Assembly (NCBI GenBank): GCA_964291285.2
Contig: OZ219787.1
Span: 1,568,001-1,632,000 of the forward strand
Origin: Alphaproteobacteria bacterium
Lineage (GTDB): Bacteria > Pseudomonadota > Alphaproteobacteria > Bin95
Direction of reading: 5' to 3'
Length of the DNA stretch: 64,000 bases
The notes beneath the pieces are model-generated. The model ran no database searches. It was not told where the DNA came from and was given only the letters and a program-made list of their open reading frames with translations. A program made the position numbers and the translations under genes. Every line of letters starts with the position of its first letter. Position 1 is the stretch's first letter. Of the stretch, positions 1 to 64,000 are shown piece by piece.

Positions 1-458
1 GGCGGCCAGACACGCTGAAAGGGGTTGGAGGTGAACAGCGTGAACGCGAGAAAGCCCGCCCCGATCATCGCCTGGACGGCCAGCACGCGGGCCTGGAAGG
101 TCTTTCGCAGGCTGCTGCCGAACACCGCCACCATCGCGCCGAACAGCGTGAGTATCAGCAGCCATAACAGCAGCGAGCCCTCGTGGTTCCCCCACACGCC
201 GGTCAAGCGGTAGAGCAGCGGCTTCAGCGAATGCGAGTTCTGCGCGACCGCCGCGACCGAGAAGTCGGAGACGACATAGGCCTTGGCGAGCGCGGAGAAC
301 GCGATTGCAGTGAGGACGAATTGCCCGAACGCCGTATGCCGGGCGAGGTCCATCAGAGCGGGTCTGCCCCTGGAGGCGCCGTAGAGCGGCAATGCCGCCT
401 GCAACAGCGCGAGGCCCAGCGCCAGAGCGAGCGCGAAATGGCCGAGTTCCGCCGTCAC
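1..458 (-). CDS. ccmF: Cytochrome c heme lyase CcmF, 5' part (runs off the window)
   Basis: Manual translation from GTG at 458: MTAELGHFAL...SDFSV...NSHSLKPLLYRLTGVWGNHEGSLLLW...SNPF; follows ccmE. Confidence 0.93.
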   Translation of the reverse strand, partial: MTAELGHFALALALGLALLQAALPLYGASRGRPALMDLARHTAFGQFVLTAIAFSALAKAYVVSDFSVAAVAQNSHSLKPLLYRLTGVWGNHEGSLLLWLLILTLFGAMVAVFGSSLRKTFQARVLAVQAMIGAGFLAFTLFTSNPFQRVWP

Positions 459-886
459 GACCCGTCCGCCGTCCGCGCACGCCGCAGCGCCTCCGCAGCC
501 TCCGGCGGCATGTAGTTCTCGTCATGCTTGGCGAGAATCTGCGTCGCCCGGAAGGTCCTCCCGCTGTCGAGCGCGCCGGTCGCCACCACCCCCTGTCCTT
601 CGCGGAACAGGTCCGGAAGCAGCCCCGTATAGCGGACGGTGACACCGTGCGCGCCGTCCACGATACGGAAGCTAACGGTCGTGCCGGATCTTGTCAGCGA
701 GCCCTCTTCCACCAGCCCGCCGATGCGGAACTCCCGACCCGGCGCAACGGTCCCCGCCGCGACTTCGCTCGGCGAATGGAAGAAGCGCATCGTGTCGTCG
801 AGCGCCGTGAGCGCCAGCGCGGCCGCCCCGCCCAGAAGTGCCAGCGCGGAGGCCAGCAGCAGAAGGCGTCGGCGCTTAGGCCGCAT
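455..886 (-). CDS. ccmE: Heme chaperone CcmE
   Basis: PDLFREGQGVV and LAKHDENYMP heme-binding motif. Confidence 0.96.
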   Translation of the reverse strand: MRPKRRRLLLLASALALLGGAAALALTALDDTMRFFHSPSEVAAGTVAPGREFRIGGLVEEGSLTRSGTTVSFRIVDGAHGVTVRYTGLLPDLFREGQGVVATGALDSGRTFRATQILAKHDENYMPPEAAEALRRARTADGS

Positions 887-1058
887 CGTCCGTGCCGCCG
901 CCGGCGGCTTCCAGCGCTGCCAGACGGCGCCGGGCGCGGCGCAGCCTCAGCATGCTCTCGGCAAGCATGCCGGCCAGCACGGCCGCAGCAGCGCCATAGG
1001 CCGGCCAGACATAGGCCGCATAGCCGCCCATATGGAAGAATTCACCGAGCCCGCTCAT
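876..1058 (-). CDS. ccmD: Heme exporter protein CcmD
   Basis: MGGYAAYVWPAYG motif; small membrane protein upstream of ccmE. Confidence 0.9.
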   Translation of the reverse strand: MSGLGEFFHMGGYAAYVWPAYGAAAAVLAGMLAESMLRLRRARRRLAALEAAGGGTDDAA

Positions 1059-1170
1059 CGCCGCCGCTGGATAGCACGGCCGGGCGGGCGGTCAAGGCAG
1101 GCCGGCGGGACCGAAGGCTGCTCCGGTTCCTGCCCCGGGGCCTTCGAAAGGCCGGGCGGACGGTGAGCCG

Positions 1171-1443
1171 TTAGTTCACGGTCTCCTTGAGACGCTTGCC
1201 AGCCTTGAAGAGCGGCGTTTTTGAGACGTCCACCTGAATCGGTTCGCCGGTGCCCGGATTGCGTCCGGTATGGGCCGGCCGGGTTCTTACGGAGAACCTG
1301 CCGAAGCCGGATATGCGCACGACTTCGCCACGGGCCAGCGCCTCTCCTATCGCAGCCAACACGGCATTGACCGCGTTTTCCGCCATGACCCTGCTCAAAC
1401 CCGTCCTGTCGGCAACCCGGCCGACAACATCCGATTTCTTCAT
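1171..1443 (-). CDS. HU/IHF family DNA-binding protein
   Basis: 90 aa, MKKSDVV...GFGRFSVR...GRNPGTGE...FKAGKRLKE. Confidence 0.92.
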   Translation of the reverse strand: MKKSDVVGRVADRTGLSRVMAENAVNAVLAAIGEALARGEVVRISGFGRFSVRTRPAHTGRNPGTGEPIQVDVSKTPLFKAGKRLKETVN

Positions 1444-1700
1444 GGGTTCCATCCCGGTACAACCGCATCGGTTTGCGAGCCGGCAAGGCCCGGTTGCTTC
1501 AGCATTGCCGCACGACAAGGCGCATTCTTCGTCGCAAGCGGCAGTCTCTAGCGATTTGGAATTTGGATGATAAATGCAAAATCAGTGCTTATTCATGCCG
1601 GAACGGCATATCGGGAAACTCTGTCGGAAGGCCCAGAGGCAGGTGCCTTTCGCCATTCCGAACATTTCCCGATTTCGACGACCGTCGGGAACCGAACCCG

Positions 1701-4112
1701 TCAGACACCCCGCATTCTGCGGTTCCCCGGGTCGTAGAGGGGCCTGAGCGAAGCCTCGGCGGGAACGGTGACGCCGGCGACATTAATGGCGAATTCGCCG
1801 GCATCGAGCGTGTGCGCCGGCACATAGCCGAGGCCTACCGCGCCGCCCAGCGCGTGCCCGTAATTGGCGGAGGTCAGCGTTTCGACCGTGCGGCCGTCGG
1901 CCAGGATCGGCTCGTGGCCGTAGAGCAGCGGTTCGGGGTCAAGCAGGCGGAACTGCATCAGCCGGCGCGAGGGGCCGGCGTCCCGCGCGCGGAGGAAGGC
2001 GTCGCGGCCAAGGAAATCCTTGGCGTCGGGCTTCACGGCGAAGGCGAGGCCGGCCTCGACCGGGGTGTCCGAGGGCGCGATATCGTGGCCCCAGTGGCGG
2101 TAGGCCTTCTCGATCCGCAGGCTGTCGAGCGCATGCATCCCGACCGGCGGGGCGCCGGCTTCCCGCAGCGCCGCGAATACCCGCCCAGCCTCGGCCCGGG
2201 GCACATAAAGCTCCCAGCCGAGCTCGCCGACATAGCTTATGCGCGACGCCTGGACCGGCGCGCCCGCCAGCTCGATTTCCTGCGAGGTTCCGAACGGGAA
2301 GGTGTTATCCGAAAGGTCGGCCGGCGTCAGCGGCGCGAGCAGGGCGCGCGACTCCGGTCCCATGACGGCGAACACGGCCAGGTCGTCGGTAATGTCGGCA
2401 ACCTCCACCCGCCGGTCGCGCGCCTCCATGCGGAGCCGGCCCAGGTCCCGCGCCGCGGCGGCAGCGGCCGTCACGACCATGTAGCGGGCCTCGTCGAGGC
2501 GGGTCACGGTCAGGTCCGCCTCGATGCCGGCCGTCGCGTTCAACCATTGCGTGTAGATGACGCTGCCGGGCGGGCGGCCCATATCGTTGGCCGAGACCCA
2601 TTGCAGCAGCGCCTCGGCCTCCGGCCCCTCGACCAGGATCTTGCCGAAGGATGTGAGGTCGAACACGCCGACCGCTTCCCGGACGCTCATATGCTCGGCG
2701 GCGCTTGCCCCGAACCAGTTCTGCCGCCCGTAGCTGTATTCGTAAGCGGGCGTCTCGCCGGACGGCGCGAACCAGTTGGCGCGCTCCCAGCCGGCCACCT
2801 CGCCGAAACAGGCGCCCGCCTCCTCCAGCGCGTCATGCACCGGGGACCGCCGCTCGCCACGCGCGGTCTGGAACTGGCGGTAGGGCCAGTGCATGGCGTA
2901 GAGCAGGCCGAGCGCCTCGCTCACGCGCGCCTTCAGGTATGTCTTGCCGTTCTGGAAGGGCTGCATCCGGCGCGGGTCGTAGGCCGAAAGGTCGCAGGGC
3001 GGCACACCCTCCTCGATCCAGGCCGCCAGCCGCAAGCCGACGCCGCCCGCCGCCTGGATGCCGATGGAGTTGAAGCCGGCCGCGATCCAGAGGCCTTCGA
3101 CATTGCCGGCCGGGCCGAGATGGAAGGCCTGGTCCGGGGTGAAGCTCTCCGGCCCGTTGAAAAAGAGCCGGATGCCGGTCTCCCGCAAGGCCGGCACACG
3201 GTGCAGCGCGCCTTCCAATATCGGCTCGAAATGCTCCCAGTCGTCGGGAAGCTGGTCGAAGCAGAAATCCTCCGGGATGCCGTCCATGCCCCAGGGCTTG
3301 GCCACCGGCTCGAAGGCGCCGACCAGCAGCTTGCCGGCGTCCTCCTTGTAGTAGGCGGAACTGTCCTGGTTGCGCAGGACGGGAAGGCCGGCCTTCACGC
3401 CCTCCATCGGCTCGGTCACGATGTAGAAATGCTCCGCCGCATGGAGCGGCACGGCGGCATCCGCCATCAGGCCGACTTCGCGCGCCCACATGCCGGCGCA
3501 GTTCGCGACGCAGTCCGTGGCGACCGGCCCCGCCTCGGTTTCGACGCCGGTGACACACCCGCCGGCGGTGCGGATGCCGGTCACCTTCATATTCTCCAGC
3601 AGTACAGCGCCAGCCTGCCGGGCGCCTCTGGCGAGCGCGGCGGCGGTGTCGGCGGGATTGGTCTGGCCGTCGCCGGCATAGAACGCGCCACCGACCAGGT
3701 CGTCGACATGCATGAGCGGCCAGAGGCGTTTCAGGTCCGCCGGCGTGCAGAACTCGATTTCGGCGCCGTAGGCGCGCGCGCTCGCGGCCTCGCGTCTCAG
3801 TTCCTCCCATCGTTCGGCATTGTCGGCCGTGTAGATCGAGCCCGTCCGGCGGAATCCCGTGCTCTGGCCGGTCTCGGCCTCCAGCCCGGCATAGAGGCGG
3901 GCCGAATCGGTAAGGATGGCGGAGAGCGTGGGATGCGCGGCGGCGGAGCGCACCAGGCCAGCGGCGTGCCATGTGGTGCCGCAGGAGAACTGCCTGCGTT
4001 CGAGCAGCAGCACGCCGTCGCGCCCGGCCTTCGCAAGGTGGTAGGCGAGGCTGAGGCCGATGATGCCGCCGCCGACGATGACGATGGATGCGTGGGAGGG
4101 GAGGTTAGCCAT
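1701..4112 (-). CDS. GcvT-family FAD-dependent oxidoreductase (sarcosine/dimethylglycine dehydrogenase-like)
   Basis: GGGIIG FAD motif, GTTWHAAG, NGPESFTPD, C-terminal GcvT folate-binding domain. Confidence 0.9.
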   Translation of the reverse strand: MANLPSHASIVIVGGGIIGLSLAYHLAKAGRDGVLLLERRQFSCGTTWHAAGLVRSAAAHPTLSAILTDSARLYAGLEAETGQSTGFRRTGSIYTADNAERWEELRREAASARAYGAEIEFCTPADLKRLWPLMHVDDLVGGAFYAGDGQTNPADTAAALARGARQAGAVLLENMKVTGIRTAGGCVTGVETEAGPVATDCVANCAGMWAREVGLMADAAVPLHAAEHFYIVTEPMEGVKAGLPVLRNQDSSAYYKEDAGKLLVGAFEPVAKPWGMDGIPEDFCFDQLPDDWEHFEPILEGALHRVPALRETGIRLFFNGPESFTPDQAFHLGPAGNVEGLWIAAGFNSIGIQAAGGVGLRLAAWIEEGVPPCDLSAYDPRRMQPFQNGKTYLKARVSEALGLLYAMHWPYRQFQTARGERRSPVHDALEEAGACFGEVAGWERANWFAPSGETPAYEYSYGRQNWFGASAAEHMSVREAVGVFDLTSFGKILVEGPEAEALLQWVSANDMGRPPGSVIYTQWLNATAGIEADLTVTRLDEARYMVVTAAAAAARDLGRLRMEARDRRVEVADITDDLAVFAVMGPESRALLAPLTPADLSDNTFPFGTSQEIELAGAPVQASRISYVGELGWELYVPRAEAGRVFAALREAGAPPVGMHALDSLRIEKAYRHWGHDIAPSDTPVEAGLAFAVKPDAKDFLGRDAFLRARDAGPSRRLMQFRLLDPEPLLYGHEPILADGRTVETLTSANYGHALGGAVGLGYVPAHTLDAGEFAINVAGVTVPAEASLRPLYDPGNRRMRGV

Positions 4113-4199
4113 AGCGGCGGGAGTCTAGGCGCGAACGCTTCCCGCCGGAAGCGGAACCGTGCCACTCTGGCCCCTTTCGCAACTGAAGGGTCCCGCCCC

Positions 4200-5099
4200 A
4201 TGGACTTGCCCGCCCTCAGCCTCACCGCCGTTCCCGGCCGCCGCCTCGCAACGCTGGAACTCGCCCGCGAGATCGAGCGGCGGGGCTTCGCCGGCATGTG
4301 GGTGCCGAGCCCGTTCAGCGGCCTCGGGCTCTGCCACGCGCTCGCGCATGTGACGGAGCGCGCGGTCTTCGCGACCTCGATCGCGCCGATCTACTTCCAG
4401 CAGGCGGAGGAATTCGCGCAGGCGGCGGCCTTCATCCACGAGGTCTCGGGCGGACGGTTCCGCTTCGGTATCGGCGTGTCGCACCAGCCGACACATGAGC
4501 GCATGGGGATCAGGCCCGGCAAGCCGCTCGGCGACATCCGCGCTTTCGTCGAGGAAATCCGGAATGTGCCGCGCACGGGCGGGCTGCCGCCGGTGGTGCT
4601 GGCGGCGATGCGGCCCCGGATGATCGCGCTTGCCGGCGAGATCGCCGACGGCATCGTCTTCGCCAATGCCGCCCGCAGCCACATCCCGGCCTCGCTGGAG
4701 GCGCTGCCGGCGGGCAAGCGCGAGGACGCCGGGTTTGAAGTCGCCTGCATGACCCCCACTTGCGTCTCGGATGACCTGGAGGCGGCGAAGGCCATTAACC
4801 GCAAGACGCTCACGCGCTACGCCCAGCTTCCCTACTATCGGAACTACTGGAAGGACGCGGGCTACCGGGAGGAGATGGAGGCGGTGGAACGCGCCATGCC
4901 GGAGGGCGATGCGGCCGTCGCCGCCTGCCTCTCGGACCGCTGGCTCGCCGATGTCACGCTGTTCGGCCCGCCGGCCAGGATCCGCGAGGGCGTGGAGGAG
5001 TTGCGCGCCGCCGGTGTCCGCACCCCGGTCCTGGTCCCCTCCTCGGCCGCCGGCGGCCAGATGAAGGCCTTCGAGGAGGTGACGGGGGTTTTTGCGTGA
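4200..5099 (+). CDS. LLM-class flavin-dependent oxidoreductase
   Basis: C-terminal 299 aa of the long ORF; SGGRFRFGIGVSH, LAGEIADG motifs; ATG at 4200. Confidence 0.82.
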   Translation: MDLPALSLTAVPGRRLATLELAREIERRGFAGMWVPSPFSGLGLCHALAHVTERAVFATSIAPIYFQQAEEFAQAAAFIHEVSGGRFRFGIGVSHQPTHERMGIRPGKPLGDIRAFVEEIRNVPRTGGLPPVVLAAMRPRMIALAGEIADGIVFANAARSHIPASLEALPAGKREDAGFEVACMTPTCVSDDLEAAKAINRKTLTRYAQLPYYRNYWKDAGYREEMEAVERAMPEGDAAVAACLSDRWLADVTLFGPPARIREGVEELRAAGVRTPVLVPSSAAGGQMKAFEEVTGVFA

Positions 5100-5111
5100 C
5101 GGCGGACCCGC

Positions 5112-6197
5112 TCAAAGCGCGTCGTAGTCGAGCACCACTTCGCGGGTGAGCGGGCGGGACTGGCAGGTGAGGACGAAACCGGCCTCCAGCTCCCAGGGCT
5201 CCAGCGAGTAGTTCTGCACCATATCGACGCGGCCCGAGACCAGCCTTGCCCGGCAGGTGCAGCACATGCCGCCCTTGCAGGAAAAGGGCAGGTCGAGGCC
5301 GTGGCGCCGGCCGGCGTCGATGATGCGTTCGCCGTCGAAGCCCATGGCGAAGCGCCGCCGGGCGCCGTCGAGAACCACCGTGACTTCCGCCGCGCCCGCG
5401 GCCCGTTCCTCGGCGGCGACCGTCTGCGGGGCGATGACTTGGCCCGGATTGCCGGTGAAGCGCTCGGTGCGGATGCGCGACGCCGCCATGCCGGCCGCCG
5501 CAAGCGCCTCCGGCACCGCCTCGGCCATATTGTCCGGTCCACACACCAGCGCTTCGTCGAACGCCTCGGCCGGGCCGAACGCCTCCATGAGCGCTTCCGT
5601 CTTCGCGGCGTCGATGCGGCCTTGGCAGAGCGGCACGTCCTGATCCTCGCCGGAGAGGATATGGAGCACGGAGAAGCGGCCGAGATGCCGGCTCTTCAGA
5701 CCGTCCAGTTCGTCCCGGAAGATCACGTCCCCGGCGTTCCGGTTGCCGTAGAACAGCAGCACCTCGCTCTCCGGCTCCGAGGCGAGCAGCGTGCGCGCGA
5801 CGGAGATCACCGGCGTGATGCCGCTGCCGGCGGCGAACAGCGCATAGCGGCCCCTTCCGCCCGGTTCGAGCGGGCGGTGGAAGCGGCCGTCGGGCGTCAT
5901 CACGGAGAGCGTGTCCCCGGCCTCAAGCTGGTTGTTGATCCAACCGGAGAAGCGCCCGTCCGGCACCTCCTTCACGGCGATGCGAAGCTCGCCCTCGTCG
6001 CGCCCCGAGCAGATCGAATAGGACCGCCGGACCTCTTCCCCGCCGAAGTCCCGGCGGAGCGTCAGATACTGGCCCTGCACGAAGCGGTAGGCCCCGGCCA
6101 GCGCCTCCGGCACCTCGAACGCGACCGACACGCAGCCGGCCGTCTCCCGACGGACCTGCGCGACGACAAGATCGTGGAAACGTGGCCTTACAGGCAC
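5112..6197 (-). CDS. paaE: Phenylacetyl-CoA epoxidase reductase subunit PaaE
   Basis: RRSYSICS, AAGSGITP, 2Fe-2S motif CKGGMCCTC; start approximate. Confidence 0.9.
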   Translation of the reverse strand: MPVRPRFHDLVVAQVRRETAGCVSVAFEVPEALAGAYRFVQGQYLTLRRDFGGEEVRRSYSICSGRDEGELRIAVKEVPDGRFSGWINNQLEAGDTLSVMTPDGRFHRPLEPGGRGRYALFAAGSGITPVISVARTLLASEPESEVLLFYGNRNAGDVIFRDELDGLKSRHLGRFSVLHILSGEDQDVPLCQGRIDAAKTEALMEAFGPAEAFDEALVCGPDNMAEAVPEALAAAGMAASRIRTERFTGNPGQVIAPQTVAAEERAAGAAEVTVVLDGARRRFAMGFDGERIIDAGRRHGLDLPFSCKGGMCCTCRARLVSGRVDMVQNYSLEPWELEAGFVLTCQSRPLTREVVLDYDAL

Positions 6198-6640
6198 TTG
6201 AAGCGCTCGAACGGCTCGCGGCAGCCGAGGCAGCGCCAGAGCGCCTTGCAGGGCGTGGAGCCGAAACGGCTGAGCTCCTCCACCGCCGCGCCGCCGCAAT
6301 GCGGGCAGGAGATGGCCCCGCGCGTGGGTGGGGCGATGCCGTAGGCGGAAAGCTTGGCCTTGCCTTCTTCCGACATCCAGTCGGTGGTCCACGCGGGGGC
6401 GAGGCAGGTCTCGACGACGGCGTCCGCAAAGCCGCCGCCGGCGAGCGCCGCCTCGACATCGCGGCGGATGGCGTCGCTTGCCGGGCAGCCGCTATAGGTG
6501 GGCGTGAGGCGCACGACCAGCCGGCCGCCGTCCTCCTCGACCTCGCGCACGATGCCGAGGTCGCCCGCCGTCAGCACCGGGATTTCGGGGTCCGGCACCG
6601 CTTCCGCCAGGCGGCGTGCTTCCGCCGCGCGGCTCACCAT
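6188..6640 (-). CDS. paaD: Phenylacetyl-CoA epoxidase subunit PaaD
   Basis: VPDPEIP, TPTYSGCPA, WTTDWM, FGSTPCKAL motifs. Confidence 0.92.
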   Translation of the reverse strand: MVSRAAEARRLAEAVPDPEIPVLTAGDLGIVREVEEDGGRLVVRLTPTYSGCPASDAIRRDVEAALAGGGFADAVVETCLAPAWTTDWMSEEGKAKLSAYGIAPPTRGAISCPHCGGAAVEELSRFGSTPCKALWRCLGCREPFERFKCL

Positions 6641-7389
6641 TCCGCTCCCGGATAGGCGCGCTGCATGAACTGGAATTCCGCCAGCAGGTGCCCCAGATGC
6701 TCGCTGTGCCGGCCCTGCCGGCCGCCGCTCCGGACCCCGGCGCCTTCCGGTGGCGTCAGCCCCGCCTCCTCCAGCACAGGTTCCACCCGCGCCTGCCAGG
6801 GCGCGCGCAATTCGCAGGGCAGGACCGCAATGCCCGTCTCCGCCAGGGCCGCTTCCACCTCGTCGGCCTCGAAGATCTCGCCGGCATAGGGCCAGAGCAG
6901 GTCGAGCCCGGCCTGGGCGCGGTCGTGGCTTTCCTGCGTGCCGTCGCCCATGCGGACCACCCAGGCGGCGCTCTGCTCGACATGGTAGGCGGCTTCCTTC
7001 GCCGCCTTGCCGGCGATCCCCGCCAGCACCTCGTCGCGCGAGGCCGAAAGCCGGGGCCAGAGCTCGACCGCGTAGGCGTCGAACAGGAATTGGCGCACCA
7101 TGGTCTGCGCGAAGTCGCCGTTCGGCTGCTCGACCAGCAGCAGGTTGGAGAAATCCAGCACGTCCCGGCCGTAGGCGAGCGCGTCCTCGTTCCGGCCCCT
7201 GCCCTCCCGCGCGCCGGCGCAGGCGAGTAGCAGCCGCGCCTGCCCGAGCAGGTCGAGGGCGGTGTTGGCGAGCGCGATGTCCTCTTCCAGTTCCGGCCCG
7301 TGCCCGACCCACTCCGAGAGGCGGTGACTCAGGATGAGCGCGTCGTCGCCGAGGCGCAGCGCATAGGCGGCGGTCAGCGCGTCCGCCAT
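6634..7389 (-). CDS. paaC: Phenylacetyl-CoA epoxidase subunit PaaC
   Basis: LGDDALILSHRLSEW, ELEEDIAL, ends YPGAEW. Confidence 0.94.
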   Translation of the reverse strand: MADALTAAYALRLGDDALILSHRLSEWVGHGPELEEDIALANTALDLLGQARLLLACAGAREGRGRNEDALAYGRDVLDFSNLLLVEQPNGDFAQTMVRQFLFDAYAVELWPRLSASRDEVLAGIAGKAAKEAAYHVEQSAAWVVRMGDGTQESHDRAQAGLDLLWPYAGEIFEADEVEAALAETGIAVLPCELRAPWQARVEPVLEEAGLTPPEGAGVRSGGRQGRHSEHLGHLLAEFQFMQRAYPGAEW

Positions 7390-7701
7390 CTACATGTTCT
7401 CGACGTCGTCGGGAAGGTCGTAAAAGCTCGGATGGCGGTAGATTTTCGACATTGCCGGCTCGAACAGCATGTCCTTGTCGGCCGGGTCGGAGGCGAAGAT
7501 ATGCTCCGAGGCCACGACCCAGATGCTCGTCCCCTCGCCGCGCCTTGTATAGACATCGCGGGCGCGGGCCAGCGCCATTTCCGGGTCAGCGGCGTGCAGC
7601 GAGCCGCAATAGCGGTGGTGCAGCCCGGTGCGGGCGCGGATGAACACCTCGAAGAGCGGCCAGTCCCGCTCGTTCTCACCTCTTCTGTCACTGTCGGACA
7701 T
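7390..7701 (-). CDS. paaB: Phenylacetyl-CoA epoxidase subunit PaaB
   Basis: WPLFEVFIR...GSLHA...ARDVYTRRGEG. Confidence 0.94.
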   Translation of the reverse strand: MSDSDRRGENERDWPLFEVFIRARTGLHHRYCGSLHAADPEMALARARDVYTRRGEGTSIWVVASEHIFASDPADKDMLFEPAMSKIYRHPSFYDLPDDVENM

Positions 7702-7720
7702 GCGCTTCGCCCGCCGGGCG

Positions 7721-8710
7721 CTATTCGGCCGCCGCCGCGGCCCGCGCCTGCTTCCTGAGCGCATGGGCGGTCGCGGCCTCCCGCACCCAGGCGCCTTCCG
7801 CATGGGCCTTGCGGCGCGCGGCCATGCGCTCGCGGTTGCAGGGCCCGTTGCCGGTGAGCACCTCGTTGAACTCGGTCCAGTCGATCTCGCCGAAACGCCA
7901 GTGGCCGCTTTCCTCGTCGAAGCGGAGCTCGGGGTCCGGCGGCTCCAGGCCGATCAGGCGCGCCTGCGGCACGGCCGCGTCCACGAATTTCTGCCGCAGC
8001 TCGTCATTGGTGAAGCGCTTGATCTTCCAGCGCATGGACCGCCCGGTGTGCGGCGAGTCCGTGTCGGAGGGGCCGAACATCATCAGCGACGGCCACCACC
8101 AGCGGTTGAGTGCGTCCTGCGCCATGCGCTTCTGCGCCGCCGTTCCCTCAGCGAGGCGCGAGATGGCTTCGTAGCCCTGGCGCTGGTGGAAGCTCTCTTC
8201 CTTGCAGATGCGGATCATGGCGCGCGCATAGGGGCCGAAGGAGCAGCGGCAGAGCGGGATCTGGTTCATGATCGCCGCCCCGTCCACTAGCCAGCCGACC
8301 GCGCCGATATCCGCCCAGGTGATCGTCGGGTAGTTGAAGATCGAGGAATAGCGCGCGCGGCCTTCCAGCAGGCGGTCCACCATCTCCGCCCGGGATATGC
8401 CGAGCGTCTCGGCCGCGGCGTAGAGGTAAAGCCCGTGCCCGCCCTCGTCCTGCACCTTGGCGAGCAGGATCGCCTTGCGGCGCAGGTTCGGCGCGCGCGT
8501 GAGCCAGTTGCCTTCCGGCAGCATGCCGACGATCTCGGAATGGGCGTGCTGGCTGATCTGGCGGATCAGCGTCTGCCGGTAGGCCTCCGGCATCCAGTCG
8601 TTCGGCTCGATCTTCTCCTCGCGGTCGATCTTCGCCTGGAAGCGGGCCAGCAGTTCCGCATCCTCGGGCCCGCCCTCTTCGACCGACTGGTTAAGCCCCT
8701 GCGTGTACAT
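7721..8710 (-). CDS. paaA: Phenylacetyl-CoA epoxidase subunit PaaA
   Basis: [41 protein letters not shown]. Confidence 0.95.
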
Positions 8711-8773
8711 GGCCCGCAATTTGGGACCGGGCGCCGCCCTTGTCGAGAGGAAAACGCGGGCGGCGCGGCGCGC

Positions 8774-9184
8774 TTACAACCCGTACTGGCTGCACTCCCT
8801 CGCCTGTATGTCGCCCCGGCAGTTCCGCAGCACGCCGCCGGATTCGAGATATTCGAGGCCGACCGTGATGCTCGTCTGCCGGCTGTGTTCGTTGAAATCC
8901 CCGTATCGGCAGGTTTTCTCGATCCGGCAATTGAAGACGTTCGCGGAGGCGTCGTGCTCGGCCTCCACGCTTCCTCCGGTGCATTTCTGCGCGGCCGTGG
9001 TTTTCGACCACGCCGCTACGCACCTGTTTTTCGCCGCGAGCATTATCCCCTGGGCGAGGGAATGAAGGGTGGTGTGGTCTGCAAACGCATCCCGGTCCGG
9101 CGGAGCGGCCAGAAGGAGCGCAAGAACGAATGGCGCTGCGAGTATCGGACGGGCGCGGCGCCGGGCGGCAGAGAATCGGCTCAT
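8774..9184 (-). CDS. Hypothetical secreted Cys-rich protein (136 aa)
   Basis: Basic/hydrophobic signal peptide ending AFA, six Cys in the mature part, purine-rich RBS upstream. Confidence 0.6.
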   Translation of the reverse strand: MSRFSAARRRARPILAAPFVLALLLAAPPDRDAFADHTTLHSLAQGIMLAAKNRCVAAWSKTTAAQKCTGGSVEAEHDASANVFNCRIEKTCRYGDFNEHSRQTSITVGLEYLESGGVLRNCRGDIQARECSQYGL

Positions 9185-9392
9185 CGTGCGTTCCTTTCCT
9201 CTTCCCGGAGTAACGACCCTGGCAAAGCCGTCCGCCTCTTCGAGGTAACCGCCGCCCCGGTCGTCGACTTCAATTGCCATTTTTTATGCCTGCTTACATT
9301 GATAAAGTCAATATTCTGCGGGGCGGCAAAGCACGCTGTTCCGTCGAAAACCGCGCTTCGGGACCCGATAGCGCGGCCCCGGAGTTGCGCCG

Positions 9393-10169
9393 TCAGCCGC
9401 CGGCGGCGAAGGAGGAGCGGAAGGCCCAGCGGGTGGTGCGCATCTCGATGAAGGCGAACAGCGCATACATGGCGATGCCCTCGATGGCGAGCGCGATCAG
9501 CCCGGCGAAGACGAGCGGCATCTGGAAGTTCGTGCCCGCGACGCTCATCAGATAGCCGATGCCGGAATTCGCGGCGATCGTCTCGGAGACGACGGAGCCG
9601 ACGAAGGCCAGCGTGATCGCGACCTTCAGCGAACCGTAGAAATAGGGCTGGGCGCGGGGGATGCCGACCTTGAGGATGATGTCCAGCTTGCGCGCGCCCA
9701 GCGCCCTCAGCACGTCTTCCAGTTCGGGCTCCGTGGTGGCGAGGCCGGTCGCGACATTCACCACGATGGGGAAGAAGGAGATCAGGAAGGCGGTCAGGAT
9801 CGCCGGAATCTCGCCGATGCCGAACCAGATGACGAGGATCGGCACGACCGCGACCTTGGGGATGGAGTTGAAGCCGACCATGACCGGGTAGAGCCCCCGG
9901 TAGATCGCCCGCGACCAGCCGACGATCATGCCGAGGACGACGCCGAACGCGACCGCGATCGCGAAACCGGCGAGCGTCGTCCACATGGTCGCCCCCGAAT
10001 GCCGGAGCAGCGGTTTCCAGTGCGTTATCGTGGCCTCGACGATGGCGGACGGCGCCGGAAGGATAATCGGGTTGACGCCGAAGAGCTGGCAGACCGCCTC
10101 CCAGAAGACGAACAGGCCGAGCGTGAACGCGAACGGGGCCGTCCGCTCGAAGAACGACGCCGGCGTCAT
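9393..10169 (-). CDS. NitT/TauT-family ABC transporter permease
   Basis: IPKVAVVPILVIWFGIG, SFFPIVVN; overlaps ATPase stop. Confidence 0.9.
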   Translation of the reverse strand: MTPASFFERTAPFAFTLGLFVFWEAVCQLFGVNPIILPAPSAIVEATITHWKPLLRHSGATMWTTLAGFAIAVAFGVVLGMIVGWSRAIYRGLYPVMVGFNSIPKVAVVPILVIWFGIGEIPAILTAFLISFFPIVVNVATGLATTEPELEDVLRALGARKLDIILKVGIPRAQPYFYGSLKVAITLAFVGSVVSETIAANSGIGYLMSVAGTNFQMPLVFAGLIALAIEGIAMYALFAFIEMRTTRWAFRSSFAAGG

Positions 10170-10927
10170 TGCCGGACCTCCGAGATGCGGCTGCGCAGGT
10201 CGTGCACGATATCCACGAACTCGGGCTCGAAGCAGACGTCGAGCTCGCGCGGCCGCGGCAGGTCGATGGCGCGCGAGGCCACGATCCTGCCCGGCCGCGC
10301 GCTCATGACATGGACCGTGTCGGCGAGAAACGCGGCTTCGCGCAGATCGTGCGTGACCAGAACCACGGTGAAGCCGATCCGCGCCCAGAGGTCGCGCAGC
10401 ACGCACCAGAGCTCCTCGCGCGTGAAGGCGTCGAGGGCCGCGAACGGCTCGTCCAGCATCAGCAGCGCCGGCTCGTGGATGAGCGCGCGGCAGAGCGAGG
10501 TCCGCTGCTGCATCCCTCCCGAAAGCTCCCAGGGAAAGCGCTCGGCGAAGCCGTCGAGGCCGACCAGCGCCAGCAGCCTGTCCGCGCGTTCGGCGTATTC
10601 CGCCCTGTTCCTGCGGAAGCGCCGGCGGTGCGGCTCGACGATCTCCAGCGGCAGCAGGACATTGTCCCGGATGGTCCGCCAGGGCAGCAGGTTCGCGTTC
10701 TGGAACGCCATGCCGGCGATCTTGACGGGCCCCTCCACGGCGGCCCCGTCCACCGCTATGCGTCCCGCGGTCGGCCTGACCAGCCCGGTGGCGAGCTTCA
10801 TCAGCGTGGACTTGCCGCACCCCGAAGGGCCGACCACGGCGGCGAAGGCGCCGCGCCCGACATTCAGGTCCAGCCCCTGGACCGCGGTGACGCCGCCGCC
10901 GGAGGCGCCCGCATAGGTGAGGGTCAC
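10166..10927 (-). CDS. NitT/TauT-family ABC transporter ATP-binding protein
   Basis: GPSGCGKST, LSGGMQQR, LLMLDEPF. Confidence 0.92.
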   Translation of the reverse strand: MTLTYAGASGGGVTAVQGLDLNVGRGAFAAVVGPSGCGKSTLMKLATGLVRPTAGRIAVDGAAVEGPVKIAGMAFQNANLLPWRTIRDNVLLPLEIVEPHRRRFRRNRAEYAERADRLLALVGLDGFAERFPWELSGGMQQRTSLCRALIHEPALLMLDEPFAALDAFTREELWCVLRDLWARIGFTVVLVTHDLREAAFLADTVHVMSARPGRIVASRAIDLPRPRELDVCFEPEFVDIVHDLRSRISEVRQ

Positions 10928-10982
10928 GTCCTCGACAATGACGATGGCGCGTCCTCCCCCTTGGCGGGCGTCCGGTCAGGCG

Positions 10983-11037
10983 CTAAAGCCGGCGGTCCGC
11001 CGCGGGAGGCAGATAGGACGAATCGAAGACCGCCGAG
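10983..11037 (-). pseudogene. Displaced 3' end (SAVFDSSYLPPAADRRL*) of the ABC substrate-binding gene split by element copy 1
   Basis: Joined to 19290-20278 through the shared GAG it gives an in-frame 346-aa ORF ...NRPEP-SAVFDSSYLPP... Confidence 0.9.
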
Positions 11038-11065
11038 CGCACCGGTGGGTGCTAACTATCTGACA
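11029..11065 (+). repeat. Left junction of copy 1: ACC-GCC-GAG core, GCACC-N4-GGTGC hairpin, ACTATCTGACA subterminal inverted repeat
   Basis: ACTATCTGACA (11055-65) is the reverse complement of TGTCAGATAGT (19240-50); conserved in copy 2. Confidence 0.8.
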
Positions 11066-11156
11066 TGGCGTTGTTTTTTCTCCCGAAATGCAGCGGTCGG
11101 GCAAGCGGGTCGCAAGGGCCCGTTCCCCGGCTGCAACCGGAGCCGGGAGAAACGCA

Positions 11157-12281
11157 ATGGCGAAGACTACCCTCACCGAGGTCCGCGTGAAGGCGCTCAA
11201 ACCCCGCAGGTCCGTCCGCGAGGTCCGCGACGGCAGGCTCAGGGGGTTCGGCGTCCGTGTGTCGCCCTCGGGCCGCAAGCAGTTCTTCATTCACTGCCAG
11301 CATCGCGGCGTGCGCATCTGGAAGATCGTCGGCGACGCCGGGTCGATGAGCGTCACGGACGCGCGGGCGGCGGCTGCGGAGATGCTTGCCGTCATCAGGC
11401 GCGGCGGGGAGGCGCCGCTCACGCCGGGCGAGACGCTCTTCGAGGCCGTAGCCGGGATCGCGTTCCGCCGTCACGAGGGCGTCTGGAAGCCCGGAACGAT
11501 GATCGTGAACCGCAACTATCTGTGCAACCAGCTTCTGCCGCATTTCGCCGGGCGGCAGATCGCGGATATCGACCGGCAGGAGGTGAGGAACTGGTTCGCC
11601 CGCCTGCGCGCGACGCCGGTGGCGGCGGACCGGTCGATGCCGGTGCTGTCCGTCATCATGAGGGAGGCGGAGGCCATGGGCCTGCGCCCGGAAGGGTCCA
11701 ATCCCTGCCGGGGGATAAAGCGTTACCGCCGCAAGGGCCGCGAGCGGTTCCTCCCGGACGAGGAAATCCGCCGCCTGTCCGGGAGGCTCAAGGCGCATGA
11801 GGCCCGCTGGCCGCAGCATGTCGCCGTCATCCGCCTGCTGCTGCTCACGGGATGCCGCAAGGGCGAGATCCTCACCCTGCAATGGTCCGACTACCGGGAA
11901 GGCCGCCTGTTTCTCCGCGACTCCAAGACGGGGCCGAGGACAGTCTGGCTGTCGGAGCCGGCCCGGGCGGTGCTTGATCGTCTCGAGCGGAAGGGACGGT
12001 GGATACTCCCGGCATCGAGGGGCGACCGGCCCCGGAGCGGGTGCTGGCTGTTCCACTTCTGGAACCGGGTCCGCGCCGAGGCGGACCTGGAGGACGCCCG
12101 CCTTCACGATTTGCGCCATACGCATGCGAGCCTTGCCCTCAGGCAGGGCGAGACGGTGCTCGCCATCGGCAAGCTGCTGGGCCACCGCAGGCCGGAAACC
12201 ACGCTGAAATATACCCATGTCGCCGACGCCATGGTGCAGGACGCAGCCGAGACGGTCGGCGCCGTGCTGGAGGCAGACTGA
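11157..12281 (+). CDS. Tyrosine recombinase A (arm-DNA-binding N-terminus), copy 1
   Basis: GFGVRVSPSGRKQF arm domain; TGCRKGE, SKTG, LHDLRH, LLGH, KY catalytic set intact. Confidence 0.93.
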   Translation: MAKTTLTEVRVKALKPRRSVREVRDGRLRGFGVRVSPSGRKQFFIHCQHRGVRIWKIVGDAGSMSVTDARAAAAEMLAVIRRGGEAPLTPGETLFEAVAGIAFRRHEGVWKPGTMIVNRNYLCNQLLPHFAGRQIADIDRQEVRNWFARLRATPVAADRSMPVLSVIMREAEAMGLRPEGSNPCRGIKRYRRKGRERFLPDEEIRRLSGRLKAHEARWPQHVAVIRLLLLTGCRKGEILTLQWSDYREGRLFLRDSKTGPRTVWLSEPARAVLDRLERKGRWILPASRGDRPRSGCWLFHFWNRVRAEADLEDARLHDLRHTHASLALRQGETVLAIGKLLGHRRPETTLKYTHVADAMVQDAAETVGAVLEAD

Positions 12282-13426
12282 TGGCGGGCCGGGAACGGAT
12301 GAAACTCACCGACGCCGCCGTCGCCCGTCTCCGCCCCCGCGAGCGGGAATATACGGTCTGGGACACGCGCATCGCCGGTCTCGGCGTCCGGGTGCGGCCC
12401 ACCGGCGGGCGCAGCTGGGTGCTGCTGCTCGACAGGGGCGGGCGCACCAGGCGCATCTCGCTCGGCCCGGTCGGCGTGAAGAGCCTGGAGGAGGTTCGCA
12501 GGGAATGCCATGCCCGCAAGGCGAACCCCGAGCCGGAGAAAGAGGCCCGGCCGGCGCAGCCGGTCCCGCTGTTCCGGGATTTCGTCGCCGGTCCATGGAA
12601 GGAGGCGCATTTCGACGGCTACAAGCCCTCGACGCAGAGGACCGCCCGCTATCAGCTTGCGGGCCAGCTCCTGCCGGCATTCGGATCGAAGCCGCTGGAC
12701 CGCATCGGCGAGGCCGCCATCCGGCGCTGGTTCGAGCGATACAGCCGCACCTTGCCGGGCAACGCCAATCCCTGCCTTGCCCGTCTGCGGCAGATACTCA
12801 ACTTCGCCCTCGCCTGCGGCCACATCGAGGTCAATCCCGTCGGGCGCATCGCCCCGAACCGCCGCACGGCGCTCACGCGGTTCCTGTCCCGGGAGGAACT
12901 CGCACGCCTCCATGCCGCCCTGGACGCGCAGACCCGGAAGAGCGCGCGGCAGCAGGCCGACATCGTCCGCCTCCTGCTGCTGACCGGCTGCCGCAGAAGC
13001 GAGATCACGGGCCTCGGCTGGTCGGAAGTCCGCGAGGACGGGCTGGCGCTCACCGATGCCAAGACCGGACCGAGGACGGTCCCGCTCGGCAGCCGGGCCC
13101 GGGCCATTCTCGACCGGCAGCCGCGCACGGGCAGCGCGTTCGTGTTTCCCTCGCCGCGCGACCCCGCCCGCCCGCGCAGCCCGGACCTGCCGCTCTGGTA
13201 TCGGGTGCGCCGCGAAGCCGGCATCGGGGATGTCCGCCTTCATGACCTGCGCCATACCATGGCCAGCCATGCGGTCATGAACGGCGTGCCGGTCCCGGTG
13301 GTCTCCCGCCTGCTCGGCCATTCCGATGTTCGCATGACGCTGCGCTACGCCCATCTCGCCGACCGCGACATCGAAGCCGCCGCGGATCGCGTCGGGCAGG
13401 CCATGAGCGCCATCATGGAGACATGA
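12281..13426 (+). CDS. Tyrosine recombinase B (arm-DNA-binding N-terminus), copy 1
   Basis: TGATG coupling to A; KLTDAAV...WDTRIAGLGVRV; TGCRRSE, AKTG, LHDLRH, LLGH, RY. Confidence 0.93.
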   Translation: MAGRERMKLTDAAVARLRPREREYTVWDTRIAGLGVRVRPTGGRSWVLLLDRGGRTRRISLGPVGVKSLEEVRRECHARKANPEPEKEARPAQPVPLFRDFVAGPWKEAHFDGYKPSTQRTARYQLAGQLLPAFGSKPLDRIGEAAIRRWFERYSRTLPGNANPCLARLRQILNFALACGHIEVNPVGRIAPNRRTALTRFLSREELARLHAALDAQTRKSARQQADIVRLLLLTGCRRSEITGLGWSEVREDGLALTDAKTGPRTVPLGSRARAILDRQPRTGSAFVFPSPRDPARPRSPDLPLWYRVRREAGIGDVRLHDLRHTMASHAVMNGVPVPVVSRLLGHSDVRMTLRYAHLADRDIEAAADRVGQAMSAIMET

Positions 13427-13531
13427 CCGGGGCGGCCGCGGCAGACCCGCTTCTTCATGAGCGGATGGCGCCGGTCTTCTTCCTGCGCCGCACCCGGCGA
13501 CGGTGAGGTTCCCTGCTATCGTCGTGTCCGG

Positions 13532-14782
13532 TCAGAACTGTCGCACGAAGGAGAGTTCGGCGCGGTTGCGGTCGTAGTCGAGGGCCTGGGCGTTGGTATC
13601 GCGCTCCTCGCGGATGAGCGAGAGGCGGGGGCTGAAGCCGAGCACGGTGACGGCGCGGTTGTGCACGGAGAACGAGAGGGTGCGCGTCTCGTCCCGGCGC
13701 GGCCTGCGGTCGATGGTGTTGTGGGCGAAGCCCTGTCCCTGGTATGCGGCGCGCTGCAGGGAGGCGCGCAGGCCAAGGGTGAAGCCGGCCGGCAGCGCGA
13801 GCGTCGCGCCGAGGCCGGCCCGGGGTCCGCGGTTGCGCCAGTGTCCGGCATTGGCGCGGGTCCAGTTGTATCCGGCATGGCCGCCGAGGCGCAGGATCGG
13901 CAGGGCGGCCCAGCTTGCGCCGAGCGTCGCATCGCCCGCCGGGCCGTCGAGCCAGTTGCAGCCGCGGCAGTTGCGCCGGGTGGCGCTGGCGCGGGCGAAC
14001 AGGGCGAGGCGCGGCGTCAGGCGGTGCGCGCCTTCCAGCCGGACGCCGAAGCGGTCGGTCTCGGGCCGCCCGGCGGTCCATTGCCGGTCCACCACCGCCA
14101 GCAGGCTCGCCTCCGTGTTCTCGTCGATCAGCCGGCGCGGGCCGATATGGGCCGAGAGCGAATGGCGGTCGAACGCCCCGCCCTTGTATTCCCGCGCGCT
14201 GGCGTCCGCCCCGGCGCGCAGCCGCAGAGCCGGCGACAACGGAACCTGGTATTCGCCGCCGCCCCACATGGAGACGCCGATGCCCGACTTGCGCGACACG
14301 TCGCCGTCGAGGGTGAAGGGCAGGCGCCCGAACGGCGTGTCGAGGAAGACCGTGCGCTCCCCCGACGCGGCGTTGAGGTTGCTGTCGGGCGCCACCGCCA
14401 GGCCGAAATGCGCCTCCCAGCGCCGCCGCGCGCGCATGATGTCGAGAAAGCGCCGGATGTTGGCGGCCACCGCCGGCGGCGGCGTCCCCGCCAGCACCTG
14501 TTCGAAATGCCGCCGCGCCAGGCTGTCCTCCTCCTTCAGGAAGAAGGCGTGCGCGAGTTCCAGACGCACACGCACCAGGTCCGGGCGGTCCACCAGGATG
14601 GCCCGGAACGCCGCGATCGCCTCGTCGAGCTTCCCGTCGCGGGCCTCCCGGTCCGCGGCGGCCTGCGCGGCGGCAAGCGCCTCCATGCCCGCCCGGAACC
14701 GCTCGCCGGTCGCGTCCTGGCCGTGGGCCGCGGCGGCGAACAGATACAGCCCGGCGGCAATGACGAGAGCGGGTATGCGCAT
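13532..14782 (-). CDS. Slam / DUF560 surface lipoprotein assembly modifier (type XI secretion translocon), copy 1
   Basis: Signal peptide, TPR-like RVRLELA, DSNLN motif, beta-barrel ending in F; adjacent to TbpB-like lipoprotein. Confidence 0.82.
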   Translation of the reverse strand: MRIPALVIAAGLYLFAAAAHGQDATGERFRAGMEALAAAQAAADREARDGKLDEAIAAFRAILVDRPDLVRVRLELAHAFFLKEEDSLARRHFEQVLAGTPPPAVAANIRRFLDIMRARRRWEAHFGLAVAPDSNLNAASGERTVFLDTPFGRLPFTLDGDVSRKSGIGVSMWGGGEYQVPLSPALRLRAGADASAREYKGGAFDRHSLSAHIGPRRLIDENTEASLLAVVDRQWTAGRPETDRFGVRLEGAHRLTPRLALFARASATRRNCRGCNWLDGPAGDATLGASWAALPILRLGGHAGYNWTRANAGHWRNRGPRAGLGATLALPAGFTLGLRASLQRAAYQGQGFAHNTIDRRPRRDETRTLSFSVHNRAVTVLGFSPRLSLIREERDTNAQALDYDRNRAELSFVRQF

Positions 14783-14835
14783 GAAAACCCCTGTCCGTGC
14801 AAAGGGAACCTCCGGCCGCCCGGAGGGCGCCGGAG

Positions 14836-14871
14836 GAAAGAAGGCCCCGGCCGCGCGAAGCGGCCGGGGCC
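14836..14871 (-). terminator. Rho-independent terminator-like hairpin between lipoprotein and Slam
   Basis: GGCCCCGGCCGC-TTCGC-GCGGCCGGGGCC followed by TTCTTT on the minus strand; conserved at 52612-52646. Confidence 0.6.
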
Positions 14872-14898
14872 CGGGAACGCGGAGGCTACGGGAGCCGG

Positions 14899-16624
14899 CT
14901 ATTCTGCCGTCTCCGTCTTCATCCTCGTTGCGAAGGTGCCGGCAGCGTGCCCGTTCGCGAAATGGGCGTTGAACGTGCCGATCGCGCCGGGCGGACGCCC
15001 CACGCCGTCCTGGCTGTAGGTTTCAGCCTGCCACACGCCGGCCTGAGGCACTTCGCCGCCGAAAAGGGCACCACCCTGGGCAACGCCCTCGTCAAAGGAG
15101 CCTTGGCCGGCGGAGCTGGACTCCTTCTCCTGGAGCGTAACGACCCAGTCCTCGTGAACGGCATACCCCATGAAGTTGTCGATCTTTCCTCCCATTTTGG
15201 TTTTGGCGGCGCCAACCTCGAACGTCGCGTTGAGCGTTACATCCGCCGTGAACTGTCCCGACTTCTGCCCCGTGTGCTCGCCGGCGGTGTAGGTCTTCAG
15301 CACCGACAGGCCCAGGGCCTCGCCCTCGTAGGTGGCGGTCTTGGCGAGCCCGGCCTTCTCGGTGACATCCCCAGAATAGCCGGTGGGGGCGTGGGCGAAG
15401 AGACGAATCCCGAAATCCCCGCCGGTCTCATACAGCCAGTACCCGTAGCGGGCATAAGCAACGTACGCCGTGTAGTGGGAGTTGCCCAACTTCTTCTGGT
15501 AGTAGAGCGAGCTGTCGGGGACCTCTTCCCCGGCCTTCTGGAAATACAGCGAACCCGTCAGATTGCCGCCATCGACAGAGCAGGTGTCCTGGCAATGCAG
15601 CGTCCCCTTGACCCCCATGTAATGGGTATCGGCCTTGTTGTTGGTGAATGTGGGAAGCGCGGTCACGGCCGTTCCACCGCTGCCGGTGAGTACGGAAAGG
15701 GGCATCCCGGCAAGGGGCAGGACATCGACATCCATGTTGTCGGTGCCGAAGGCCTTCTTCACCAGGTTATCCGCTCCGGCGATCTGCTCCCAGGTCATGG
15801 CGTCGTCCGGGAGGCCGCGCAGGTCATACTTGTGATAGTAGATGGAGCGGCCATCGTTCTTGTCTGTGGCCGTGGAGCCGCGGACAACCTTCGTCGGTAT
15901 CTTGCCGATAAGATCGTCGATATTGCTCGCCCTCCGAAGCCACCGGGCCTCGACCTTAGCCAAGCCGTTGCTATCGGTTCGAGGCTGCAGTATGTAGAGA
16001 ACCCCCCCGTGCGCCAGCGAAGTTGCCCCGGGTCCCGTCGGCGGCGCCAGTGAGGTCGCCAGCGGGGGTTTCGCCGCTGAGGCTCTTGAGTTTCGCCTCG
16101 GTATCACGCCTCCCGGCACGATCGGTAACCGTTTTGAGATACCCCTCGATGAGCTTGATCTGCGCTTCCACGTCCTTGATCCGCTGATCGACCACCTTCT
16201 TCTGCGCCGCGAGGCCGGGCGTGCCCGACACGGCGTTCAGGTCCGTCTGCGCCTTCTTGGCGTCCGTCAGCGCCTGCTTGGCGTCCGCCAGCGCCTTCTC
16301 AGTCGCCGCCTTCGCGGCCATGATGGCCGCGGCGTTGGTTGCCATTACCCCGCTGTCGGCGCCGGTGGTGTAGACGTCAGTCCTGTTCAGCTCAGTGGAC
16401 TCGTCACGCTGCATCTTGGCCGTTTTCGCGGCATCCTCCGCCGCCTTTTCGGCTGCCGCAGCGGCGTCGTAGGCCGCCTGCGCCTTTTCGACCGGCGTCT
16501 TCTCCATCTGCTGGTCGCCGCCCATCGCCGTGGACGGCTTCTTGGACCCGCCGCCTCCGCAGGCTGCGAGCGCCAGGCCCGCAGCGGCCATCGCCGCCAG
16601 AGCCACATGTCTCATGGTTCTCAT
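14899..16624 (-). pseudogene. TbpB-like surface lipoprotein, copy 1, frameshifted (probably at the G7 tract 16002-16008)
   Basis: Lipobox LAAC-GGGG in ORF 15971-16624; C-terminal barrel in ORF 14899-16119; homologous to intact 52671-54416; G6 gives 574 aa. Confidence 0.82.
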
Positions 16625-16706
16625 CGAACCCTTCTCCTTCCTTCTCTCAAGCCCGGACAGACCGGGCAAACCGTTTGAACCGTTCCTTCGTCGCGCGAAC
16701 CGCAGG

Positions 16707-17888
16707 TCAGAAGCTCAGCGTGATGCCGGTCACGAACCCGGCGCCCTCGACATTGCTGCCGGCGGCATTTTTGCCGGTGCTGGGCGCAGGCTTGCCTCTT
16801 TCCGCCGACGGCACGCCGAAATCGTACTTGCCGGGCATCGTGCCGCGGTCCCTCTCGGCCATGAACAGCGAGCTTCTCCAGGCGATGCCCGGCGCCAGCA
16901 TGTAGCTCGCCGAAAACAGGCCGCCCGACTGCTCCGTGCCGTCGTCGGCCTCGGTCATCGTGCCGCTCAGGCTCACCGCCAGCGCGCCCTCCGAATACAT
17001 CACACCGGCGGCCACGACCTCGACATCATCCGAGGAGTCCGTCTTCATCCCGTCGTCCGCCGTGGCATAGGCGACATCGAAGCTGAACGCCCCCATGCCC
17101 ACCTGCAGGCCGGCATTCGTGAAGGTGTAGTCGTCGTCCATCTGGCTCTTCTGGTAGTGGCCCGCAGAGAACGCCAGGTTCATGTTGCCGAAATCGCCCT
17201 TGTAGTTGCCGGCGACCGACCAGGCGTCCATGTCGTTGTTCTTCACATTGCCGCCACGGCCTTCCTGCCCGGTGTTCGGGATGTAGCTCACGGCCATCTG
17301 CGCGCCGTTCACCCGCGGCGTGAAGTAGCTCACCAGGTTCCTGTCGCCGAGGCCGTGGCCCGCGGTCCCCAGGCCGGAGGGCCCGCACTCGTTGATGCCG
17401 TTGATCCATCTGCCCATGTCGCCGCAGACCATGCCGAAACCGGCATCCCGCACGCCCATGTGGGTGAGAACCACCGCGCTGTCCTCGGCTCCCAGCGTGA
17501 TCTGACCGAACTCGCCGCCAACCGTCACCTGCGACTCGTCGATCATCGAACCCGACTGACTGTTGCCCTCGAGCTCCACCTTCACCGAGAAGGTCATGCC
17601 GTTGTCGGCGTCCAGCTTGCCCTTGAAGAAGATCTCGCTGTCCGACTGCTGGGCAACGCCGCCCTCTTTCATCGCGTCCGCCTCGTCGTCCACATCGACC
17701 ATCCCGAACCACTGCTGCATGTAGCCGCCGACGCCCACGCTCAGCATCTCCGCCGCAGACGCGGGACCCGCCGCAAGCGCGAGACCCGAGGCCGCAAGAA
17801 GAACCTTGCCCGTGAAGCCCCGCGCACGGCATCCGCCATGCAGCCTGCCGTCCCCCGGCCATGCCGGGCCATGTCCTGTTGTCGTCAT
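16707..17888 (-). CDS. Alphaproteobacterial porin, copy 1
   Basis: Signal peptide, VGGYMQQWFG, DSEIFFKG, IDES, SYFTPR, terminal F; GAAGGAG RBS. Confidence 0.85.
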   Translation of the reverse strand: MTTTGHGPAWPGDGRLHGGCRARGFTGKVLLAASGLALAAGPASAAEMLSVGVGGYMQQWFGMVDVDDEADAMKEGGVAQQSDSEIFFKGKLDADNGMTFSVKVELEGNSQSGSMIDESQVTVGGEFGQITLGAEDSAVVLTHMGVRDAGFGMVCGDMGRWINGINECGPSGLGTAGHGLGDRNLVSYFTPRVNGAQMAVSYIPNTGQEGRGGNVKNNDMDAWSVAGNYKGDFGNMNLAFSAGHYQKSQMDDDYTFTNAGLQVGMGAFSFDVAYATADDGMKTDSSDDVEVVAAGVMYSEGALAVSLSGTMTEADDGTEQSGGLFSASYMLAPGIAWRSSLFMAERDRGTMPGKYDFGVPSAERGKPAPSTGKNAAGSNVEGAGFVTGITLSF

Positions 17889-18229
17889 CGTCTCGTCTCC
17901 TTCAGGTGAAAGCCCGTCCGCAGCGCCCGTCGACCGCCGCACGCCGGAGAAGGCGCACGACGGGGCGGCAGGTCACCGGGGACGGGAGGTGAAGCCGCGG
18001 CCCCGGAAAGGCCGCGGCAGAAAGCGTGCCGGGGAAAGCCGGGCCGCCCGCAAGGCGGTCATGCCGCAAGCGCGGCGGGCGCGCTCCCCGGCAACGTATC
18101 CATCTGCACGCGCCCGGCGATCCTCCGCAGAGGACGCACGGGCGGGAAACACGGAAGTCAGGCGGGAGCCGCTCTCCCGAAAGCGAACCAGCAGACCGGC
18201 GCCAAAAGCCCGCATATGAAAGACATGAA

Positions 18230-18278
18230 GAGGCGCGAGGCGCGAGGCGCGAGGCGCGAGGCGCGAGGCGCGAGGCGC
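18230..18278 (+). repeat. Heptamer tandem repeat (GAGGCGC)x7
   Basis: Counted directly; 14 units at the equivalent position in copy 2. Confidence 0.95.
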
Positions 18279-19239
18279 ATTCTACACCGTGTTCGAGCCG
18301 CTGAAGTCAAGTCCGGATACACCCGCCGCTGAGATGGCCCGGAACCTCTAACCCGGCCGCACGACACCGCACAAGCTCCCGGACCAACCCGAACGCCGAT
18401 TTTACCGGCCTGTTGCATCCGTGCAACAGTCAGCCGCCGACAGGCCCCCGCAAACCGACGCGCGCCCATCGACGACCGGCAGGCGCGGCTTTCTCCACCG
18501 GCGTGCAATGGAACGCAACAGAGCGTCCGCTGCCGCGTCTTCCCCACTCCAGGCCCGCCGCCGCCGCCAGCGGCGCATCGACAAATGCGCCGCCCTCCCC
18601 CGGGTCTCGTCCCCGCTCTCCCGGTTCGCCATCCGCCGCCGCTCGATCCGCGACAGGACCGCCGCCTCCCGCAGCACCCGGAGCAGAAGGTTCGTTGACG
18701 GACCCGCCGCCCCGCGCCTCCACCGGGCCGGCGAGCCGGTGCGCGGTGCAGCGGAAGACCGTCATGCCGGAACGATGTAGCGCGATATTTCCATGACCGC
18801 CTCGTCGGCAAGCTCCCTGATACGCGCCCACTCGTTCGCGGTCGCCATCACCGCATGCTGGGTGCGTGCGTGCGGCGGCCCCCCAGGGACCGGCTCATGA
18901 CGACGCCCCCGGACCTGCCGCAGCCATCAGAATTCCGTATTTTACTGGCAAGAAAGCTTGTATTTCTCCTGTATGAATTATGGTATTTATCCTCTCAAGA
19001 GGTGATTCAGTGCATCATCGCCATGATCCTGACTGTCTTCACATCAGGAGGGCGCTCATGCATGGAGCTATCCTCCATGCCCCCCTGAGCACAACGCATT
19101 GTCCCCATTCACTTCCCCCAGTGCCATTATCGCCTCCACGACCTCCCTGTAGGTCAATTCCGATTTCCTGCCATTGCCTCTTGTCATACCCGGAAATATC
19201 CAGTATCCAGGCCTCCTTCATGGGAGGAATGCGACCCTC

Positions 19240-19292
19240 TGTCAGATAGTGCCCTAACATAAAAAATCTCATTCGAGATTTACACCCCTGAG
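19240..19292 (+). repeat. Right junction of copy 1: TGTCAGATAGT IR, AAATCTC-ATTC-GAGATTT palindrome, ACC-CCT-GAG core
   Basis: Conserved at 56966-57017 in copy 2 except for the 3-nt core. Confidence 0.8.
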
Positions 19293-20278
19293 GGCTCCGG
19301 CCGGTTGGTGAAGTCGTATGTGACGCCGATCTGGTCGAGCGAGGTGGCCAGCCTGTCCGCATCCACACCGCCGAAGCCGTTCTGCTTCACCTCGTCGGTC
19401 ACGATATTGTCGCGGATCGCCATCTTGAGCCGTGCGAGCTCAAGCGCTTCGTCCGCGATCTCGTTGCGCTCCATGACGGACTTGATCGCGGTTTCGGGGT
19501 CGGCTACGGCGGCCTGCACGTCCTTGATGGTCGCGGCGACGAAGCCCCTGACGACTTCCGGGTTGGCCTTCGCATAGTCCGTGTTGACCATGATCGCGTT
19601 GCCGTAAAGCTTCAGCCCGTAGTCCGCCATCATCATGACCTTCACGTCTTCCGGCGCGACGCCGTTGCGGATCAGGTTGAAGTGGGACGAGAAGGAATAG
19701 CCGGTGATGGCATCGACCTCGCCGCGGGCCAGCATCGGCTCGCGCACCGGGAAGCCGACATTCTCGATCTGCACCTTGGAGGCGTCGATGCCGTTTTCCT
19801 TCACGAAGGCTTTCCACTGGGCGTAGGCCCCGTCCGGCGCCGGCGCGCCGAGGATGCGGCCTTCGAGGTCCCTGGGCTTGAGCACGCCGCGTTCCGCCGT
19901 CGAGACGATGGCGAAGGGCGGGCGGTTATAGACCATCAGCACGGCGGTCACGGGCGAGCCCGGGTTCTGGTCGAGGAACTTGGCGAGCGAGTTGATGTCC
20001 ATGAAGCCGACGGGATAGGTCCCGGCGGCGATGCGGGTGATGCCCTTCACGGAGCCGGGGCCCGAGTCGATGGTGACATCGAGGCCCTCGGCGGCGTAGT
20101 AGCCCTTGTCGATGGCGACGAAATAGGGCGCCGACGGGCCTTCGAATTTCCAGTCGAGCGCGAACTTGACGGCGGTTTCCGCGCCCGCGCCGTGGGCCGA
20201 GAGCGCCAGCGCGGCGGCCGAGAGGAGCGCGGCGCACCCGCGGCCCGGTCGGGGAAGGCGAAGACAGCGTGACATCAT
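19280..20278 (-). CDS. NMT1/THI5-like ABC substrate-binding protein, C-terminally truncated by element copy 1
   Basis: LDWKFEGP, KGYYAAEGLDV, REPMLARGEVDAITG; ends PEPSGV* using an element-derived TAA. Confidence 0.88.
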   Translation of the reverse strand: MMSRCLRLPRPGRGCAALLSAAALALSAHGAGAETAVKFALDWKFEGPSAPYFVAIDKGYYAAEGLDVTIDSGPGSVKGITRIAAGTYPVGFMDINSLAKFLDQNPGSPVTAVLMVYNRPPFAIVSTAERGVLKPRDLEGRILGAPAPDGAYAQWKAFVKENGIDASKVQIENVGFPVREPMLARGEVDAITGYSFSSHFNLIRNGVAPEDVKVMMMADYGLKLYGNAIMVNTDYAKANPEVVRGFVAATIKDVQAAVADPETAIKSVMERNEIADEALELARLKMAIRDNIVTDEVKQNGFGGVDADRLATSLDQIGVTYDFTNRPEPSGV

Positions 20279-20748
20279 GGGTTTCGTTCTCCCGTTCTGT
20301 GAAGCTGCGCGCAACGCCTCGACGCCGCACGTCGCAAATGAACCTTGCAGGGCCCGCGCCGGGGCCTGCCCGCCCGCCGCAAGTCCTTGTCCGGCCGGAC
20401 GCATCATCCTCCGTTCGAGCGCGCGGCGGAAGGCGAAAATCGCATCGGCGCGCCCGATGCGGGTATTTTTTCGTCAGTCTGCCGCATGTGAACTCTTTTT
20501 ATAAATGCGGGGTTGATTTTATATCTGGATAGCCTATGTTCCCTCTCCATGGGTATAAAATGGGAACAAATGGAAAGATGACCTGACGCTGCGAAGCGCG
20601 TGCGGCATGAGCCGCCTTGTGGCGCTACTCGGGATTTCGAAGGGCGAAACCGGCCTCGGGGCCGGACAGGGTAGGTGCGTGCGCCGGCCGCGGGGGTACC
20701 GACCGACCTGTCGTAATTCGGGGTGCGCAGCCTGGCCGGGGAGGGGCG

Positions 20749-21156
20749 ATGACGGAATCGATGAAAAGGCGGTCGCGGGGAAAAGCCTATGGCGAGGATT
20801 TGCGCCGCCGGGCGGCCGCGGCGGTGCTGGAGGAGGGGATGAGTCTGGCGGCGGCGGGTCGCCAGTTCGACGTCCACTGGAGCAGCGTCGGCCGCTGGGT
20901 GAAGCGCTACCGGGAGCGCGGCGACCTGCGGCCCGACCCGAAGGGCGGCGACCTCCGGTCGTGGCGGATCGAGGCGGAGCGGGAACGGATCCACCGCCTG
21001 CTGAAACGGAGGCCGGGGCTCAGCATCCGCGCGCTCCGCGACCGGCTGGCCGCCGAGGGCCTGTCGTTCAGCCCGTCCACCCTGCACCGCTTCCTGAAGC
21101 GCCACGGCCTGGAGCGCGAACGCCGCCCCGCCCGGCAGCGCCGCGAGCGCGGGTAG
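20749..21156 (+). CDS. Orphan IS630-type helix-turn-helix protein (no DDE domain)
   Basis: AYGEDLRRR...SLAAAGRQFDVHWSSVGRWVKRYRERG...PKGGD...TLHRFLKRHG resembles the IS630 transposase N-terminus. Confidence 0.7.
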   Translation: MTESMKRRSRGKAYGEDLRRRAAAAVLEEGMSLAAAGRQFDVHWSSVGRWVKRYRERGDLRPDPKGGDLRSWRIEAERERIHRLLKRRPGLSIRALRDRLAAEGLSFSPSTLHRFLKRHGLERERRPARQRRERG

Positions 21157-21196
21157 CAGCGGTGGACGGAGCGGTAGCGGCGCGTATCGAAGGAGC

Positions 21197-24100
21197 TTAC
21201 CAGCGCAGGCGGGCGTTCAGGGTGAGCGCGTGTTCGGGGCCGGCCGGGCGGTCGGCGCGTTCGGCGGCGAGGGCGAGGTCCGCGCCGGGGCCGAGCGTGA
21301 GGCGCGCGCCCAGGCGGGTGCGGCGCTCCCCGGCGTCCGCGAGGGCGAGGCCCGCATGGGGGGTCAGCAGGCCGCGCCCGCCCAGCACCGCGATGTCGTA
21401 GCCCGCCTCGGCGTCGAGGCGCGGCCGGGCGTCCCGTTCGCTGGCAAGCGCCGCCGCGTCCGCACGCCACAGCTGCTCGACGCCGCCCTCGGGCGCGCCC
21501 ACCGACGGCGCGAGCGAGAGCCTGAGCCCCCGCCCCTCCGCGCCCGGCGCATAGGCCAGCATCGCGCCGCCGCCCCACTCGGAGACCCCGTCGCCGTCCA
21601 GCAGCGCGCGCGCCCGGAGTGAGGCCGACAGACCGTCCGGGCCGGCCCAGGCGACGCCGCCGCCCAGTTCCGCCCCGGTCCCGGTCTCCCCGTCGCCGCC
21701 GTCATGGTGCAGGCCGAGCGACGCAGACGGGCGCAGCCCCGCCTCCGTCTCGTCCCAGGAGGCCTCCAGCGCGAGCCGCATCCGCCACGCCTCGGCCTCC
21801 GCCTCCCGCAGTGCATCGCCGCCGCCGTCGGCCTCGATCCGCGAGCCGAACGCCTCCGCGCGCAGCGCCAGCGCCATGCCGTCCGAGGGCGACGGCAACG
21901 GACCCCGCGCGCCCGCGCCCGCCATCGTCATTTCGAGGTCGGCCTTCTCACCGTCGCCGTCGCGGCGGTCGAGCGTCATGTCGCCCTCGCCCCAGCCGAG
22001 CACGCCCCAGAGGGACAGCCCGCCCGCCGCCTCGATGCGGACATAGGGATGCACCGAGGCGAGCGAGGCGTCGAGGTCGCCCGCCGCCGCGCCGTCCGCC
22101 GTCCGGTACTCGCCGTTGCCGGCGCTGTGCGCGGCCGCCACCCCGGCCAGCAGCCGCCCGCGCCGGATGTCGGCGCCGACCGTGGCGGTCATCGTGTCGC
22201 CGTCGAGCGCAAGGCCGCCTTCGTCCCCGTCGAAGCCCGACAGGTCCACCCGCCCCCAGGCCGTCCAGCCCATGTCCGCTATGCCCTCGCCCTCCGCCGC
22301 CGAGACGCGGAAGGAGGTCCCCGCAAGCAGGTCGCGGGCCACCAGCGCCTGCGCCACCGCAATTCCCCTCTCTCCGCTTGCGGGGAGAGGACGGGTGAGG
22401 GGGCCGGCCGCCAGGCCGGCGGTGCCAACGCCGCCATTCGCAACGTTCGCCGCGTCCAGCGCGGCGGCGGGCGAAGCCCCGCAAGCGGCCGCGCACGCCG
22501 CGAGGCCCTCCCCCGACCCCTCCCGCCGGGCGGGAGGGGGGTTAAGCAAGGCGGCAGGGGAGTAGAGGGAGCGCCCCGCCAGCCTGAGCCGGTCGCGTTG
22601 CCCGGCCGGCTCCGAAAGCCGCGCGCCGACCGCCGCCATCACATGGTCCGCCACGGTCCGCCCGAAGCGGGAGAGCCAGCGCGTCGCCGCCAGCGCCGCC
22701 GGGGCGCTCCGGGCGTGGACCGTCACGGTCCCGGTCAGCGCCGCCGGGCCGCTGTGCGAGGCGGCCGCGGCCGTCACCGTCAGCACGGCGTCGCCCTCCA
22801 GCCCGTCCGCGCCCTCGGGCGTGTAGGAGAGGGTGATCCGCGCCTCGCTGTCGGATACGCGCGCGGCGTCGCGGGCCGTCACGCCCGGCAGGCCGGTTAC
22901 CGTTACCAGGGCCGGATCGCTCCATGTCGCGCCCGCCAGCCGCAGGGTCACGGTCGCATCGTCAACATTGTCCTCCGTCAGCCGCGCCGGCGTTGTCGCG
23001 AGCCGCAGCGCCGCCGTCGGCGATGCCGGGGCGGAGTCGGCCGAGGCCGTCCCGTCCCCGGCGCTGTTGGTGGCGATGACCCGCACGGTGTAGTCCGTGC
23101 CCGCCATCAGGCCGGGGATGGTGTGGCTGGTGCCGGTCGTCTCTGCCTGCCGGTTGTCGGTCGCCGCGTTGGCGAAGGTCTCAGACCCCGACTTCCACTG
23201 CACCCGGTAGCGGGCCGCCCGCGCCGCCGCGTTCCAGCGCACCGCCAGCGCGCCGACGCCCGGCGTCACCGTCACGCCCGCCACCTGCGCCGGCGGCTGT
23301 GTCGGCGTCGGGGGCGGCGGCTGCGGCGGGGGCGTCGTCGTCGTCTGCGCGGTCGCCTCCAGGGTTGCCGACCAGGCGCTGCAATTGGATGTCGCGCTGC
23401 CGTCGGAGCCGCGCTCGCAGAGCCTCAGCCGCATCGCGTAGGCGGCGCCCTCCGTGAGACCGGGATAGGTCGAGGTGTATACGGTGCCCGGGGCGCGCCG
23501 GGCGAGGTCCACGAAAGCGGGAGGGTTGGACCGGCGCGTCCAGGCCGTGGCGGTCGCCAGCCGGTATTCCAGTTGCAGGACGACCCCGTCCGGGAAGTCC
23601 GCGCTGCTGTCGATGCCCGCCGGCATGTCCCAGTCGACCTTGATCTCGGTCGCGGCGGCGGACTTGAAGCGGAGGTTCGCGGGAACGGCAGGGGCCTGCT
23701 GCGCCGCGGCCGTCGTCGTCTCCGTGATCCGGGCGGTCCAGCCGCTCATGCGGTCCTCGTTCACGGCCCGCACCCGGAACTGGTAGGCGGTGCCCGCCGT
23801 CAGCCCGGTCACGTCGGCGGTGGCGGCGGAGGCCGTGTCTTCGTTCGGCCATGTCGCGCCGCCGTCGTCCGGCCCCCACTGGTAGGTGTAGCTCACCGCC
23901 TTGCCGCCGGTCTGCGTCGGCGCGGTCCATCCAAGCGTCACCTGCGTCTCCTGCACGCCCGACGCCGCCAGCCCCGTCGGGATGCCCGGCGGCGCGGCCA
24001 CCGTCCGGATGTCGGACCAGGGGCTGTTGCCGACGGCGTTCATCGCGCGTATGCGGAATTCGGAGGCGGCGGTCACGGATGTCTGCGGTGAGACGGTGGT

Positions 24101-24870
24101 GACGCCGGGTTCCGTATTTCCGATGCTAGACCAAATTGAACTGCCGGCATTCCTCCCCTCCCAGCGGTAGCCGGTGATGGCGCTGCCGCCGTCGTCCGGC
24201 TCGGTCCAGGAGAGGACCGCAAGCTCGTCAGCGGTCGCGTGCGCCGTCGCGGTCAGCACCGGCGCGGCGGGCACGGTCGCCACCCCCGGGTCCACCGGGT
24301 CAATGTCCGCGGTCCTCACCCGCGCCTGCATTGGTGGCTCGTTGCCCGTGAACCAACTGTTCGTGTCGCCGGTCCCGGTGCGCATGGAGCGGATGCGGAA
24401 TTCGTATTCGATATTTTGCGTCAGGCCGTCGTCATCCCGGGTGAGGGTGACGCTGGTGGCCGCGCCGTTATTGACCGTCCTGGTGCCGTCCGCTTCGTTG
24501 GCGCCCGTCCAGTTGCCGGCCTTGGACGACTCCCGCCAGTCGATCCTGAAGCCGTTGATCGTCTCGCCGGTCGCCACCGCGCTCGTGCCCGCGTCCCAGG
24601 TGACCGTGATGGAAACGTCCGAGGTGGACGCCGACGCCGCAAGGCCGGTGGGCGTGGCCGGCCGCTGCGCCTCGGCCGCCGGCGCGAAGGCGAGCAGCGT
24701 GGACAGGGCGAGCAGGAAGACGCCGACTAGGCGGCGGAGGCTTCTCCGAAGTTCACGCCGTACAGAGAAGTGGCTCGGCGCTCGGCGCTAATTATACCGC
24801 GTTCGCCGCGCGCGGTCGCGCCCGCAACGGCCCCGCCCCGCGGCCCGATGCCCGGCATGCCTCCAACCAT
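21197..24870 (-). CDS. Fibronectin type III-repeat autotransporter-like surface protein; leader out of frame
   Basis: Multiple Fn3 repeats (WTEPDDGGSAITGY, YQFRVRAVN), WLSRFGRTVA linker, barrel ending W. The signal peptide lies in frame upstream of 24577, but ATG 24870 (GGAGG RBS) is shifted. Confidence 0.8.
22365..22541. repeat. Inverted pair of REP/RPE-like palindromic units embedded in frame in the autotransporter
   Basis: CCCCTCTCTCCGCTTGCGGGGAGAGGACGGGTGAGGGG and CCCTCCCCCGACCCCTCCCGCCGGGCGGGAGGGGG. Confidence 0.65.
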
Positions 24871-25019
24871 GGAACCCTCCCCCGACGCCAAATCATCGGA
24901 AAATCCATTTTCTCAACATGGACAATTACCATATTTCAGATGAAAGCGCGGACAAACGCTTTCGCAACGCCGCCCCGGCAAGGCCCGCGCGCCGCATTTC
25001 CCCCCGCGGCCCCCGCCCG

Positions 25020-25200
25020 CCTGCCCCCGCGAAGGCGGGGGTCGCCCCGGCCCCCGAGCCGTGGCCCATGTCGTCATCCCGGCCCCCGAGCCGGGACCCG
25101 GACTCTCCCGGCGGCCTCGGCGGCCCGGCCCTGCCTCGACCGGCTGCGGCGGCGCAAACAGTCAGGGATGGCCCCCGGATCAAGTCCGGGGTGACGGTGG
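25020..25200. repeat. Intergenic REP/RPE-like palindromic element
   Basis: CCTGCCCCCGCGAAGGCGGGGG, GTCATCCCGGC...CCGGGACCC, CCCCGGATCAAGTCCGGGGTGAC, typical alphaproteobacterial repeats. Confidence 0.7.
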
Positions 25201-25321
25201 TGTGGCGGGGGTGACGGTTGGGGGGCGCGGGGGCAGGCGGGGCGCGTGCGTTGCGAAACCGCCGGACGCAGATGCGGGTGTGAAGCCGGCAGCCGGTTGC
25301 GGCGGGTTCGGGAGCCTGCCC

Positions 25322-26857
25322 TCAGTCCAGGCGGGTAATCCGTCCCTCGATCGCCGGGGAGACCGTGCCGACGGTCTCGACGAACTCCATCACATGCGCG
25401 GCCATGAAGGAGGAGTCCCTGGCGGCGATGCGCCTCTCGGCCCCCTCGAACATGGCGTAGCGGTCTCCGCCCTTTGCGAGGAAGTCGTTGGTCGCGAGCG
25501 TGTAGGTCCTGTCGTCCTCCAGCGGCGCATCGCCGACGGTTACCTCGACGACCCGCCCGCCCTTCGGCCGGCCGGCGTCGAAGGAGAACGCCAGTCCCGA
25601 CACATGCGGAAAGCGTCCGCCGGCGTTTTCGACCTCCGCGACGCCGTGCTCGAGGGCTGCGCGGACCTCGGCGCCGGTGAGGGCGAGCTTCACGGTCCTG
25701 TTCCCGAACGGCAGTTCCGTCAGCACCAGCTTGCCGGTGATTTCGGAGCCCGCGGGATAGACGGTGTCGCCACGAATGCCGCCGCCATTGGTCAGCGCGA
25801 TGTCCGCGCCGACGGCGGCGCGCATGGCGTCCGCCACCAGATTGCCGAAGGCGTTCTCGCCCGAACGCACCGAAGCGCGGCGGGTGTCGAGCTCCGTCGT
25901 CGTCACTCCGACCGCGATGCCCAGGCTGCTGTCGAGCCGCTTCCGGCGCTTCTCGACGGCCCTGGCGAGCGCGGGCTCGTCCTTCACGCCTTCGGTCGAA
26001 CGCAGTCGGTAATCGGGCGTCCAGACCGGCCGCATGTTTCCGCGCCGGTCTTCCACGCGGTCGAGCGCCAGCCTGAGCACGCCGACATAAGACCCTTGCG
26101 AGCCCGCCTTCAGCACCGTTTGCCGCCCGTCATACCAGGCGAGGGCCAGATGGTCGTGGCCGCCGAGAACGACGTCGATCCCCGCCGACGCGCGCAGAAG
26201 CTCCAGGTCCTGCGCGAGGTCGTTGTGGGTCAGCGCGATCACCAGGTCGGCCCCGGCCTCCCTCAGTTCGGCGGCAAGGGCGGCGCCCGTTTCGACGAAG
26301 GGGGCGAAGGCGACATCCTTGCCCGGAGAGGAAATCTGCGCGGTTTCGGGCGTGACCAGGCCGAGAAAGCCGATCCGGTATCCGCCATGCTCGACGATCT
26401 TCACGGTCCCGGCTCCGGGAAAGCCCGGCCCGCCCCGGTAGCGGACATTGCCGGCGAGCCAGGCCGTCTCCGACTGTGCGAGCCGCTCCCTGAGGACTTC
26501 CGGGCCGAAGTCGAATTCGTGGTTGCCGGGCACCGCGATGTCGAACCCGATGGCGTTCGCAAGCTCGATAATGTGCTCGCCCCTGTCCAGCCCGGAGAGC
26601 AGGGAGGGCGAGATCATGTCGCCGCCGAAGGTGACGATGGCGAGCCCGCCCGCCTTTTCGGCGCGGGCGCGCTCCTCGGAAACGACCGCCGCGATCTTCG
26701 CCGCGCCGCCCCGGCCGTCCACTCCTTCCATCCGGTCCCAGTCGTTCACATGCACGAGCGTCACGGAAAGCGGTTCGGCGCCCGCAGGCGTCCAGATGGC
26801 CGCGGCAAGGACCAGCAGCGCAGCAACAAGGGCGAGCGGACGGCAGGTTCGGGGCAT
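25322..26857 (-). CDS. Periplasmic 5'-nucleotidase / UDP-sugar hydrolase family
   Basis: Signal peptide, GNHEFD, GGHDH, NGGGIR, GRFPHVSG. Confidence 0.9.
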   Translation of the reverse strand: MPRTCRPLALVAALLVLAAAIWTPAGAEPLSVTLVHVNDWDRMEGVDGRGGAAKIAAVVSEERARAEKAGGLAIVTFGGDMISPSLLSGLDRGEHIIELANAIGFDIAVPGNHEFDFGPEVLRERLAQSETAWLAGNVRYRGGPGFPGAGTVKIVEHGGYRIGFLGLVTPETAQISSPGKDVAFAPFVETGAALAAELREAGADLVIALTHNDLAQDLELLRASAGIDVVLGGHDHLALAWYDGRQTVLKAGSQGSYVGVLRLALDRVEDRRGNMRPVWTPDYRLRSTEGVKDEPALARAVEKRRKRLDSSLGIAVGVTTTELDTRRASVRSGENAFGNLVADAMRAAVGADIALTNGGGIRGDTVYPAGSEITGKLVLTELPFGNRTVKLALTGAEVRAALEHGVAEVENAGGRFPHVSGLAFSFDAGRPKGGRVVEVTVGDAPLEDDRTYTLATNDFLAKGGDRYAMFEGAERRIAARDSSFMAAHVMEFVETVGTVSPAIEGRITRLD

Positions 26858-27019
26858 GGGCGGCGGTCCTGTAGAATTGTCAAGGGAAGCGGGCTGCGAA
26901 GCCGTCCGGCGCAATATCATGCCGGCGGCGCGGATGACATCCCGGGCGGCGCCGAATATCGAGACCCTGGAACCGGAGTTTCATGCAATTGTCGGCAGAG
27001 GCGCAAGGAGGCGGCGGCT

Positions 27020-28462
27020 TTGACGGACCGCGATGAACGCCGGGGCGCTCCGGTGCTCATATGGTTCCGGCGCGATCTTCGGCTTGACGATAATCCCGCG
27101 CTGGCCTGGGCTGCGGAAACCGGCAGGCCTGTCATACCCTTTTTCCTGCTCGACGATGAGGAGTGCGGGAGGGGCGGGGCGTCGCGATGGTGGCTGCATG
27201 GAAGCCTGAATGCGCTCGGCGAAGACCTCGCGCGCGCCGGCAGCCGGCTGGTCCTGCGCAGCGGTCCCGCCGGCGAGGCGATTACCGCGCTGGCGGAGGA
27301 GACCGGCGCGGCGGACATCGTCTGGAACCGGCTTTACGAACCGGCCCTCATCAAGCGGGACGAGGACATCGAGGCGCAGTGCCGGCGAACGGGCGCGGCA
27401 TCCCGGTCGTTCAACGCGGCGCTGCTGTTCGAGCCCTGGACCGTCCGCACGCAAACGGGCGGGCATTACCGGGTGTTCACGCCGTTCTGGCGCGCGTGCC
27501 TGAAACAGGGCTTCGAGCCGGCTCGGGGCGCCGTGCGGCGCCTGCCGCCGCCGGCCGACTGGCCCGCAAGCGAAGAACTGGCGAATTGGCGGCTCCGCCC
27601 GACCGCGCCGGACTGGGCCTCCGGCCTGCGGGAGGCCTGGCGGCCGGGCGAGGCGGGCGCCCGTTCGCGTCTCGAACGGTTCCTGGGGAAGCGCGCCTCC
27701 GGCTATGCGGAAGGACGCGAGTTCCCGGCGGGGCAGGGCACCGGGATGCTCTCGCCCTACCTGCATTTCGGCGAGATCGGGCCCCGGCAGGTGGCTGCGG
27801 CGCTCGGCCCGGCCGATCCCGGCAGCGGCGCTTATGCGTTCCTGCGCCAGATCGGCTGGCGCGAGTTCAGCTACCACCTGCTTTACCACAATCCCGACAT
27901 GGGCTCGGTCAATCTCCAGCGCGGCTTCGACCGTATGCCCTGGCGCGAGGACCCCGAGGGCCTGCGGGCCTGGCAGCGCGGCCGCACCGGCTATCCGCTC
28001 GTCGATGCCGGCATGAGGGAGCTCTGGACAACCGGCTGGATGCACAACCGGGTGCGGATGGTCGCCGCGTCCTTCCTGACCAAGCACCTGCTGATTGACT
28101 GGCGGCTCGGCGCCGACTGGTTCCTCGACACGCTCGTCGACGCCGACCTCGCCAACAACAGCGCCGGCTGGCAGTGGGTCGCGGGCAGCGGTGCGGATGC
28201 CGCACCGTATTTCCGCATCTTCAACCCGGTCGCGCAGTCGCGGCGCTTCGACGCCGGAGGCGGCTATCTCCGCAAATGGCTCCCGGAGTTACGGCAATTG
28301 CCGGACAAATGGATCCATGCGCCCTGGGAGGCTCCGGAGACCGTCCTGGCGGAAGCCGGGGTAAGGCCCGGCGAGACCTGGCCCCGTCCCATCGTGGACC
28401 ACAGACCGGCGCGCGAGCGGGCTCTCGACATCTACAGGACCGTCATTCGCGAGGGCGCGTGA
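27020..28462 (+). CDS. phrB: Deoxyribodipyrimidine photolyase
   Basis: WFRRDLRLDDNPAL, LSPYLHFG, TGWMHNRVRM, DAAPYFRIFNP; TTG start with AAGGAGG RBS. Confidence 0.93.
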   Translation: MTDRDERRGAPVLIWFRRDLRLDDNPALAWAAETGRPVIPFFLLDDEECGRGGASRWWLHGSLNALGEDLARAGSRLVLRSGPAGEAITALAEETGAADIVWNRLYEPALIKRDEDIEAQCRRTGAASRSFNAALLFEPWTVRTQTGGHYRVFTPFWRACLKQGFEPARGAVRRLPPPADWPASEELANWRLRPTAPDWASGLREAWRPGEAGARSRLERFLGKRASGYAEGREFPAGQGTGMLSPYLHFGEIGPRQVAAALGPADPGSGAYAFLRQIGWREFSYHLLYHNPDMGSVNLQRGFDRMPWREDPEGLRAWQRGRTGYPLVDAGMRELWTTGWMHNRVRMVAASFLTKHLLIDWRLGADWFLDTLVDADLANNSAGWQWVAGSGADAAPYFRIFNPVAQSRRFDAGGGYLRKWLPELRQLPDKWIHAPWEAPETVLAEAGVRPGETWPRPIVDHRPARERALDIYRTVIREGA

Positions 28463-28555
28463 CAGCAGCACACGAGGCCAATTCGTCTCTTATGACCGCT
28501 TCGACCATTTTGATTAAAATGTTCGACCTCAGGACGGTAGGGGAGCATCCAGATA

Positions 28556-28849
28556 ATGAAGAAGTGCGTTCCCGTCGCGGAGGCCAGGACGAACTTCGGC
28601 GCGCTTCCGGAGAAAGCGCAGCGCGGGCCGGTCGCGATCTCGAAGAAAGGCCGTCCGGTGGCCGTGTCGATGCCGGCGGACGAATTCGAGGATCGCCGGA
28701 GGTTCACGCTCGAACAACTCCGTCGCGAGGTCAGGGCCGGGCTTGAGGATCTGGAGGCCGGCGAGGTTGTCGACGGCGCCGAAGCATTCGAGGCGGTGAG
28801 GCGTGAGGAGCATGATGTTGCTTCCGGGTCCGAACGAAACCAAGCGTGA
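28556..28849 (+). CDS. Phd/YefM-family antitoxin-like protein with ParD-like tail
   Basis: EARTNFGAL...GPVAISKKGRPVAV; LRREVRAGLEDLEAGEVVDG. Confidence 0.7.
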   Translation: MKKCVPVAEARTNFGALPEKAQRGPVAISKKGRPVAVSMPADEFEDRRRFTLEQLRREVRAGLEDLEAGEVVDGAEAFEAVRREEHDVASGSERNQA

Positions 28850-28911
28850 ACTTGCGACCCGGAGTCGTGAGCGGCTGCGCACCCGGCGCTTGTAAGGAAG
28901 AGGCAGCGAGG

Positions 28912-29610
28912 ATGCTTCGCCTGTTCGTCGATGCCGGGCTCCGCGAGGGAGCGTCCGTTTCGCTGGACGGCGGGCAGGCGGCGTGGCTCGGCCGGGTGAT
29001 GCGCCGGCGCGCGGGCGGGCGGTTCGCGGTCTTCAACGGCCGGGACGGGGAATGGGAGGCGGAGATCGCGGCGCTGGAACGCGGCTCGGGGCGGGCGGCG
29101 GTGCTGCGGCGGCTGCGCCCGCAGGCGCCGTCTCCCGATATCCGGCTCGCCTTCGCGCCGGCCAAGCGCGGCAATGCGGACCTTGCCGTGCGCCAGGCGA
29201 CAGAACTCGGCGCCGCGCGCATTCTGCCCGTCGTCTGTGAGCGCGGCGTGGTGGACCGGCTCAATGTGACGCGCCTGCGCCGCATCGCCGTCGAGGCGGC
29301 GGAGCAGTGCGGCCGGCTCGACGTGCCGGAAATCGCGCCGCTTGCGCCCCTGCGCGACCTGCTCGCGGCCTGGCCGGCGGAACGGCCGCTCGCGGCCTGC
29401 CATCCGGGCGGCGGGCCGATGCAGGCGGGTCCGGCGCCGGGCGGTCTTTTGCTCGGGCCGGAAGGCGGCTTTGCAGCGGCGGAACTTGACGCTTTCGCCG
29501 AAACCGGTTTCGTTCGCCTCGTCGATCTCGGCCCGCGTATCCTGCGGGCGGAGACGGCGGTCGTGGCCGCGCTCTCCATGCGCCACGCGATCTGGGGAGA
29601 CGGGGCTTGA
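28912..29610 (+). CDS. rsmE: 16S rRNA m3U1498 methyltransferase RsmE
   Basis: ATELG, EAAEQC, GPEGGF, LGPRILRAETA. Confidence 0.93.
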   Translation: MLRLFVDAGLREGASVSLDGGQAAWLGRVMRRRAGGRFAVFNGRDGEWEAEIAALERGSGRAAVLRRLRPQAPSPDIRLAFAPAKRGNADLAVRQATELGAARILPVVCERGVVDRLNVTRLRRIAVEAAEQCGRLDVPEIAPLAPLRDLLAAWPAERPLAACHPGGGPMQAGPAPGGLLLGPEGGFAAAELDAFAETGFVRLVDLGPRILRAETAVVAALSMRHAIWGDGA

Positions 29611-29626
29611 AGCGAGGGAGCGGCCG

Positions 29627-30988
29627 ATGGCGGCGGCGGTAGAGGCGCAAGACGCGATAGAAGACCGCCGCGAGCTCGTGGAATGGTTCGAGCAGGGCTG
29701 CAAGCCGCCGGAGGACTGGCGCTGCGGGACCGAGCACGAGAAATTCGTCTTCAGGCGGTCCGACCTCTCGCGCCCCGGCTATGACGGTCCCGACGGCATC
29801 GGCGAGCTGCTGCGCAGGCTGGAAGCCTTCGGCTGGCAGCCCAAACGGGAGGCCGGCAACACCATCGCGCTCGCCATGGACAGGGCGAGCATCACGCTGG
29901 AGCCGGGGGGCCAGTTCGAGCTTTCCGGGGCGCCGCTGGAAACCGTCCACCAGACCTGCGACGAGGTGCATGACCATCTCGACCAGTGCCGGCAGGTCGG
30001 CGACGCGATGGGGCTCGGCTTCGTCGGCCTCGGCTTCGACCCGAAATGGCGCCGGGAGGACATTCCCTGGATGCCGAAGGGCCGCTACGCGGTGATGCGC
30101 CGCTACATGCCCACGGTCGGCTCGCTCGGCCTCGACATGATGCTCCGCACCTGCACCGTGCAGGTGAACCTCGACTATGCCGACGAGGCCGACATGGTGG
30201 ACAAGTTCCGCCTGTCGCTGGCCCTGCAGCCGCTGACGACGGTGCTGTTTGCCGATTCGCCCTTCAGGGAGGGCGCGCTGACGGACTGGCTGAGCCTGCG
30301 CTCGCATGTGTGGACCGATACCGACCCGGACCGCTGCGGCATGCTGGGATTCGTCTTCGAGGACGGTTTCGGGTTCGAGCGCTACGCGGAATATTGCCTC
30401 GATGTGCCGATGTATTTCGTCTATCGGGACGGGCGCTATATCGACGTGGCGGGCCGGTCATTCCGCGATTTCCTCGAAGGGCGGCTGCCGGAACTGCCCG
30501 GCGAGCGCCCGCATATCGGCGACTGGGAGGACCATGTGACAACCGCCTTCCCGGAAGTGCGGATGAAGCGCTACCTGGAGCTGCGCGGCGCGGACGGCGG
30601 GCCGTGGGGACGCCTTTGCGGCCTGCCGGCGCTCTGGATCGGGCTGCTTTACGACGGCGCGGCGCGGGCCGCGGGCTGGGACCTCTGCAAGCACTGGACC
30701 GACGAGGAACGGGAACGCCTGCGCGCAGACGCGCCGCGCCTCGGCTTTGCGGCAGAGGCGGGGGGCCGGCCGCTCCGCGACATCGCGAAGGACATGGTCG
30801 CCATCGCCCGGCAGGGGCTGAAGGCGCGCGCGCGGCTCGACGGCGGCGGCAATGACGAGACCGGCTTCCTCTCCGACCTCGAGGAGATCGCGGAAAGCGG
30901 CGTTACCGCCGCCGAACGCAAGCGCGCGCTGTTCGAGGGCCGCTGGGGCGGCAGGGTCGATCCCGTGTTCGAGGAGTTCGCATATTGA
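29627..30988 (+). CDS. gshA: Glutamate-cysteine ligase
   Basis: GTEHEKF, LEPGGQFELSGAP, MPKGRY, TCTVQVNLD, FPEVR. Confidence 0.94.
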   Translation: MAAAVEAQDAIEDRRELVEWFEQGCKPPEDWRCGTEHEKFVFRRSDLSRPGYDGPDGIGELLRRLEAFGWQPKREAGNTIALAMDRASITLEPGGQFELSGAPLETVHQTCDEVHDHLDQCRQVGDAMGLGFVGLGFDPKWRREDIPWMPKGRYAVMRRYMPTVGSLGLDMMLRTCTVQVNLDYADEADMVDKFRLSLALQPLTTVLFADSPFREGALTDWLSLRSHVWTDTDPDRCGMLGFVFEDGFGFERYAEYCLDVPMYFVYRDGRYIDVAGRSFRDFLEGRLPELPGERPHIGDWEDHVTTAFPEVRMKRYLELRGADGGPWGRLCGLPALWIGLLYDGAARAAGWDLCKHWTDEERERLRADAPRLGFAAEAGGRPLRDIAKDMVAIARQGLKARARLDGGGNDETGFLSDLEEIAESGVTAAERKRALFEGRWGGRVDPVFEEFAY

Positions 30989-31158
30989 CCGACGATGCGC
31001 GCGCGAAGGCCGCCGGCCTCGACCATCTCGCCGTCGAGGACAAGGCCGCCCTCGACGCCGGCACGAAGCTGGCCGACGAGCTGGCCGCCGCGCTGCCGCG
31101 CGACCACCACATGTATGAGGAGCCGGCGCTCACCTGGCGCCCGGAGCCCGGCCGGTGA
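30985..31158 (+). CDS. Small 57-aa protein preceding amidase (GatC/AtzG-like accessory subunit candidate)
   Basis: TTG start overlapping gshA stop, GAGGAG RBS, stop overlapping amidase GTG; MTDDARAKAAGL...EEPALTW. Confidence 0.6.
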   Translation: MTDDARAKAAGLDHLAVEDKAALDAGTKLADELAAALPRDHHMYEEPALTWRPEPGR

Positions 31159-32534
31159 CGGCGCTCCACTGGCTGACGCTCGCCGAGGCGGCGCGGGCGC
31201 TCCGCCGGCGGGAGCTTTCGGCGCTCGAATATACCGAGGCGCTGCTGGCGCGCATCGAGGCGGTCAATCCGAAGCTCGACGCCTTCGTCGCCCTGCTGGC
31301 CGACCGCGCCCGCGAGCGCGCCGCCGCGCTGGACAACGGCCCGGTGCGCGGCGCGCTGCACGGCGTGCCCTTCGGCCTCAAGGACATCATCGACGTGGCG
31401 GGCGTTCCGACCACGGCGCATTCGGCGGTGCTGAAGGACAATGTCGCGGCGAAGGACGCCGGCGTGACGCGGCGCCTCGAAGCCGCGGCCGGCGTGCTGC
31501 TCGGCAAGCTCTCGACGCATGAGTTCGCCATCGGCGGTCCGAGCTTCGACCTGCCCTGGCCGCCGGCGCGCAATCCCTGGAACACGGACTGCCATCCGGG
31601 CGGCTCGTCCTCGGGCTCCGGGGCCGGCGTGGCGGCGGGGCTGTTCCCGCTGGCGCTCGGCACGGACACGGGCGGCTCGGTGCGCAACCCGGCGTCCTGC
31701 TGCGGCATTGTCGGCATGAAGGCCACCTACGGGCGGGTGAGCCGGGCGGGCGTGGTGCCGCTCTCCTGGTCGATGGACCATATCGGCCCGATGACGCGCA
31801 CGGTCGGGGACAATGCGCTGGCGCTGGAAGTGCTGGCCGGCCACGACCCCGAGGACCCGGCGAGCGCGGATGAGCCGGTGCCCTCCTACACCGCCGGGCT
31901 GGAGGGCGGCGTCAGGGGCATGAAGATCGGCATCGTGCGCCGCTGGCACGAGGAGGACATGCCCGCCGCGCCGGAGATGCGCGCGGCCATCGACGAGGCC
32001 GCCCGCGTGCTGGAAGGCGAGGGCGCGGAGATCGTCGAGGTCGATCCGGGTCCGCTCCAGGACTATTCGCGCGTCAACCGCATCATCCTCTGGGCGGAGG
32101 CCTGGTCGATCCACGAGCAATGGCTGAAGGAGAAGCCCGAAGCCTACGGACGGCTCGGCCGCGAACGGCTGATCGCGGGCGCCTATCTCTCGGCGGGGGA
32201 CTATCTCCGCGCGCTCCGGGAGCGGGGCCGCTGCACCCGGCGCATGTCGGAGGCGCTGGCCGGCGTGGACGCGCTCATCTGCGCGTCGAGCATGGAGCCC
32301 GCCTGCGCCATCGAGGACGAGCCGGAAGTGCTGCGCACCTACTCTCGCCAGGCCCGCCAGCCCTTCAACGTCACCGGCCATCCGGCGCTCGCCGTGCCGG
32401 CCGGATTCTCGTCCGCCGGCCTGCCGCTCTCGTTCCAGGTCGCGGGCCGGAACTTCGACGAGGCCACGATCTACCGCGCCGCCCGCGCCTATGAGCGCGC
32501 GACCGGCTGGACGGACCGCCATCCGGACCTCTGA
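31155..32534 (+). CDS. Amidase signature family protein
   Basis: GGSSSGS, GTDTGGSVRNPAS. Confidence 0.92.
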   Translation: MTALHWLTLAEAARALRRRELSALEYTEALLARIEAVNPKLDAFVALLADRARERAAALDNGPVRGALHGVPFGLKDIIDVAGVPTTAHSAVLKDNVAAKDAGVTRRLEAAAGVLLGKLSTHEFAIGGPSFDLPWPPARNPWNTDCHPGGSSSGSGAGVAAGLFPLALGTDTGGSVRNPASCCGIVGMKATYGRVSRAGVVPLSWSMDHIGPMTRTVGDNALALEVLAGHDPEDPASADEPVPSYTAGLEGGVRGMKIGIVRRWHEEDMPAAPEMRAAIDEAARVLEGEGAEIVEVDPGPLQDYSRVNRIILWAEAWSIHEQWLKEKPEAYGRLGRERLIAGAYLSAGDYLRALRERGRCTRRMSEALAGVDALICASSMEPACAIEDEPEVLRTYSRQARQPFNVTGHPALAVPAGFSSAGLPLSFQVAGRNFDEATIYRAARAYERATGWTDRHPDL

Positions 32535-32578
32535 CCCCGGAAGGCGGGAGGGCGGCGCCGCACAAGGAGGACGGACCC

Positions 32579-33184
32579 ATGGAGGCGCTGCTGGTGGTGG
32601 ATGTGCAGAACGATTTCTGCACGGGCGGAGCCTTGGCCGTGCCGGGCGGCGAGGCGGTGGTGCCCGGCATCAACCGGCTCTGGGAGGGCTATGCCTGCAA
32701 GGTGCTGACCCAGGACTGGCACCCGCCGGGCCATGCCTCCTTCGCCAGCAGCCATGAGGGCAAGCAGCCTTTCGACACAGGCATGCTGGACTATGGCGAG
32801 CAGGTGCTCTGGCCGGACCATTGCGTGCAGGGCACGCCCGGCGCGGCGTTCCACCCGGAGCTGCGCACCGACGGCGCCGACCTCGTGCTGCGCAAGGGCT
32901 TCCGCCCCGGCATCGACAGCTATTCGGCCTTCTTCGAGAACGACCGCACGACCCCGACGGGCCTCGCCGGCTATCTGCGCGAGCGCGGGGTGGAGCGGGT
33001 CCTGCTGACGGGGCTGGCGACGGATTTCTGCGTCGGCTTCTCGGCGCTCGACGCGCTCGCGTCCGGCTTCGAGACGGTCGTGCTGGAAGACCTCTGCCGG
33101 GGCCTTGACATGGAAGGCTCGCTCGCCCGGATGCTGGACGATATCCGCTCGAAGGGCGGGCGCATCGGGAGCGGTCTCGCCTGA
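32579..33184 (+). CDS. pncA: Nicotinamidase/pyrazinamidase
   Basis: DVQNDF, TQDWHP, WPDHCVQG, DSYSAFFEN, ATDFCV. Confidence 0.94.
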   Translation: MEALLVVDVQNDFCTGGALAVPGGEAVVPGINRLWEGYACKVLTQDWHPPGHASFASSHEGKQPFDTGMLDYGEQVLWPDHCVQGTPGAAFHPELRTDGADLVLRKGFRPGIDSYSAFFENDRTTPTGLAGYLRERGVERVLLTGLATDFCVGFSALDALASGFETVVLEDLCRGLDMEGSLARMLDDIRSKGGRIGSGLA

Positions 33185-33251
33185 CGCATTGCCAAAGCCC
33201 CGCCGCATCCCAATCTGTTAGGGGACGGCGGCGGACCGGGCGGGAGGATTC

Positions 33252-34238
33252 ATGCGCGCGTTGATCGAGCGGGGTGCGGGCTGGCTGACGACGGCGCGCG
33301 ACCGGCTGCAAATGCACGACTGGCGCGGGCCCCGGCCTTGGCTCCGCTGGACCCTCATCGGCGTCCTGCTGGTCCTGCTGCTCTGGTATCCGCTCGGCAT
33401 GGCGGTCTATACGCATATCGACGACGACACGGGCTTCGAGCCGAGGCCCACCGCCTGGGACGCCGGCGGCTCCAAGGCGGTGGCAACGGCGGCGGCCCTG
33501 GTCGAGCGCGAGATCGAGCGCTGGGCGCCCAACAAGCCCTTCTGGCACCCGGCGGCGGCGCTCGACAACATGCCGAACTACCAGCTGGGCCTGATGTATG
33601 CCGTCTCGCGCTTCGCCATCGAGATGGGCGACCAGCTGGGCCGGACGCGCGGGTCGAGCGCCATCGACGAGGACCTCGACCGGGCCGCCGGCCTGCTGAA
33701 ATACGATGGGCGCATCTGGTACTGGGGCTCGGGCGGCCTGCTGCCGGTGGCGCCGGCGCAGCAGCAATACCGCAACGCCGCCGAGGCGCTCGCCCGTTAC
33801 AATGACCGCCTTGCGAACGGCGAGGCGACCTACGACCGCCGCGCCGACAACCTGATCGCCCTGCTCGACCGGGTGGGCGCGGACCTGGGCGCCTCCAGCG
33901 CCGCCCTCGACAAGCGAGCATTGGAGACCAATGCCGGCTGGTTCGACACCATCGCCGACGACCTCCTGTTCAACGTCAAGGGCCGGCTCTACGCCTACTA
34001 CCTGCTGCTGCGCGACATCGGCACGGACTTCGACAAGGCCATCGCCGAGAAGCAGGCGAGCAAGGTCTGGCAGCAGATGCTGGCGAGCCTGCGCCAGGGC
34101 GCGGAACTCTACCCGCCCATCGTTTCCAACGGCTACGAGGACGGCCTGCTCATGCCCTCGCACCTCACCGCGCTGGGCTTCTACCTCCTCCGCGCACGCA
34201 CGCAACTGAAGGAGGTCGCCGACGCGCTGTCGAAGTAG
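33252..34238 (+). CDS. DUF2333-family protein
   Basis: N-terminal TM, LDNMPNYQLG, GRTRGSS, RRADNL, PSHL. Confidence 0.75.
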   Translation: MRALIERGAGWLTTARDRLQMHDWRGPRPWLRWTLIGVLLVLLLWYPLGMAVYTHIDDDTGFEPRPTAWDAGGSKAVATAAALVEREIERWAPNKPFWHPAAALDNMPNYQLGLMYAVSRFAIEMGDQLGRTRGSSAIDEDLDRAAGLLKYDGRIWYWGSGGLLPVAPAQQQYRNAAEALARYNDRLANGEATYDRRADNLIALLDRVGADLGASSAALDKRALETNAGWFDTIADDLLFNVKGRLYAYYLLLRDIGTDFDKAIAEKQASKVWQQMLASLRQGAELYPPIVSNGYEDGLLMPSHLTALGFYLLRARTQLKEVADALSK

Positions 34239-34320
34239 GGTCGCTGTCGGTTGCATTTCTTTCCCGGACCGTTCCGGGCTACACTGCGTTCGCAATCGAT
34301 CCGCCGGAGAGAAACCGGAG

Positions 34321-34896
34321 ATGCCCGGAACCGCTTCCGCCCGTTCGCATCGACGTCGCCCGGCGACTTACCGCGATGTGCTGGATGCGCCGCCGCACAA
34401 GGTCGCCGAGGTCATTGCCGGCGAGCTTTATCTTCACCCGCGTCCGGCGTCCCTCCATGCCCTCGCATGTTCGCGTCTGGGCGGACTTCTCGACGGTCCG
34501 TTCGGTTTCGGCCGGGGCGGTCCTGGCGGATGGTGGATCATCGACGAGCCCGAACTCCATCTCGGCGACGATATTCTCGTTCCCGATCTTGCCGGCTGGC
34601 GCAGGACCACGATGCCGGACTATCCCGATGCGCCCTACTTCACGATTGCGCCGAACTGGGTTTGCGAGGTGCTGTCGCCATCGACGCGCAGTCTGGACCT
34701 CGGCGGAAAGCGGGACATTTACGCCAGGGAAGGCGTGAAACACCTCTGGTTCGTCGAACCCGTGGGCCGCAGTTTGCAGGCATTCGAACTACGCGATGGA
34801 GACTGGGCGTCCCTCGGTGCAGCCCGCAACGCTGACACAGTGTCGCTCCCGCCCTTCGACGACATAGACTTCCCGCTCGACGCCCTCTGGCCTTGA
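34321..34896 (+). CDS. Uma2-family endonuclease
   Basis: EPELHL, VPDLAGWR, APNWVCEVLSPST. Confidence 0.88.
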   Translation: MPGTASARSHRRRPATYRDVLDAPPHKVAEVIAGELYLHPRPASLHALACSRLGGLLDGPFGFGRGGPGGWWIIDEPELHLGDDILVPDLAGWRRTTMPDYPDAPYFTIAPNWVCEVLSPSTRSLDLGGKRDIYAREGVKHLWFVEPVGRSLQAFELRDGDWASLGAARNADTVSLPPFDDIDFPLDALWP

Positions 34897-34961
34897 GTCT
34901 GCCTTCACCAAATCTTGGTTGCGGGGTCAAGATCGGCCAGGATTCGATACTGCGGACTCGA

Positions 34962-35723
34962 TTAGGTTTTATCGAATTCATCTTCAATTTCATCGAGAAG
35001 GTCACGAAGAGAATCTTCGAATTCACCGGGATTGCTTCCGATTTCGTCGGCGAGATCGTCGATAGAATCATACATTGTGGGCAAGAATATGGTCATCTGG
35101 TATGATTGCCACTCCTTGTTCTTTTTTCTCATATACCAGACGGGGTTATCTTGTCGATATGCAACCATTACACTTCCATTCGTTTTGTACTGGTAGTTGC
35201 CATCGGGATTGAAAGGGTTAGGAAAAAAAGATTCTCCTGCCAGTTCCTTATTGGCTTGGTCAAGGTTACGGGTGAATTTTCTGAAAACTTCAAGCCGATG
35301 CTTGGGGGTGTTGTTCTCCCAGTCTGATATTTCCAGAATGGAGATATTAAAATTATAGGTTTCCCATTTGATGTCGTTCCATTCCATATACCAAACGGGA
35401 TTATCATCTTCATAAACAACTATCACAGTACCATTGGTTTTGAAGTAATCATCTCTATATGGATTTTCTGGATTAGGGATAGGCTCTTTGCAGGCCACCA
35501 ACGCGTCCGCTAACTCCAGCTTTCTTATGAACAGATTAAATAAGCGGAACCGATTCTTGGGCGTCAGATTCTCAACATCGATCTCGGTGACGACAGCATC
35601 GGGGTCGAACCCAGCCTGCTGAACCGAACGTTCAGCTCTCTCAACCATTTCGGTCGCCGACTCTATTCTCTCCTCATCGCACATGGTTTCAGCCTTCTGC
35701 ATTTCGGGCACCCGGTTGCGCAA
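34962..35723 (-). CDS. Low-GC hypothetical protein with two ~85-aa internal repeats
   Basis: Repeats EN.TPK.R...PNP.NP...KTNG.V.V.Y..DNPVWYM...W..Y; start uncertain. Confidence 0.7.
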   Translation of the reverse strand: MRNRVPEMQKAETMCDEERIESATEMVERAERSVQQAGFDPDAVVTEIDVENLTPKNRFRLFNLFIRKLELADALVACKEPIPNPENPYRDDYFKTNGTVIVVYEDDNPVWYMEWNDIKWETYNFNISILEISDWENNTPKHRLEVFRKFTRNLDQANKELAGESFFPNPFNPDGNYQYKTNGSVMVAYRQDNPVWYMRKKNKEWQSYQMTIFLPTMYDSIDDLADEIGSNPGEFEDSLRDLLDEIEDEFDKT

Positions 35724-35763
35724 GCGGTTGAGATTCTTGGGTTGGCGCGATGCGCCGGGCCCC

Positions 35764-36537
35764 CTACCGTGGCGCGAGCCTTATCGCGCCGTCGAGGCGG
35801 ATGGTTTCGCCGTTCATGTAGTCGTTGCGGACGATCTCCATGACGAGGGAGGCGAATTCGCGGTCGCGCCCGGTGCGCTTCGGGAAGGGCACCTGCTTGC
35901 CGAGCAGGTCGAGGGTCGAGTCCGGCAGGCCGGCGAGCAAGGGCGTGTCCATGATGCCGGGCGCGATGGTGCACACGCGCACGCCCCAGGACGCGAGGTC
36001 GCGCGCCGCCGGCAGCGTCATGCCGACGATGCCGGCCTTGGCCGACGCATAGGCGATCTGGCCGATCTGGCCTTCATAGCCCGCGACCGAGGCCGTGTTG
36101 ACGACCACGCCGCGCAGGCCCTCGCCGTTCGCCGGCTCCAGCTTCGCCATGTCCTCGGCAGCCTGCGAGAGCATGTTGAAGGAGCCGAAGAGGCAGATAT
36201 CGACGATGCGCTTGTAGTTCTCGAAGGGGATGCGCCGGCCGTTGCGGTCCACGATGCGCTGGGAGCCGCCGACGCCGGCGCAGTTGATGCAGATGCGCGC
36301 GATGCCGTGCGCCTCGCGGGCGGTTGCGATGGCCGCCCCTACGGCTTCCTCGCTCGTCACGTCGCAGGGCACCGCGAGTGCGCCGACCTCCTGCGCGGTC
36401 TCCTCGGCCAGCTCCGCATTGCGGTCGAGCAGCGCCACCCGCGCGCCCGCTTCCGCGAGCGCCGCCGCCGTTGCGCGCCCGAGACCCGACGCTCCGCCGG
36501 TCACCAGCGCCGCCACACCTGTCACGTCCATGCGCAT
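35764..36537 (-). CDS. SDR-family 3-hydroxyacyl-CoA dehydrogenase (type 2-like)
   Basis: TGGASGLG, NCAG, GQIGQIAYASAK, IRLDGAIRL. Confidence 0.9.
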   Translation of the reverse strand: MRMDVTGVAALVTGGASGLGRATAAALAEAGARVALLDRNAELAEETAQEVGALAVPCDVTSEEAVGAAIATAREAHGIARICINCAGVGGSQRIVDRNGRRIPFENYKRIVDICLFGSFNMLSQAAEDMAKLEPANGEGLRGVVVNTASVAGYEGQIGQIAYASAKAGIVGMTLPAARDLASWGVRVCTIAPGIMDTPLLAGLPDSTLDLLGKQVPFPKRTGRDREFASLVMEIVRNDYMNGETIRLDGAIRLAPR

Positions 36538-36641
36538 GCCCCTCCGCATCCCGATGCGGCGCGCACTCTGCCACAACCGGCTGCTGCTTTCGACGCGCTT
36601 GATTTCCGCGTCCCCTGGTCCATTATGCACCGCTTCCGCGC

Positions 36642-36717
36642 GGCCCCTTCGTCTAGCGGTCCAGGACGCCGGCCTCTCACGCCGGAAACACGGGTTCGAG
36701 TCCCGTAGGGGTCACCA
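36642..36717 (+). tRNA. tRNA-Glu (anticodon CTC)
   Basis: GGCCCCT acceptor stem, CCGGC-CTCTCAC-GCCGG anticodon arm, GTTCGAG T-loop, encoded CCA. Confidence 0.96.
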
Positions 36718-36818
36718 TTGCGCTGATATTTTGACACCGTTCCAAGGAGTTACCCTCCTTCTTTGTCCAGCCGAACCCTTCGGTTGGACGCGGCCCAGCC
36801 GGCTCGACGGAGGAGAGG

Positions 36819-38132
36819 ATGAAACGCCAGCTCCACCTGAACCTGTTCATCTACGCCCGCGGCCACCACGAGGCGGCCTGGCGGCACCCCAGGGCGCCCC
36901 GACGCGAGCTGCTGGACATCGACCATATCGTCGAGTGTGCGCGCAAGGCGGAAGCGGCGCACATGGACTCAGTCTTCCTCGCCGACACGCTGGGGCTGGC
37001 GCCCGACGCGGACCGCACGGCCCGCATGTATCTGGACCCGCTCACCACCCTGGCGGCGACCGCCATGGCGACAAGCCGTATCGGGCTCATCGGCACGGCT
37101 TCGACGACACACTCCGAGCCCTTCAATATCGCGCGCATGTTCGCCTCGCTGGACCACATCAGCCGGGGCCGGGCGGGCTGGAACATCGTGACGTCCTTCA
37201 GCATCGCCGGGGCCAACAATTTCGACAGCAGGGGCCGGCGCCCCCATGCCGATCGGTACGAGCGGGCGGACGAGTTCATGGAGGTCGCCAAGAAGCTGTG
37301 GGACAGCTGGGCGGACGACGCCATCCTGGACGACCGCAATGCCGGCTATTACTACCGCCGCGAACGGGTAAGGCCCATCGACCACCACGGTCCCCACTAC
37401 GACGTGGCGGGGCCCCTGAATATCCCGCGCAGCCCCCAGGGGTGGCCGGTGCTCGTCCAAGCCGGGTCCTCGGACACCGGCAAGACTTTCGCGGCAAGGC
37501 ACGCCGAGGCTGTCTTCACCGCCCACATGACCAAGGCGACCGCCCAGGAGTTCTACAAGGACCTGAAGGCGCGAACGGTGGCCAGCGGACGACCCGCGGA
37601 CCAGTGCCTGATCCTGCCCGGCATCAGCATGGTCATTGCCGGCACCGAAGCCGAGGCGAAGCGAATGGAACGGGAACTCAACGAGATGGCCGACGTCGGG
37701 TCGAGCCTTTCCCGCCTCTCCCAGCGCTTCGACGGACACGACTTCTCGCACATCCCCCTCGACCGCGTGCTCACGGCCCGCGACTTCCCCGACCCGGCGG
37801 AGAACCAGAGTTCGCGCGGCCGCACCGAGCTGATCGTTGGCGCCGTCACCCAGGAGACGCTGACGATGCGCCAGCTGCTGGGGAAGCTGGCCGGCGCGCG
37901 CGGGCACTTCGTCATGGCGGGAACGCCCGAGCAGGTCGCCGACACTATCGAAGAGTGGGTCGATGACGGTGCGGCCGACGGTTTCAACGTCATGCCGCTG
38001 CTTCTCCCGCACATGCTGGACGTGTTCGCCGACGAGGTCGTGCCGATCCTCAAGCGCCGCGGGCGCTTCCGTACGGAGTATGCCGGCGCAACGCTCCGCG
38101 ACCATTACGGCCTGCAGCGACCATCGGCATAG
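36819..38132 (+). CDS. NtaA/DmoA-family FMN-dependent monooxygenase
   Basis: FASLDHISRGRAGWNIVTS, QAGSS, ADGFNVMP, TLRDHYGL. Confidence 0.9.
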   Translation: MKRQLHLNLFIYARGHHEAAWRHPRAPRRELLDIDHIVECARKAEAAHMDSVFLADTLGLAPDADRTARMYLDPLTTLAATAMATSRIGLIGTASTTHSEPFNIARMFASLDHISRGRAGWNIVTSFSIAGANNFDSRGRRPHADRYERADEFMEVAKKLWDSWADDAILDDRNAGYYYRRERVRPIDHHGPHYDVAGPLNIPRSPQGWPVLVQAGSSDTGKTFAARHAEAVFTAHMTKATAQEFYKDLKARTVASGRPADQCLILPGISMVIAGTEAEAKRMERELNEMADVGSSLSRLSQRFDGHDFSHIPLDRVLTARDFPDPAENQSSRGRTELIVGAVTQETLTMRQLLGKLAGARGHFVMAGTPEQVADTIEEWVDDGAADGFNVMPLLLPHMLDVFADEVVPILKRRGRFRTEYAGATLRDHYGLQRPSA

Positions 38133-38225
38133 CCCCTCGGGGCCGGTCCGCCGGGAGCCGGTCCGGACCGATTGGCGACGGCACGAAATGCAGGAGCGGG
38201 CCGAAGCCCGCTCCCGAAAGCGACC

Positions 38226-39215
38226 CTATTTCAGGGCTTCGTCGGTGATTGCGTGGGTCCAGGCGCCTTCCGGAGCCTTGGTGATCACCGGGTCCGAGCC
38301 GCCTTTCAGCAGCGTCTGGACGGTGCGCTCATAGTCGGCGGGGTTCAGCGCGCCGCTGCTGCCGGCGGTCAGCTTCGCGATCTCGCCCATCATGCGCTTC
38401 TGGTGCTTCTCGGTCTGGGCGCCGGTCGCGTCGTTCTCCAACACGATCTCGGCGGCAGCATCCGGGTTCGCCTCGGCCCATTTCCAGCCCTTCATCGAGG
38501 CGCGCACGAAGCGGACCATCTTGCCCTGGAACGCCGCGTCTTCCAGTGCGGACTCGAGCACGTAGATGCCGTCTTCCAGCGTGGCGACGCCCTGGTCCTC
38601 ATATTTGAACACCACAAGGTCGTCGGCCGAGAGACCGGCATCGATGACCTGCCAGTATTCGTTGTAGGTCATGGTCGAGATGCAGGCGGCCTGGCCCTGC
38701 AGGATCGGATCGACATTGAAGCCCTGCTTCAGGACGGTCACGCCTTCGGCGCTGCCGTCGGTCGGGATGCCGAGCTGGCTCATCCAGGACAGGAAGGGAT
38801 ACTCGTTGCCGAAGAACCACACGCCGATGGTCTTGCCCCGGAAGTCCTCCGGCGTCTTGATGCCGGTGTCCTTGCGGCAGGTGAGCATCATGCCGGACCG
38901 CTTGAAGGGCTGGGCGATGTTGACGAGCGGCAGACCCTTCTCGCGGGTGGCGAGCGCCGAGGGCATCCAGTCGAGGATCACGTCCGCGCCGCCGCCGGCC
39001 AGCACCTGGGGAGGCGCGATGTCGGGACCGCCCGCCTTGATTTCGACCTCCAGCCCTTCGTCGGCGTAGAAGCCCTTGTCCGCGGCCACGTAATAGCCGG
39101 CGAACTGGGCCTGCGTGACCCATTTGAGCTGAAGCGTGACCTTGTCGGCGGCCTGGGCAAGGCCGGCCGACAGGGCGAGCATCGCCGCCGCTGCAAAGAT
39201 TGCTGTCCTTCTCAT
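38226..39215 (-). CDS. NMT1-like ABC substrate-binding protein (pyrimidine uptake)
   Basis: LQLKWVTQAQFAGYY; within the hydA cluster. Confidence 0.88.
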   Translation of the reverse strand: MRRTAIFAAAAMLALSAGLAQAADKVTLQLKWVTQAQFAGYYVAADKGFYADEGLEVEIKAGGPDIAPPQVLAGGGADVILDWMPSALATREKGLPLVNIAQPFKRSGMMLTCRKDTGIKTPEDFRGKTIGVWFFGNEYPFLSWMSQLGIPTDGSAEGVTVLKQGFNVDPILQGQAACISTMTYNEYWQVIDAGLSADDLVVFKYEDQGVATLEDGIYVLESALEDAAFQGKMVRFVRASMKGWKWAEANPDAAAEIVLENDATGAQTEKHQKRMMGEIAKLTAGSSGALNPADYERTVQTLLKGGSDPVITKAPEGAWTHAITDEALK

Positions 39216-39251
39216 GTCATTCTCCCTGGCAATGAAGCGTTGCGGTTGCCG

Positions 39252-40088
39252 CTATCCCCGGATCGACGGATGCCAATGGGTGACTGTCCGCTCGACCAGC
39301 GTTACGCAACCATAGAAAGCCGATCCCGCGAAGGCTGCAACCGCAATCTCGGCCCAGACCATGTCGAGCGCCATGCGGCCGATCTCGGTCGAGATGCGGA
39401 AGCCCATCCCCACGATCGGCGTCCCGAAAAACTCTGCAACGATGGCGCCGATGAGCGCAAGGGTGGTGCAGATCTTCAGCCCGTTGAAAATGAAGGGGCC
39501 GGCCGCGGGCAGGCGCAGTTTCCAGAGCGTCTGCCAGTAGCCCGCCGCATAGGTGCGCATCAGGTCCCGCTGCATGGGCTCGGCCATGCGCAGCCCCTCT
39601 ATGGTGTTCACCAGCATCGGGAAGAAGCACATCACCACGACCACGGCGGCCTTGGACTGCCAGTCGAAGCCGAACCACATCACCATGATCGGGGCGATGC
39701 CGACGATGGGCAGGGCCGCGGCGAGGTTGCCCATGGGCAGGAGGCCCCTTTGCAGGAACGGCGAGCGGTCAACGGCAACCGCCATCAGGAACGCCGCTCC
39801 GCACCCCATGACATAGCCGGGCAGCACGGAGCGGATCACCGTCTGCACGAAATCGGCCCAGAGGACCGGCAGGTTGCCGGCGAAAGCCCCGGAGATCGCG
39901 GAGGGCGCTGGCAGGATGACTGCGGGCACACCCAGCCCGCGGACCAGCCCCTCCCAGATCGCCAGCAGCGAAACGCCGAAGATCGCCGGCACCAGCAGGC
40001 GCGTCACCCGGCCTGTCTGCCGCACCAGCAGTATGTTGGCGGCCCATCCGCCAAGCCATGCGGCGATGGCGACCCCGACCCAACTCAT
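39252..40088 (-). CDS. ABC transporter permease
   Basis: PIVGIAPIMVMWFG, LIGAIVAEFFG. Confidence 0.88.
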   Translation of the reverse strand: MSWVGVAIAAWLGGWAANILLVRQTGRVTRLLVPAIFGVSLLAIWEGLVRGLGVPAVILPAPSAISGAFAGNLPVLWADFVQTVIRSVLPGYVMGCGAAFLMAVAVDRSPFLQRGLLPMGNLAAALPIVGIAPIMVMWFGFDWQSKAAVVVVMCFFPMLVNTIEGLRMAEPMQRDLMRTYAAGYWQTLWKLRLPAAGPFIFNGLKICTTLALIGAIVAEFFGTPIVGMGFRISTEIGRMALDMVWAEIAVAAFAGSAFYGCVTLVERTVTHWHPSIRG

Positions 40089-40948
40089 CGCGGCTGCCCC
40101 GTCCGGCCGAGCACCGCGCGCTGCGCCACCCCGATGGCGCCCACCATCAGTGCCGCGCAGATTGCGGCGCCGAAGAGCGCGGACCAGATGATCAGCACCT
40201 GGCCGTAATAGCTGCCGTTCAGCATCCGCGCCCCGAAGCCGCCCTGGCTGCCGGTGGGCAGCTCGCCGATAATCGCGCCCACGAGCGCAATGGCGATGGC
40301 GACCTTCAGCGACGCGAAGAGATAGGGCAGCGAGGAGGGCCAGCGCAGCTTCCAGAAGACCTGCCAGGCGGACGCATTGTAGGTGCGCATCAGGTCGAGC
40401 TGCATGTCGTCGGGCGCGCGCAGCCCCTTCACCATGCCGACCGCCACCGGGAAGAAACTCAGATAGGCCGAGATCGCGGCCTTCGCAACGATCCCCGAGA
40501 TTCCGACATTGTAGAGCACCACGATGATCATCGGCGCGACCGCCAGGATGGGCACCGTCTGGCTTGAGATGACCCAGGGCATGACTGAGAGGTCCATCGC
40601 CCGGTTGTGAACGATCCCGACCGCCAGCAGGATCCCGAGGCCCACGCCCATGACAAAGCCCAGCAGCGTCGCCGACAGCGTGATCCAGCCGTGATAGACG
40701 AGGCTGCGCTTTGACGTGATGCGTTTCTCGACCGTGGTCTCCCAGATCTCGACGGCGACCTGGTGAGGGGCAGGCAGCACCGGGCGGTCCTGGGACATGG
40801 TGGCGGGAACGATTTCCGCCCAGCCGATCTCGACACCCGCGCGGGTAGCCTGGTCGCGCTCCCATTTTGCGTTCAGGAAAACGGCGCCGGCATACCAGAC
40901 CGCCACGACGGCAAGGCAGATTGCCGCAATCGGAAGGATGCTCCGCAT
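40085..40948 (-). CDS. ABC transporter permease
   Basis: SQTVPILAVAP, LVGAIIGELP. Confidence 0.88.
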   Translation of the reverse strand: MRSILPIAAICLAVVAVWYAGAVFLNAKWERDQATRAGVEIGWAEIVPATMSQDRPVLPAPHQVAVEIWETTVEKRITSKRSLVYHGWITLSATLLGFVMGVGLGILLAVGIVHNRAMDLSVMPWVISSQTVPILAVAPMIIVVLYNVGISGIVAKAAISAYLSFFPVAVGMVKGLRAPDDMQLDLMRTYNASAWQVFWKLRWPSSLPYLFASLKVAIAIALVGAIIGELPTGSQGGFGARMLNGSYYGQVLIIWSALFGAAICAALMVGAIGVAQRAVLGRTGQPR

Positions 40949-40993
40949 CAGTCCCGCCGCGCCGCCGGCCGGAGTGCCGCGCCGGCAGCAGCC

Positions 40994-41779
40994 TCACTCG
41001 TCATAGCTGTGTCCTGCGCGCAGGCCTTCGCGCACCCGCCCGGCCAGTTCCAGGAAGGCCGCGCTCTCGCGGATGTCGAGCGGACGCTCGGCCGGCAACG
41101 GGCTCTCGATCACGTCGATGATCCGTCCGGGCCTCGGGCTCATCACCACGATCTTGGTCGAGAGGTAAACCGCTTCCGGGATCGAGTGGGTGACGAAGCA
41201 GACGGTCTTGCCCGTCCGCGCATGCAGCGCCAGCAACTGCTCGTTCAGGTGGTCGCGCACGATCTCGTCGAGCGCGCCGAAAGGCTCGTCCATCAGCAGC
41301 AGGTCCGCGTCGAATGAGAGCGCGCGCGCAATCGACGCCCTTTGCTGCATACCGCCCGAAAGCTGCCAGGGGAACATGCGGCCGAAGTCGCCGAGGCCGA
41401 CAAGGTCGAGAACGCGGCTCACCCGCTCCGCCCGTTCCTTCGCGGAGTAGCCCATGACCTCCAGCGGCAGGCGCACATTCTTCTCGATGGTGCGCCAGGG
41501 ATAGAGCCCCGCCGCCTGGAACACGTAGCCATAGGCGCGGTTGAGCCGCGCCTCCCTCGGCGTCATCCCGTTGACGGCGATCGTGCCGCCGGTCGGTTGC
41601 TCCAGATCCGCGATCACGCGCAGCAATGTCGTCTTCCCGCAGCCCGAGGGCCCGATGAAGCTGACGAACTCGCCCGGCGCCACCTCCAGATCGACGTTCG
41701 CCAGCGCATGCACCGGCCCGTCATTGGTCTGGAAGACCAGGTCGAGCGAGGACGCGACGATCGCTCCTGCGCGAGTCAT
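40994..41779 (-). CDS. ABC transporter ATP-binding protein
   Basis: GPSGCGKT, LSGGMQQR, LLLMDEPF. Confidence 0.92.
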   Translation of the reverse strand: MTRAGAIVASSLDLVFQTNDGPVHALANVDLEVAPGEFVSFIGPSGCGKTTLLRVIADLEQPTGGTIAVNGMTPREARLNRAYGYVFQAAGLYPWRTIEKNVRLPLEVMGYSAKERAERVSRVLDLVGLGDFGRMFPWQLSGGMQQRASIARALSFDADLLLMDEPFGALDEIVRDHLNEQLLALHARTGKTVCFVTHSIPEAVYLSTKIVVMSPRPGRIIDVIESPLPAERPLDIRESAAFLELAGRVREGLRAGHSYDE

Positions 41780-41840
41780 CGAAGACCGCCGCCCCGGCGC
41801 CGGCGAAGCGCCTGTCCGGGCGGTCTCGCGCCCGGCGGAC

Positions 41841-43301
41841 TCAAACCCCGCTCGGGATGTTCAGCGGGTCGCGCTGCACCTTGCGCGGTGCGGTCAACTC
41901 CTTCCAGCGGGCGAGCGCCTCATGCACGGCGGGGAACGCCCGGCGCCGCACGAAACGCCCACGGCCGGGCCGGGGCTGCGAGTTCTTGCCGTACTCCCAG
42001 ATCACCTCGCCGCGGCTCAGCGTGTAGCGCGCCTGGGCCGAGACCTCGATGCCCTCGAAGACGTTGTAGTCGATGATCGATTTCTGGGTGGTCGCGGAGA
42101 TCGTCTTCTTGATCTTCGGGTCCCAGACCACGACATCGGCGTCCGCCCCTTCCACCAGCGCGCCCTTCTTCGGATAGACATTGAGAATCTTGGCGATGTT
42201 GGTGGAGGTGACCGCCACGAACTCGTTGGGCGTCAGCCGCCCGGTATCGACGCCCTTGGTCCAGAGCACCGGCATCCGGTCCTCGAGCCCCCCGGTGCCG
42301 TTGGGAATCATCGGGAAGCCGGCCAACCCCATGCGCTTCTGGCCCGTGGTGAAGGCGGCGTGGTCGGTCGCCACCACCTGCAGGGACCCGGCCGCGAGCC
42401 CGTTCCAGAGCCCGTCCTGATGCACCTTGCCGCGGAAGGGCGGCGACATGACCCGCTGCGCGGCATAGTCCCAGTCCTGATCGAAATATTCCGACTCATC
42501 GAGCGTGAGATGCTGGATCAGCGGCTCGCCATAGACCCGCATGCCCTTCTGGCGCGCGCGCCGGATCGCCTCGTGCGCCTGCTCGCAGGACACATGCACG
42601 ATGTAGAGCGGCACGCCCGCCGCATCGGCGATCATGATGGCGCGGTTCGCAGCCTCGCCCTCGACCTCGGGCGGGCGCGAATAGGCGTGCCCCTCGGGCC
42701 CGGTGAGGCCCTCCTCCATGTATTTCTCCTGGAGCGCCGCCACCACGTCGCCGTTCTCGGCATGGACGAGCGGCATGGCGCCGAGCGCGGCGCAGCGGCG
42801 GAACGACGCGAACATCTCGTCGTCGTCGATCATCAGCGCGCCCTTGTAGGCCATGAAGTGCTTGAAAGTGTTGATGCCGCGCCTGACGACCTCGGCCATC
42901 TCGTTGTGGATCTGCTCGTTCCAGTCGACGATGGCGCAGTGATAGCCGATGTCGACGCAGATCTGGTCCTTCGACTTGGCGTCCCAGGAATCGACGGCGC
43001 TCAACAGCGAGCCGTCCTCGCCGGGCAGCACGAAATCGACCAGCATGGTGGTCCCGCCGGTCGCCGCCGCCCAGGTACCGGACTCAAAGGTCTCGGCGGC
43101 GGTCGTGCCCATGAAGGGCATTTCCAGATGCGTGTGCGGGTCGATCCCGCCGGGGATGACATAGGCCTCCGAGGCGTCGACGACCTCGTCGCCGCTCAGG
43201 TTCTCGCCGATGGCGGCGATCTTCTCGCCTTCGATCAGGACATCGGCCTTCCAGGTCCGGTCCGCAGTGAGGACGGTGCCGCCCTTGATGACTTTGCTCA
43301 T
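41841..43301 (-). CDS. hydA: Dihydropyrimidinase
   Basis: PGGIDPHTH, FKHFMAYK, HAENGD, TDH. Confidence 0.93.
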   Translation of the reverse strand: MSKVIKGGTVLTADRTWKADVLIEGEKIAAIGENLSGDEVVDASEAYVIPGGIDPHTHLEMPFMGTTAAETFESGTWAAATGGTTMLVDFVLPGEDGSLLSAVDSWDAKSKDQICVDIGYHCAIVDWNEQIHNEMAEVVRRGINTFKHFMAYKGALMIDDDEMFASFRRCAALGAMPLVHAENGDVVAALQEKYMEEGLTGPEGHAYSRPPEVEGEAANRAIMIADAAGVPLYIVHVSCEQAHEAIRRARQKGMRVYGEPLIQHLTLDESEYFDQDWDYAAQRVMSPPFRGKVHQDGLWNGLAAGSLQVVATDHAAFTTGQKRMGLAGFPMIPNGTGGLEDRMPVLWTKGVDTGRLTPNEFVAVTSTNIAKILNVYPKKGALVEGADADVVVWDPKIKKTISATTQKSIIDYNVFEGIEVSAQARYTLSRGEVIWEYGKNSQPRPGRGRFVRRRAFPAVHEALARWKELTAPRKVQRDPLNIPSGV

Positions 43302-43347
43302 TCGAGGCCTCCGCTACATCTCTTTCCCTGCACGGACCGGTCCGGCC

Positions 43348-44598
43348 TTACTCCAGAAGTTCCGCGGTCTCCACCACCGCATGGAAGAGCACGTCGCAGC
43401 CCCTGGCGGCCCATTCCGGCGAAATCTCCTCGGCTTCATTGTGGCTCAGCCCGTCCACGCAGGGGCACATCACCATCGCCGCCGGCGCGATCTTGTTGAT
43501 CCAGCAGGCGTCGTGGCCGGCGCCCGAGACGATGTCCATGTGGGAATAGCCGAGCCGCTCAGCCGCATCGCGCACGGCCGTAACGCAGCCCTGGTGGAAC
43601 TCGGGCGGGTCGAAGCTGCCGACGATCTCCATCTCGATCTCGCAGCCCAGCGCCTCGCAGATCGCGGGCGCCTTCTCCATGACCTCGGCCACCATGCCCT
43701 CAAGCGTTTCCAGCACATGGCTGCGGAAGTCGATGGTGCACACGACCCGGCCCGGGATGATGTTGCGCGAGTTCGGATAGACATCGACATGCCCGATGGC
43801 GCCGACCGCGTTGGGCTGGTGCTTCATCGCGACTTCGTGGACCAGCTCGGTTATCTGCGCGAGCCCGCGCCCGGCATTCCGGCGCATCCGCATGGGCGTG
43901 GAGCCGGTATGGCTTTCCTTGCCGGTTATCCGGCATTCGATCCAGCGGAGCCCCTGGCCGTGGGTGACGACGCCGATATCGCACTCCTCGGCCTCCAGGA
44001 TCGGCCCCTGCTCGATATGCAGTTCGAAATAGGCGTGCATCCTGCGCGCGCCGGTCTCTTCCTCGCCGCGCCAGCCGATGCGCTCGAGCTCGTCCCCGAA
44101 GCGCTTGCCTTCCGCGTCCGTCAGGCCGTAGGCCCAGTCCTGGGTGTGGACGCCGGCGAAGACGCCGGACGCCAGCATGGGCGGCGCGTAGCGCGTCCCT
44201 TCCTCATTGGTCCAGTTGATGACCACGATCGGGCGTCTGGTCCTGATTCCCAGCTCGTTGAGGGTCCGCACGATCTCGAGTCCGCCGAGCACGCCGAGCA
44301 CGCCGTCATACTTGCCGCCGGTCGGCTGCGTATCGAGATGGCTGCCCACGAAGACCGGCAGCGCGTCGGGGTCGGTTCCGGCCCGCGTCGCGAACATGTT
44401 GCCCATCTGGTCGAGGCCCATCTCACAGCCGGCCGCCTCGCACCATTGCTGGAACAGCGCGCGGCCCACGCCGTCCTCGTCGGTCAGCGTCTGGCGATTG
44501 TTGCCGCCGGCCACGCCGGGGCCGATCTTCGCCATGTCCATCAGGCTGTCCCAGAGCCGCTCGCCGTTGATCTTCAGGTTCTCGCCGGGGGCGGGCAT
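43348..44598 (-). CDS. Zn-dependent hydrolase (beta-ureidopropionase / N-carbamoylase)
   Basis: GSHLDTQPTGGKYDG, NEEG, ELHIEQGP, SGAGHDA. Confidence 0.92.
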   Translation of the reverse strand: MPAPGENLKINGERLWDSLMDMAKIGPGVAGGNNRQTLTDEDGVGRALFQQWCEAAGCEMGLDQMGNMFATRAGTDPDALPVFVGSHLDTQPTGGKYDGVLGVLGGLEIVRTLNELGIRTRRPIVVINWTNEEGTRYAPPMLASGVFAGVHTQDWAYGLTDAEGKRFGDELERIGWRGEEETGARRMHAYFELHIEQGPILEAEECDIGVVTHGQGLRWIECRITGKESHTGSTPMRMRRNAGRGLAQITELVHEVAMKHQPNAVGAIGHVDVYPNSRNIIPGRVVCTIDFRSHVLETLEGMVAEVMEKAPAICEALGCEIEMEIVGSFDPPEFHQGCVTAVRDAAERLGYSHMDIVSGAGHDACWINKIAPAAMVMCPCVDGLSHNEAEEISPEWAARGCDVLFHAVVETAELLE

Positions 44599-44701
44599 GG
44601 GCACCTCACTCTCTGGATCGCCGGGCGAACCGGACGCTATCAAGCTCCTTGGGCCGGTCAAGCGGAAAGTGGGGCCGGGCAAGGCCGGGTCCGCTGTTCG
44701 G

Positions 44702-45703
44702 CTACCGGAATGCGGGAATGATCGACCGGCCGTATTCGGCGATGATTCCCTCCTCGTCGCCATTGTCGAGATAGATGTTGAACTGGGTGACGCCCGCCGC
44801 CCGGAGCTCCTCCAGCTTGGCGACATGCTCCTCCGGCGTGCCGAGCACGCTGAACCCGTCGATCACGTCGTCGGTGATGAAGTCCAGATAGGCGTTGTCG
44901 CTCTGTCCGTGCTTGGAATAGTCGTAACCCCTGCGGCCCTCGATATAGGCCGTCAGCGAGGGCGGAATGTCTTCGCGGCCAGTACCGTACCGTTCGACGA
45001 TGTCCGCCACGTGATTGCCGACCATAGCCGGGAACCAGCGGGTGGCTTCCCGGCATGTTTCCCGGTCGCCGAAGAAGGCGGGCGCGGCGGACATGACGCG
45101 GTAATTCGACATGTCCCGCCCGGCTTCCCTGCCTGCGGCGATCGCCTGGTCGGCCAGCCACTTGCAGATCGAGGGTTCGGCGATCTGGAGGATCAGCCCG
45201 TCGCCCACGCGGCCGGCCGAGTTCAGCGCCCGGGGGCCGTAGGCGGCAACCCAGACGGGCAGTTCGTAGCCCGTCGCCCAGGGGAATTGCATCGGGTTCG
45301 GCACATTGCCGTACTGGACTTCCTCGCCGCGCACGAGCGCGCGCACGACCTGGATGAACTCCTCCATCCGGGCGAGCGAGGAGGGCCTGTTGCCCATCAC
45401 GCGCACGGCGCTGTCGCCGCTGCCGACGCCGATGTCGAAGCGGTTGTTCGACTGGAGCGCCAGCGAGCCGAAGAGCGAGGCCGCCGCGGACCAGTCCCGC
45501 GTATTGGGGTTGGTGACGCAGGGGCCGAACCGGAGCGTCTCGGTGTGCTCCATGCACATGGCCATCGCCGGGTAGCTCTCGCGCCAGAGGATATGGCTGT
45601 CGTAGAACCAGCAATAGCCGAAGCCCGCATCCTCGGCCTGTTTCACCAGCGCGCGCGCCCGATCGGGCTGCACGAACCCCTTGAAGGTAATGCCGAATTC
45701 CAT
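44702..45703 (-). CDS. LLM-class (TIGR03842-like, putatively F420-dependent) oxidoreductase
   Basis: FYDSHILWRE, GPCVTNP, GDSAVRV, VGNHVADIV. Confidence 0.8.
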   Translation of the reverse strand: MEFGITFKGFVQPDRARALVKQAEDAGFGYCWFYDSHILWRESYPAMAMCMEHTETLRFGPCVTNPNTRDWSAAASLFGSLALQSNNRFDIGVGSGDSAVRVMGNRPSSLARMEEFIQVVRALVRGEEVQYGNVPNPMQFPWATGYELPVWVAAYGPRALNSAGRVGDGLILQIAEPSICKWLADQAIAAGREAGRDMSNYRVMSAAPAFFGDRETCREATRWFPAMVGNHVADIVERYGTGREDIPPSLTAYIEGRRGYDYSKHGQSDNAYLDFITDDVIDGFSVLGTPEEHVAKLEELRAAGVTQFNIYLDNGDEEGIIAEYGRSIIPAFR

Positions 45704-45840
45704 GTCTGCCTCCCGGGTGGCTTGGTGTTCCGGCGCCTCGGACCGGCTGCCGCCGACCGGCTCGGCTGAAATGGTAGTGTATAGGCGGTTTGTCCGCCAA
45801 GCTGGCCTCCGGGCCATCCGCCGCGAACGGGAGGCCGTCG

Positions 45841-47124
45841 ATGGAGAAAGCCCTCAAGACAGACCCCTTCTGGTGGGAAGCCGTGCCGCGCCCCGATCCC
45901 GAGCCGGAGGCGCTGCCGGGGCGCGCCGACGCGGTGGTCGTGGGCGCCGGCTTCACGGGGCTCAGCGCCGCGCTCACGCTGGCGCGGGCCGGGCGCAAGG
46001 TCGTGGTGCTGGAGAAGGACAGGCCGGGGGAGGGCGCCTCCAGCCGCAATGGCGGCATCGCCAGCGGCAATCTCCGCCGCAGCTTCGGCGGCATGATCCG
46101 CGCCTGGGGGCTGGAGCGCGCGAAGGCCGTGGAGGCCGAAGGGCAGGCCGCCCGCGCCGACCTCGCGCGCTTCATCGCGGACGAGCACATCGACTGCGAC
46201 TGGAAGCTGACCGGGCGCTTCACCGGCGCGATGCGCCCGAAGCATTACGAGGCGCTGGCCGCGGAATGCGAGCTGCTGAACCGGCACCTCGACTACGGCG
46301 CCTGGATGGTGCCGAAGGCGGAGCAGCGTGCGGAAATCGGCTCGGACCTCTATCACGGCGGCATGGTGCGCGAGGACATCGGCGGGCTGCATCCGGGCAA
46401 GTTCCACCAGGGAATGCTCGACCGGGCGCTGGAGGCCGGCGTCTCCGTCCATGCGCGCACGGCGGTCGAAGCGATCGAGGACGACAGCAGCCTGAAGCGC
46501 GTCCGCACCGGCCGCGGCAGCATCGCCGCCCCGCATGTCATCGTGGCGACCAACGGCTATACCGGCCGTTCGATGCCCTGGCTCAGGCGGCGCATCGTGC
46601 CGATCCCGAGCCAGATCGTCGCCACCGACCCGATCCCCAAGGACACTCTCGACCGGCTGATGCCGAAGCGCCGGATGCTGGGCGAGACGCGCAACCTGTA
46701 CCACTATTTCCGCCCGGCGCCGGACGACAGCCGCATCGTCTTCGGCGGCAGGGCGGGCGCGCTCACCGACGACGAATCGCGCAAGGCGCAGCGATTGGGC
46801 GCCGGGCTCGCGCAGATCTTCCCGGAGCTGGCCGGCATCGGCATGACCCACTGCTGGTTCGGCTATACCGGCTTCACCTTCGACTTCATGCCGAAGCTGG
46901 TGGTGCGCAACGGCGTGCATTACGCCGCCGGCTTCTGCGGCTCGGGCGTGGTCTGGGCGCGCTGGCTCGGCATGAAGGCGGCGCAGAGCATTGTCGGCAA
47001 CCGCCCGCCGGAGACGGCCTTCGCCGCCGGCGACTTCGCCACCCGCCCGCTCTATTACGGCCGCCCCTGGTTCCTGCCCTTCATGGTCGGCTGGTACGAG
47101 TTCAAGGACCGGATGGGGCTATAG
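45841..47124 (+). CDS. FAD-dependent oxidoreductase (DAO/PuuB-like)
   Basis: VVGAGFTGLSAA, GASSRNGG, ATNGYT. Confidence 0.87.
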   Translation: MEKALKTDPFWWEAVPRPDPEPEALPGRADAVVVGAGFTGLSAALTLARAGRKVVVLEKDRPGEGASSRNGGIASGNLRRSFGGMIRAWGLERAKAVEAEGQAARADLARFIADEHIDCDWKLTGRFTGAMRPKHYEALAAECELLNRHLDYGAWMVPKAEQRAEIGSDLYHGGMVREDIGGLHPGKFHQGMLDRALEAGVSVHARTAVEAIEDDSSLKRVRTGRGSIAAPHVIVATNGYTGRSMPWLRRRIVPIPSQIVATDPIPKDTLDRLMPKRRMLGETRNLYHYFRPAPDDSRIVFGGRAGALTDDESRKAQRLGAGLAQIFPELAGIGMTHCWFGYTGFTFDFMPKLVVRNGVHYAAGFCGSGVVWARWLGMKAAQSIVGNRPPETAFAAGDFATRPLYYGRPWFLPFMVGWYEFKDRMGL

Positions 47125-47146
47125 CCGGCCCCGCCTTCCCGGGCGG

Positions 47147-47770
47147 TCAGACCTCCTGCGCCTTGAGGCCGCGCTGCACGGCGGGCCGCGCTGTCACGAT
47201 GTCGAACCAGCGCTTCACATTGGGGAAGCGGTCGAAGTCGAGGTCGATCCACTCGTAGCGGCAGGCCCAGGGATAGACGGCGATGTCGGCGATGGAATAG
47301 TCGTCGCAGAGGAAGTCGCGGCCCTCCAGCCGCCGGTCCATGACGCCGTAGAGCCGGTAGGTCTCCTGGGTGTAGCGCTCGATGCCGTAGGGCACCTCGA
47401 CCTTGGCGGCGCGGCGGAAATGGTGCGCCTGGCCCTGCATCGGCCCGACGCCGCCCATCTGCCACATCAGCCATTGCAGCACCTCGAGGCGCCGGCGCGG
47501 CTCCGTCGGCCAGAGCGGACTGCCGGTCTTCTCGGCGAGGTAGATCAGGATGGCGCCGCTCTCGAACAGCGAGACCGGCCCGCCGCCGGGCCCGTCGGGA
47601 TCGATGATCGCCGGGATGCGGTTGTTGGGGCTGATCTTCAGGAAGTCGGGGTGGAACTGCTCGTCCTTGCCGATATTGACCGGGTGCCACTGATATTCCA
47701 GCCCCAGCTCCTCCAGCATGATCGAAATCTTGCGCCCGTTGGACGTGTTCCAGCTATGGAGATGAATCAT
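47147..47770 (-). CDS. Glutathione S-transferase (YfcG-like)
   Basis: SPNNRIPAI, FESGAIL, WQMGGVGPMQGQ. Confidence 0.9.
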   Translation of the reverse strand: MIHLHSWNTSNGRKISIMLEELGLEYQWHPVNIGKDEQFHPDFLKISPNNRIPAIIDPDGPGGGPVSLFESGAILIYLAEKTGSPLWPTEPRRRLEVLQWLMWQMGGVGPMQGQAHHFRRAAKVEVPYGIERYTQETYRLYGVMDRRLEGRDFLCDDYSIADIAVYPWACRYEWIDLDFDRFPNVKRWFDIVTARPAVQRGLKAQEV

Positions 47771-47818
47771 TCGGGCCGGTCCCCCCGTTTTTCTGCATTA
47801 CTGGCTTGCCGGACGAAC

Positions 47819-48818
47819 TTAGCCGTTGGCGAGCAGGGCGTCGATGCGCTCCGGTGCGAGGCCCGTCGCGCGGACGGCGGCGGTAATCGCAGCCCAGGCG
47901 TCGCCGGAAAGGGGCAGGCCGTTGGCGCGGCGCTCGGCGGCGGTGATGCGCTCCGGGTCGCCCGGCACCAGCACCGGCGCGTCCGGGTCGGCGGGCCGGG
48001 CGGAGAGGAGCCATTCGACATAGTCCTCGACCGTGCGCGCAAAGGCCTCGCCCGGGCCGAAAGCGTCCGGCCGGGCGTAAAGCGAGAACATGCCGTTGGC
48101 GAAGGGCCTGTCCGTCGGCCCGCAGACGCCGTTGCCGGTGAGCGCGCCGCCCAGCAGCTCGCACATCAGCGCCAGGCCCGAGCCCTTGTGCTCGCCCATC
48201 GCGCGGATAGCGCCCCTGCCGTCGCGGAACTGCGGCGGCGCGTCCGGCCCGGCGGTGCCGTAGAGCGCGGCGGGGTCGTTCGTGCGCCGTCCCTCGCCGT
48301 CGATCAGCGCGTCGTCCGGCACCGGCTTGCCGCCCTTGGCCGCGACCAGCACCTTGCCTTCCGCGACCACGGAGGTGGCGAAATCGAGCACCAGCGGCTC
48401 GCGGCCCTCGCGCGGCACGGCCACGCAGAAGGGCGCGGTGGAGAAACGCCGCTCGCGCGCGCCGTAGGGCGCGACCAGCACGCTGCCGCGCGCATTGACG
48501 AAATGGACCGAGACCAGCCCTTCTTCGGCCGCCGTCGCGGCCCACTCGCCGATGCGGCCGAGGTGGCCGGTATTGCGCAGCGCCACCACGCCGACGCCGC
48601 CGGCGCGCGCCTTCTCGACGCCGCAGCGCACGGCCTGCGGGCCGATGGTCTGGCCGAAGCCGAGGCATCCGTCGAGCACCGCCATCGCGCCCGTGTCCGA
48701 CACGGTCTCCACCTCCCGGTCCGCCGCGACCCGCCCGTCGCGCAGCATGTCCAGATAGCGCGGCACGCGCACGATGCCGTGGCTGTCATGGCCGGCGAGG
48801 TTGGCCGACACCAGCGAG
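47819..48818 (-). pseudogene. Ldh_2-family (malate/lactate/ureidoglycolate) dehydrogenase, 3' part split by element copy 2
   Basis: ANLAGHDSHG, GHLGRIG, GEHKGSGL; joins in frame to 57015-57112 (364 aa). Confidence 0.9.
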
Positions 48819-48937
48819 CGCACCTGTGGGTGCTAACTATCTGACATAGCGTTGTTTTTTCTCCCGAAATGCAGCGGTCGGGGAAGCGGGTCGCAAGGGC
48901 CCGTTCCCCGGCTGCAACCGGAGCCGGGAGAAACGCA

Positions 48938-50062
48938 ATGGCGAAGACTACCCTCACCGAGGCGCGCGTGAAGGCGCTCAAGCCCCGCAGGTCCGTCCGC
49001 GAGGTCCGCGACGGCAGGCTCAGGGGGTTCGGCGTCCGTGTGTCGCCCTCGGGCCGCAAGCAGTTCTTCATCCACTGCCAGCATCGCGGCGCGCGTATCT
49101 GGAAGATTGTCGGCGACGCCGACAGCATGAGCATCGGCGAAGCGCGGGCCGCGGCTGCGGAGATGCTCGCCACCATCAGGCGCGGCGGGGAGGCGCCGCT
49201 CACGCCGGACGAGACGCTCTTCGAAGCCGTCGCCGGGATCGCGTTCCGCCGTCACGAGGGCGTCTGGAAGCCCGGAACGATGATCGTGAACCGAAGCTAT
49301 CTGCGCAACCGGCTTCTGCCGCATTTCGCCGGAAGGCCGATTGCGGAGATCGACCGGCAGGAGGTGCGGCACTGGTTCGCCCGCCTGCGCGCGGTGCCGG
49401 CGGCGGCGGACCGGTCGATGCCGGTGCTGTCCGTCATCATGAGGGAGGCGGAAGCCATGGGCCTGCGCCCGGAGGGCTCCAATCCCTGCCGGGGGATCAG
49501 GCGCTACCGCCGCAAGGGCCGCGAGCGGTTCCTCCCGGACGAGGAAATCCGCCGCCTGTCCGGGAGGCTCAAGGCGCATGAGGCCCGCTGGCCGCAGCAT
49601 GTCGCCGTCATCCGCCTGCTGCTGCTGACCGGCTGCCGCAAGGGCGAGATCCTCACCCTGCAATGGTCCGATTACCGCGAAGGCCGCCTGTTCCTGCGCG
49701 ATTCCAAGACGGGGCCCCGGACAGTCTGGCTGTCGGAGCCGGCCCGGGCGGTGCTTGATCGTCTCGAGCGGAAGGGGCGGTGGATATTCCCGGCATCGAG
49801 GGGCGACCGGCCCCGGAGCGGAAGCTGGCTGTTCCACTTCTGGAACCGGGTCCGCGCCGAGGCGGACCTGGAGGACGCCCGCCTTCACGACCTGCGCCAT
49901 ACGCATGCGAGCCTTGCCCTCAGGCAGGGCGAGACGGTGCTCGCCATCGGCCGGCTGCTGGGCCACCGCAGGCCGGAAACCACGCTGAAATATACCCATG
50001 TCGCCGACGCCATGGTGCAGGACGCAGCCGAGACGGTCGGCGCGGCGCTGGAGGCAGGCTGA
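48938..50062 (+). CDS. Tyrosine recombinase A, copy 2
   Basis: Near-identical to 11157-12281; catalytic residues intact. Confidence 0.93.
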   Translation: MAKTTLTEARVKALKPRRSVREVRDGRLRGFGVRVSPSGRKQFFIHCQHRGARIWKIVGDADSMSIGEARAAAAEMLATIRRGGEAPLTPDETLFEAVAGIAFRRHEGVWKPGTMIVNRSYLRNRLLPHFAGRPIAEIDRQEVRHWFARLRAVPAAADRSMPVLSVIMREAEAMGLRPEGSNPCRGIRRYRRKGRERFLPDEEIRRLSGRLKAHEARWPQHVAVIRLLLLTGCRKGEILTLQWSDYREGRLFLRDSKTGPRTVWLSEPARAVLDRLERKGRWIFPASRGDRPRSGSWLFHFWNRVRAEADLEDARLHDLRHTHASLALRQGETVLAIGRLLGHRRPETTLKYTHVADAMVQDAAETVGAALEAG

Positions 50063-51207
50063 TGGCGGGCCGGGAACGGATGAAACTCACCGACGCCGCC
50101 GTCGCCCGTCTCCGCCCCCGCGAGCGGGAATATACGGTCTGGGACACGCGCATCGCCGGTCTCGGCGTCCGGGTGCGGCCCACCGGCGGGCGCAGCTGGG
50201 TGCTGCTGCTCGACAGGGGCGGGCGCACCAGGCGCGTCTCGCTCGGCCCGGTCGGCGTGAAGAGCCTGGAGGAGGTTCGCAGGGAATGCCATGCCCGCAA
50301 GGCGAACCCCGAGCCGGAAAAAGAGGCCCGGCCGGCGCAGCCGGTCCCGCTGTTCCGGGATTTCGTCGCCGGTCCATGGAAGGAGGCGCATTTCGACGGC
50401 TACAAGCCCTCGACGCAGAGGACCGCCCGCTATCAGCTTGCGGGCCAGCTCCTGCCGGCATTCGGATCGAAGCCGCTGGACCGCATCGGCGAGGCCGCCA
50501 TCCGGCGCTGGTTCGAGCGATACAGCCGCACCGCGCCGGGCAACGCCAATCCCTGCCTTGCCCGTCTGCGGCAGATACTCAACTTCGCCCTCGCCTGCGG
50601 CCACATCGAGGTCAATCCCGTCGGGCGCATCGCCCCGAACCGCCGCACGGCGCTCACGCGGTTCCTGTCCCGGGAGGAACTCGCACGCCTCCATGCCGCC
50701 TTGGACGCGCAGACCCGGAAGAGCGCGCGGCAGCAGGCCGACATCGTCCGCCTCCTGCTGCTGACCGGCTGCCGCAGAAGCGAGATCACGGGCCTGCGCT
50801 GGTCCGAAGTCCGCGAGGACGGGCTGGCGCTCACCGATGCCAAGACCGGACCGAGGACGGTCCCGCTCGGCAGCGGGGCCCGGGCCATTCTCGACCGGCA
50901 GCCGCGCACGGGCAGCCCGTTCGTGTTTCCTTCGCCGTGCGACCCCGCCCGCCCGCGCAGCCCCGACCTGCCGCTCTGGTACCGCGTCAGACGCGAAGCC
51001 GGCATCGGGGATGTCCGCCTTCATGACCTGCGCCATACCATGGCCAGCCATGCGGTGATGAACGGCGTGCCGGTCCCGGTGGTCTCCCGCCTGCTCGGGC
51101 ATTCCAGTGTGCGCATGACGCTGCGCTACGCCCATCTCGCCGACCGCGACATCGAGGCCGCCGCGGAACGCGTCGGGCAGGCCATGAGCGCCGTGCTGGA
51201 GACATGA
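50062..51207 (+). CDS. Tyrosine recombinase B, copy 2
   Basis: About 10 substitutions vs 12281-13426; catalytic residues intact. Confidence 0.93.
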   Translation: MAGRERMKLTDAAVARLRPREREYTVWDTRIAGLGVRVRPTGGRSWVLLLDRGGRTRRVSLGPVGVKSLEEVRRECHARKANPEPEKEARPAQPVPLFRDFVAGPWKEAHFDGYKPSTQRTARYQLAGQLLPAFGSKPLDRIGEAAIRRWFERYSRTAPGNANPCLARLRQILNFALACGHIEVNPVGRIAPNRRTALTRFLSREELARLHAALDAQTRKSARQQADIVRLLLLTGCRRSEITGLRWSEVREDGLALTDAKTGPRTVPLGSGARAILDRQPRTGSPFVFPSPCDPARPRSPDLPLWYRVRREAGIGDVRLHDLRHTMASHAVMNGVPVPVVSRLLGHSSVRMTLRYAHLADRDIEAAAERVGQAMSAVLET

Positions 51208-51307
51208 CCGGGGCGGCCGCGGCAGACCCGCTCCTTCATGAGCGAATGGCGCCGGTCTTCTGCCTGCGCCGCACCCGGCCCGATGCTGCCGCTATCGGCG
51301 TGTCCGG

Positions 51308-52558
51308 TCAGAACTGTCGCACGAAGGAGAGTTCGGCGCGGTTTCGTTTGTAGTCGAGGGTCTGGGCGTTGGTATCGCGCTCCTCGCGGATGAGCGAGAG
51401 GCGGGGGCTGAAGCCGAGCACGGTGACGGCGCGGTTGTGCACGGAGAGCGAGAGGCTGCGCGTCTCGTCCCGGCGCGGCCTGCGGTCGATGGTATTGTGG
51501 GCGAAGCCCTGTCCCTGGTATGCGGCGCGCTGCAGGGAGGCGCGCAGGCCGAGGGTGAAGCCGGCCGGCAGCGCGAGCGTCGCGCCGAGGCCGGCCCGGG
51601 GTCCGCGGTTGCGCCAGTGTCCGGCATTGGCGCGGGTCCAGTTGTATCCGGCATGGCCGCCGAGGCGCAGGATCGGCAGGGCGGCCCAGCTTGCGCCGAG
51701 CATCGCATCGCCCGCCGGGCCGTCGAGCCAGTTGCAGCCGCGGCAGTTGCGCCGGGTGGCGCTGGCGTGGGCGAACAGGGCGAGGCGCGGCGTCAGGCGG
51801 TGCGCGCCTTCCAGCCGGACGCCGAAGCGGTCGGTCTCGGGCCGCCCGGCGGTCCATTGCCGGTCCACCACCGCCAGCAGGCTCGCCTCCGTGCTCCCGT
51901 CGATCAGCCGGCGCGGGCCGATATGGGCCGAGAGCGAATGGCGGTCGAACGCCCCGCCCTTGTATTCCCGCGCGCTGGCGTCCGCCCCGGCGCGCAGCCG
52001 CAGGGCCGGCGAAAGCGGAACCTGGTATTCGCCGCCGCCCCACAGCGAGACGCCGATGCCCGACTTGCGCGACACGTCGCCGTCGAGGGTGAAGGGCAGG
52101 CGCCCGAACGGCGTGTCGAGGAAGACCGTGCGCTCCCCCGACGCGGCGTTGAGGTTGCTGTCGGGCGCCACCGCCAGGCCGAAATGCGCCTCCCAGCGCC
52201 GCCGCGCGCGCATGATGTCGAGAAAGCGCCGGATGTTGGCGGCCACCGCCGGCGGCGGCGTCCCCGCCAGCACCTGTTCGAAATGCCGCCGCGCCAGGCT
52301 GTCCTCTTCCTTCAGGAAGAAGGCGTGCGCGAGTTCCAGACGCACCCGCACCAGGTCCGGGCGGTCCACCAGGATGGCCCGGAACGCCGCAATCGCCTCG
52401 TCGAGCTTCCCGTCGCGGGCGTCCCGGTCCGGGGCGGCCTGCGCGGCGGCAAGCGCCTCCATGCCCGCCCGGAACCGCTCGCCGGTCGCGTCCTGGCCGT
52501 GGGCCGCGGCGGCGAACAGATACAGCCCGGCCGCAATGACGAGAGCGGGTATGCGCAT
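51308..52558 (-). CDS. Slam / DUF560 translocon, copy 2
   Basis: 416 aa, near-identical to 13532-14782. Confidence 0.82.
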   Translation of the reverse strand: MRIPALVIAAGLYLFAAAAHGQDATGERFRAGMEALAAAQAAPDRDARDGKLDEAIAAFRAILVDRPDLVRVRLELAHAFFLKEEDSLARRHFEQVLAGTPPPAVAANIRRFLDIMRARRRWEAHFGLAVAPDSNLNAASGERTVFLDTPFGRLPFTLDGDVSRKSGIGVSLWGGGEYQVPLSPALRLRAGADASAREYKGGAFDRHSLSAHIGPRRLIDGSTEASLLAVVDRQWTAGRPETDRFGVRLEGAHRLTPRLALFAHASATRRNCRGCNWLDGPAGDAMLGASWAALPILRLGGHAGYNWTRANAGHWRNRGPRAGLGATLALPAGFTLGLRASLQRAAYQGQGFAHNTIDRRPRRDETRSLSLSVHNRAVTVLGFSPRLSLIREERDTNAQTLDYKRNRAELSFVRQF

Positions 52559-52670
52559 GAAAACCCCTGTCCGTGAAAGGGAACCTCCGGCCGCCCGGAG
52601 GGCGCCGGAGGAAAGAAGGCCCCGGCCGCCTGAAGCAGCCGGGGCCTGAACCGGATGTTCCGGGAGCGGG

Positions 52671-54416
52671 CTACTCTGCCGGCGCCTGTATCCTCGTCGA
52701 GAAGGCGCCGGCAGCCGACCCGTTCGGGAAATGGGTGTTGAAGGTGCCCAGGTAACCGGCCGGGCGCCCCACGCCGTCCGGGCTGAAAGGGGTACCCTGC
52801 CAACTGCCGGGCTTGTCGAAGGCGGTGCTGCCGCTGGAACCCGTGGCCAAGCCCTCGGCATCGAAGCTGACATGCTTTGTCTGCGCGAGCTTGACGCTCC
52901 ACTTCTCGTCGACGGCATTCCCCATGAAGTTGTCGATCTTTCCTTCTATTTTGGGATCAGCCCCGAACTTGGCGTTGAGCGTCACATCCGCCGTGAACCG
53001 TGCGGTCTTCTGCCCCGTGTGCTCGCCAGCGGTGTAGAGCTTCAGCGCCGACAGGCCAAAGGCTTCGCCCTTGTAGGTGGCAGTGTTCGGGAGAGTGGTG
53101 CTCTTGCCGTAATCTCCGCGACTGACGGCAGGGCTGTTTGCCATGACCGCAATCCCGGTGGTTGTGCCGGTTCCATACAGCCAGTACCCGTAGCGGACAT
53201 AGCCTTGGTACTCCGTGTAGTGGGAGTTCCTCGGCGTTATCCAGTAGTAGCGATACGAGCCCGCGTAGCCATCGTCGAATTCGTCGGCCGCCTTGAAGAA
53301 CAGGTTGCCGGTCAGCTTGCCGCCCTCGGCAGAGCATGTGCCCTGGCAATACAGCGTCCCCTTGACCCCCTTGTAATACTGGTCGGCGAGCATGCCGCCG
53401 GTGAGCGTGGGATACGCCGTCAGGGCCGTTCCGCTCGAGTCGGTGAGTGAGGACAGGGGCATCCCGGCAAGGGGCAGGACATCGACATCCATGTTGTCGG
53501 TGCCGAAGGCCTTCTTCACGAGCATCCCATCCTTGGCGGCAATCTGCTCCCAGGTCATGACGCCGGCCGGGAGTTCGCCATCGTCATACTTGTGATAGAA
53601 CATGGATCTCCGATCGGCGACCTCCCCGGTGGCGATGACCTTCCTCGGCGGCATGGAGACCCCGGAGAGGGTCCCTGTCGGCCTCGGACTGTACTGAGAC
53701 GTGCCGTTTTTGCCATCGTAACCGCCGGTGCGGGTCGAGCCGGAGCGAGCTGAGGCCGCAGGCGACAAGGTATCAAGCAGCCGCCTCGCGGGCCTTGACG
53801 ATGTAGCGTTGTCGAAGCCAGCGGTAGCGAGGGTTTCGCCGGCGCGGTCCTTGATTTCCGCCTCGGTATCGACCCTCGAGAAATAGTCTCCGATCGTGCC
53901 GGCCCCGGTCAGGGTCTTCTCGATGGCCTTGATCTCCGCTTTCACTGTTTCGATCTGACCCGTGACCACCTTCTTCTGCGCCGCAAGGCCGGTCGTGCCG
54001 GCCGGCAGGGCGTTCAGGTCCGTCTGCGCCTTCTCGGCCGCCGTCAGCGCCGCCTTGGCGTCCGCCAGCGCCTTCTCGGCCGCCGCCTTCGCGGCCGTCA
54101 CGAGCGCGGCGTTGGTCCGGACCACCGAGCTGTCGCCGCCTGTATAGTAGATTTGCTGAGCGAATTGGGGCGGCTCGACCGCCTTCTTGACCGCGGCCAG
54201 CTGAGCTTCCGCTTCCTTCTTGGCATCCATCGCCGCCGTCTCGGCTGCCGCGGCGGCGTCGTAGGCCGCCTGCGCCTTCTGGACGTCCGTCATCTCCATC
54301 TGCTGGTCGCCGTCCATCGGCGCGGCCGCCTTCTTCCCGCCACCGCCTCCGCAGCCCGCGAGCGCCAGGCCCGCAGCGGCCATCGCCGCCAGAGCCACAT
54401 GTCTCATGGTCCTCAT
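52671..54416 (-). CDS. TbpB-like Slam-dependent surface lipoprotein, copy 2 (intact, 581 aa)
   Basis: Lipobox LAGC-GGGG, Ala/Lys coiled-coil stalk, C-terminal barrel ATYKGEA...FTADVTLNA...GTFNTHF...AGAF. Confidence 0.83.
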   Translation of the reverse strand: MRTMRHVALAAMAAAGLALAGCGGGGGKKAAAPMDGDQQMEMTDVQKAQAAYDAAAAAETAAMDAKKEAEAQLAAVKKAVEPPQFAQQIYYTGGDSSVVRTNAALVTAAKAAAEKALADAKAALTAAEKAQTDLNALPAGTTGLAAQKKVVTGQIETVKAEIKAIEKTLTGAGTIGDYFSRVDTEAEIKDRAGETLATAGFDNATSSRPARRLLDTLSPAASARSGSTRTGGYDGKNGTSQYSPRPTGTLSGVSMPPRKVIATGEVADRRSMFYHKYDDGELPAGVMTWEQIAAKDGMLVKKAFGTDNMDVDVLPLAGMPLSSLTDSSGTALTAYPTLTGGMLADQYYKGVKGTLYCQGTCSAEGGKLTGNLFFKAADEFDDGYAGSYRYYWITPRNSHYTEYQGYVRYGYWLYGTGTTTGIAVMANSPAVSRGDYGKSTTLPNTATYKGEAFGLSALKLYTAGEHTGQKTARFTADVTLNAKFGADPKIEGKIDNFMGNAVDEKWSVKLAQTKHVSFDAEGLATGSSGSTAFDKPGSWQGTPFSPDGVGRPAGYLGTFNTHFPNGSAAGAFSTRIQAPAE

Positions 54417-54498
54417 CGAACCCTTCTCCTTCCTTCTCTCAAGCCCGGACAGACCGGGCAAACCGTTTGAACCGTTCCTTCGCCGCGCGAAACGCCGC

Positions 54499-55599
54499 TC
54501 AGAAGTTCAGCGTGATGCCGGTCACGAACCCGGCGCCCTCGACATTGCTGCCGTCCGCCCGGTCCTTCTCGGCCATGAACAGCGAGCTTCTCCAGGCAAT
54601 GCCCGGCGCCAGCGTGTAGCCCGCCGAAAGCAGGCCGCCCGACTGCTCCGTGCCGTCGTCGGCCTCGGTCATCGTGCCGCTCAGGCTCACCGCCATCGCG
54701 CCTTCCGAATACATCACCCCGGCGGCCACGACCTCGACATCCTCGGGACCGTCCGCCTTCATGCCGTCGTCCGCCGTGGCGTAGGCGACATCGAAGCTGA
54801 ACGCCCCCATGCCCACCCGCAGGCCGGCATTCGTGTAGGTCATGTCGTCGGCGTCCATCTGGCTCTTCTGGTAGTGGCCCGCAGAGAACGCCAGGTTCAT
54901 GTTGCCGAAATCGCCCTTGTAGTTGCCGCCGACCGACCAGGCGTCGTCGTCATTGTTCATCACATTGCCGCCACGGCCTTCCTGCTTCGTGTTCGGGATG
55001 TAGCTCACGCCCATCTGCGCGCCGTTCACCCGCGGCGTGAAGTAGCTCACCAGGTTCCTGTCGCCGAGGCCGTGGCCCGCGGTCCCCAAGCCCTTCACGC
55101 TGCACTCGTCGATGCCCTTGATCCATCTGCCCATGTCGCCGCAGTTCATGCCGAAACCGGCATCCCGCACGCCCATGTGGGTGAGAACCACCGCGCTGTC
55201 CTCGGCTCCCAGCGTGATCTGACCGAACTCGCCGCCAACCGTCACCTGCGACTCGTCAATCATCTTGTCCGAACTGTTGCCCTCGAGCTCCACCTTCACC
55301 AAGAAGGTCATGCCGTTGTCGGCTTCCAGCTTGCCCTTGAAGAAGATCTCGCTGTCCGACTGCTGGGCAACGCCGCCCTCGACCGTCGCGTCCGCCTCGT
55401 CGTCCACATCGACCATCCCGAACCACTGCTGCATGTAGCCGCCGACGCCCACGCTCAGCATGTCCGCCGCAGACGCGGGACCCGCCGCAAGCGCAAGACC
55501 CGAGGCCGCAAGAAGAACCTTGCCCGTGAAACCCCGCGCTCGGCATCCGCCATGCAGCCTGCCGTCCCCCGGCCATGCCGGGCCATGTCTTGTCGTCAT
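54499..55599 (-). CDS. Alphaproteobacterial porin, copy 2
   Basis: Homologous to 16707-17888 but with a shorter last loop. Confidence 0.85.
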   Translation of the reverse strand: MTTRHGPAWPGDGRLHGGCRARGFTGKVLLAASGLALAAGPASAADMLSVGVGGYMQQWFGMVDVDDEADATVEGGVAQQSDSEIFFKGKLEADNGMTFLVKVELEGNSSDKMIDESQVTVGGEFGQITLGAEDSAVVLTHMGVRDAGFGMNCGDMGRWIKGIDECSVKGLGTAGHGLGDRNLVSYFTPRVNGAQMGVSYIPNTKQEGRGGNVMNNDDDAWSVGGNYKGDFGNMNLAFSAGHYQKSQMDADDMTYTNAGLRVGMGAFSFDVAYATADDGMKADGPEDVEVVAAGVMYSEGAMAVSLSGTMTEADDGTEQSGGLLSAGYTLAPGIAWRSSLFMAEKDRADGSNVEGAGFVTGITLNF

Positions 55600-55950
55600 C
55601 GTCTCGTCTCCTTCAGGTGAAAGCCCGTCCGCAGCGCCCGTCGACCGCCGCACGCCGGAGAAGGCGCACGACGGGGCGGCAGGTCACCGGGGACGGGAGG
55701 TGAAGCCGCGGCCCCGGAAAGGCCGCGGCAGAAAGCGTGACGGGGAAAGCCGGGCCGCCCGCAAGGCGGTCATGCCGCAAGCGCGGCGGGCGCGCTCCCG
55801 CGCGCTGCCCGGCAACCTGTCCATCTGCACGCGCCCGGCGCTCCTCCGCAGAGGACGCACGGGCGGGAAAGACAACAATCAGGCGGGAGCCGCTCTCCCG
55901 ATGGCGAACCGGCAGACCGGCGCCAGAAGACGGCATATGAAAGACATGAA

Positions 55951-56048
55951 GAGGCGCGAGGCGCGAGGCGCGAGGCGCGAGGCGCGAGGCGCGAGGCGCG
56001 AGGCGCGAGGCGCGAGGCGCGAGGCGCGAGGCGCGAGGCGCGAGGCGT
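55951..56048 (+). repeat. Heptamer tandem repeat (GAGGCGC)x13 plus GAGGCGT
   Basis: Counted directly. Confidence 0.95.
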
Positions 56049-57014
56049 ATTCTACACCGTGTTCGAGCCGCTGAAGTCAAGTCCGGATACACCCGCCGCT
56101 GAGATGGCCCGGAACCTCTAACCCGGCCGCACGACACCGCACAAGCTCCCGGACCAACCCCCACGCCGATTTTACCGACCTGTTGCATCCATGCCACAGT
56201 CAGCCGCCGACGGGCCCCCGCAAACCGGGCCCGCGGCGCCCATCGACGACCGGCAGGCGCGGCTTTCTCCACCGGCGTGCAATGGAACGCAATGGAGCGT
56301 CCGCTGCCGCGTCTTCCCCACTCCAGGCCCGCCGCCGCCAGCGGCGCATCGACAAATGCGCCGCCCTCCCCCGGGTCTCGTCCCCGCTCTCCCGGTTCGC
56401 CATCCGCCGCCGCTCGATCCGCGACAGGACCGCCGCCTCCCGCAGCACCCGGAGCAGAAGGTTCGTTGACGGACCCGCCGCCCCGGCGCCTCCACCGGGC
56501 CGGCGAGCCGGTGCGCGATGTAGCGGAAGACCATCATGCCGGACCGCCTGCGCGCTCGCCGATGCGCGCCCGTTTCCCGCCGGGCGCCATCACCGCGCGC
56601 TGCGCCGCCCGGCGGCCGGCTCATGACGACGCTCCCGCAACCGCCGCAGCCGTCACCATTCCGATTTCCATCGGCCAACATGCTTGCGTTTCTCCTGTAT
56701 CAATTATGGTATTCATCCTCTCAAGAGGTGATTCGGTGCATCACCGCTATGATCCTGACTGTCTTCGCATCAGGAGACTATCCATGCATGGAGCTATCCT
56801 CCATGCCCCCCTGAGCACAACGCATTGTCCTTGTTCACTTCCCCCAGTGCCATTATCGCCTTTACGGCTTCCTCGTAGGTCAATCCGGTTTCCTGCCATT
56901 GCCTCTTGTCATGCCCGGAAATATCCAGTATTCAGGCCCCCCTCATGGGAGGAATGCGACCTTTCGTCAGATAGTGCCCTAACGTGAAAAATCTCATTTG
57001 AGATTTACACCAGA

Positions 57015-57112
57015 GAGGCGGCGATGCGCGCGCCCTCGGCGTCGGAACAGCCCGCCGCAGCGAAGGCTTCGCCGATCAGGGATTCGGCGGTTTCGACCGG
57101 TATGCGGGGCAC
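57015..57112 (-). pseudogene. 5' part (MPRIPVETAESLIGEAFAAAGCSDAEGARIAAS) of the Ldh_2 dehydrogenase
   Basis: GTG at 57112 with GAGGAG RBS; continues in frame into LVSANLAGHDSHG when the element is removed. Confidence 0.9.
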
Positions 57113-57122
57113 CGGGTTCTCC

Positions 57123-58157
57123 TCAGAGTGTCGGGAACAGCACTCCGAAGACGATACCGGAGAGGACCGCGCCGGCAAATCCGAGTCCGACATAGGCCGC
57201 GAAGACAGGACGCCGCACCACCGCATAGACGGCCGTCATGGCCGGGATGCAGCTCACCGCGCCCGCCACCATGAAGGCCATGCCGGCGCCGTTGGTCATG
57301 CCCTGCTCGATCAGCCCGGCAACGAGCGCCGGGGCCGCATAGCCGTTGAGATAGGCGGGCGCGCCCACCAGCGCGGCGGTGACGATCGGCAGCAGGCCCT
57401 CGCCGCCGACCGCGCCGGCGATCGCCTCGGCCGGCAGCCATGCCAGCATCAGGCTCTCCAGCAGGTAGGCGAGCGTCAGCCATTTGAGCAGGAAGAGGGC
57501 GTTTTCCTTCGCCTCGCCGGCGAAGACCCGCCGGCGGTCCGCATGGCCCCAGAAGCGCCATTCGGGCGTGCCGCCGAAGGCGCTCGGCGCGCCGCAGCAG
57601 CCGCCGGCCTCGCGCGGCTTCACCGGATCGGCGAAGAAGCCGGCGCGCACCGCCGCCTGCATGGCGAAGCCGCCCATCAGGCCGACGCCGACGGCGGCGG
57701 CCGTCTTGCCGATGGCGAAGGGCCAGCCGAGCGCGCCGGCGGTGATGAGGAGGGCGGCCGGGTCGATCAGCGGCGAGGACAGCCAGAACGCCATCACCGC
57801 CGAGACCGGCGTGCCGAGCGCCAGCAGCGCGGCGATGAAGGGGATCACCTCGCAGGAGCAAAAGGGCGCGAGGCCCCCGACCAGCGCCGCCAGCACGATC
57901 ATCCGGCTCTCCCGCCCGACGAAGGCCCGCGCCACCAGCGCATCGGCCCCCGTCGCCTTCAGCACCGCGACCGCCAGCACCGCAAAGGCGATGAAGGGCA
58001 GGGTGTGCAGGAGCGCGCTGAGCGTGAAGGAGACGGAGGGGCGGAACTGCGCCGGGTCGGCAAGGGCGACCGCAGCCAGAATGGCGAGCACGGCCAGCCA
58101 GACGCGGCCGATTTTCGGCCATTCGAGGCGTTGCAGCGCAGCGGCGAGGGCGGTCAT
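57123..58157 (-). CDS. ArsP/DUF318-family permease
   Basis: PFCSCEVIP, FWLSSPLIDP; adjacent ArsR. Confidence 0.85.
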   Translation of the reverse strand: MTALAAALQRLEWPKIGRVWLAVLAILAAVALADPAQFRPSVSFTLSALLHTLPFIAFAVLAVAVLKATGADALVARAFVGRESRMIVLAALVGGLAPFCSCEVIPFIAALLALGTPVSAVMAFWLSSPLIDPAALLITAGALGWPFAIGKTAAAVGVGLMGGFAMQAAVRAGFFADPVKPREAGGCCGAPSAFGGTPEWRFWGHADRRRVFAGEAKENALFLLKWLTLAYLLESLMLAWLPAEAIAGAVGGEGLLPIVTAALVGAPAYLNGYAAPALVAGLIEQGMTNGAGMAFMVAGAVSCIPAMTAVYAVVRRPVFAAYVGLGFAGAVLSGIVFGVLFPTL

Positions 58158-58186
58158 CCGGCCGGTCCTTATTTCTATATTTCTAA

Positions 58187-58510
58187 CTAGATCGAAATAT
58201 GCCGATGTCCCGGAGATTTGTCAACCTCGTCCGCGCAACATTCTTTCAGCAGGAAACCCAGCGTTTCGTTCATCGCCTCCGCATTGGCGCGGCAGATGAG
58301 CGTGGTGCCGCGCCGCTCACGGCTCATCAGGCCGCAATCCGCCAGCCGGCGCAAATGGTGCGAGAGCGTGGAGCGGGGCACGCCCGTGCGCTCATGGATG
58401 TCGTTGACGGCAAGCCCCCGCTCGCCCGCCCGCACTACATGGCGGAACACGGCAAGCCGCGTCTCGTTGCCGAGCACTTCCAGGCGGACGGCGATTTCTC
58501 CAAGCGTCAT
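58187..58510 (-). CDS. ArsR/SmtB-family regulator
   Basis: LGNETRLAVFR, STLSHHL, C-terminal CC. Confidence 0.88.
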   Translation of the reverse strand: MTLGEIAVRLEVLGNETRLAVFRHVVRAGERGLAVNDIHERTGVPRSTLSHHLRRLADCGLMSRERRGTTLICRANAEAMNETLGFLLKECCADEVDKSPGHRHISI

Positions 58511-58626
58511 GAGGCTGGAGTATAGAGCGGAAACGGGCCTTTCGCGCCGTAAATCGGGCCGTCGCCTTTGTCTCCCTTGTATGTCTCCGGTTCATTGCCG
58601 CGGCTATCGTTGCGACGGCGGGCGCA

Positions 58627-59829
58627 TCACGCGGTCTCGCCGCCTATGGCGCCGGCGGCCTCCAGTTCCGCGATGGCCTCGGCCGGGAAGCCGTATTCCG
58701 CGAGCACGTCGCGATTGTGCTGGCCCAGCAGCGGCGGTGGCGTGCGCACGGTCCGGCCTTCGAAGGCGTCCATGCGGATCGGGTTCGAGAGCAGCTTCAG
58801 CGCGCCGACGGTCGGGTGGTCGATCTCCTCGACCATGCCCTGCTGGCGGACCTGCGGATCGGCGAACACCCTGTCGAGGGAATAGACCGGGCCGGTCGGG
58901 ATGCCGCCCTCCATTAGCTCCTTCGTCCAGTCGATGGCGTTCCGTGTGCGGAACCGGACATTCAGGAGTTCGCGCAACTCGTCCCGGTTCGCCCGGCGGA
59001 GGTCGTTCGTGCTGTATTTCTCCTCCGCCAGCAACTCCTCGCAGCCGAGCACCCGGCAGAGCCACTGCCAGTGCTTGTCGCTCGGCGTGGCGACGTTGAG
59101 CGGGCCGTCCTTCGCTTCGAACAGGCCGTAGGGATAGATCGTCGGATGGTCGTTGCCGGCCTGGCCGGGCACCTCGCCGTTCGACAGGTAGCGCTGGCCC
59201 TGCACGCTCAGCAGGCCGACGAGAGCGGCCATTAGCGAGGTCTCGACCCGCTGGCCCTTTCCGGTCACGTGCCGCTGGGCGACGGCGGCGGTGATGGCGA
59301 GCGCGCACCACATGCCGGCCGTGAAGTCGCCGATGGGAACGCCGTAGCGGGTGGGCGCGCCGCCGGGCTCGCCCGTCAGGCTCATCATGCCGGACATGCC
59401 CTGCGCGATCTGGTCGAGGCCGGGCCAGCTTCCGTAGGGCCCGGAACTGCCCATGCCCGTGATGCTGCCGTAGATGACGCCGGGGTTGGCCGCGCTGACG
59501 GCCTCGTAGTCGAGGCCTATCGCCGCCGTCGTCCCGGGCTTGAAATTCTCCACCACGACATCGGCTTCCGCCGCCATCCGGCGCACCGCCTCCAGGCCCG
59601 CCTCATTGCGGAAATCGACGCCGAGGCCCCGCTTGTTGCGGTTGATGGAGAGGTAATAGACGCCGATATCATGGTCGTAGGGCCCCCAGAGCCGCGTCAG
59701 GTCCCCGTTCGGCAGGGGCTCGACCTTCACCACGTCAGCGCCGAAATCGGCGAGGATCATGGTGCAGAACGGGCCGGCGGCGGCGCGCGTCAGGTCCAGT
59801 ACGCGGACGGTCTCGAGCGGCAGCGGCAT
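58627..59829 (-). CDS. CaiB/BaiF family III CoA-transferase
   Basis: AGPFCTMILADFGADVVKVE, NRNKR, ENFKPG. Confidence 0.92.
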   Translation of the reverse strand: MPLPLETVRVLDLTRAAAGPFCTMILADFGADVVKVEPLPNGDLTRLWGPYDHDIGVYYLSINRNKRGLGVDFRNEAGLEAVRRMAAEADVVVENFKPGTTAAIGLDYEAVSAANPGVIYGSITGMGSSGPYGSWPGLDQIAQGMSGMMSLTGEPGGAPTRYGVPIGDFTAGMWCALAITAAVAQRHVTGKGQRVETSLMAALVGLLSVQGQRYLSNGEVPGQAGNDHPTIYPYGLFEAKDGPLNVATPSDKHWQWLCRVLGCEELLAEEKYSTNDLRRANRDELRELLNVRFRTRNAIDWTKELMEGGIPTGPVYSLDRVFADPQVRQQGMVEEIDHPTVGALKLLSNPIRMDAFEGRTVRTPPPLLGQHNRDVLAEYGFPAEAIAELEAAGAIGGETA

Positions 59830-59856
59830 GGCGTGTCTCCGGTTGCTTGCGCGGCC

Positions 59857-60804
59857 TCAACCGTATTTGGCCGCATAGCCGCCGTCGGCCTGCGGTTCGA
59901 CGAAATGGACCAGCAGGCCGCCGCCGAAATTCGAGGGGTGGACGAAGCCGATCAGCGAGCCGCGCCCGCCGGGGCGGCCTTCGAGGTCGATCATGCGCCA
60001 GCCGTCATCGGCGAGCTTCGGCAGCAGCGCGTCGATATCGCGCGTGGCGAAGGCGACATGCGCAAGGCCCGGTCCCCGCCGCGCCACGAATTTCGCGATC
60101 GCGCTCTGGTCGCCCTTGGTGTTGCCCTTCTCCTCGCCGAGCCCGTCCCTCGGCGTCAGCGCCGGGTCGTAGTCCATCAGCATTTCGAGCTCGCAGTCGC
60201 CGATGGTGATGAACACGTCCCGCAGGCCGCCCAGGATCTCCGCCTGGCGCGAATGGTAGACCGCGCCGTATTTGTCGGAGACGAAGCTCTCCGTCACGTT
60301 GCGGATCTCGACATCGGTCTGCGTGCTTTCGACGGGGCAGCCGAGATTGTCCGAGAAGACGCGCACCGTGGCGTCATTGTCGTCCGTGGCGATGCCGAGA
60401 TGGTCGATCTTGTAGGCGGGGCCGTCGGCCGAGGGGATGTCCAGCGGTTCGATGAAGCGGGTGCGGATGCCGACGGTCTCCCGCGGGTCGATGACAACGA
60501 AGCGCCTGCCGTCCGGCCCCGCGCCCTCGGCCGTGACCGTGAGGCCGTGCGCGGCCGCGGCGGCGGCGGGGTCGGGTGCAGCCAGCGCCATGTGGTGGAC
60601 GCCCGGGAATTGCGGCTCTTCCAGGTAGGGATCGTAAGGATCGAATAGCGCCACCGCCGACCTGCCGACGCCGAAGAACGGAACGGGGCGGCCGCCGAGC
60701 GCGACATCGGTCCGCTCCAGGCCGAGCGAGCCGCCGAGGAACCGGCAGGCGGCCTCCACGTCGCGGGCGGCCAGCGCCAGATAGTTGAGCGCGTAACCGG
60801 CCAT
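59857..60804 (-). CDS. Two-domain VOC-family protein
   Basis: IDHLGIA, RGPGLAHVAF, GFVHP. Confidence 0.8.
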   Translation of the reverse strand: MAGYALNYLALAARDVEAACRFLGGSLGLERTDVALGGRPVPFFGVGRSAVALFDPYDPYLEEPQFPGVHHMALAAPDPAAAAAAHGLTVTAEGAGPDGRRFVVIDPRETVGIRTRFIEPLDIPSADGPAYKIDHLGIATDDNDATVRVFSDNLGCPVESTQTDVEIRNVTESFVSDKYGAVYHSRQAEILGGLRDVFITIGDCELEMLMDYDPALTPRDGLGEEKGNTKGDQSAIAKFVARRGPGLAHVAFATRDIDALLPKLADDGWRMIDLEGRPGGRGSLIGFVHPSNFGGGLLVHFVEPQADGGYAAKYG

Positions 60805-60807
60805 GGG

Positions 60808-61734
60808 TCAGACCTCCTCGCGCTGGACGAAATGCATCAGCACGCCGCCGATCATGGTGGGATGCATGAAACCGATGAGCGCGCGGCGGGAGCCCGGCCG
60901 GCCCACCGTGTCGATGGTCCGGTGGCCCGCCGCCCGGAGCTTCGCCAGCGATCCGGCCACGCCCGGCGTCTTGAAGGCGATGTGGTGCAACCCCGCGCCG
61001 CGCGCCGCGATGTAGCGCGCGATGGCGCTGCGGTCGCCGCGCGTGTTGCCGGCCGCGTCGTGCCGCGCGGAATCGACCTCGTTCCCAGTCGTCAGGTCCT
61101 GGATGAACTCCAGCTCCGTGTCGCCGACGGTGATGAAGGTGACCCGCATGCTGCCGACGAGGTGCGACGGCCTGGTGTGGAAGATGTAGTTGTAGGTGTC
61201 GGAGGTGAAATTCTCCGAGATCGTTTCGGTTTCGCTGTCGGTCTGCTGGCTCTCATAGACGCAGCCCAGCCTGTCGATGAACGCCTCGCGCGCCGCCCGG
61301 TTGTCGGAGGACGCAACGCCGAGATGGTCGATCCGCTCGACCATCTCGGACGAACCGGGACCGACGCCGAGCGGCGCCGCAAGGCGCGTGCGCACCCCGC
61401 CGGTCGCCTCGGGCGAAAGCGCCACCTGCGGCCCGCCGCCGAGGCCCTCCGAGACGCCGCCCGCCCTGGCGATGCCGGAGGCGTCGGCCGCGGCCTCCGG
61501 GTCGGCGGCGGCAATCGCCATATGGTGGACGCCCTTCTTCGCGTCCGGCCCGAGGAACGGGTCGTCCGGGCGGAAGAGGGCCAGCGCCGAGCACCCGACC
61601 GAGATGACCGGCACATGCGAGCCGCCGCAGGCGAAGTCCTGCCGCGGCAGCTCGAAATCCTTCTCGAAGATCGCCGCGCTGGCCTCCGGCTCATCGACGG
61701 CGAGCGCCACATAGGCAAGGTCGGGGGCGGTCAT
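60808..61734 (-). CDS. Two-domain VOC-family protein (paralogue of the downstream gene)
   Basis: IDHLGVA, RGAGLHHIAF, GFMHP. Confidence 0.8.
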   Translation of the reverse strand: MTAPDLAYVALAVDEPEASAAIFEKDFELPRQDFACGGSHVPVISVGCSALALFRPDDPFLGPDAKKGVHHMAIAAADPEAAADASGIARAGGVSEGLGGGPQVALSPEATGGVRTRLAAPLGVGPGSSEMVERIDHLGVASSDNRAAREAFIDRLGCVYESQQTDSETETISENFTSDTYNYIFHTRPSHLVGSMRVTFITVGDTELEFIQDLTTGNEVDSARHDAAGNTRGDRSAIARYIAARGAGLHHIAFKTPGVAGSLAKLRAAGHRTIDTVGRPGSRRALIGFMHPTMIGGVLMHFVQREEV

Positions 61735-61764
61735 GCGTCCTCCATGCAACCGTTCAGACAGGCC

Positions 61765-62541
61765 TCAGACGACCTCCAGTTCCACCGTGCCCAGCGCCTC
61801 GTGCGTATAGACGGCGCGGTTGCCGGCCTCAAGGAACTGGGTCGGGACGATGGAGCCGGTCATCACAAGCTCGCCGGCGCGGAGCGGCCGGCCGCGGGCG
61901 ATGGCGTTGTTAGCGAGCCAGGCAAGCGGCTCGAAGGGATGGCCCATGGCGTCGCCGCCCCGGCCCTCGCCCACGGACCTGCCGTCGATCTCCAGGCTGC
62001 CGCGCGCGCCCGCGAGGTCGAGCGCCTGCCAGTCGGAGATTTCCGGGCCGATCACCACGCCGCCGTTCCAGGCATTGTCGGCGATGAGCTCGAAGGCGTT
62101 CATGTTGTTGTAGTCGGCCTCGCGGTCGTCGATGAGCTCGAAGGCGGCCGCGACCGCGCCGACATGGGCGGCCACGCTTTCCCGCGTCCAAGGCCGGCCC
62201 GTGTCAGGAAGGTCGTCGGCGAGGTGCACCATCGCCTCGCATTCGAGGCCTATGCGCATCAGCGCCGAGCGCGGCAGACGCGCGGGCGAGTGGTGGACGC
62301 GCTCGGCGAAGATCGCGCCGGCGCAGGGCTGGTCTATGCCGGGCACGACGCGGCGCATGGCGGCGGAGGTCAGCGCCACCTTCCAGCCCGCGACCGGCCG
62401 GGCGAGGCCGGCGACCAGCGCCTCCTGCACCCGGTAGGCCTCGTCCTCGGACCCCGGCGCGATGCCGGCGGGCAGGCGCTCGAAACGCCGGCCCTCGCGG
62501 TGCGCGGCAAGCAGGAAGTCCGCCGCTGCCTGGACAGTCAC
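61765..62541 (-). CDS. 2-keto-4-pentenoate hydratase-like FAH-family protein
   Basis: GWKVALT, FELIDDR, IADNAWNGG, GHPFEPLAWLAN, TGS. Confidence 0.85.
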   Translation of the reverse strand: MTVQAAADFLLAAHREGRRFERLPAGIAPGSEDEAYRVQEALVAGLARPVAGWKVALTSAAMRRVVPGIDQPCAGAIFAERVHHSPARLPRSALMRIGLECEAMVHLADDLPDTGRPWTRESVAAHVGAVAAAFELIDDREADYNNMNAFELIADNAWNGGVVIGPEISDWQALDLAGARGSLEIDGRSVGEGRGGDAMGHPFEPLAWLANNAIARGRPLRAGELVMTGSIVPTQFLEAGNRAVYTHEALGTVELEVV

Positions 62542-62939
62542 ACACCCATCTCCTCGAACACCTTGGACGCCTCGCGGAACGCCTCGACCGCCGCCGGGAC
62601 GCCCGCATAGATGCCGACCTGCAGGAACACCTCGGCGATCTCCTCTTTGGTGACACCGTTGTTGAGGGCGCCGCGCGTGTGCAGGCGGAGTTCATGGGTG
62701 CGCCCGAGGGCGGCCAGCATGGTCAGGTTCATGATGCTGCGGGTCTTGTCCGGCAGGCCGTCGCGGCACCACACCGTGCCCCAGCAATATTCGGTGACGA
62801 ACTGCTGGAGCTGGTGGGCGAAATCGTCCTCCGCGCCCCGGGCGATGGAGGGGCCGACATACTCTTCGCCGAGCACCCGGCGGCGGGCCGCCAGGCCCTG
62901 TTCGAAGCCCGGCGTGCGATTGTAGCTGCTGAGGTCCAT
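62538..62939 (-). CDS. Carboxymuconolactone decarboxylase-family protein
   Basis: GLAARRRVLG, WGTVWCRDGL, IYAGVPA. Confidence 0.88.
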   Translation of the reverse strand: MDLSSYNRTPGFEQGLAARRRVLGEEYVGPSIARGAEDDFAHQLQQFVTEYCWGTVWCRDGLPDKTRSIMNLTMLAALGRTHELRLHTRGALNNGVTKEEIAEVFLQVGIYAGVPAAVEAFREASKVFEEMGV

Positions 62940-63012
62940 GATCTGGGTCGCTCCCGTTTCGGTCCCCCGCAGCAAAGCCCATTCGCGCCCTGCGCTCAAG
63001 CGGGCAGGGTGG

Positions 63013-64000
63013 TCAGGAGAGCACGGAGATCGTCTTCCGGCGGATGAGGTCGAAGTCGATGGCGGCGCCGAGGCCGGGCGCTTCCGGCGCATGGACGCGG
63101 CCGTCGCCGCCCACGACGATTTCCTCGGCGAGGCCGTAGCGGTGGGCGCCGTCGGGCATCAGCACCTCGAACATCTCCGTGTTCGGGATCGAGCAGATGA
63201 GGTGCAGGTTCGCCATGTTGTTCAGCGAATTGCCGCCGTGATGGACCTCGTAGGACATGTGGAAGGCCTCGGCGAGATGGGCGGTCTTGAGGCAGGCGGT
63301 GAGCCCGCCCTTCACCGCCACGTCGCCGCGCAGATAGTCGGTCGCCTGCAGGAGCAGCCAGGGCGCGTAGGCCTGGAAGCCGCCGGGGCTGTATTCCGTC
63401 GCGAGTATGGGGATGTCGAGCTTCTGGCGCAGCTTGACGTAGTTGGTGATGTCGTCGTCGGCGAGCGGGTCCTCGTACCAGTAGAAGCCGAGGCGCTCCG
63501 CCGCCCGGCCGACGCGCATCGCCGCCGGGTAGTCGTAGGACCAGGTGCTGTCCAGCATGATGCGGTAGTTGTCGCCGACCGCCTTGCGCACCGCTTCGCA
63601 GACGCGGATGTCCTCGTCGGGGTCGGTCGGCGGGTGGATCTTGTAGGCCTTCCAGTTCGCGTCGCGGAAGGAGACCGCCTCCTCGGCATAAGCCTCGGGC
63701 GAGGAGAGCACGGCGGAGCTGGCATAGGCGGGCGCGCTCGTGCGCACGGTGCCCATCAGCCGGTGGATCGGCAGGCCCGCCGCCTTGCCGGCAATGTCCC
63801 ATAGCGCGATATCGACCGCGCCGATGGCCCGCCAGGTGGTGTTGCGGTTGCGCGCCGTGAGCCCGAGATAGAGCCTCTCGCGGTCGAGCGGGTTCTCGCC
63901 CATCACCTGCGGCTTGAGGAAGCGGATGAGCGACTCGGCGTCGCTTGCCGCGCCCCGGCTGGCCGAACCGAGGAAGGCATGGCCCTCAATGCCGTCATCG
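63013..64000 (-). CDS. Mandelate racemase/enolase-superfamily protein (5' end outside the window)
   Basis: GAVDIALWDIAGK, YKIH, WYEDP, PGLG. Confidence 0.87.
   Translation of the reverse strand, partial: DDGIEGHAFLGSASRGAASDAESLIRFLKPQVMGENPLDRERLYLGLTARNRNTTWRAIGAVDIALWDIAGKAAGLPIHRLMGTVRTSAPAYASSAVLSSPEAYAEEAVSFRDANWKAYKIHPPTDPDEDIRVCEAVRKAVGDNYRIMLDSTWSYDYPAAMRVGRAAERLGFYWYEDPLADDDITNYVKLRQKLDIPILATEYSPGGFQAYAPWLLLQATDYLRGDVAVKGGLTACLKTAHLAEAFHMSYEVHHGGNSLNNMANLHLICSIPNTEMFEVLMPDGAHRYGLAEEIVVGGDGRVHAPEAPGLGAAIDFDLIRRKTISVLS

Follow-up and report, generated by a model that had tools for sequence, protein, structure and literature searches.

A mobile element with two tyrosine integrases splits an ABC substrate-binding gene in an alphaproteobacterial genome

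In the stretch of alphaproteobacterial DNA analysed here (the window; 64,000 nucleotides of contig OZ219787.1, assembly GCA_964291285.2), the gene for an NMT1/THI5-type ABC substrate-binding protein is split by a mobile element of 8,249 bp, designated copy 1, which occupies positions 11038..19286 of the plus strand and was delimited by homology to a second copy in the window and to further ends in the genome (19 left, 14 right). With a probability of roughly 85%, copy 1 inserted fairly recently and is a transposon-like integrative element, moved by site-specific recombination through tyrosine recombinases, with no involvement of a transposase. A recent insertion had been put forward in the preliminary description of this DNA, and it is supported by the uninterrupted state of 11 of 11 orthologous loci, by gene pieces that are still open and by the presence of the element in multiple copies at many sites. 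It is the distribution of the element that points to its mobility, and the term recent holds in a relative sense only, as the genome contains no exact twin of copy 1, the best partial matches being 95% identical and copy 2 being a mosaic of 75-100% identity.

The 5′ part of the binding-protein gene is located at 19280..20278 on the minus strand and was assigned by Pfam (NMT1, 2.8e-41); NCBIfam returned weak SsuA/taurine-binding matches with scores far below the cut-offs. Its likely start is the Met at 20278, which is Met44 of the frame that opens at a further ATG upstream (20407), and a signal-peptide-like N-terminus begins at this Met44. Orthologs of this part of the gene in 12 genomes of the genus share 86-97% identity with it, and it is free of stops in G000. 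As had been described previously, the gene reads ...NRPEPSGV into the right end of the element, and direct reading of the minus strand bore this out, the sequence TTC ACC AAC CGG CCG GAG CCC TCA GGG GTG TAA specifying FTNRPEPSGV with the stop codon at 19280-19282, within the element. The displaced 3′ end of the gene, SAVFDSSYLPPAADRRL plus stop, was found at 10983..11037 on the minus strand (TCG GCG GTC TTC ... CTT TAG at 11036-10983) and matches the C-termini of the orthologs; it represents the last 16-17 codons, lies 8,249 bp from the other piece and immediately ahead of the genes for the ATPase and permease, in agreement with the earlier placement of the tail some 8.25 kb away, both end coordinates of which were correct. 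Removal of the element together with one 6-bp junction segment, performed by coordinates in a script, yields a single open frame of 346 aa when counted from Met44 (20278) and of 389 aa when the first ATG (20407) is taken as the start, ending in NRPEPSAVFDSSYLPPAADRRL and a stop. The expectation that removing the element with one GAG would give a 346-aa frame was therefore right as to product and size, although this GAG does not represent a target duplication of 3 bp. As read from the sequence, the predicted binding protein has lost its last 16 residues and carries GV in their place.

The ATPase is encoded at 10166-10927 (minus strand; Pfam ABC_tran) and the permease of the same operon within 9393-10820 (minus strand; Pfam BPD_transp_1 on 9393-10820), so that all three components of a NitT/TauT-type ABC importer (NMT1, ABC_tran and BPD_transp_1) belong to one operon, which is contiguous in 11 of 11 relatives. 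In the present genome the ATPase and permease genes (9393..10927) are severed from the binding-protein gene and its promoter. The transporter was most likely inactivated by the insertion, because 8.2 kb now separate the ATPase and permease genes from the promoter and because the binding protein is truncated, albeit that the truncated protein might still work. No decay is apparent, both gene pieces, the ATPase and the permease all being open.

The binding-protein gene is intact in all 11 same-genus orthologous loci that were fetched, including one whose protein is 97% identical, and is interrupted in none of them. The orthologs end uniformly in ...NRP[E/D]PSAVFD[S/P]S[Y/W]LP[P/A]AADRQL and a stop (11 of 11), and the comparison of the rebuilt protein with homologues, which had been suggested as a check, thus upheld the reconstruction, since every ortholog continues through PSAVFD to AADRQL and none terminates at PEPSGV. 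An ATPase ortholog directly follows the binding-protein gene in each of the 11 loci, with 98-104 nt between the end of the alignment and the ATPase in 10 of these and 293 nt in the remaining one.

It had also been proposed that the interruption may be a reversible switch as in skin/nifD-type elements. In that case the element would be kept at this position and would excise under defined conditions so as to turn the transporter on. The skin (sigK) and nifD-type elements and the comK 'active lysogeny' prophages carry recombinases, reside inside coding sequence and rebuild the host gene upon precise excision. Copy 1 resembles them in that its integrases, both intact, lie inside a coding sequence and its excision is predicted to rebuild the gene; recombination between attL and attR would restore the open frame with either junction hexamer (giving PSAVF or PSGVF), and the gene pieces and downstream genes are undecayed. 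However, skin/nifD-type examples are single-purpose elements of differentiating cells, conserved at a single site and largely immobile, whereas the present element is multicopy with many targets, its family being situated at many unrelated sites, often within other repeats; furthermore, no orthologous locus is interrupted (0 of 11), copy 2 splits an unrelated Ldh_2 gene, and no excisionase-like gene or regulator was recognised in the element with Pfam or NCBIfam. We know of no link of this host to differentiation, and there is no sign of regulation of the interruption or of an adaptive role for it, which makes a programmed switch very unlikely.

The reading of copy 1 as an inserted integrative element draws on its gene content and termini. 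Directly inside the left end are two P4-type tyrosine integrase genes, intA (11157..12281, plus strand, 374 aa) and its paralog intB (12281..13426, plus strand, 381 aa), the start of the latter overlapping the stop of the former (TGATG) and the two genes being translationally coupled. Both proteins exhibit the P4-type architecture of arm-binding, central SAM-like and C-terminal catalytic domains (Arm-DNA-bind_3, 4.2e-10 for IntA and 1.3e-8 for IntB; Phage_integrase, 7.5e-19 and 1e-21, respectively; Phage_int_M in both), and they are 38% identical to each other. The catalytic R-H-R-H-Y residues are present in both integrases of copy 1; across 52 related loci those of IntA are kept at every covered position (each position being covered in 49-51 loci), and the same applies to IntB at every covered position in 49 related loci. 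In 48 of the 52 related loci the two genes lie next to each other, and an orthologous first/second integrase pair is present on the megaplasmid of Shewanella oneidensis MR-1. No transposase family was found among the ORFs of the element using Pfam and NCBIfam.

On the host side, the left junction (attL, 11027..11037) consists of the pentamer AGACC (11027-11031) followed by the hexamer GCCGAG (11032-11037), both of which occur in the uninterrupted sites of relatives. The left terminus, CGCACCGGTGGGTGCTAACTATCTGACA (11038..11065), includes the subterminal repeat CTATCTGACA at 11056-11065 and, judged by a strict motif, is conserved at 40 of the 52 related loci. The opposite end is formed by a conserved module (18770..19286) ending in ...GAGATTTACACC, which recurs with 78-100% identity at 14 right ends of the genome and harbours an inverted CTATCTGACA at 19240-19249 and a terminal ACACC at 19282-19286. 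The left terminus accordingly has the form CGCACC...CTATCTGACA and the right one the form TGTCAGATAG...GAGATTTACACC; within the window CTATCTGACA is seen nowhere but at the ends of the two copies, where it is inverted from one end to the other (4 matches versus 0.77 expected). The right-end module contains a 77-aa ORF (18855-19088) of doubtful reality, the frame of which stays open in 11 of the 12 non-self copies of full length but is only 60-75% identical at the protein level; Pfam and NCBIfam assigned no family to the ORFs of this module.

A search of the genome with the whole element identified 66 matching places, and its ends were counted as 19 left and 14 right by BLAST or 25 left and 21 right by motif, which corresponds to approximately 19-25 copies. 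Copy 2 (48819..57011, plus strand, 8,193 bp) lies 37.8 kb from copy 1 and interrupts the gene of an Ldh_2-family dehydrogenase roughly 30 codons downstream of the start; the Pfam match to this gene (8.6e-96) begins at profile position 29, with the N-terminal piece across the element. The corresponding site is empty in 11 of 11 relatives and carries AGCGAG in nine.

In so repetitive a genome a misjoin at a repeat could have placed an element inside a gene, and an estimated contamination of 4.77%, along with the fact that the relatives in public records are metagenome-assembled, lends this explanation some weight. Yet the flanks of copy 1 are exact complementary halves of one gene that meet the true termini of the element, and the anatomy of attL and attR is as at other copies, which a misjoin would not give rise to. 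In addition, three sequencing runs from a single study contain 82-86% of the words sampled from 19000-24000, an interval spanning the right junction, as compared to 5-10% for the other 18 of the 21 runs, although the three may be the source data and hence not independent. An assembly artefact is consequently considered highly improbable.

The manner of insertion was deduced from the junctions. Of the 62 distinct left junctions collected from this genome and the 52 related loci, 53 have an exact ACACC at a distance of 4-8 nt before CGCACC, as compared to 0.27% of random positions, and the spacing between the two motifs is 6 nt in 39 cases, 5 nt in 11 and rarely 7. At copy 1 both pentamer (AGACC) and hexamer (GCCGAG) stem from the host, as judged from the empty sites of the 11 relatives, which read TCGAA[G/C/T]ACC-GC[C/G]GA[G/A/C]-GG[C/A/G]TCC; their pentamer is ACACC, AGACC or ATACC, and their hexamer is GCCGAG in four loci, GCCGAA in three, GCGGAG in three and GCGGAC in one. 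From these alignments the ACACC-like pentamer is assigned to the host target. By contrast, the hexamer CCTGAG at the right junction (attR, 19287..19292) is not host-derived when compared with the 11 empty sites, having only C..GAG in common with the host. The attL/attR hexamers are GCCGAG/CCTGAG for copy 1 and AGCGAG/AGAGAG for copy 2, so that at both informative sites (2 of 2) attL retains the host hexamer and attR differs from it. The hexamers beside near-identical right ends also vary between copies (CTCGAG, GGAGAC, AGAGAG, CGGGAG and others), as expected if this segment travels with the element. The in-genome survey of empty sites covered the first 13 of 21 left ends. A further copy, C5, sits in a repeat of at least 20 copies whose uninterrupted members carry CGCGAG, CGGGAG or CGAGAG, and it is uninformative on the junction rule because both hexamer variants occur among uninterrupted targets.

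GAG is found at both ends of both copies in the window, which might suggest a classical transposon that generates a 3-bp target duplication. The junction comparisons contradict this: other copies have junctions lacking GAG (for example TTCCAG/TTCCAC, GCGCC and ACGGC), the trinucleotide preceding GAG is not the same at the two junctions, while in the host it exists in a single version, and the ACACC-like host pentamer at a fixed distance is a feature of a recombinase site. Combined with the presence of two integrases instead of a transposase, this leaves target duplication the least probable of the explanations considered. By comparison of junctions, GAG is instead interpreted as the shared part of a 6-bp crossover segment that tolerates mismatches. 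A fixed 7-bp overlap was rejected for copies 1 and 2 by reasoning, as attL would then be chimeric, and the variable spacing (5, 6 and rarely 7 nt) renders a fixed 6-bp overlap alone insufficient as an explanation.

In the proposed mechanism, the joined ends of the element would form an attP of the form ...TTTACACC-N5-6-CGCACC..., which the integrases would pair with a host ACACC-N6 and across which strands would be exchanged over a short segment. Identity would be required chiefly at the CGCACC-proximal bases (GAG here), with mismatches tolerated elsewhere, and the predicted outcome is that the host hexamer stays at the integrase-proximal junction, the distal junction keeping the hexamer brought from an earlier site. 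No joined-end junction, circular or tandem, was matched in the genome itself, and among metagenome contigs the pattern GAGATTTACACC-N5-7-CGCACC was met at 54 loci, in none of which (0 of 54) element ends flank it; these are chance matches, and relevant samples were perhaps absent. Tolerance of this kind has precedents: the tyrosine integrases of Tn916 and CTnDOT accept mismatches in the crossover segment, with the result that the two junctions differ, and CTnDOT needs a short conserved host motif beside the segment and a few identical bases on one side. Tn916 and CTnDOT are, however, conjugative, large in size and equipped with one Int and Xis, while the element described here is 8 kb in size, has no conjugation genes and encodes two integrases; its likeness to them consists of the mismatched crossover segment and the differing junctions.

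Integrase-driven elements such as ICEs and Tn916 undergo precise excision. Since, in addition, the frame would be restorable with either hexamer, copy 1 might, as a side effect of its mobility, be cut out as a circle with low frequency, giving a minority of cells with a restored gene and a heterogeneous population. The high copy number, on the other hand, fits copy-out better than cut-out, and the SE elements, the closest working two-recombinase analogues, leave no empty donor site when attL and attR recombine (PMC10214605); such unprogrammed reversibility is therefore regarded as possible but doubtful.

SE-6283 and SE-6945, strand-biased circularizing integrative elements of Gammaproteobacteria, are described as small, devoid of mobilisation genes and equipped with two tyrosine recombinases at the left end, with imperfect inverted repeats near the ends and, in the joined form, a 6-bp spacer between the terminal motifs (PMC10214605). 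Upon insertion the central 6 bp of the host adjoin the integrase-proximal end and the 6 bp borne by the element adjoin the distal end, and recombination between attL and attR leaves no empty donor site (PMC10214605). Our element is alike in its small size, its pair of left-end tyrosine recombinases, its lack of mobilisation genes, its imperfect inverted repeats near the ends and, in the predicted joined form, a 6-bp spacer, and the placement of host and foreign hexamers matches at both informative sites (copies 1 and 2). SEs are further reported to have the core genes intA, tfp, intB and srap, with tfp between the integrase genes, to combine one ordinary and one large recombinase, and to occur only in Gammaproteobacteria at one or two copies per replicon and at few sites (PMC10214605). 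In contrast to that report, intA and intB overlap here by 1 nt (TGATG) with no gene between them, the next gene being the opposite-strand Slam gene; no tfp- or srap-like gene was recognised by family profiles, and the SE core operon is not seen; the integrases are about 375-381 aa, both P4-type with an arm-binding domain; and the host is alphaproteobacterial, with ~19-25 copies at many ACACC sites.

Tn554 of Staphylococcus is described as having two adjacent tyrosine recombinases that are both required; it makes no target duplication and takes a junction sequence of 6-7 bp along as it moves between sites. It has one strongly preferred site, occurs in Firmicutes and encodes a short TnpA, a long TnpB (about 600+ aa) and TnpC (PMC10214605, PMC3414803). 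By description only, the adjacent recombinase pair, the lack of a target duplication and the travelling junction sequence are shared with Tn554, whereas the integrases of 374 and 381 aa and the lack of a third conserved small gene after them set the present element apart. The two junctions seen in our alignments are asymmetric in the manner reported for SE elements and Tn554. RIT (recombinase in trio) elements have an array of three co-oriented recombinase-like genes, situated at an end of what is putatively a mobile unit (PMC3414803). GInt elements likewise have three such genes and are said to possess four essential genes. Co-oriented tyrosine recombinase genes at one end are common to these elements and ours, but only two are present here, followed by the minus-strand Slam gene (13532-14782) in place of a third recombinase.

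A full-text literature search surfaced SE, GInt, RIT/BIM and Tn554 elements and no description of an element with two P4-type integrases and an ACACC target. The element may tentatively be viewed as an undescribed class of tyrosine-recombinase transposon, in which an obligate P4-type IntA/IntB pair, conserved from Alpha- to Gammaproteobacteria, would recognise only ACACC plus about three identical bases and move by SE/Tn554-like strand-biased copy-out. Such a class, if real, would account for the host hexamer at attL, the foreign hexamer at attR and the presence of some 20 or more copies per genome, and the split transporter gene would then never be restored by the element's own recombination. 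Gene knock-out by a mobile element is routine, and as the switch proposal fails the interruption as such is an ordinary finding; copies 1 and 2 nevertheless supply clean sets of attL, attR and attB, the last from 11 empty sites per copy, for a kind of two-integrase element that is little known. What was a vague 'integrase island' thereby becomes a model, open to testing, of a transposon with a promiscuous integrase pair. Integrases whose target requirement is as short as 5 bp also attract interest for genome engineering.

The cargo of the element is variable, as seven left/right pairs in the genome span 8.2-38.8 kb. In copy 1 it comprises minus-strand genes only, the first of which specifies a Slam (surface lipoprotein assembly modifier) outer-membrane protein (13532..14782; Pfam SlipAM, 1.4e-19, and TPR_Slam) with a GC3 of 0.92. 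Two ORFs without a family in Pfam or NCBIfam follow (14899..16669), of 406 aa (14899-16119) and 232 aa (15971-16669), with a weak 'lipo-invert tail' match (9.7e-4, below its cut-off) as their only hit, and from their position these are possible Slam substrates. The last cargo gene (16707..17942) encodes a Gram-negative porin (Pfam Porin_4, 9.8e-36).

The window carries two copies of a mobile element, each of about 8.2 kb and linked by direct-repeat families of 75-100% identity, the first of which interrupts a host transporter gene. Alignment of the ends of the two copies, both with each other and with every end located across the genome, placed copy 1 at 11038-19286 (8,249 bp) and copy 2 at 48819-57011 (8,193 bp). 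A reverse-strand gene for an NMT1/THI5-type substrate-binding protein (Pfam NMT1, 2.8e-41) reads into copy 1 at its right end, where it terminates as ...NRPEPSGV*; its displaced 3' fragment, SAVFDSSYLPPAADRRL*, lies at 11036-10983, immediately beyond the left end of the element, and 55 nt further on come an ABC ATPase gene (10166-10927) and, behind it, a permease gene. When 41 genomes, comprising the window's own and those of 40 relatives, were searched at the protein level, close orthologs of the binding protein (E < 1e-198, 86-97% identity) turned up in 12 further genomes from the genus; 11 of these loci were compared, with relative G001 left out. The protein was uninterrupted in 11/11, with the C-terminus ...NRP[E/D]PSAVFD[S/P]S[Y/W]LP[P/A]AADRQL*, an ATPase ortholog was located directly downstream in all 11, and the DNA of every one of these relatives contained the empty site TCGAA[G/C/T]ACC-GC[C/G]GA[G/A/C]-GG[C/A/G]TCC. 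These uninterrupted orthologs, empty sites and adjoining ATPase genes confirm the claim of the preliminary description that an element splits an ABC substrate-binding gene, the homologues all ending in ...PSAVFD..AADRQL* and not at PEPSGV. The 346-aa ORF expected upon removal of the element was likewise obtained, as coordinate-based deletion of the element together with one junction hexamer yielded an open frame ending in ...NRPEPSAVFDSSYLPPAADRRL*, 346 aa in length from Met44. The 75-79% G+C stretch adjoining the split gene holds a 1,126-aa ORF (21197-24577, reverse strand) with several fibronectin type III domains, and elsewhere G+C content, about 0.69 for the window, dips sharply to 0.52 at 35001-36000.

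Two tyrosine integrase genes are present at the start of the element, intA (11157-12281, forward strand) and intB (12281-13426, forward strand), the start of the latter overlapping the stop of the former. Both products, IntA and IntB, have the P4-type architecture of arm-binding, SAM-like and catalytic domains (Pfam) and carry the catalytic residues; they are paralogs of 38% identity, which accounts for repeat families in the window that have a spacing of 1,136 nt. No transposase family was found in the element. The cargo (13532-17942, reverse strand) comprises a Slam outer-membrane protein, two ORFs that belong to no family and a porin, and represents a mobile surface-lipoprotein export cassette. 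The right end consists of a conserved module of approximately 500 bp with no assignable gene, and within the window the 10-mer CTATCTGACA is confined to the vicinity of the two termini of each copy, where it forms an inverted pair. Of 12 other full-length copies, 11 keep a 77-aa ORF of this module (18855-19088, forward strand) open. It has just 60-75% protein identity, belongs to no family, and could represent either a small gene or arm sites that do not code for protein.

Across the whole genome copy 1 has 66 matching places. BLAST with the element ends located 19 left and 14 right ends. A motif scan gave 25 and 21, respectively, and its weakest hits may be chance matches. Seven left/right pairs span 8.2, 8.2, 10.1, 10.1, 21.6, 36.3 and 38.8 kb, so that the cargo differs between elements that share these ends and the integrase pair.

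At every left junction, ACACC or a close variant of it precedes the element terminus CGCACC by a few bases. Among 62 distinct left junctions, drawn from the window's own genome and 52 IntA-related loci, exact ACACC is present 4-8 nt upstream in 53, as compared to 0.27% of random positions. The gap between the pentamer and CGCACC measures 6 nt at 39 junctions, 5 nt at 11 and 7 nt at 2. The element's own right end also terminates in ACACC. For copy 1 the pentamer is AGACC, and since the empty sites of the relatives have ACACC, AGACC or ATACC, the pentamer is part of the host target and not of the element. Judged from the sequence, this layout would be that of site-specific recombination in which a joined-end attP (...TTTACACC-N5-6-CGCACC...) pairs with a host ACACC-N6; a fixed 6-bp overlap leaves the 5-nt spacing class unexplained, and subfamilies may differ in the spacer length of the joined form. 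In other subfamilies both junctions are fully identical to the target, for example ACACC-CCTGAA, ACACC-GCGCC and ACACC-ACGGC; among the left ends listed, several of these sit within repeats of another kind, with about 24-25 uninterrupted copies genome-wide. Many copies in this genome, including those at C1:412420, C1:1146194, C2:1395569, C4:518087, C5:343421 and C5:400414 (contig:position), reside within other multicopy repeats, always at ACACC, with some 20-25 uninterrupted copies of each repeat, among the left ends listed. Four of these left ends, on four contigs, share one repeat site (…CTTCTTCCACACC-GCGCC…), which could reflect repeated hits or the spread of a composite.

The hexamers at the junctions define the crossover more closely. 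The host site of copy 1 reads GCCGAG in 4/11 relatives and departs from this by one or two bases in the remaining 7, and the junctions of the copy are GCCGAG at the left, integrase-proximal end and CCTGAG at the right; for copy 2 the host site is AGCGAG in 9/11 relatives, with AGCGAG at the left and AGAGAG at the right. GAG is thus the common part of a 6-bp crossover segment of which the other bases differ. The precise removal proposed with a single GAG does give the right product. The hexamers adjoining closely related right ends vary between copies, as expected if the element acquires the crossover segment at one site and takes it along to another. In strand-biased circularizing integrative elements (SE), as described in PMC10214605, the 6 bp of the host lie at the integrase-proximal end and the 6 bp that the element brings in lie at the distal one, a placement there likened to Tn554. 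Copies 1 and 2 display exactly this placement, albeit at two informative sites only. A Tn916-like heteroduplex is expected to give two junction outcomes, and at these two sites the observed placement cannot be told apart from one of them.

Tn916 and CTnDOT have heterology-tolerant integrases. By analogy, the element would work like the multi-integrase transposable elements SE and Tn554 and like these heterology-tolerant systems, and it is a member of none of them: unlike SE elements it has no tfp between the integrases and no recognised srap, unlike Tn554 it has neither the long recombinase nor TnpC, and unlike RIT and GInt elements, to which it does not belong either, it has only two recombinases. 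The full-text literature searched yielded no account of an element that combines two P4-type integrases with an ACACC target. The split gene as such is an ordinary finding; the element is a variant among tyrosine-recombinase transposons not previously described in the literature searched, and is worth an experimental test.

The interruption had been proposed to be either a recent insertion or a reversible switch of the skin/nifD type, and it is the former that stood. Copy 1 fits a fairly recent insertion, since the frames of both pieces of the substrate-binding gene and of the transporter genes downstream of it remain open, and its site is empty in 11/11 relatives. A switch arrangement is argued against by this absence of the transporter interruption from all 11, by the multicopy nature and many targets of the element, and by copy 2, which splits an unrelated gene of the Ldh_2 family (malate/L-lactate dehydrogenase type) about 30 codons from its start, leaving pieces at 47819-48823 and 57018-57110 on the reverse strand; in the relatives this gene is intact and the site again empty in 11/11. 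From the sequence, recombination between the left and right junctions (attL x attR) would restore the frame with either hexamer, as PSAVF or PSGVF, and the insertion could therefore occasionally be reversed, should the element leave by cut-out. SE-like behaviour, in contrast, would produce no empty site at all. A joined-end junction was not found in the window's own genome, and none of 54 pattern matches in metagenome contigs was real.

The 52 IntA-related loci from public genomes all belong to uncultured Alphaproteobacteria, some labelled Defluviicoccus sp., often with several per genome. IntB begins within 22 nt after IntA in 48/52, and R-H-R-H-Y is retained in both integrases wherever the position is covered. 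Distant integrase pairs of approximately 36-39% identity, in the same overlapping arrangement, are present on the megaplasmid of Shewanella oneidensis MR-1 (locus L099, 3834-5131) and a plasmid of Aurantiacibacter atlanticus (L100, 3779-5119). In the Shewanella pair the first gene resembles IntA more closely and the second IntB, and the IntA-IntB pairing is therefore old. At both loci the first integrase gene is preceded, at a distance of 170-280 nt, by ACACC with a CGC-rich word after it, possibly a junction of this type in hosts that can be cultured.
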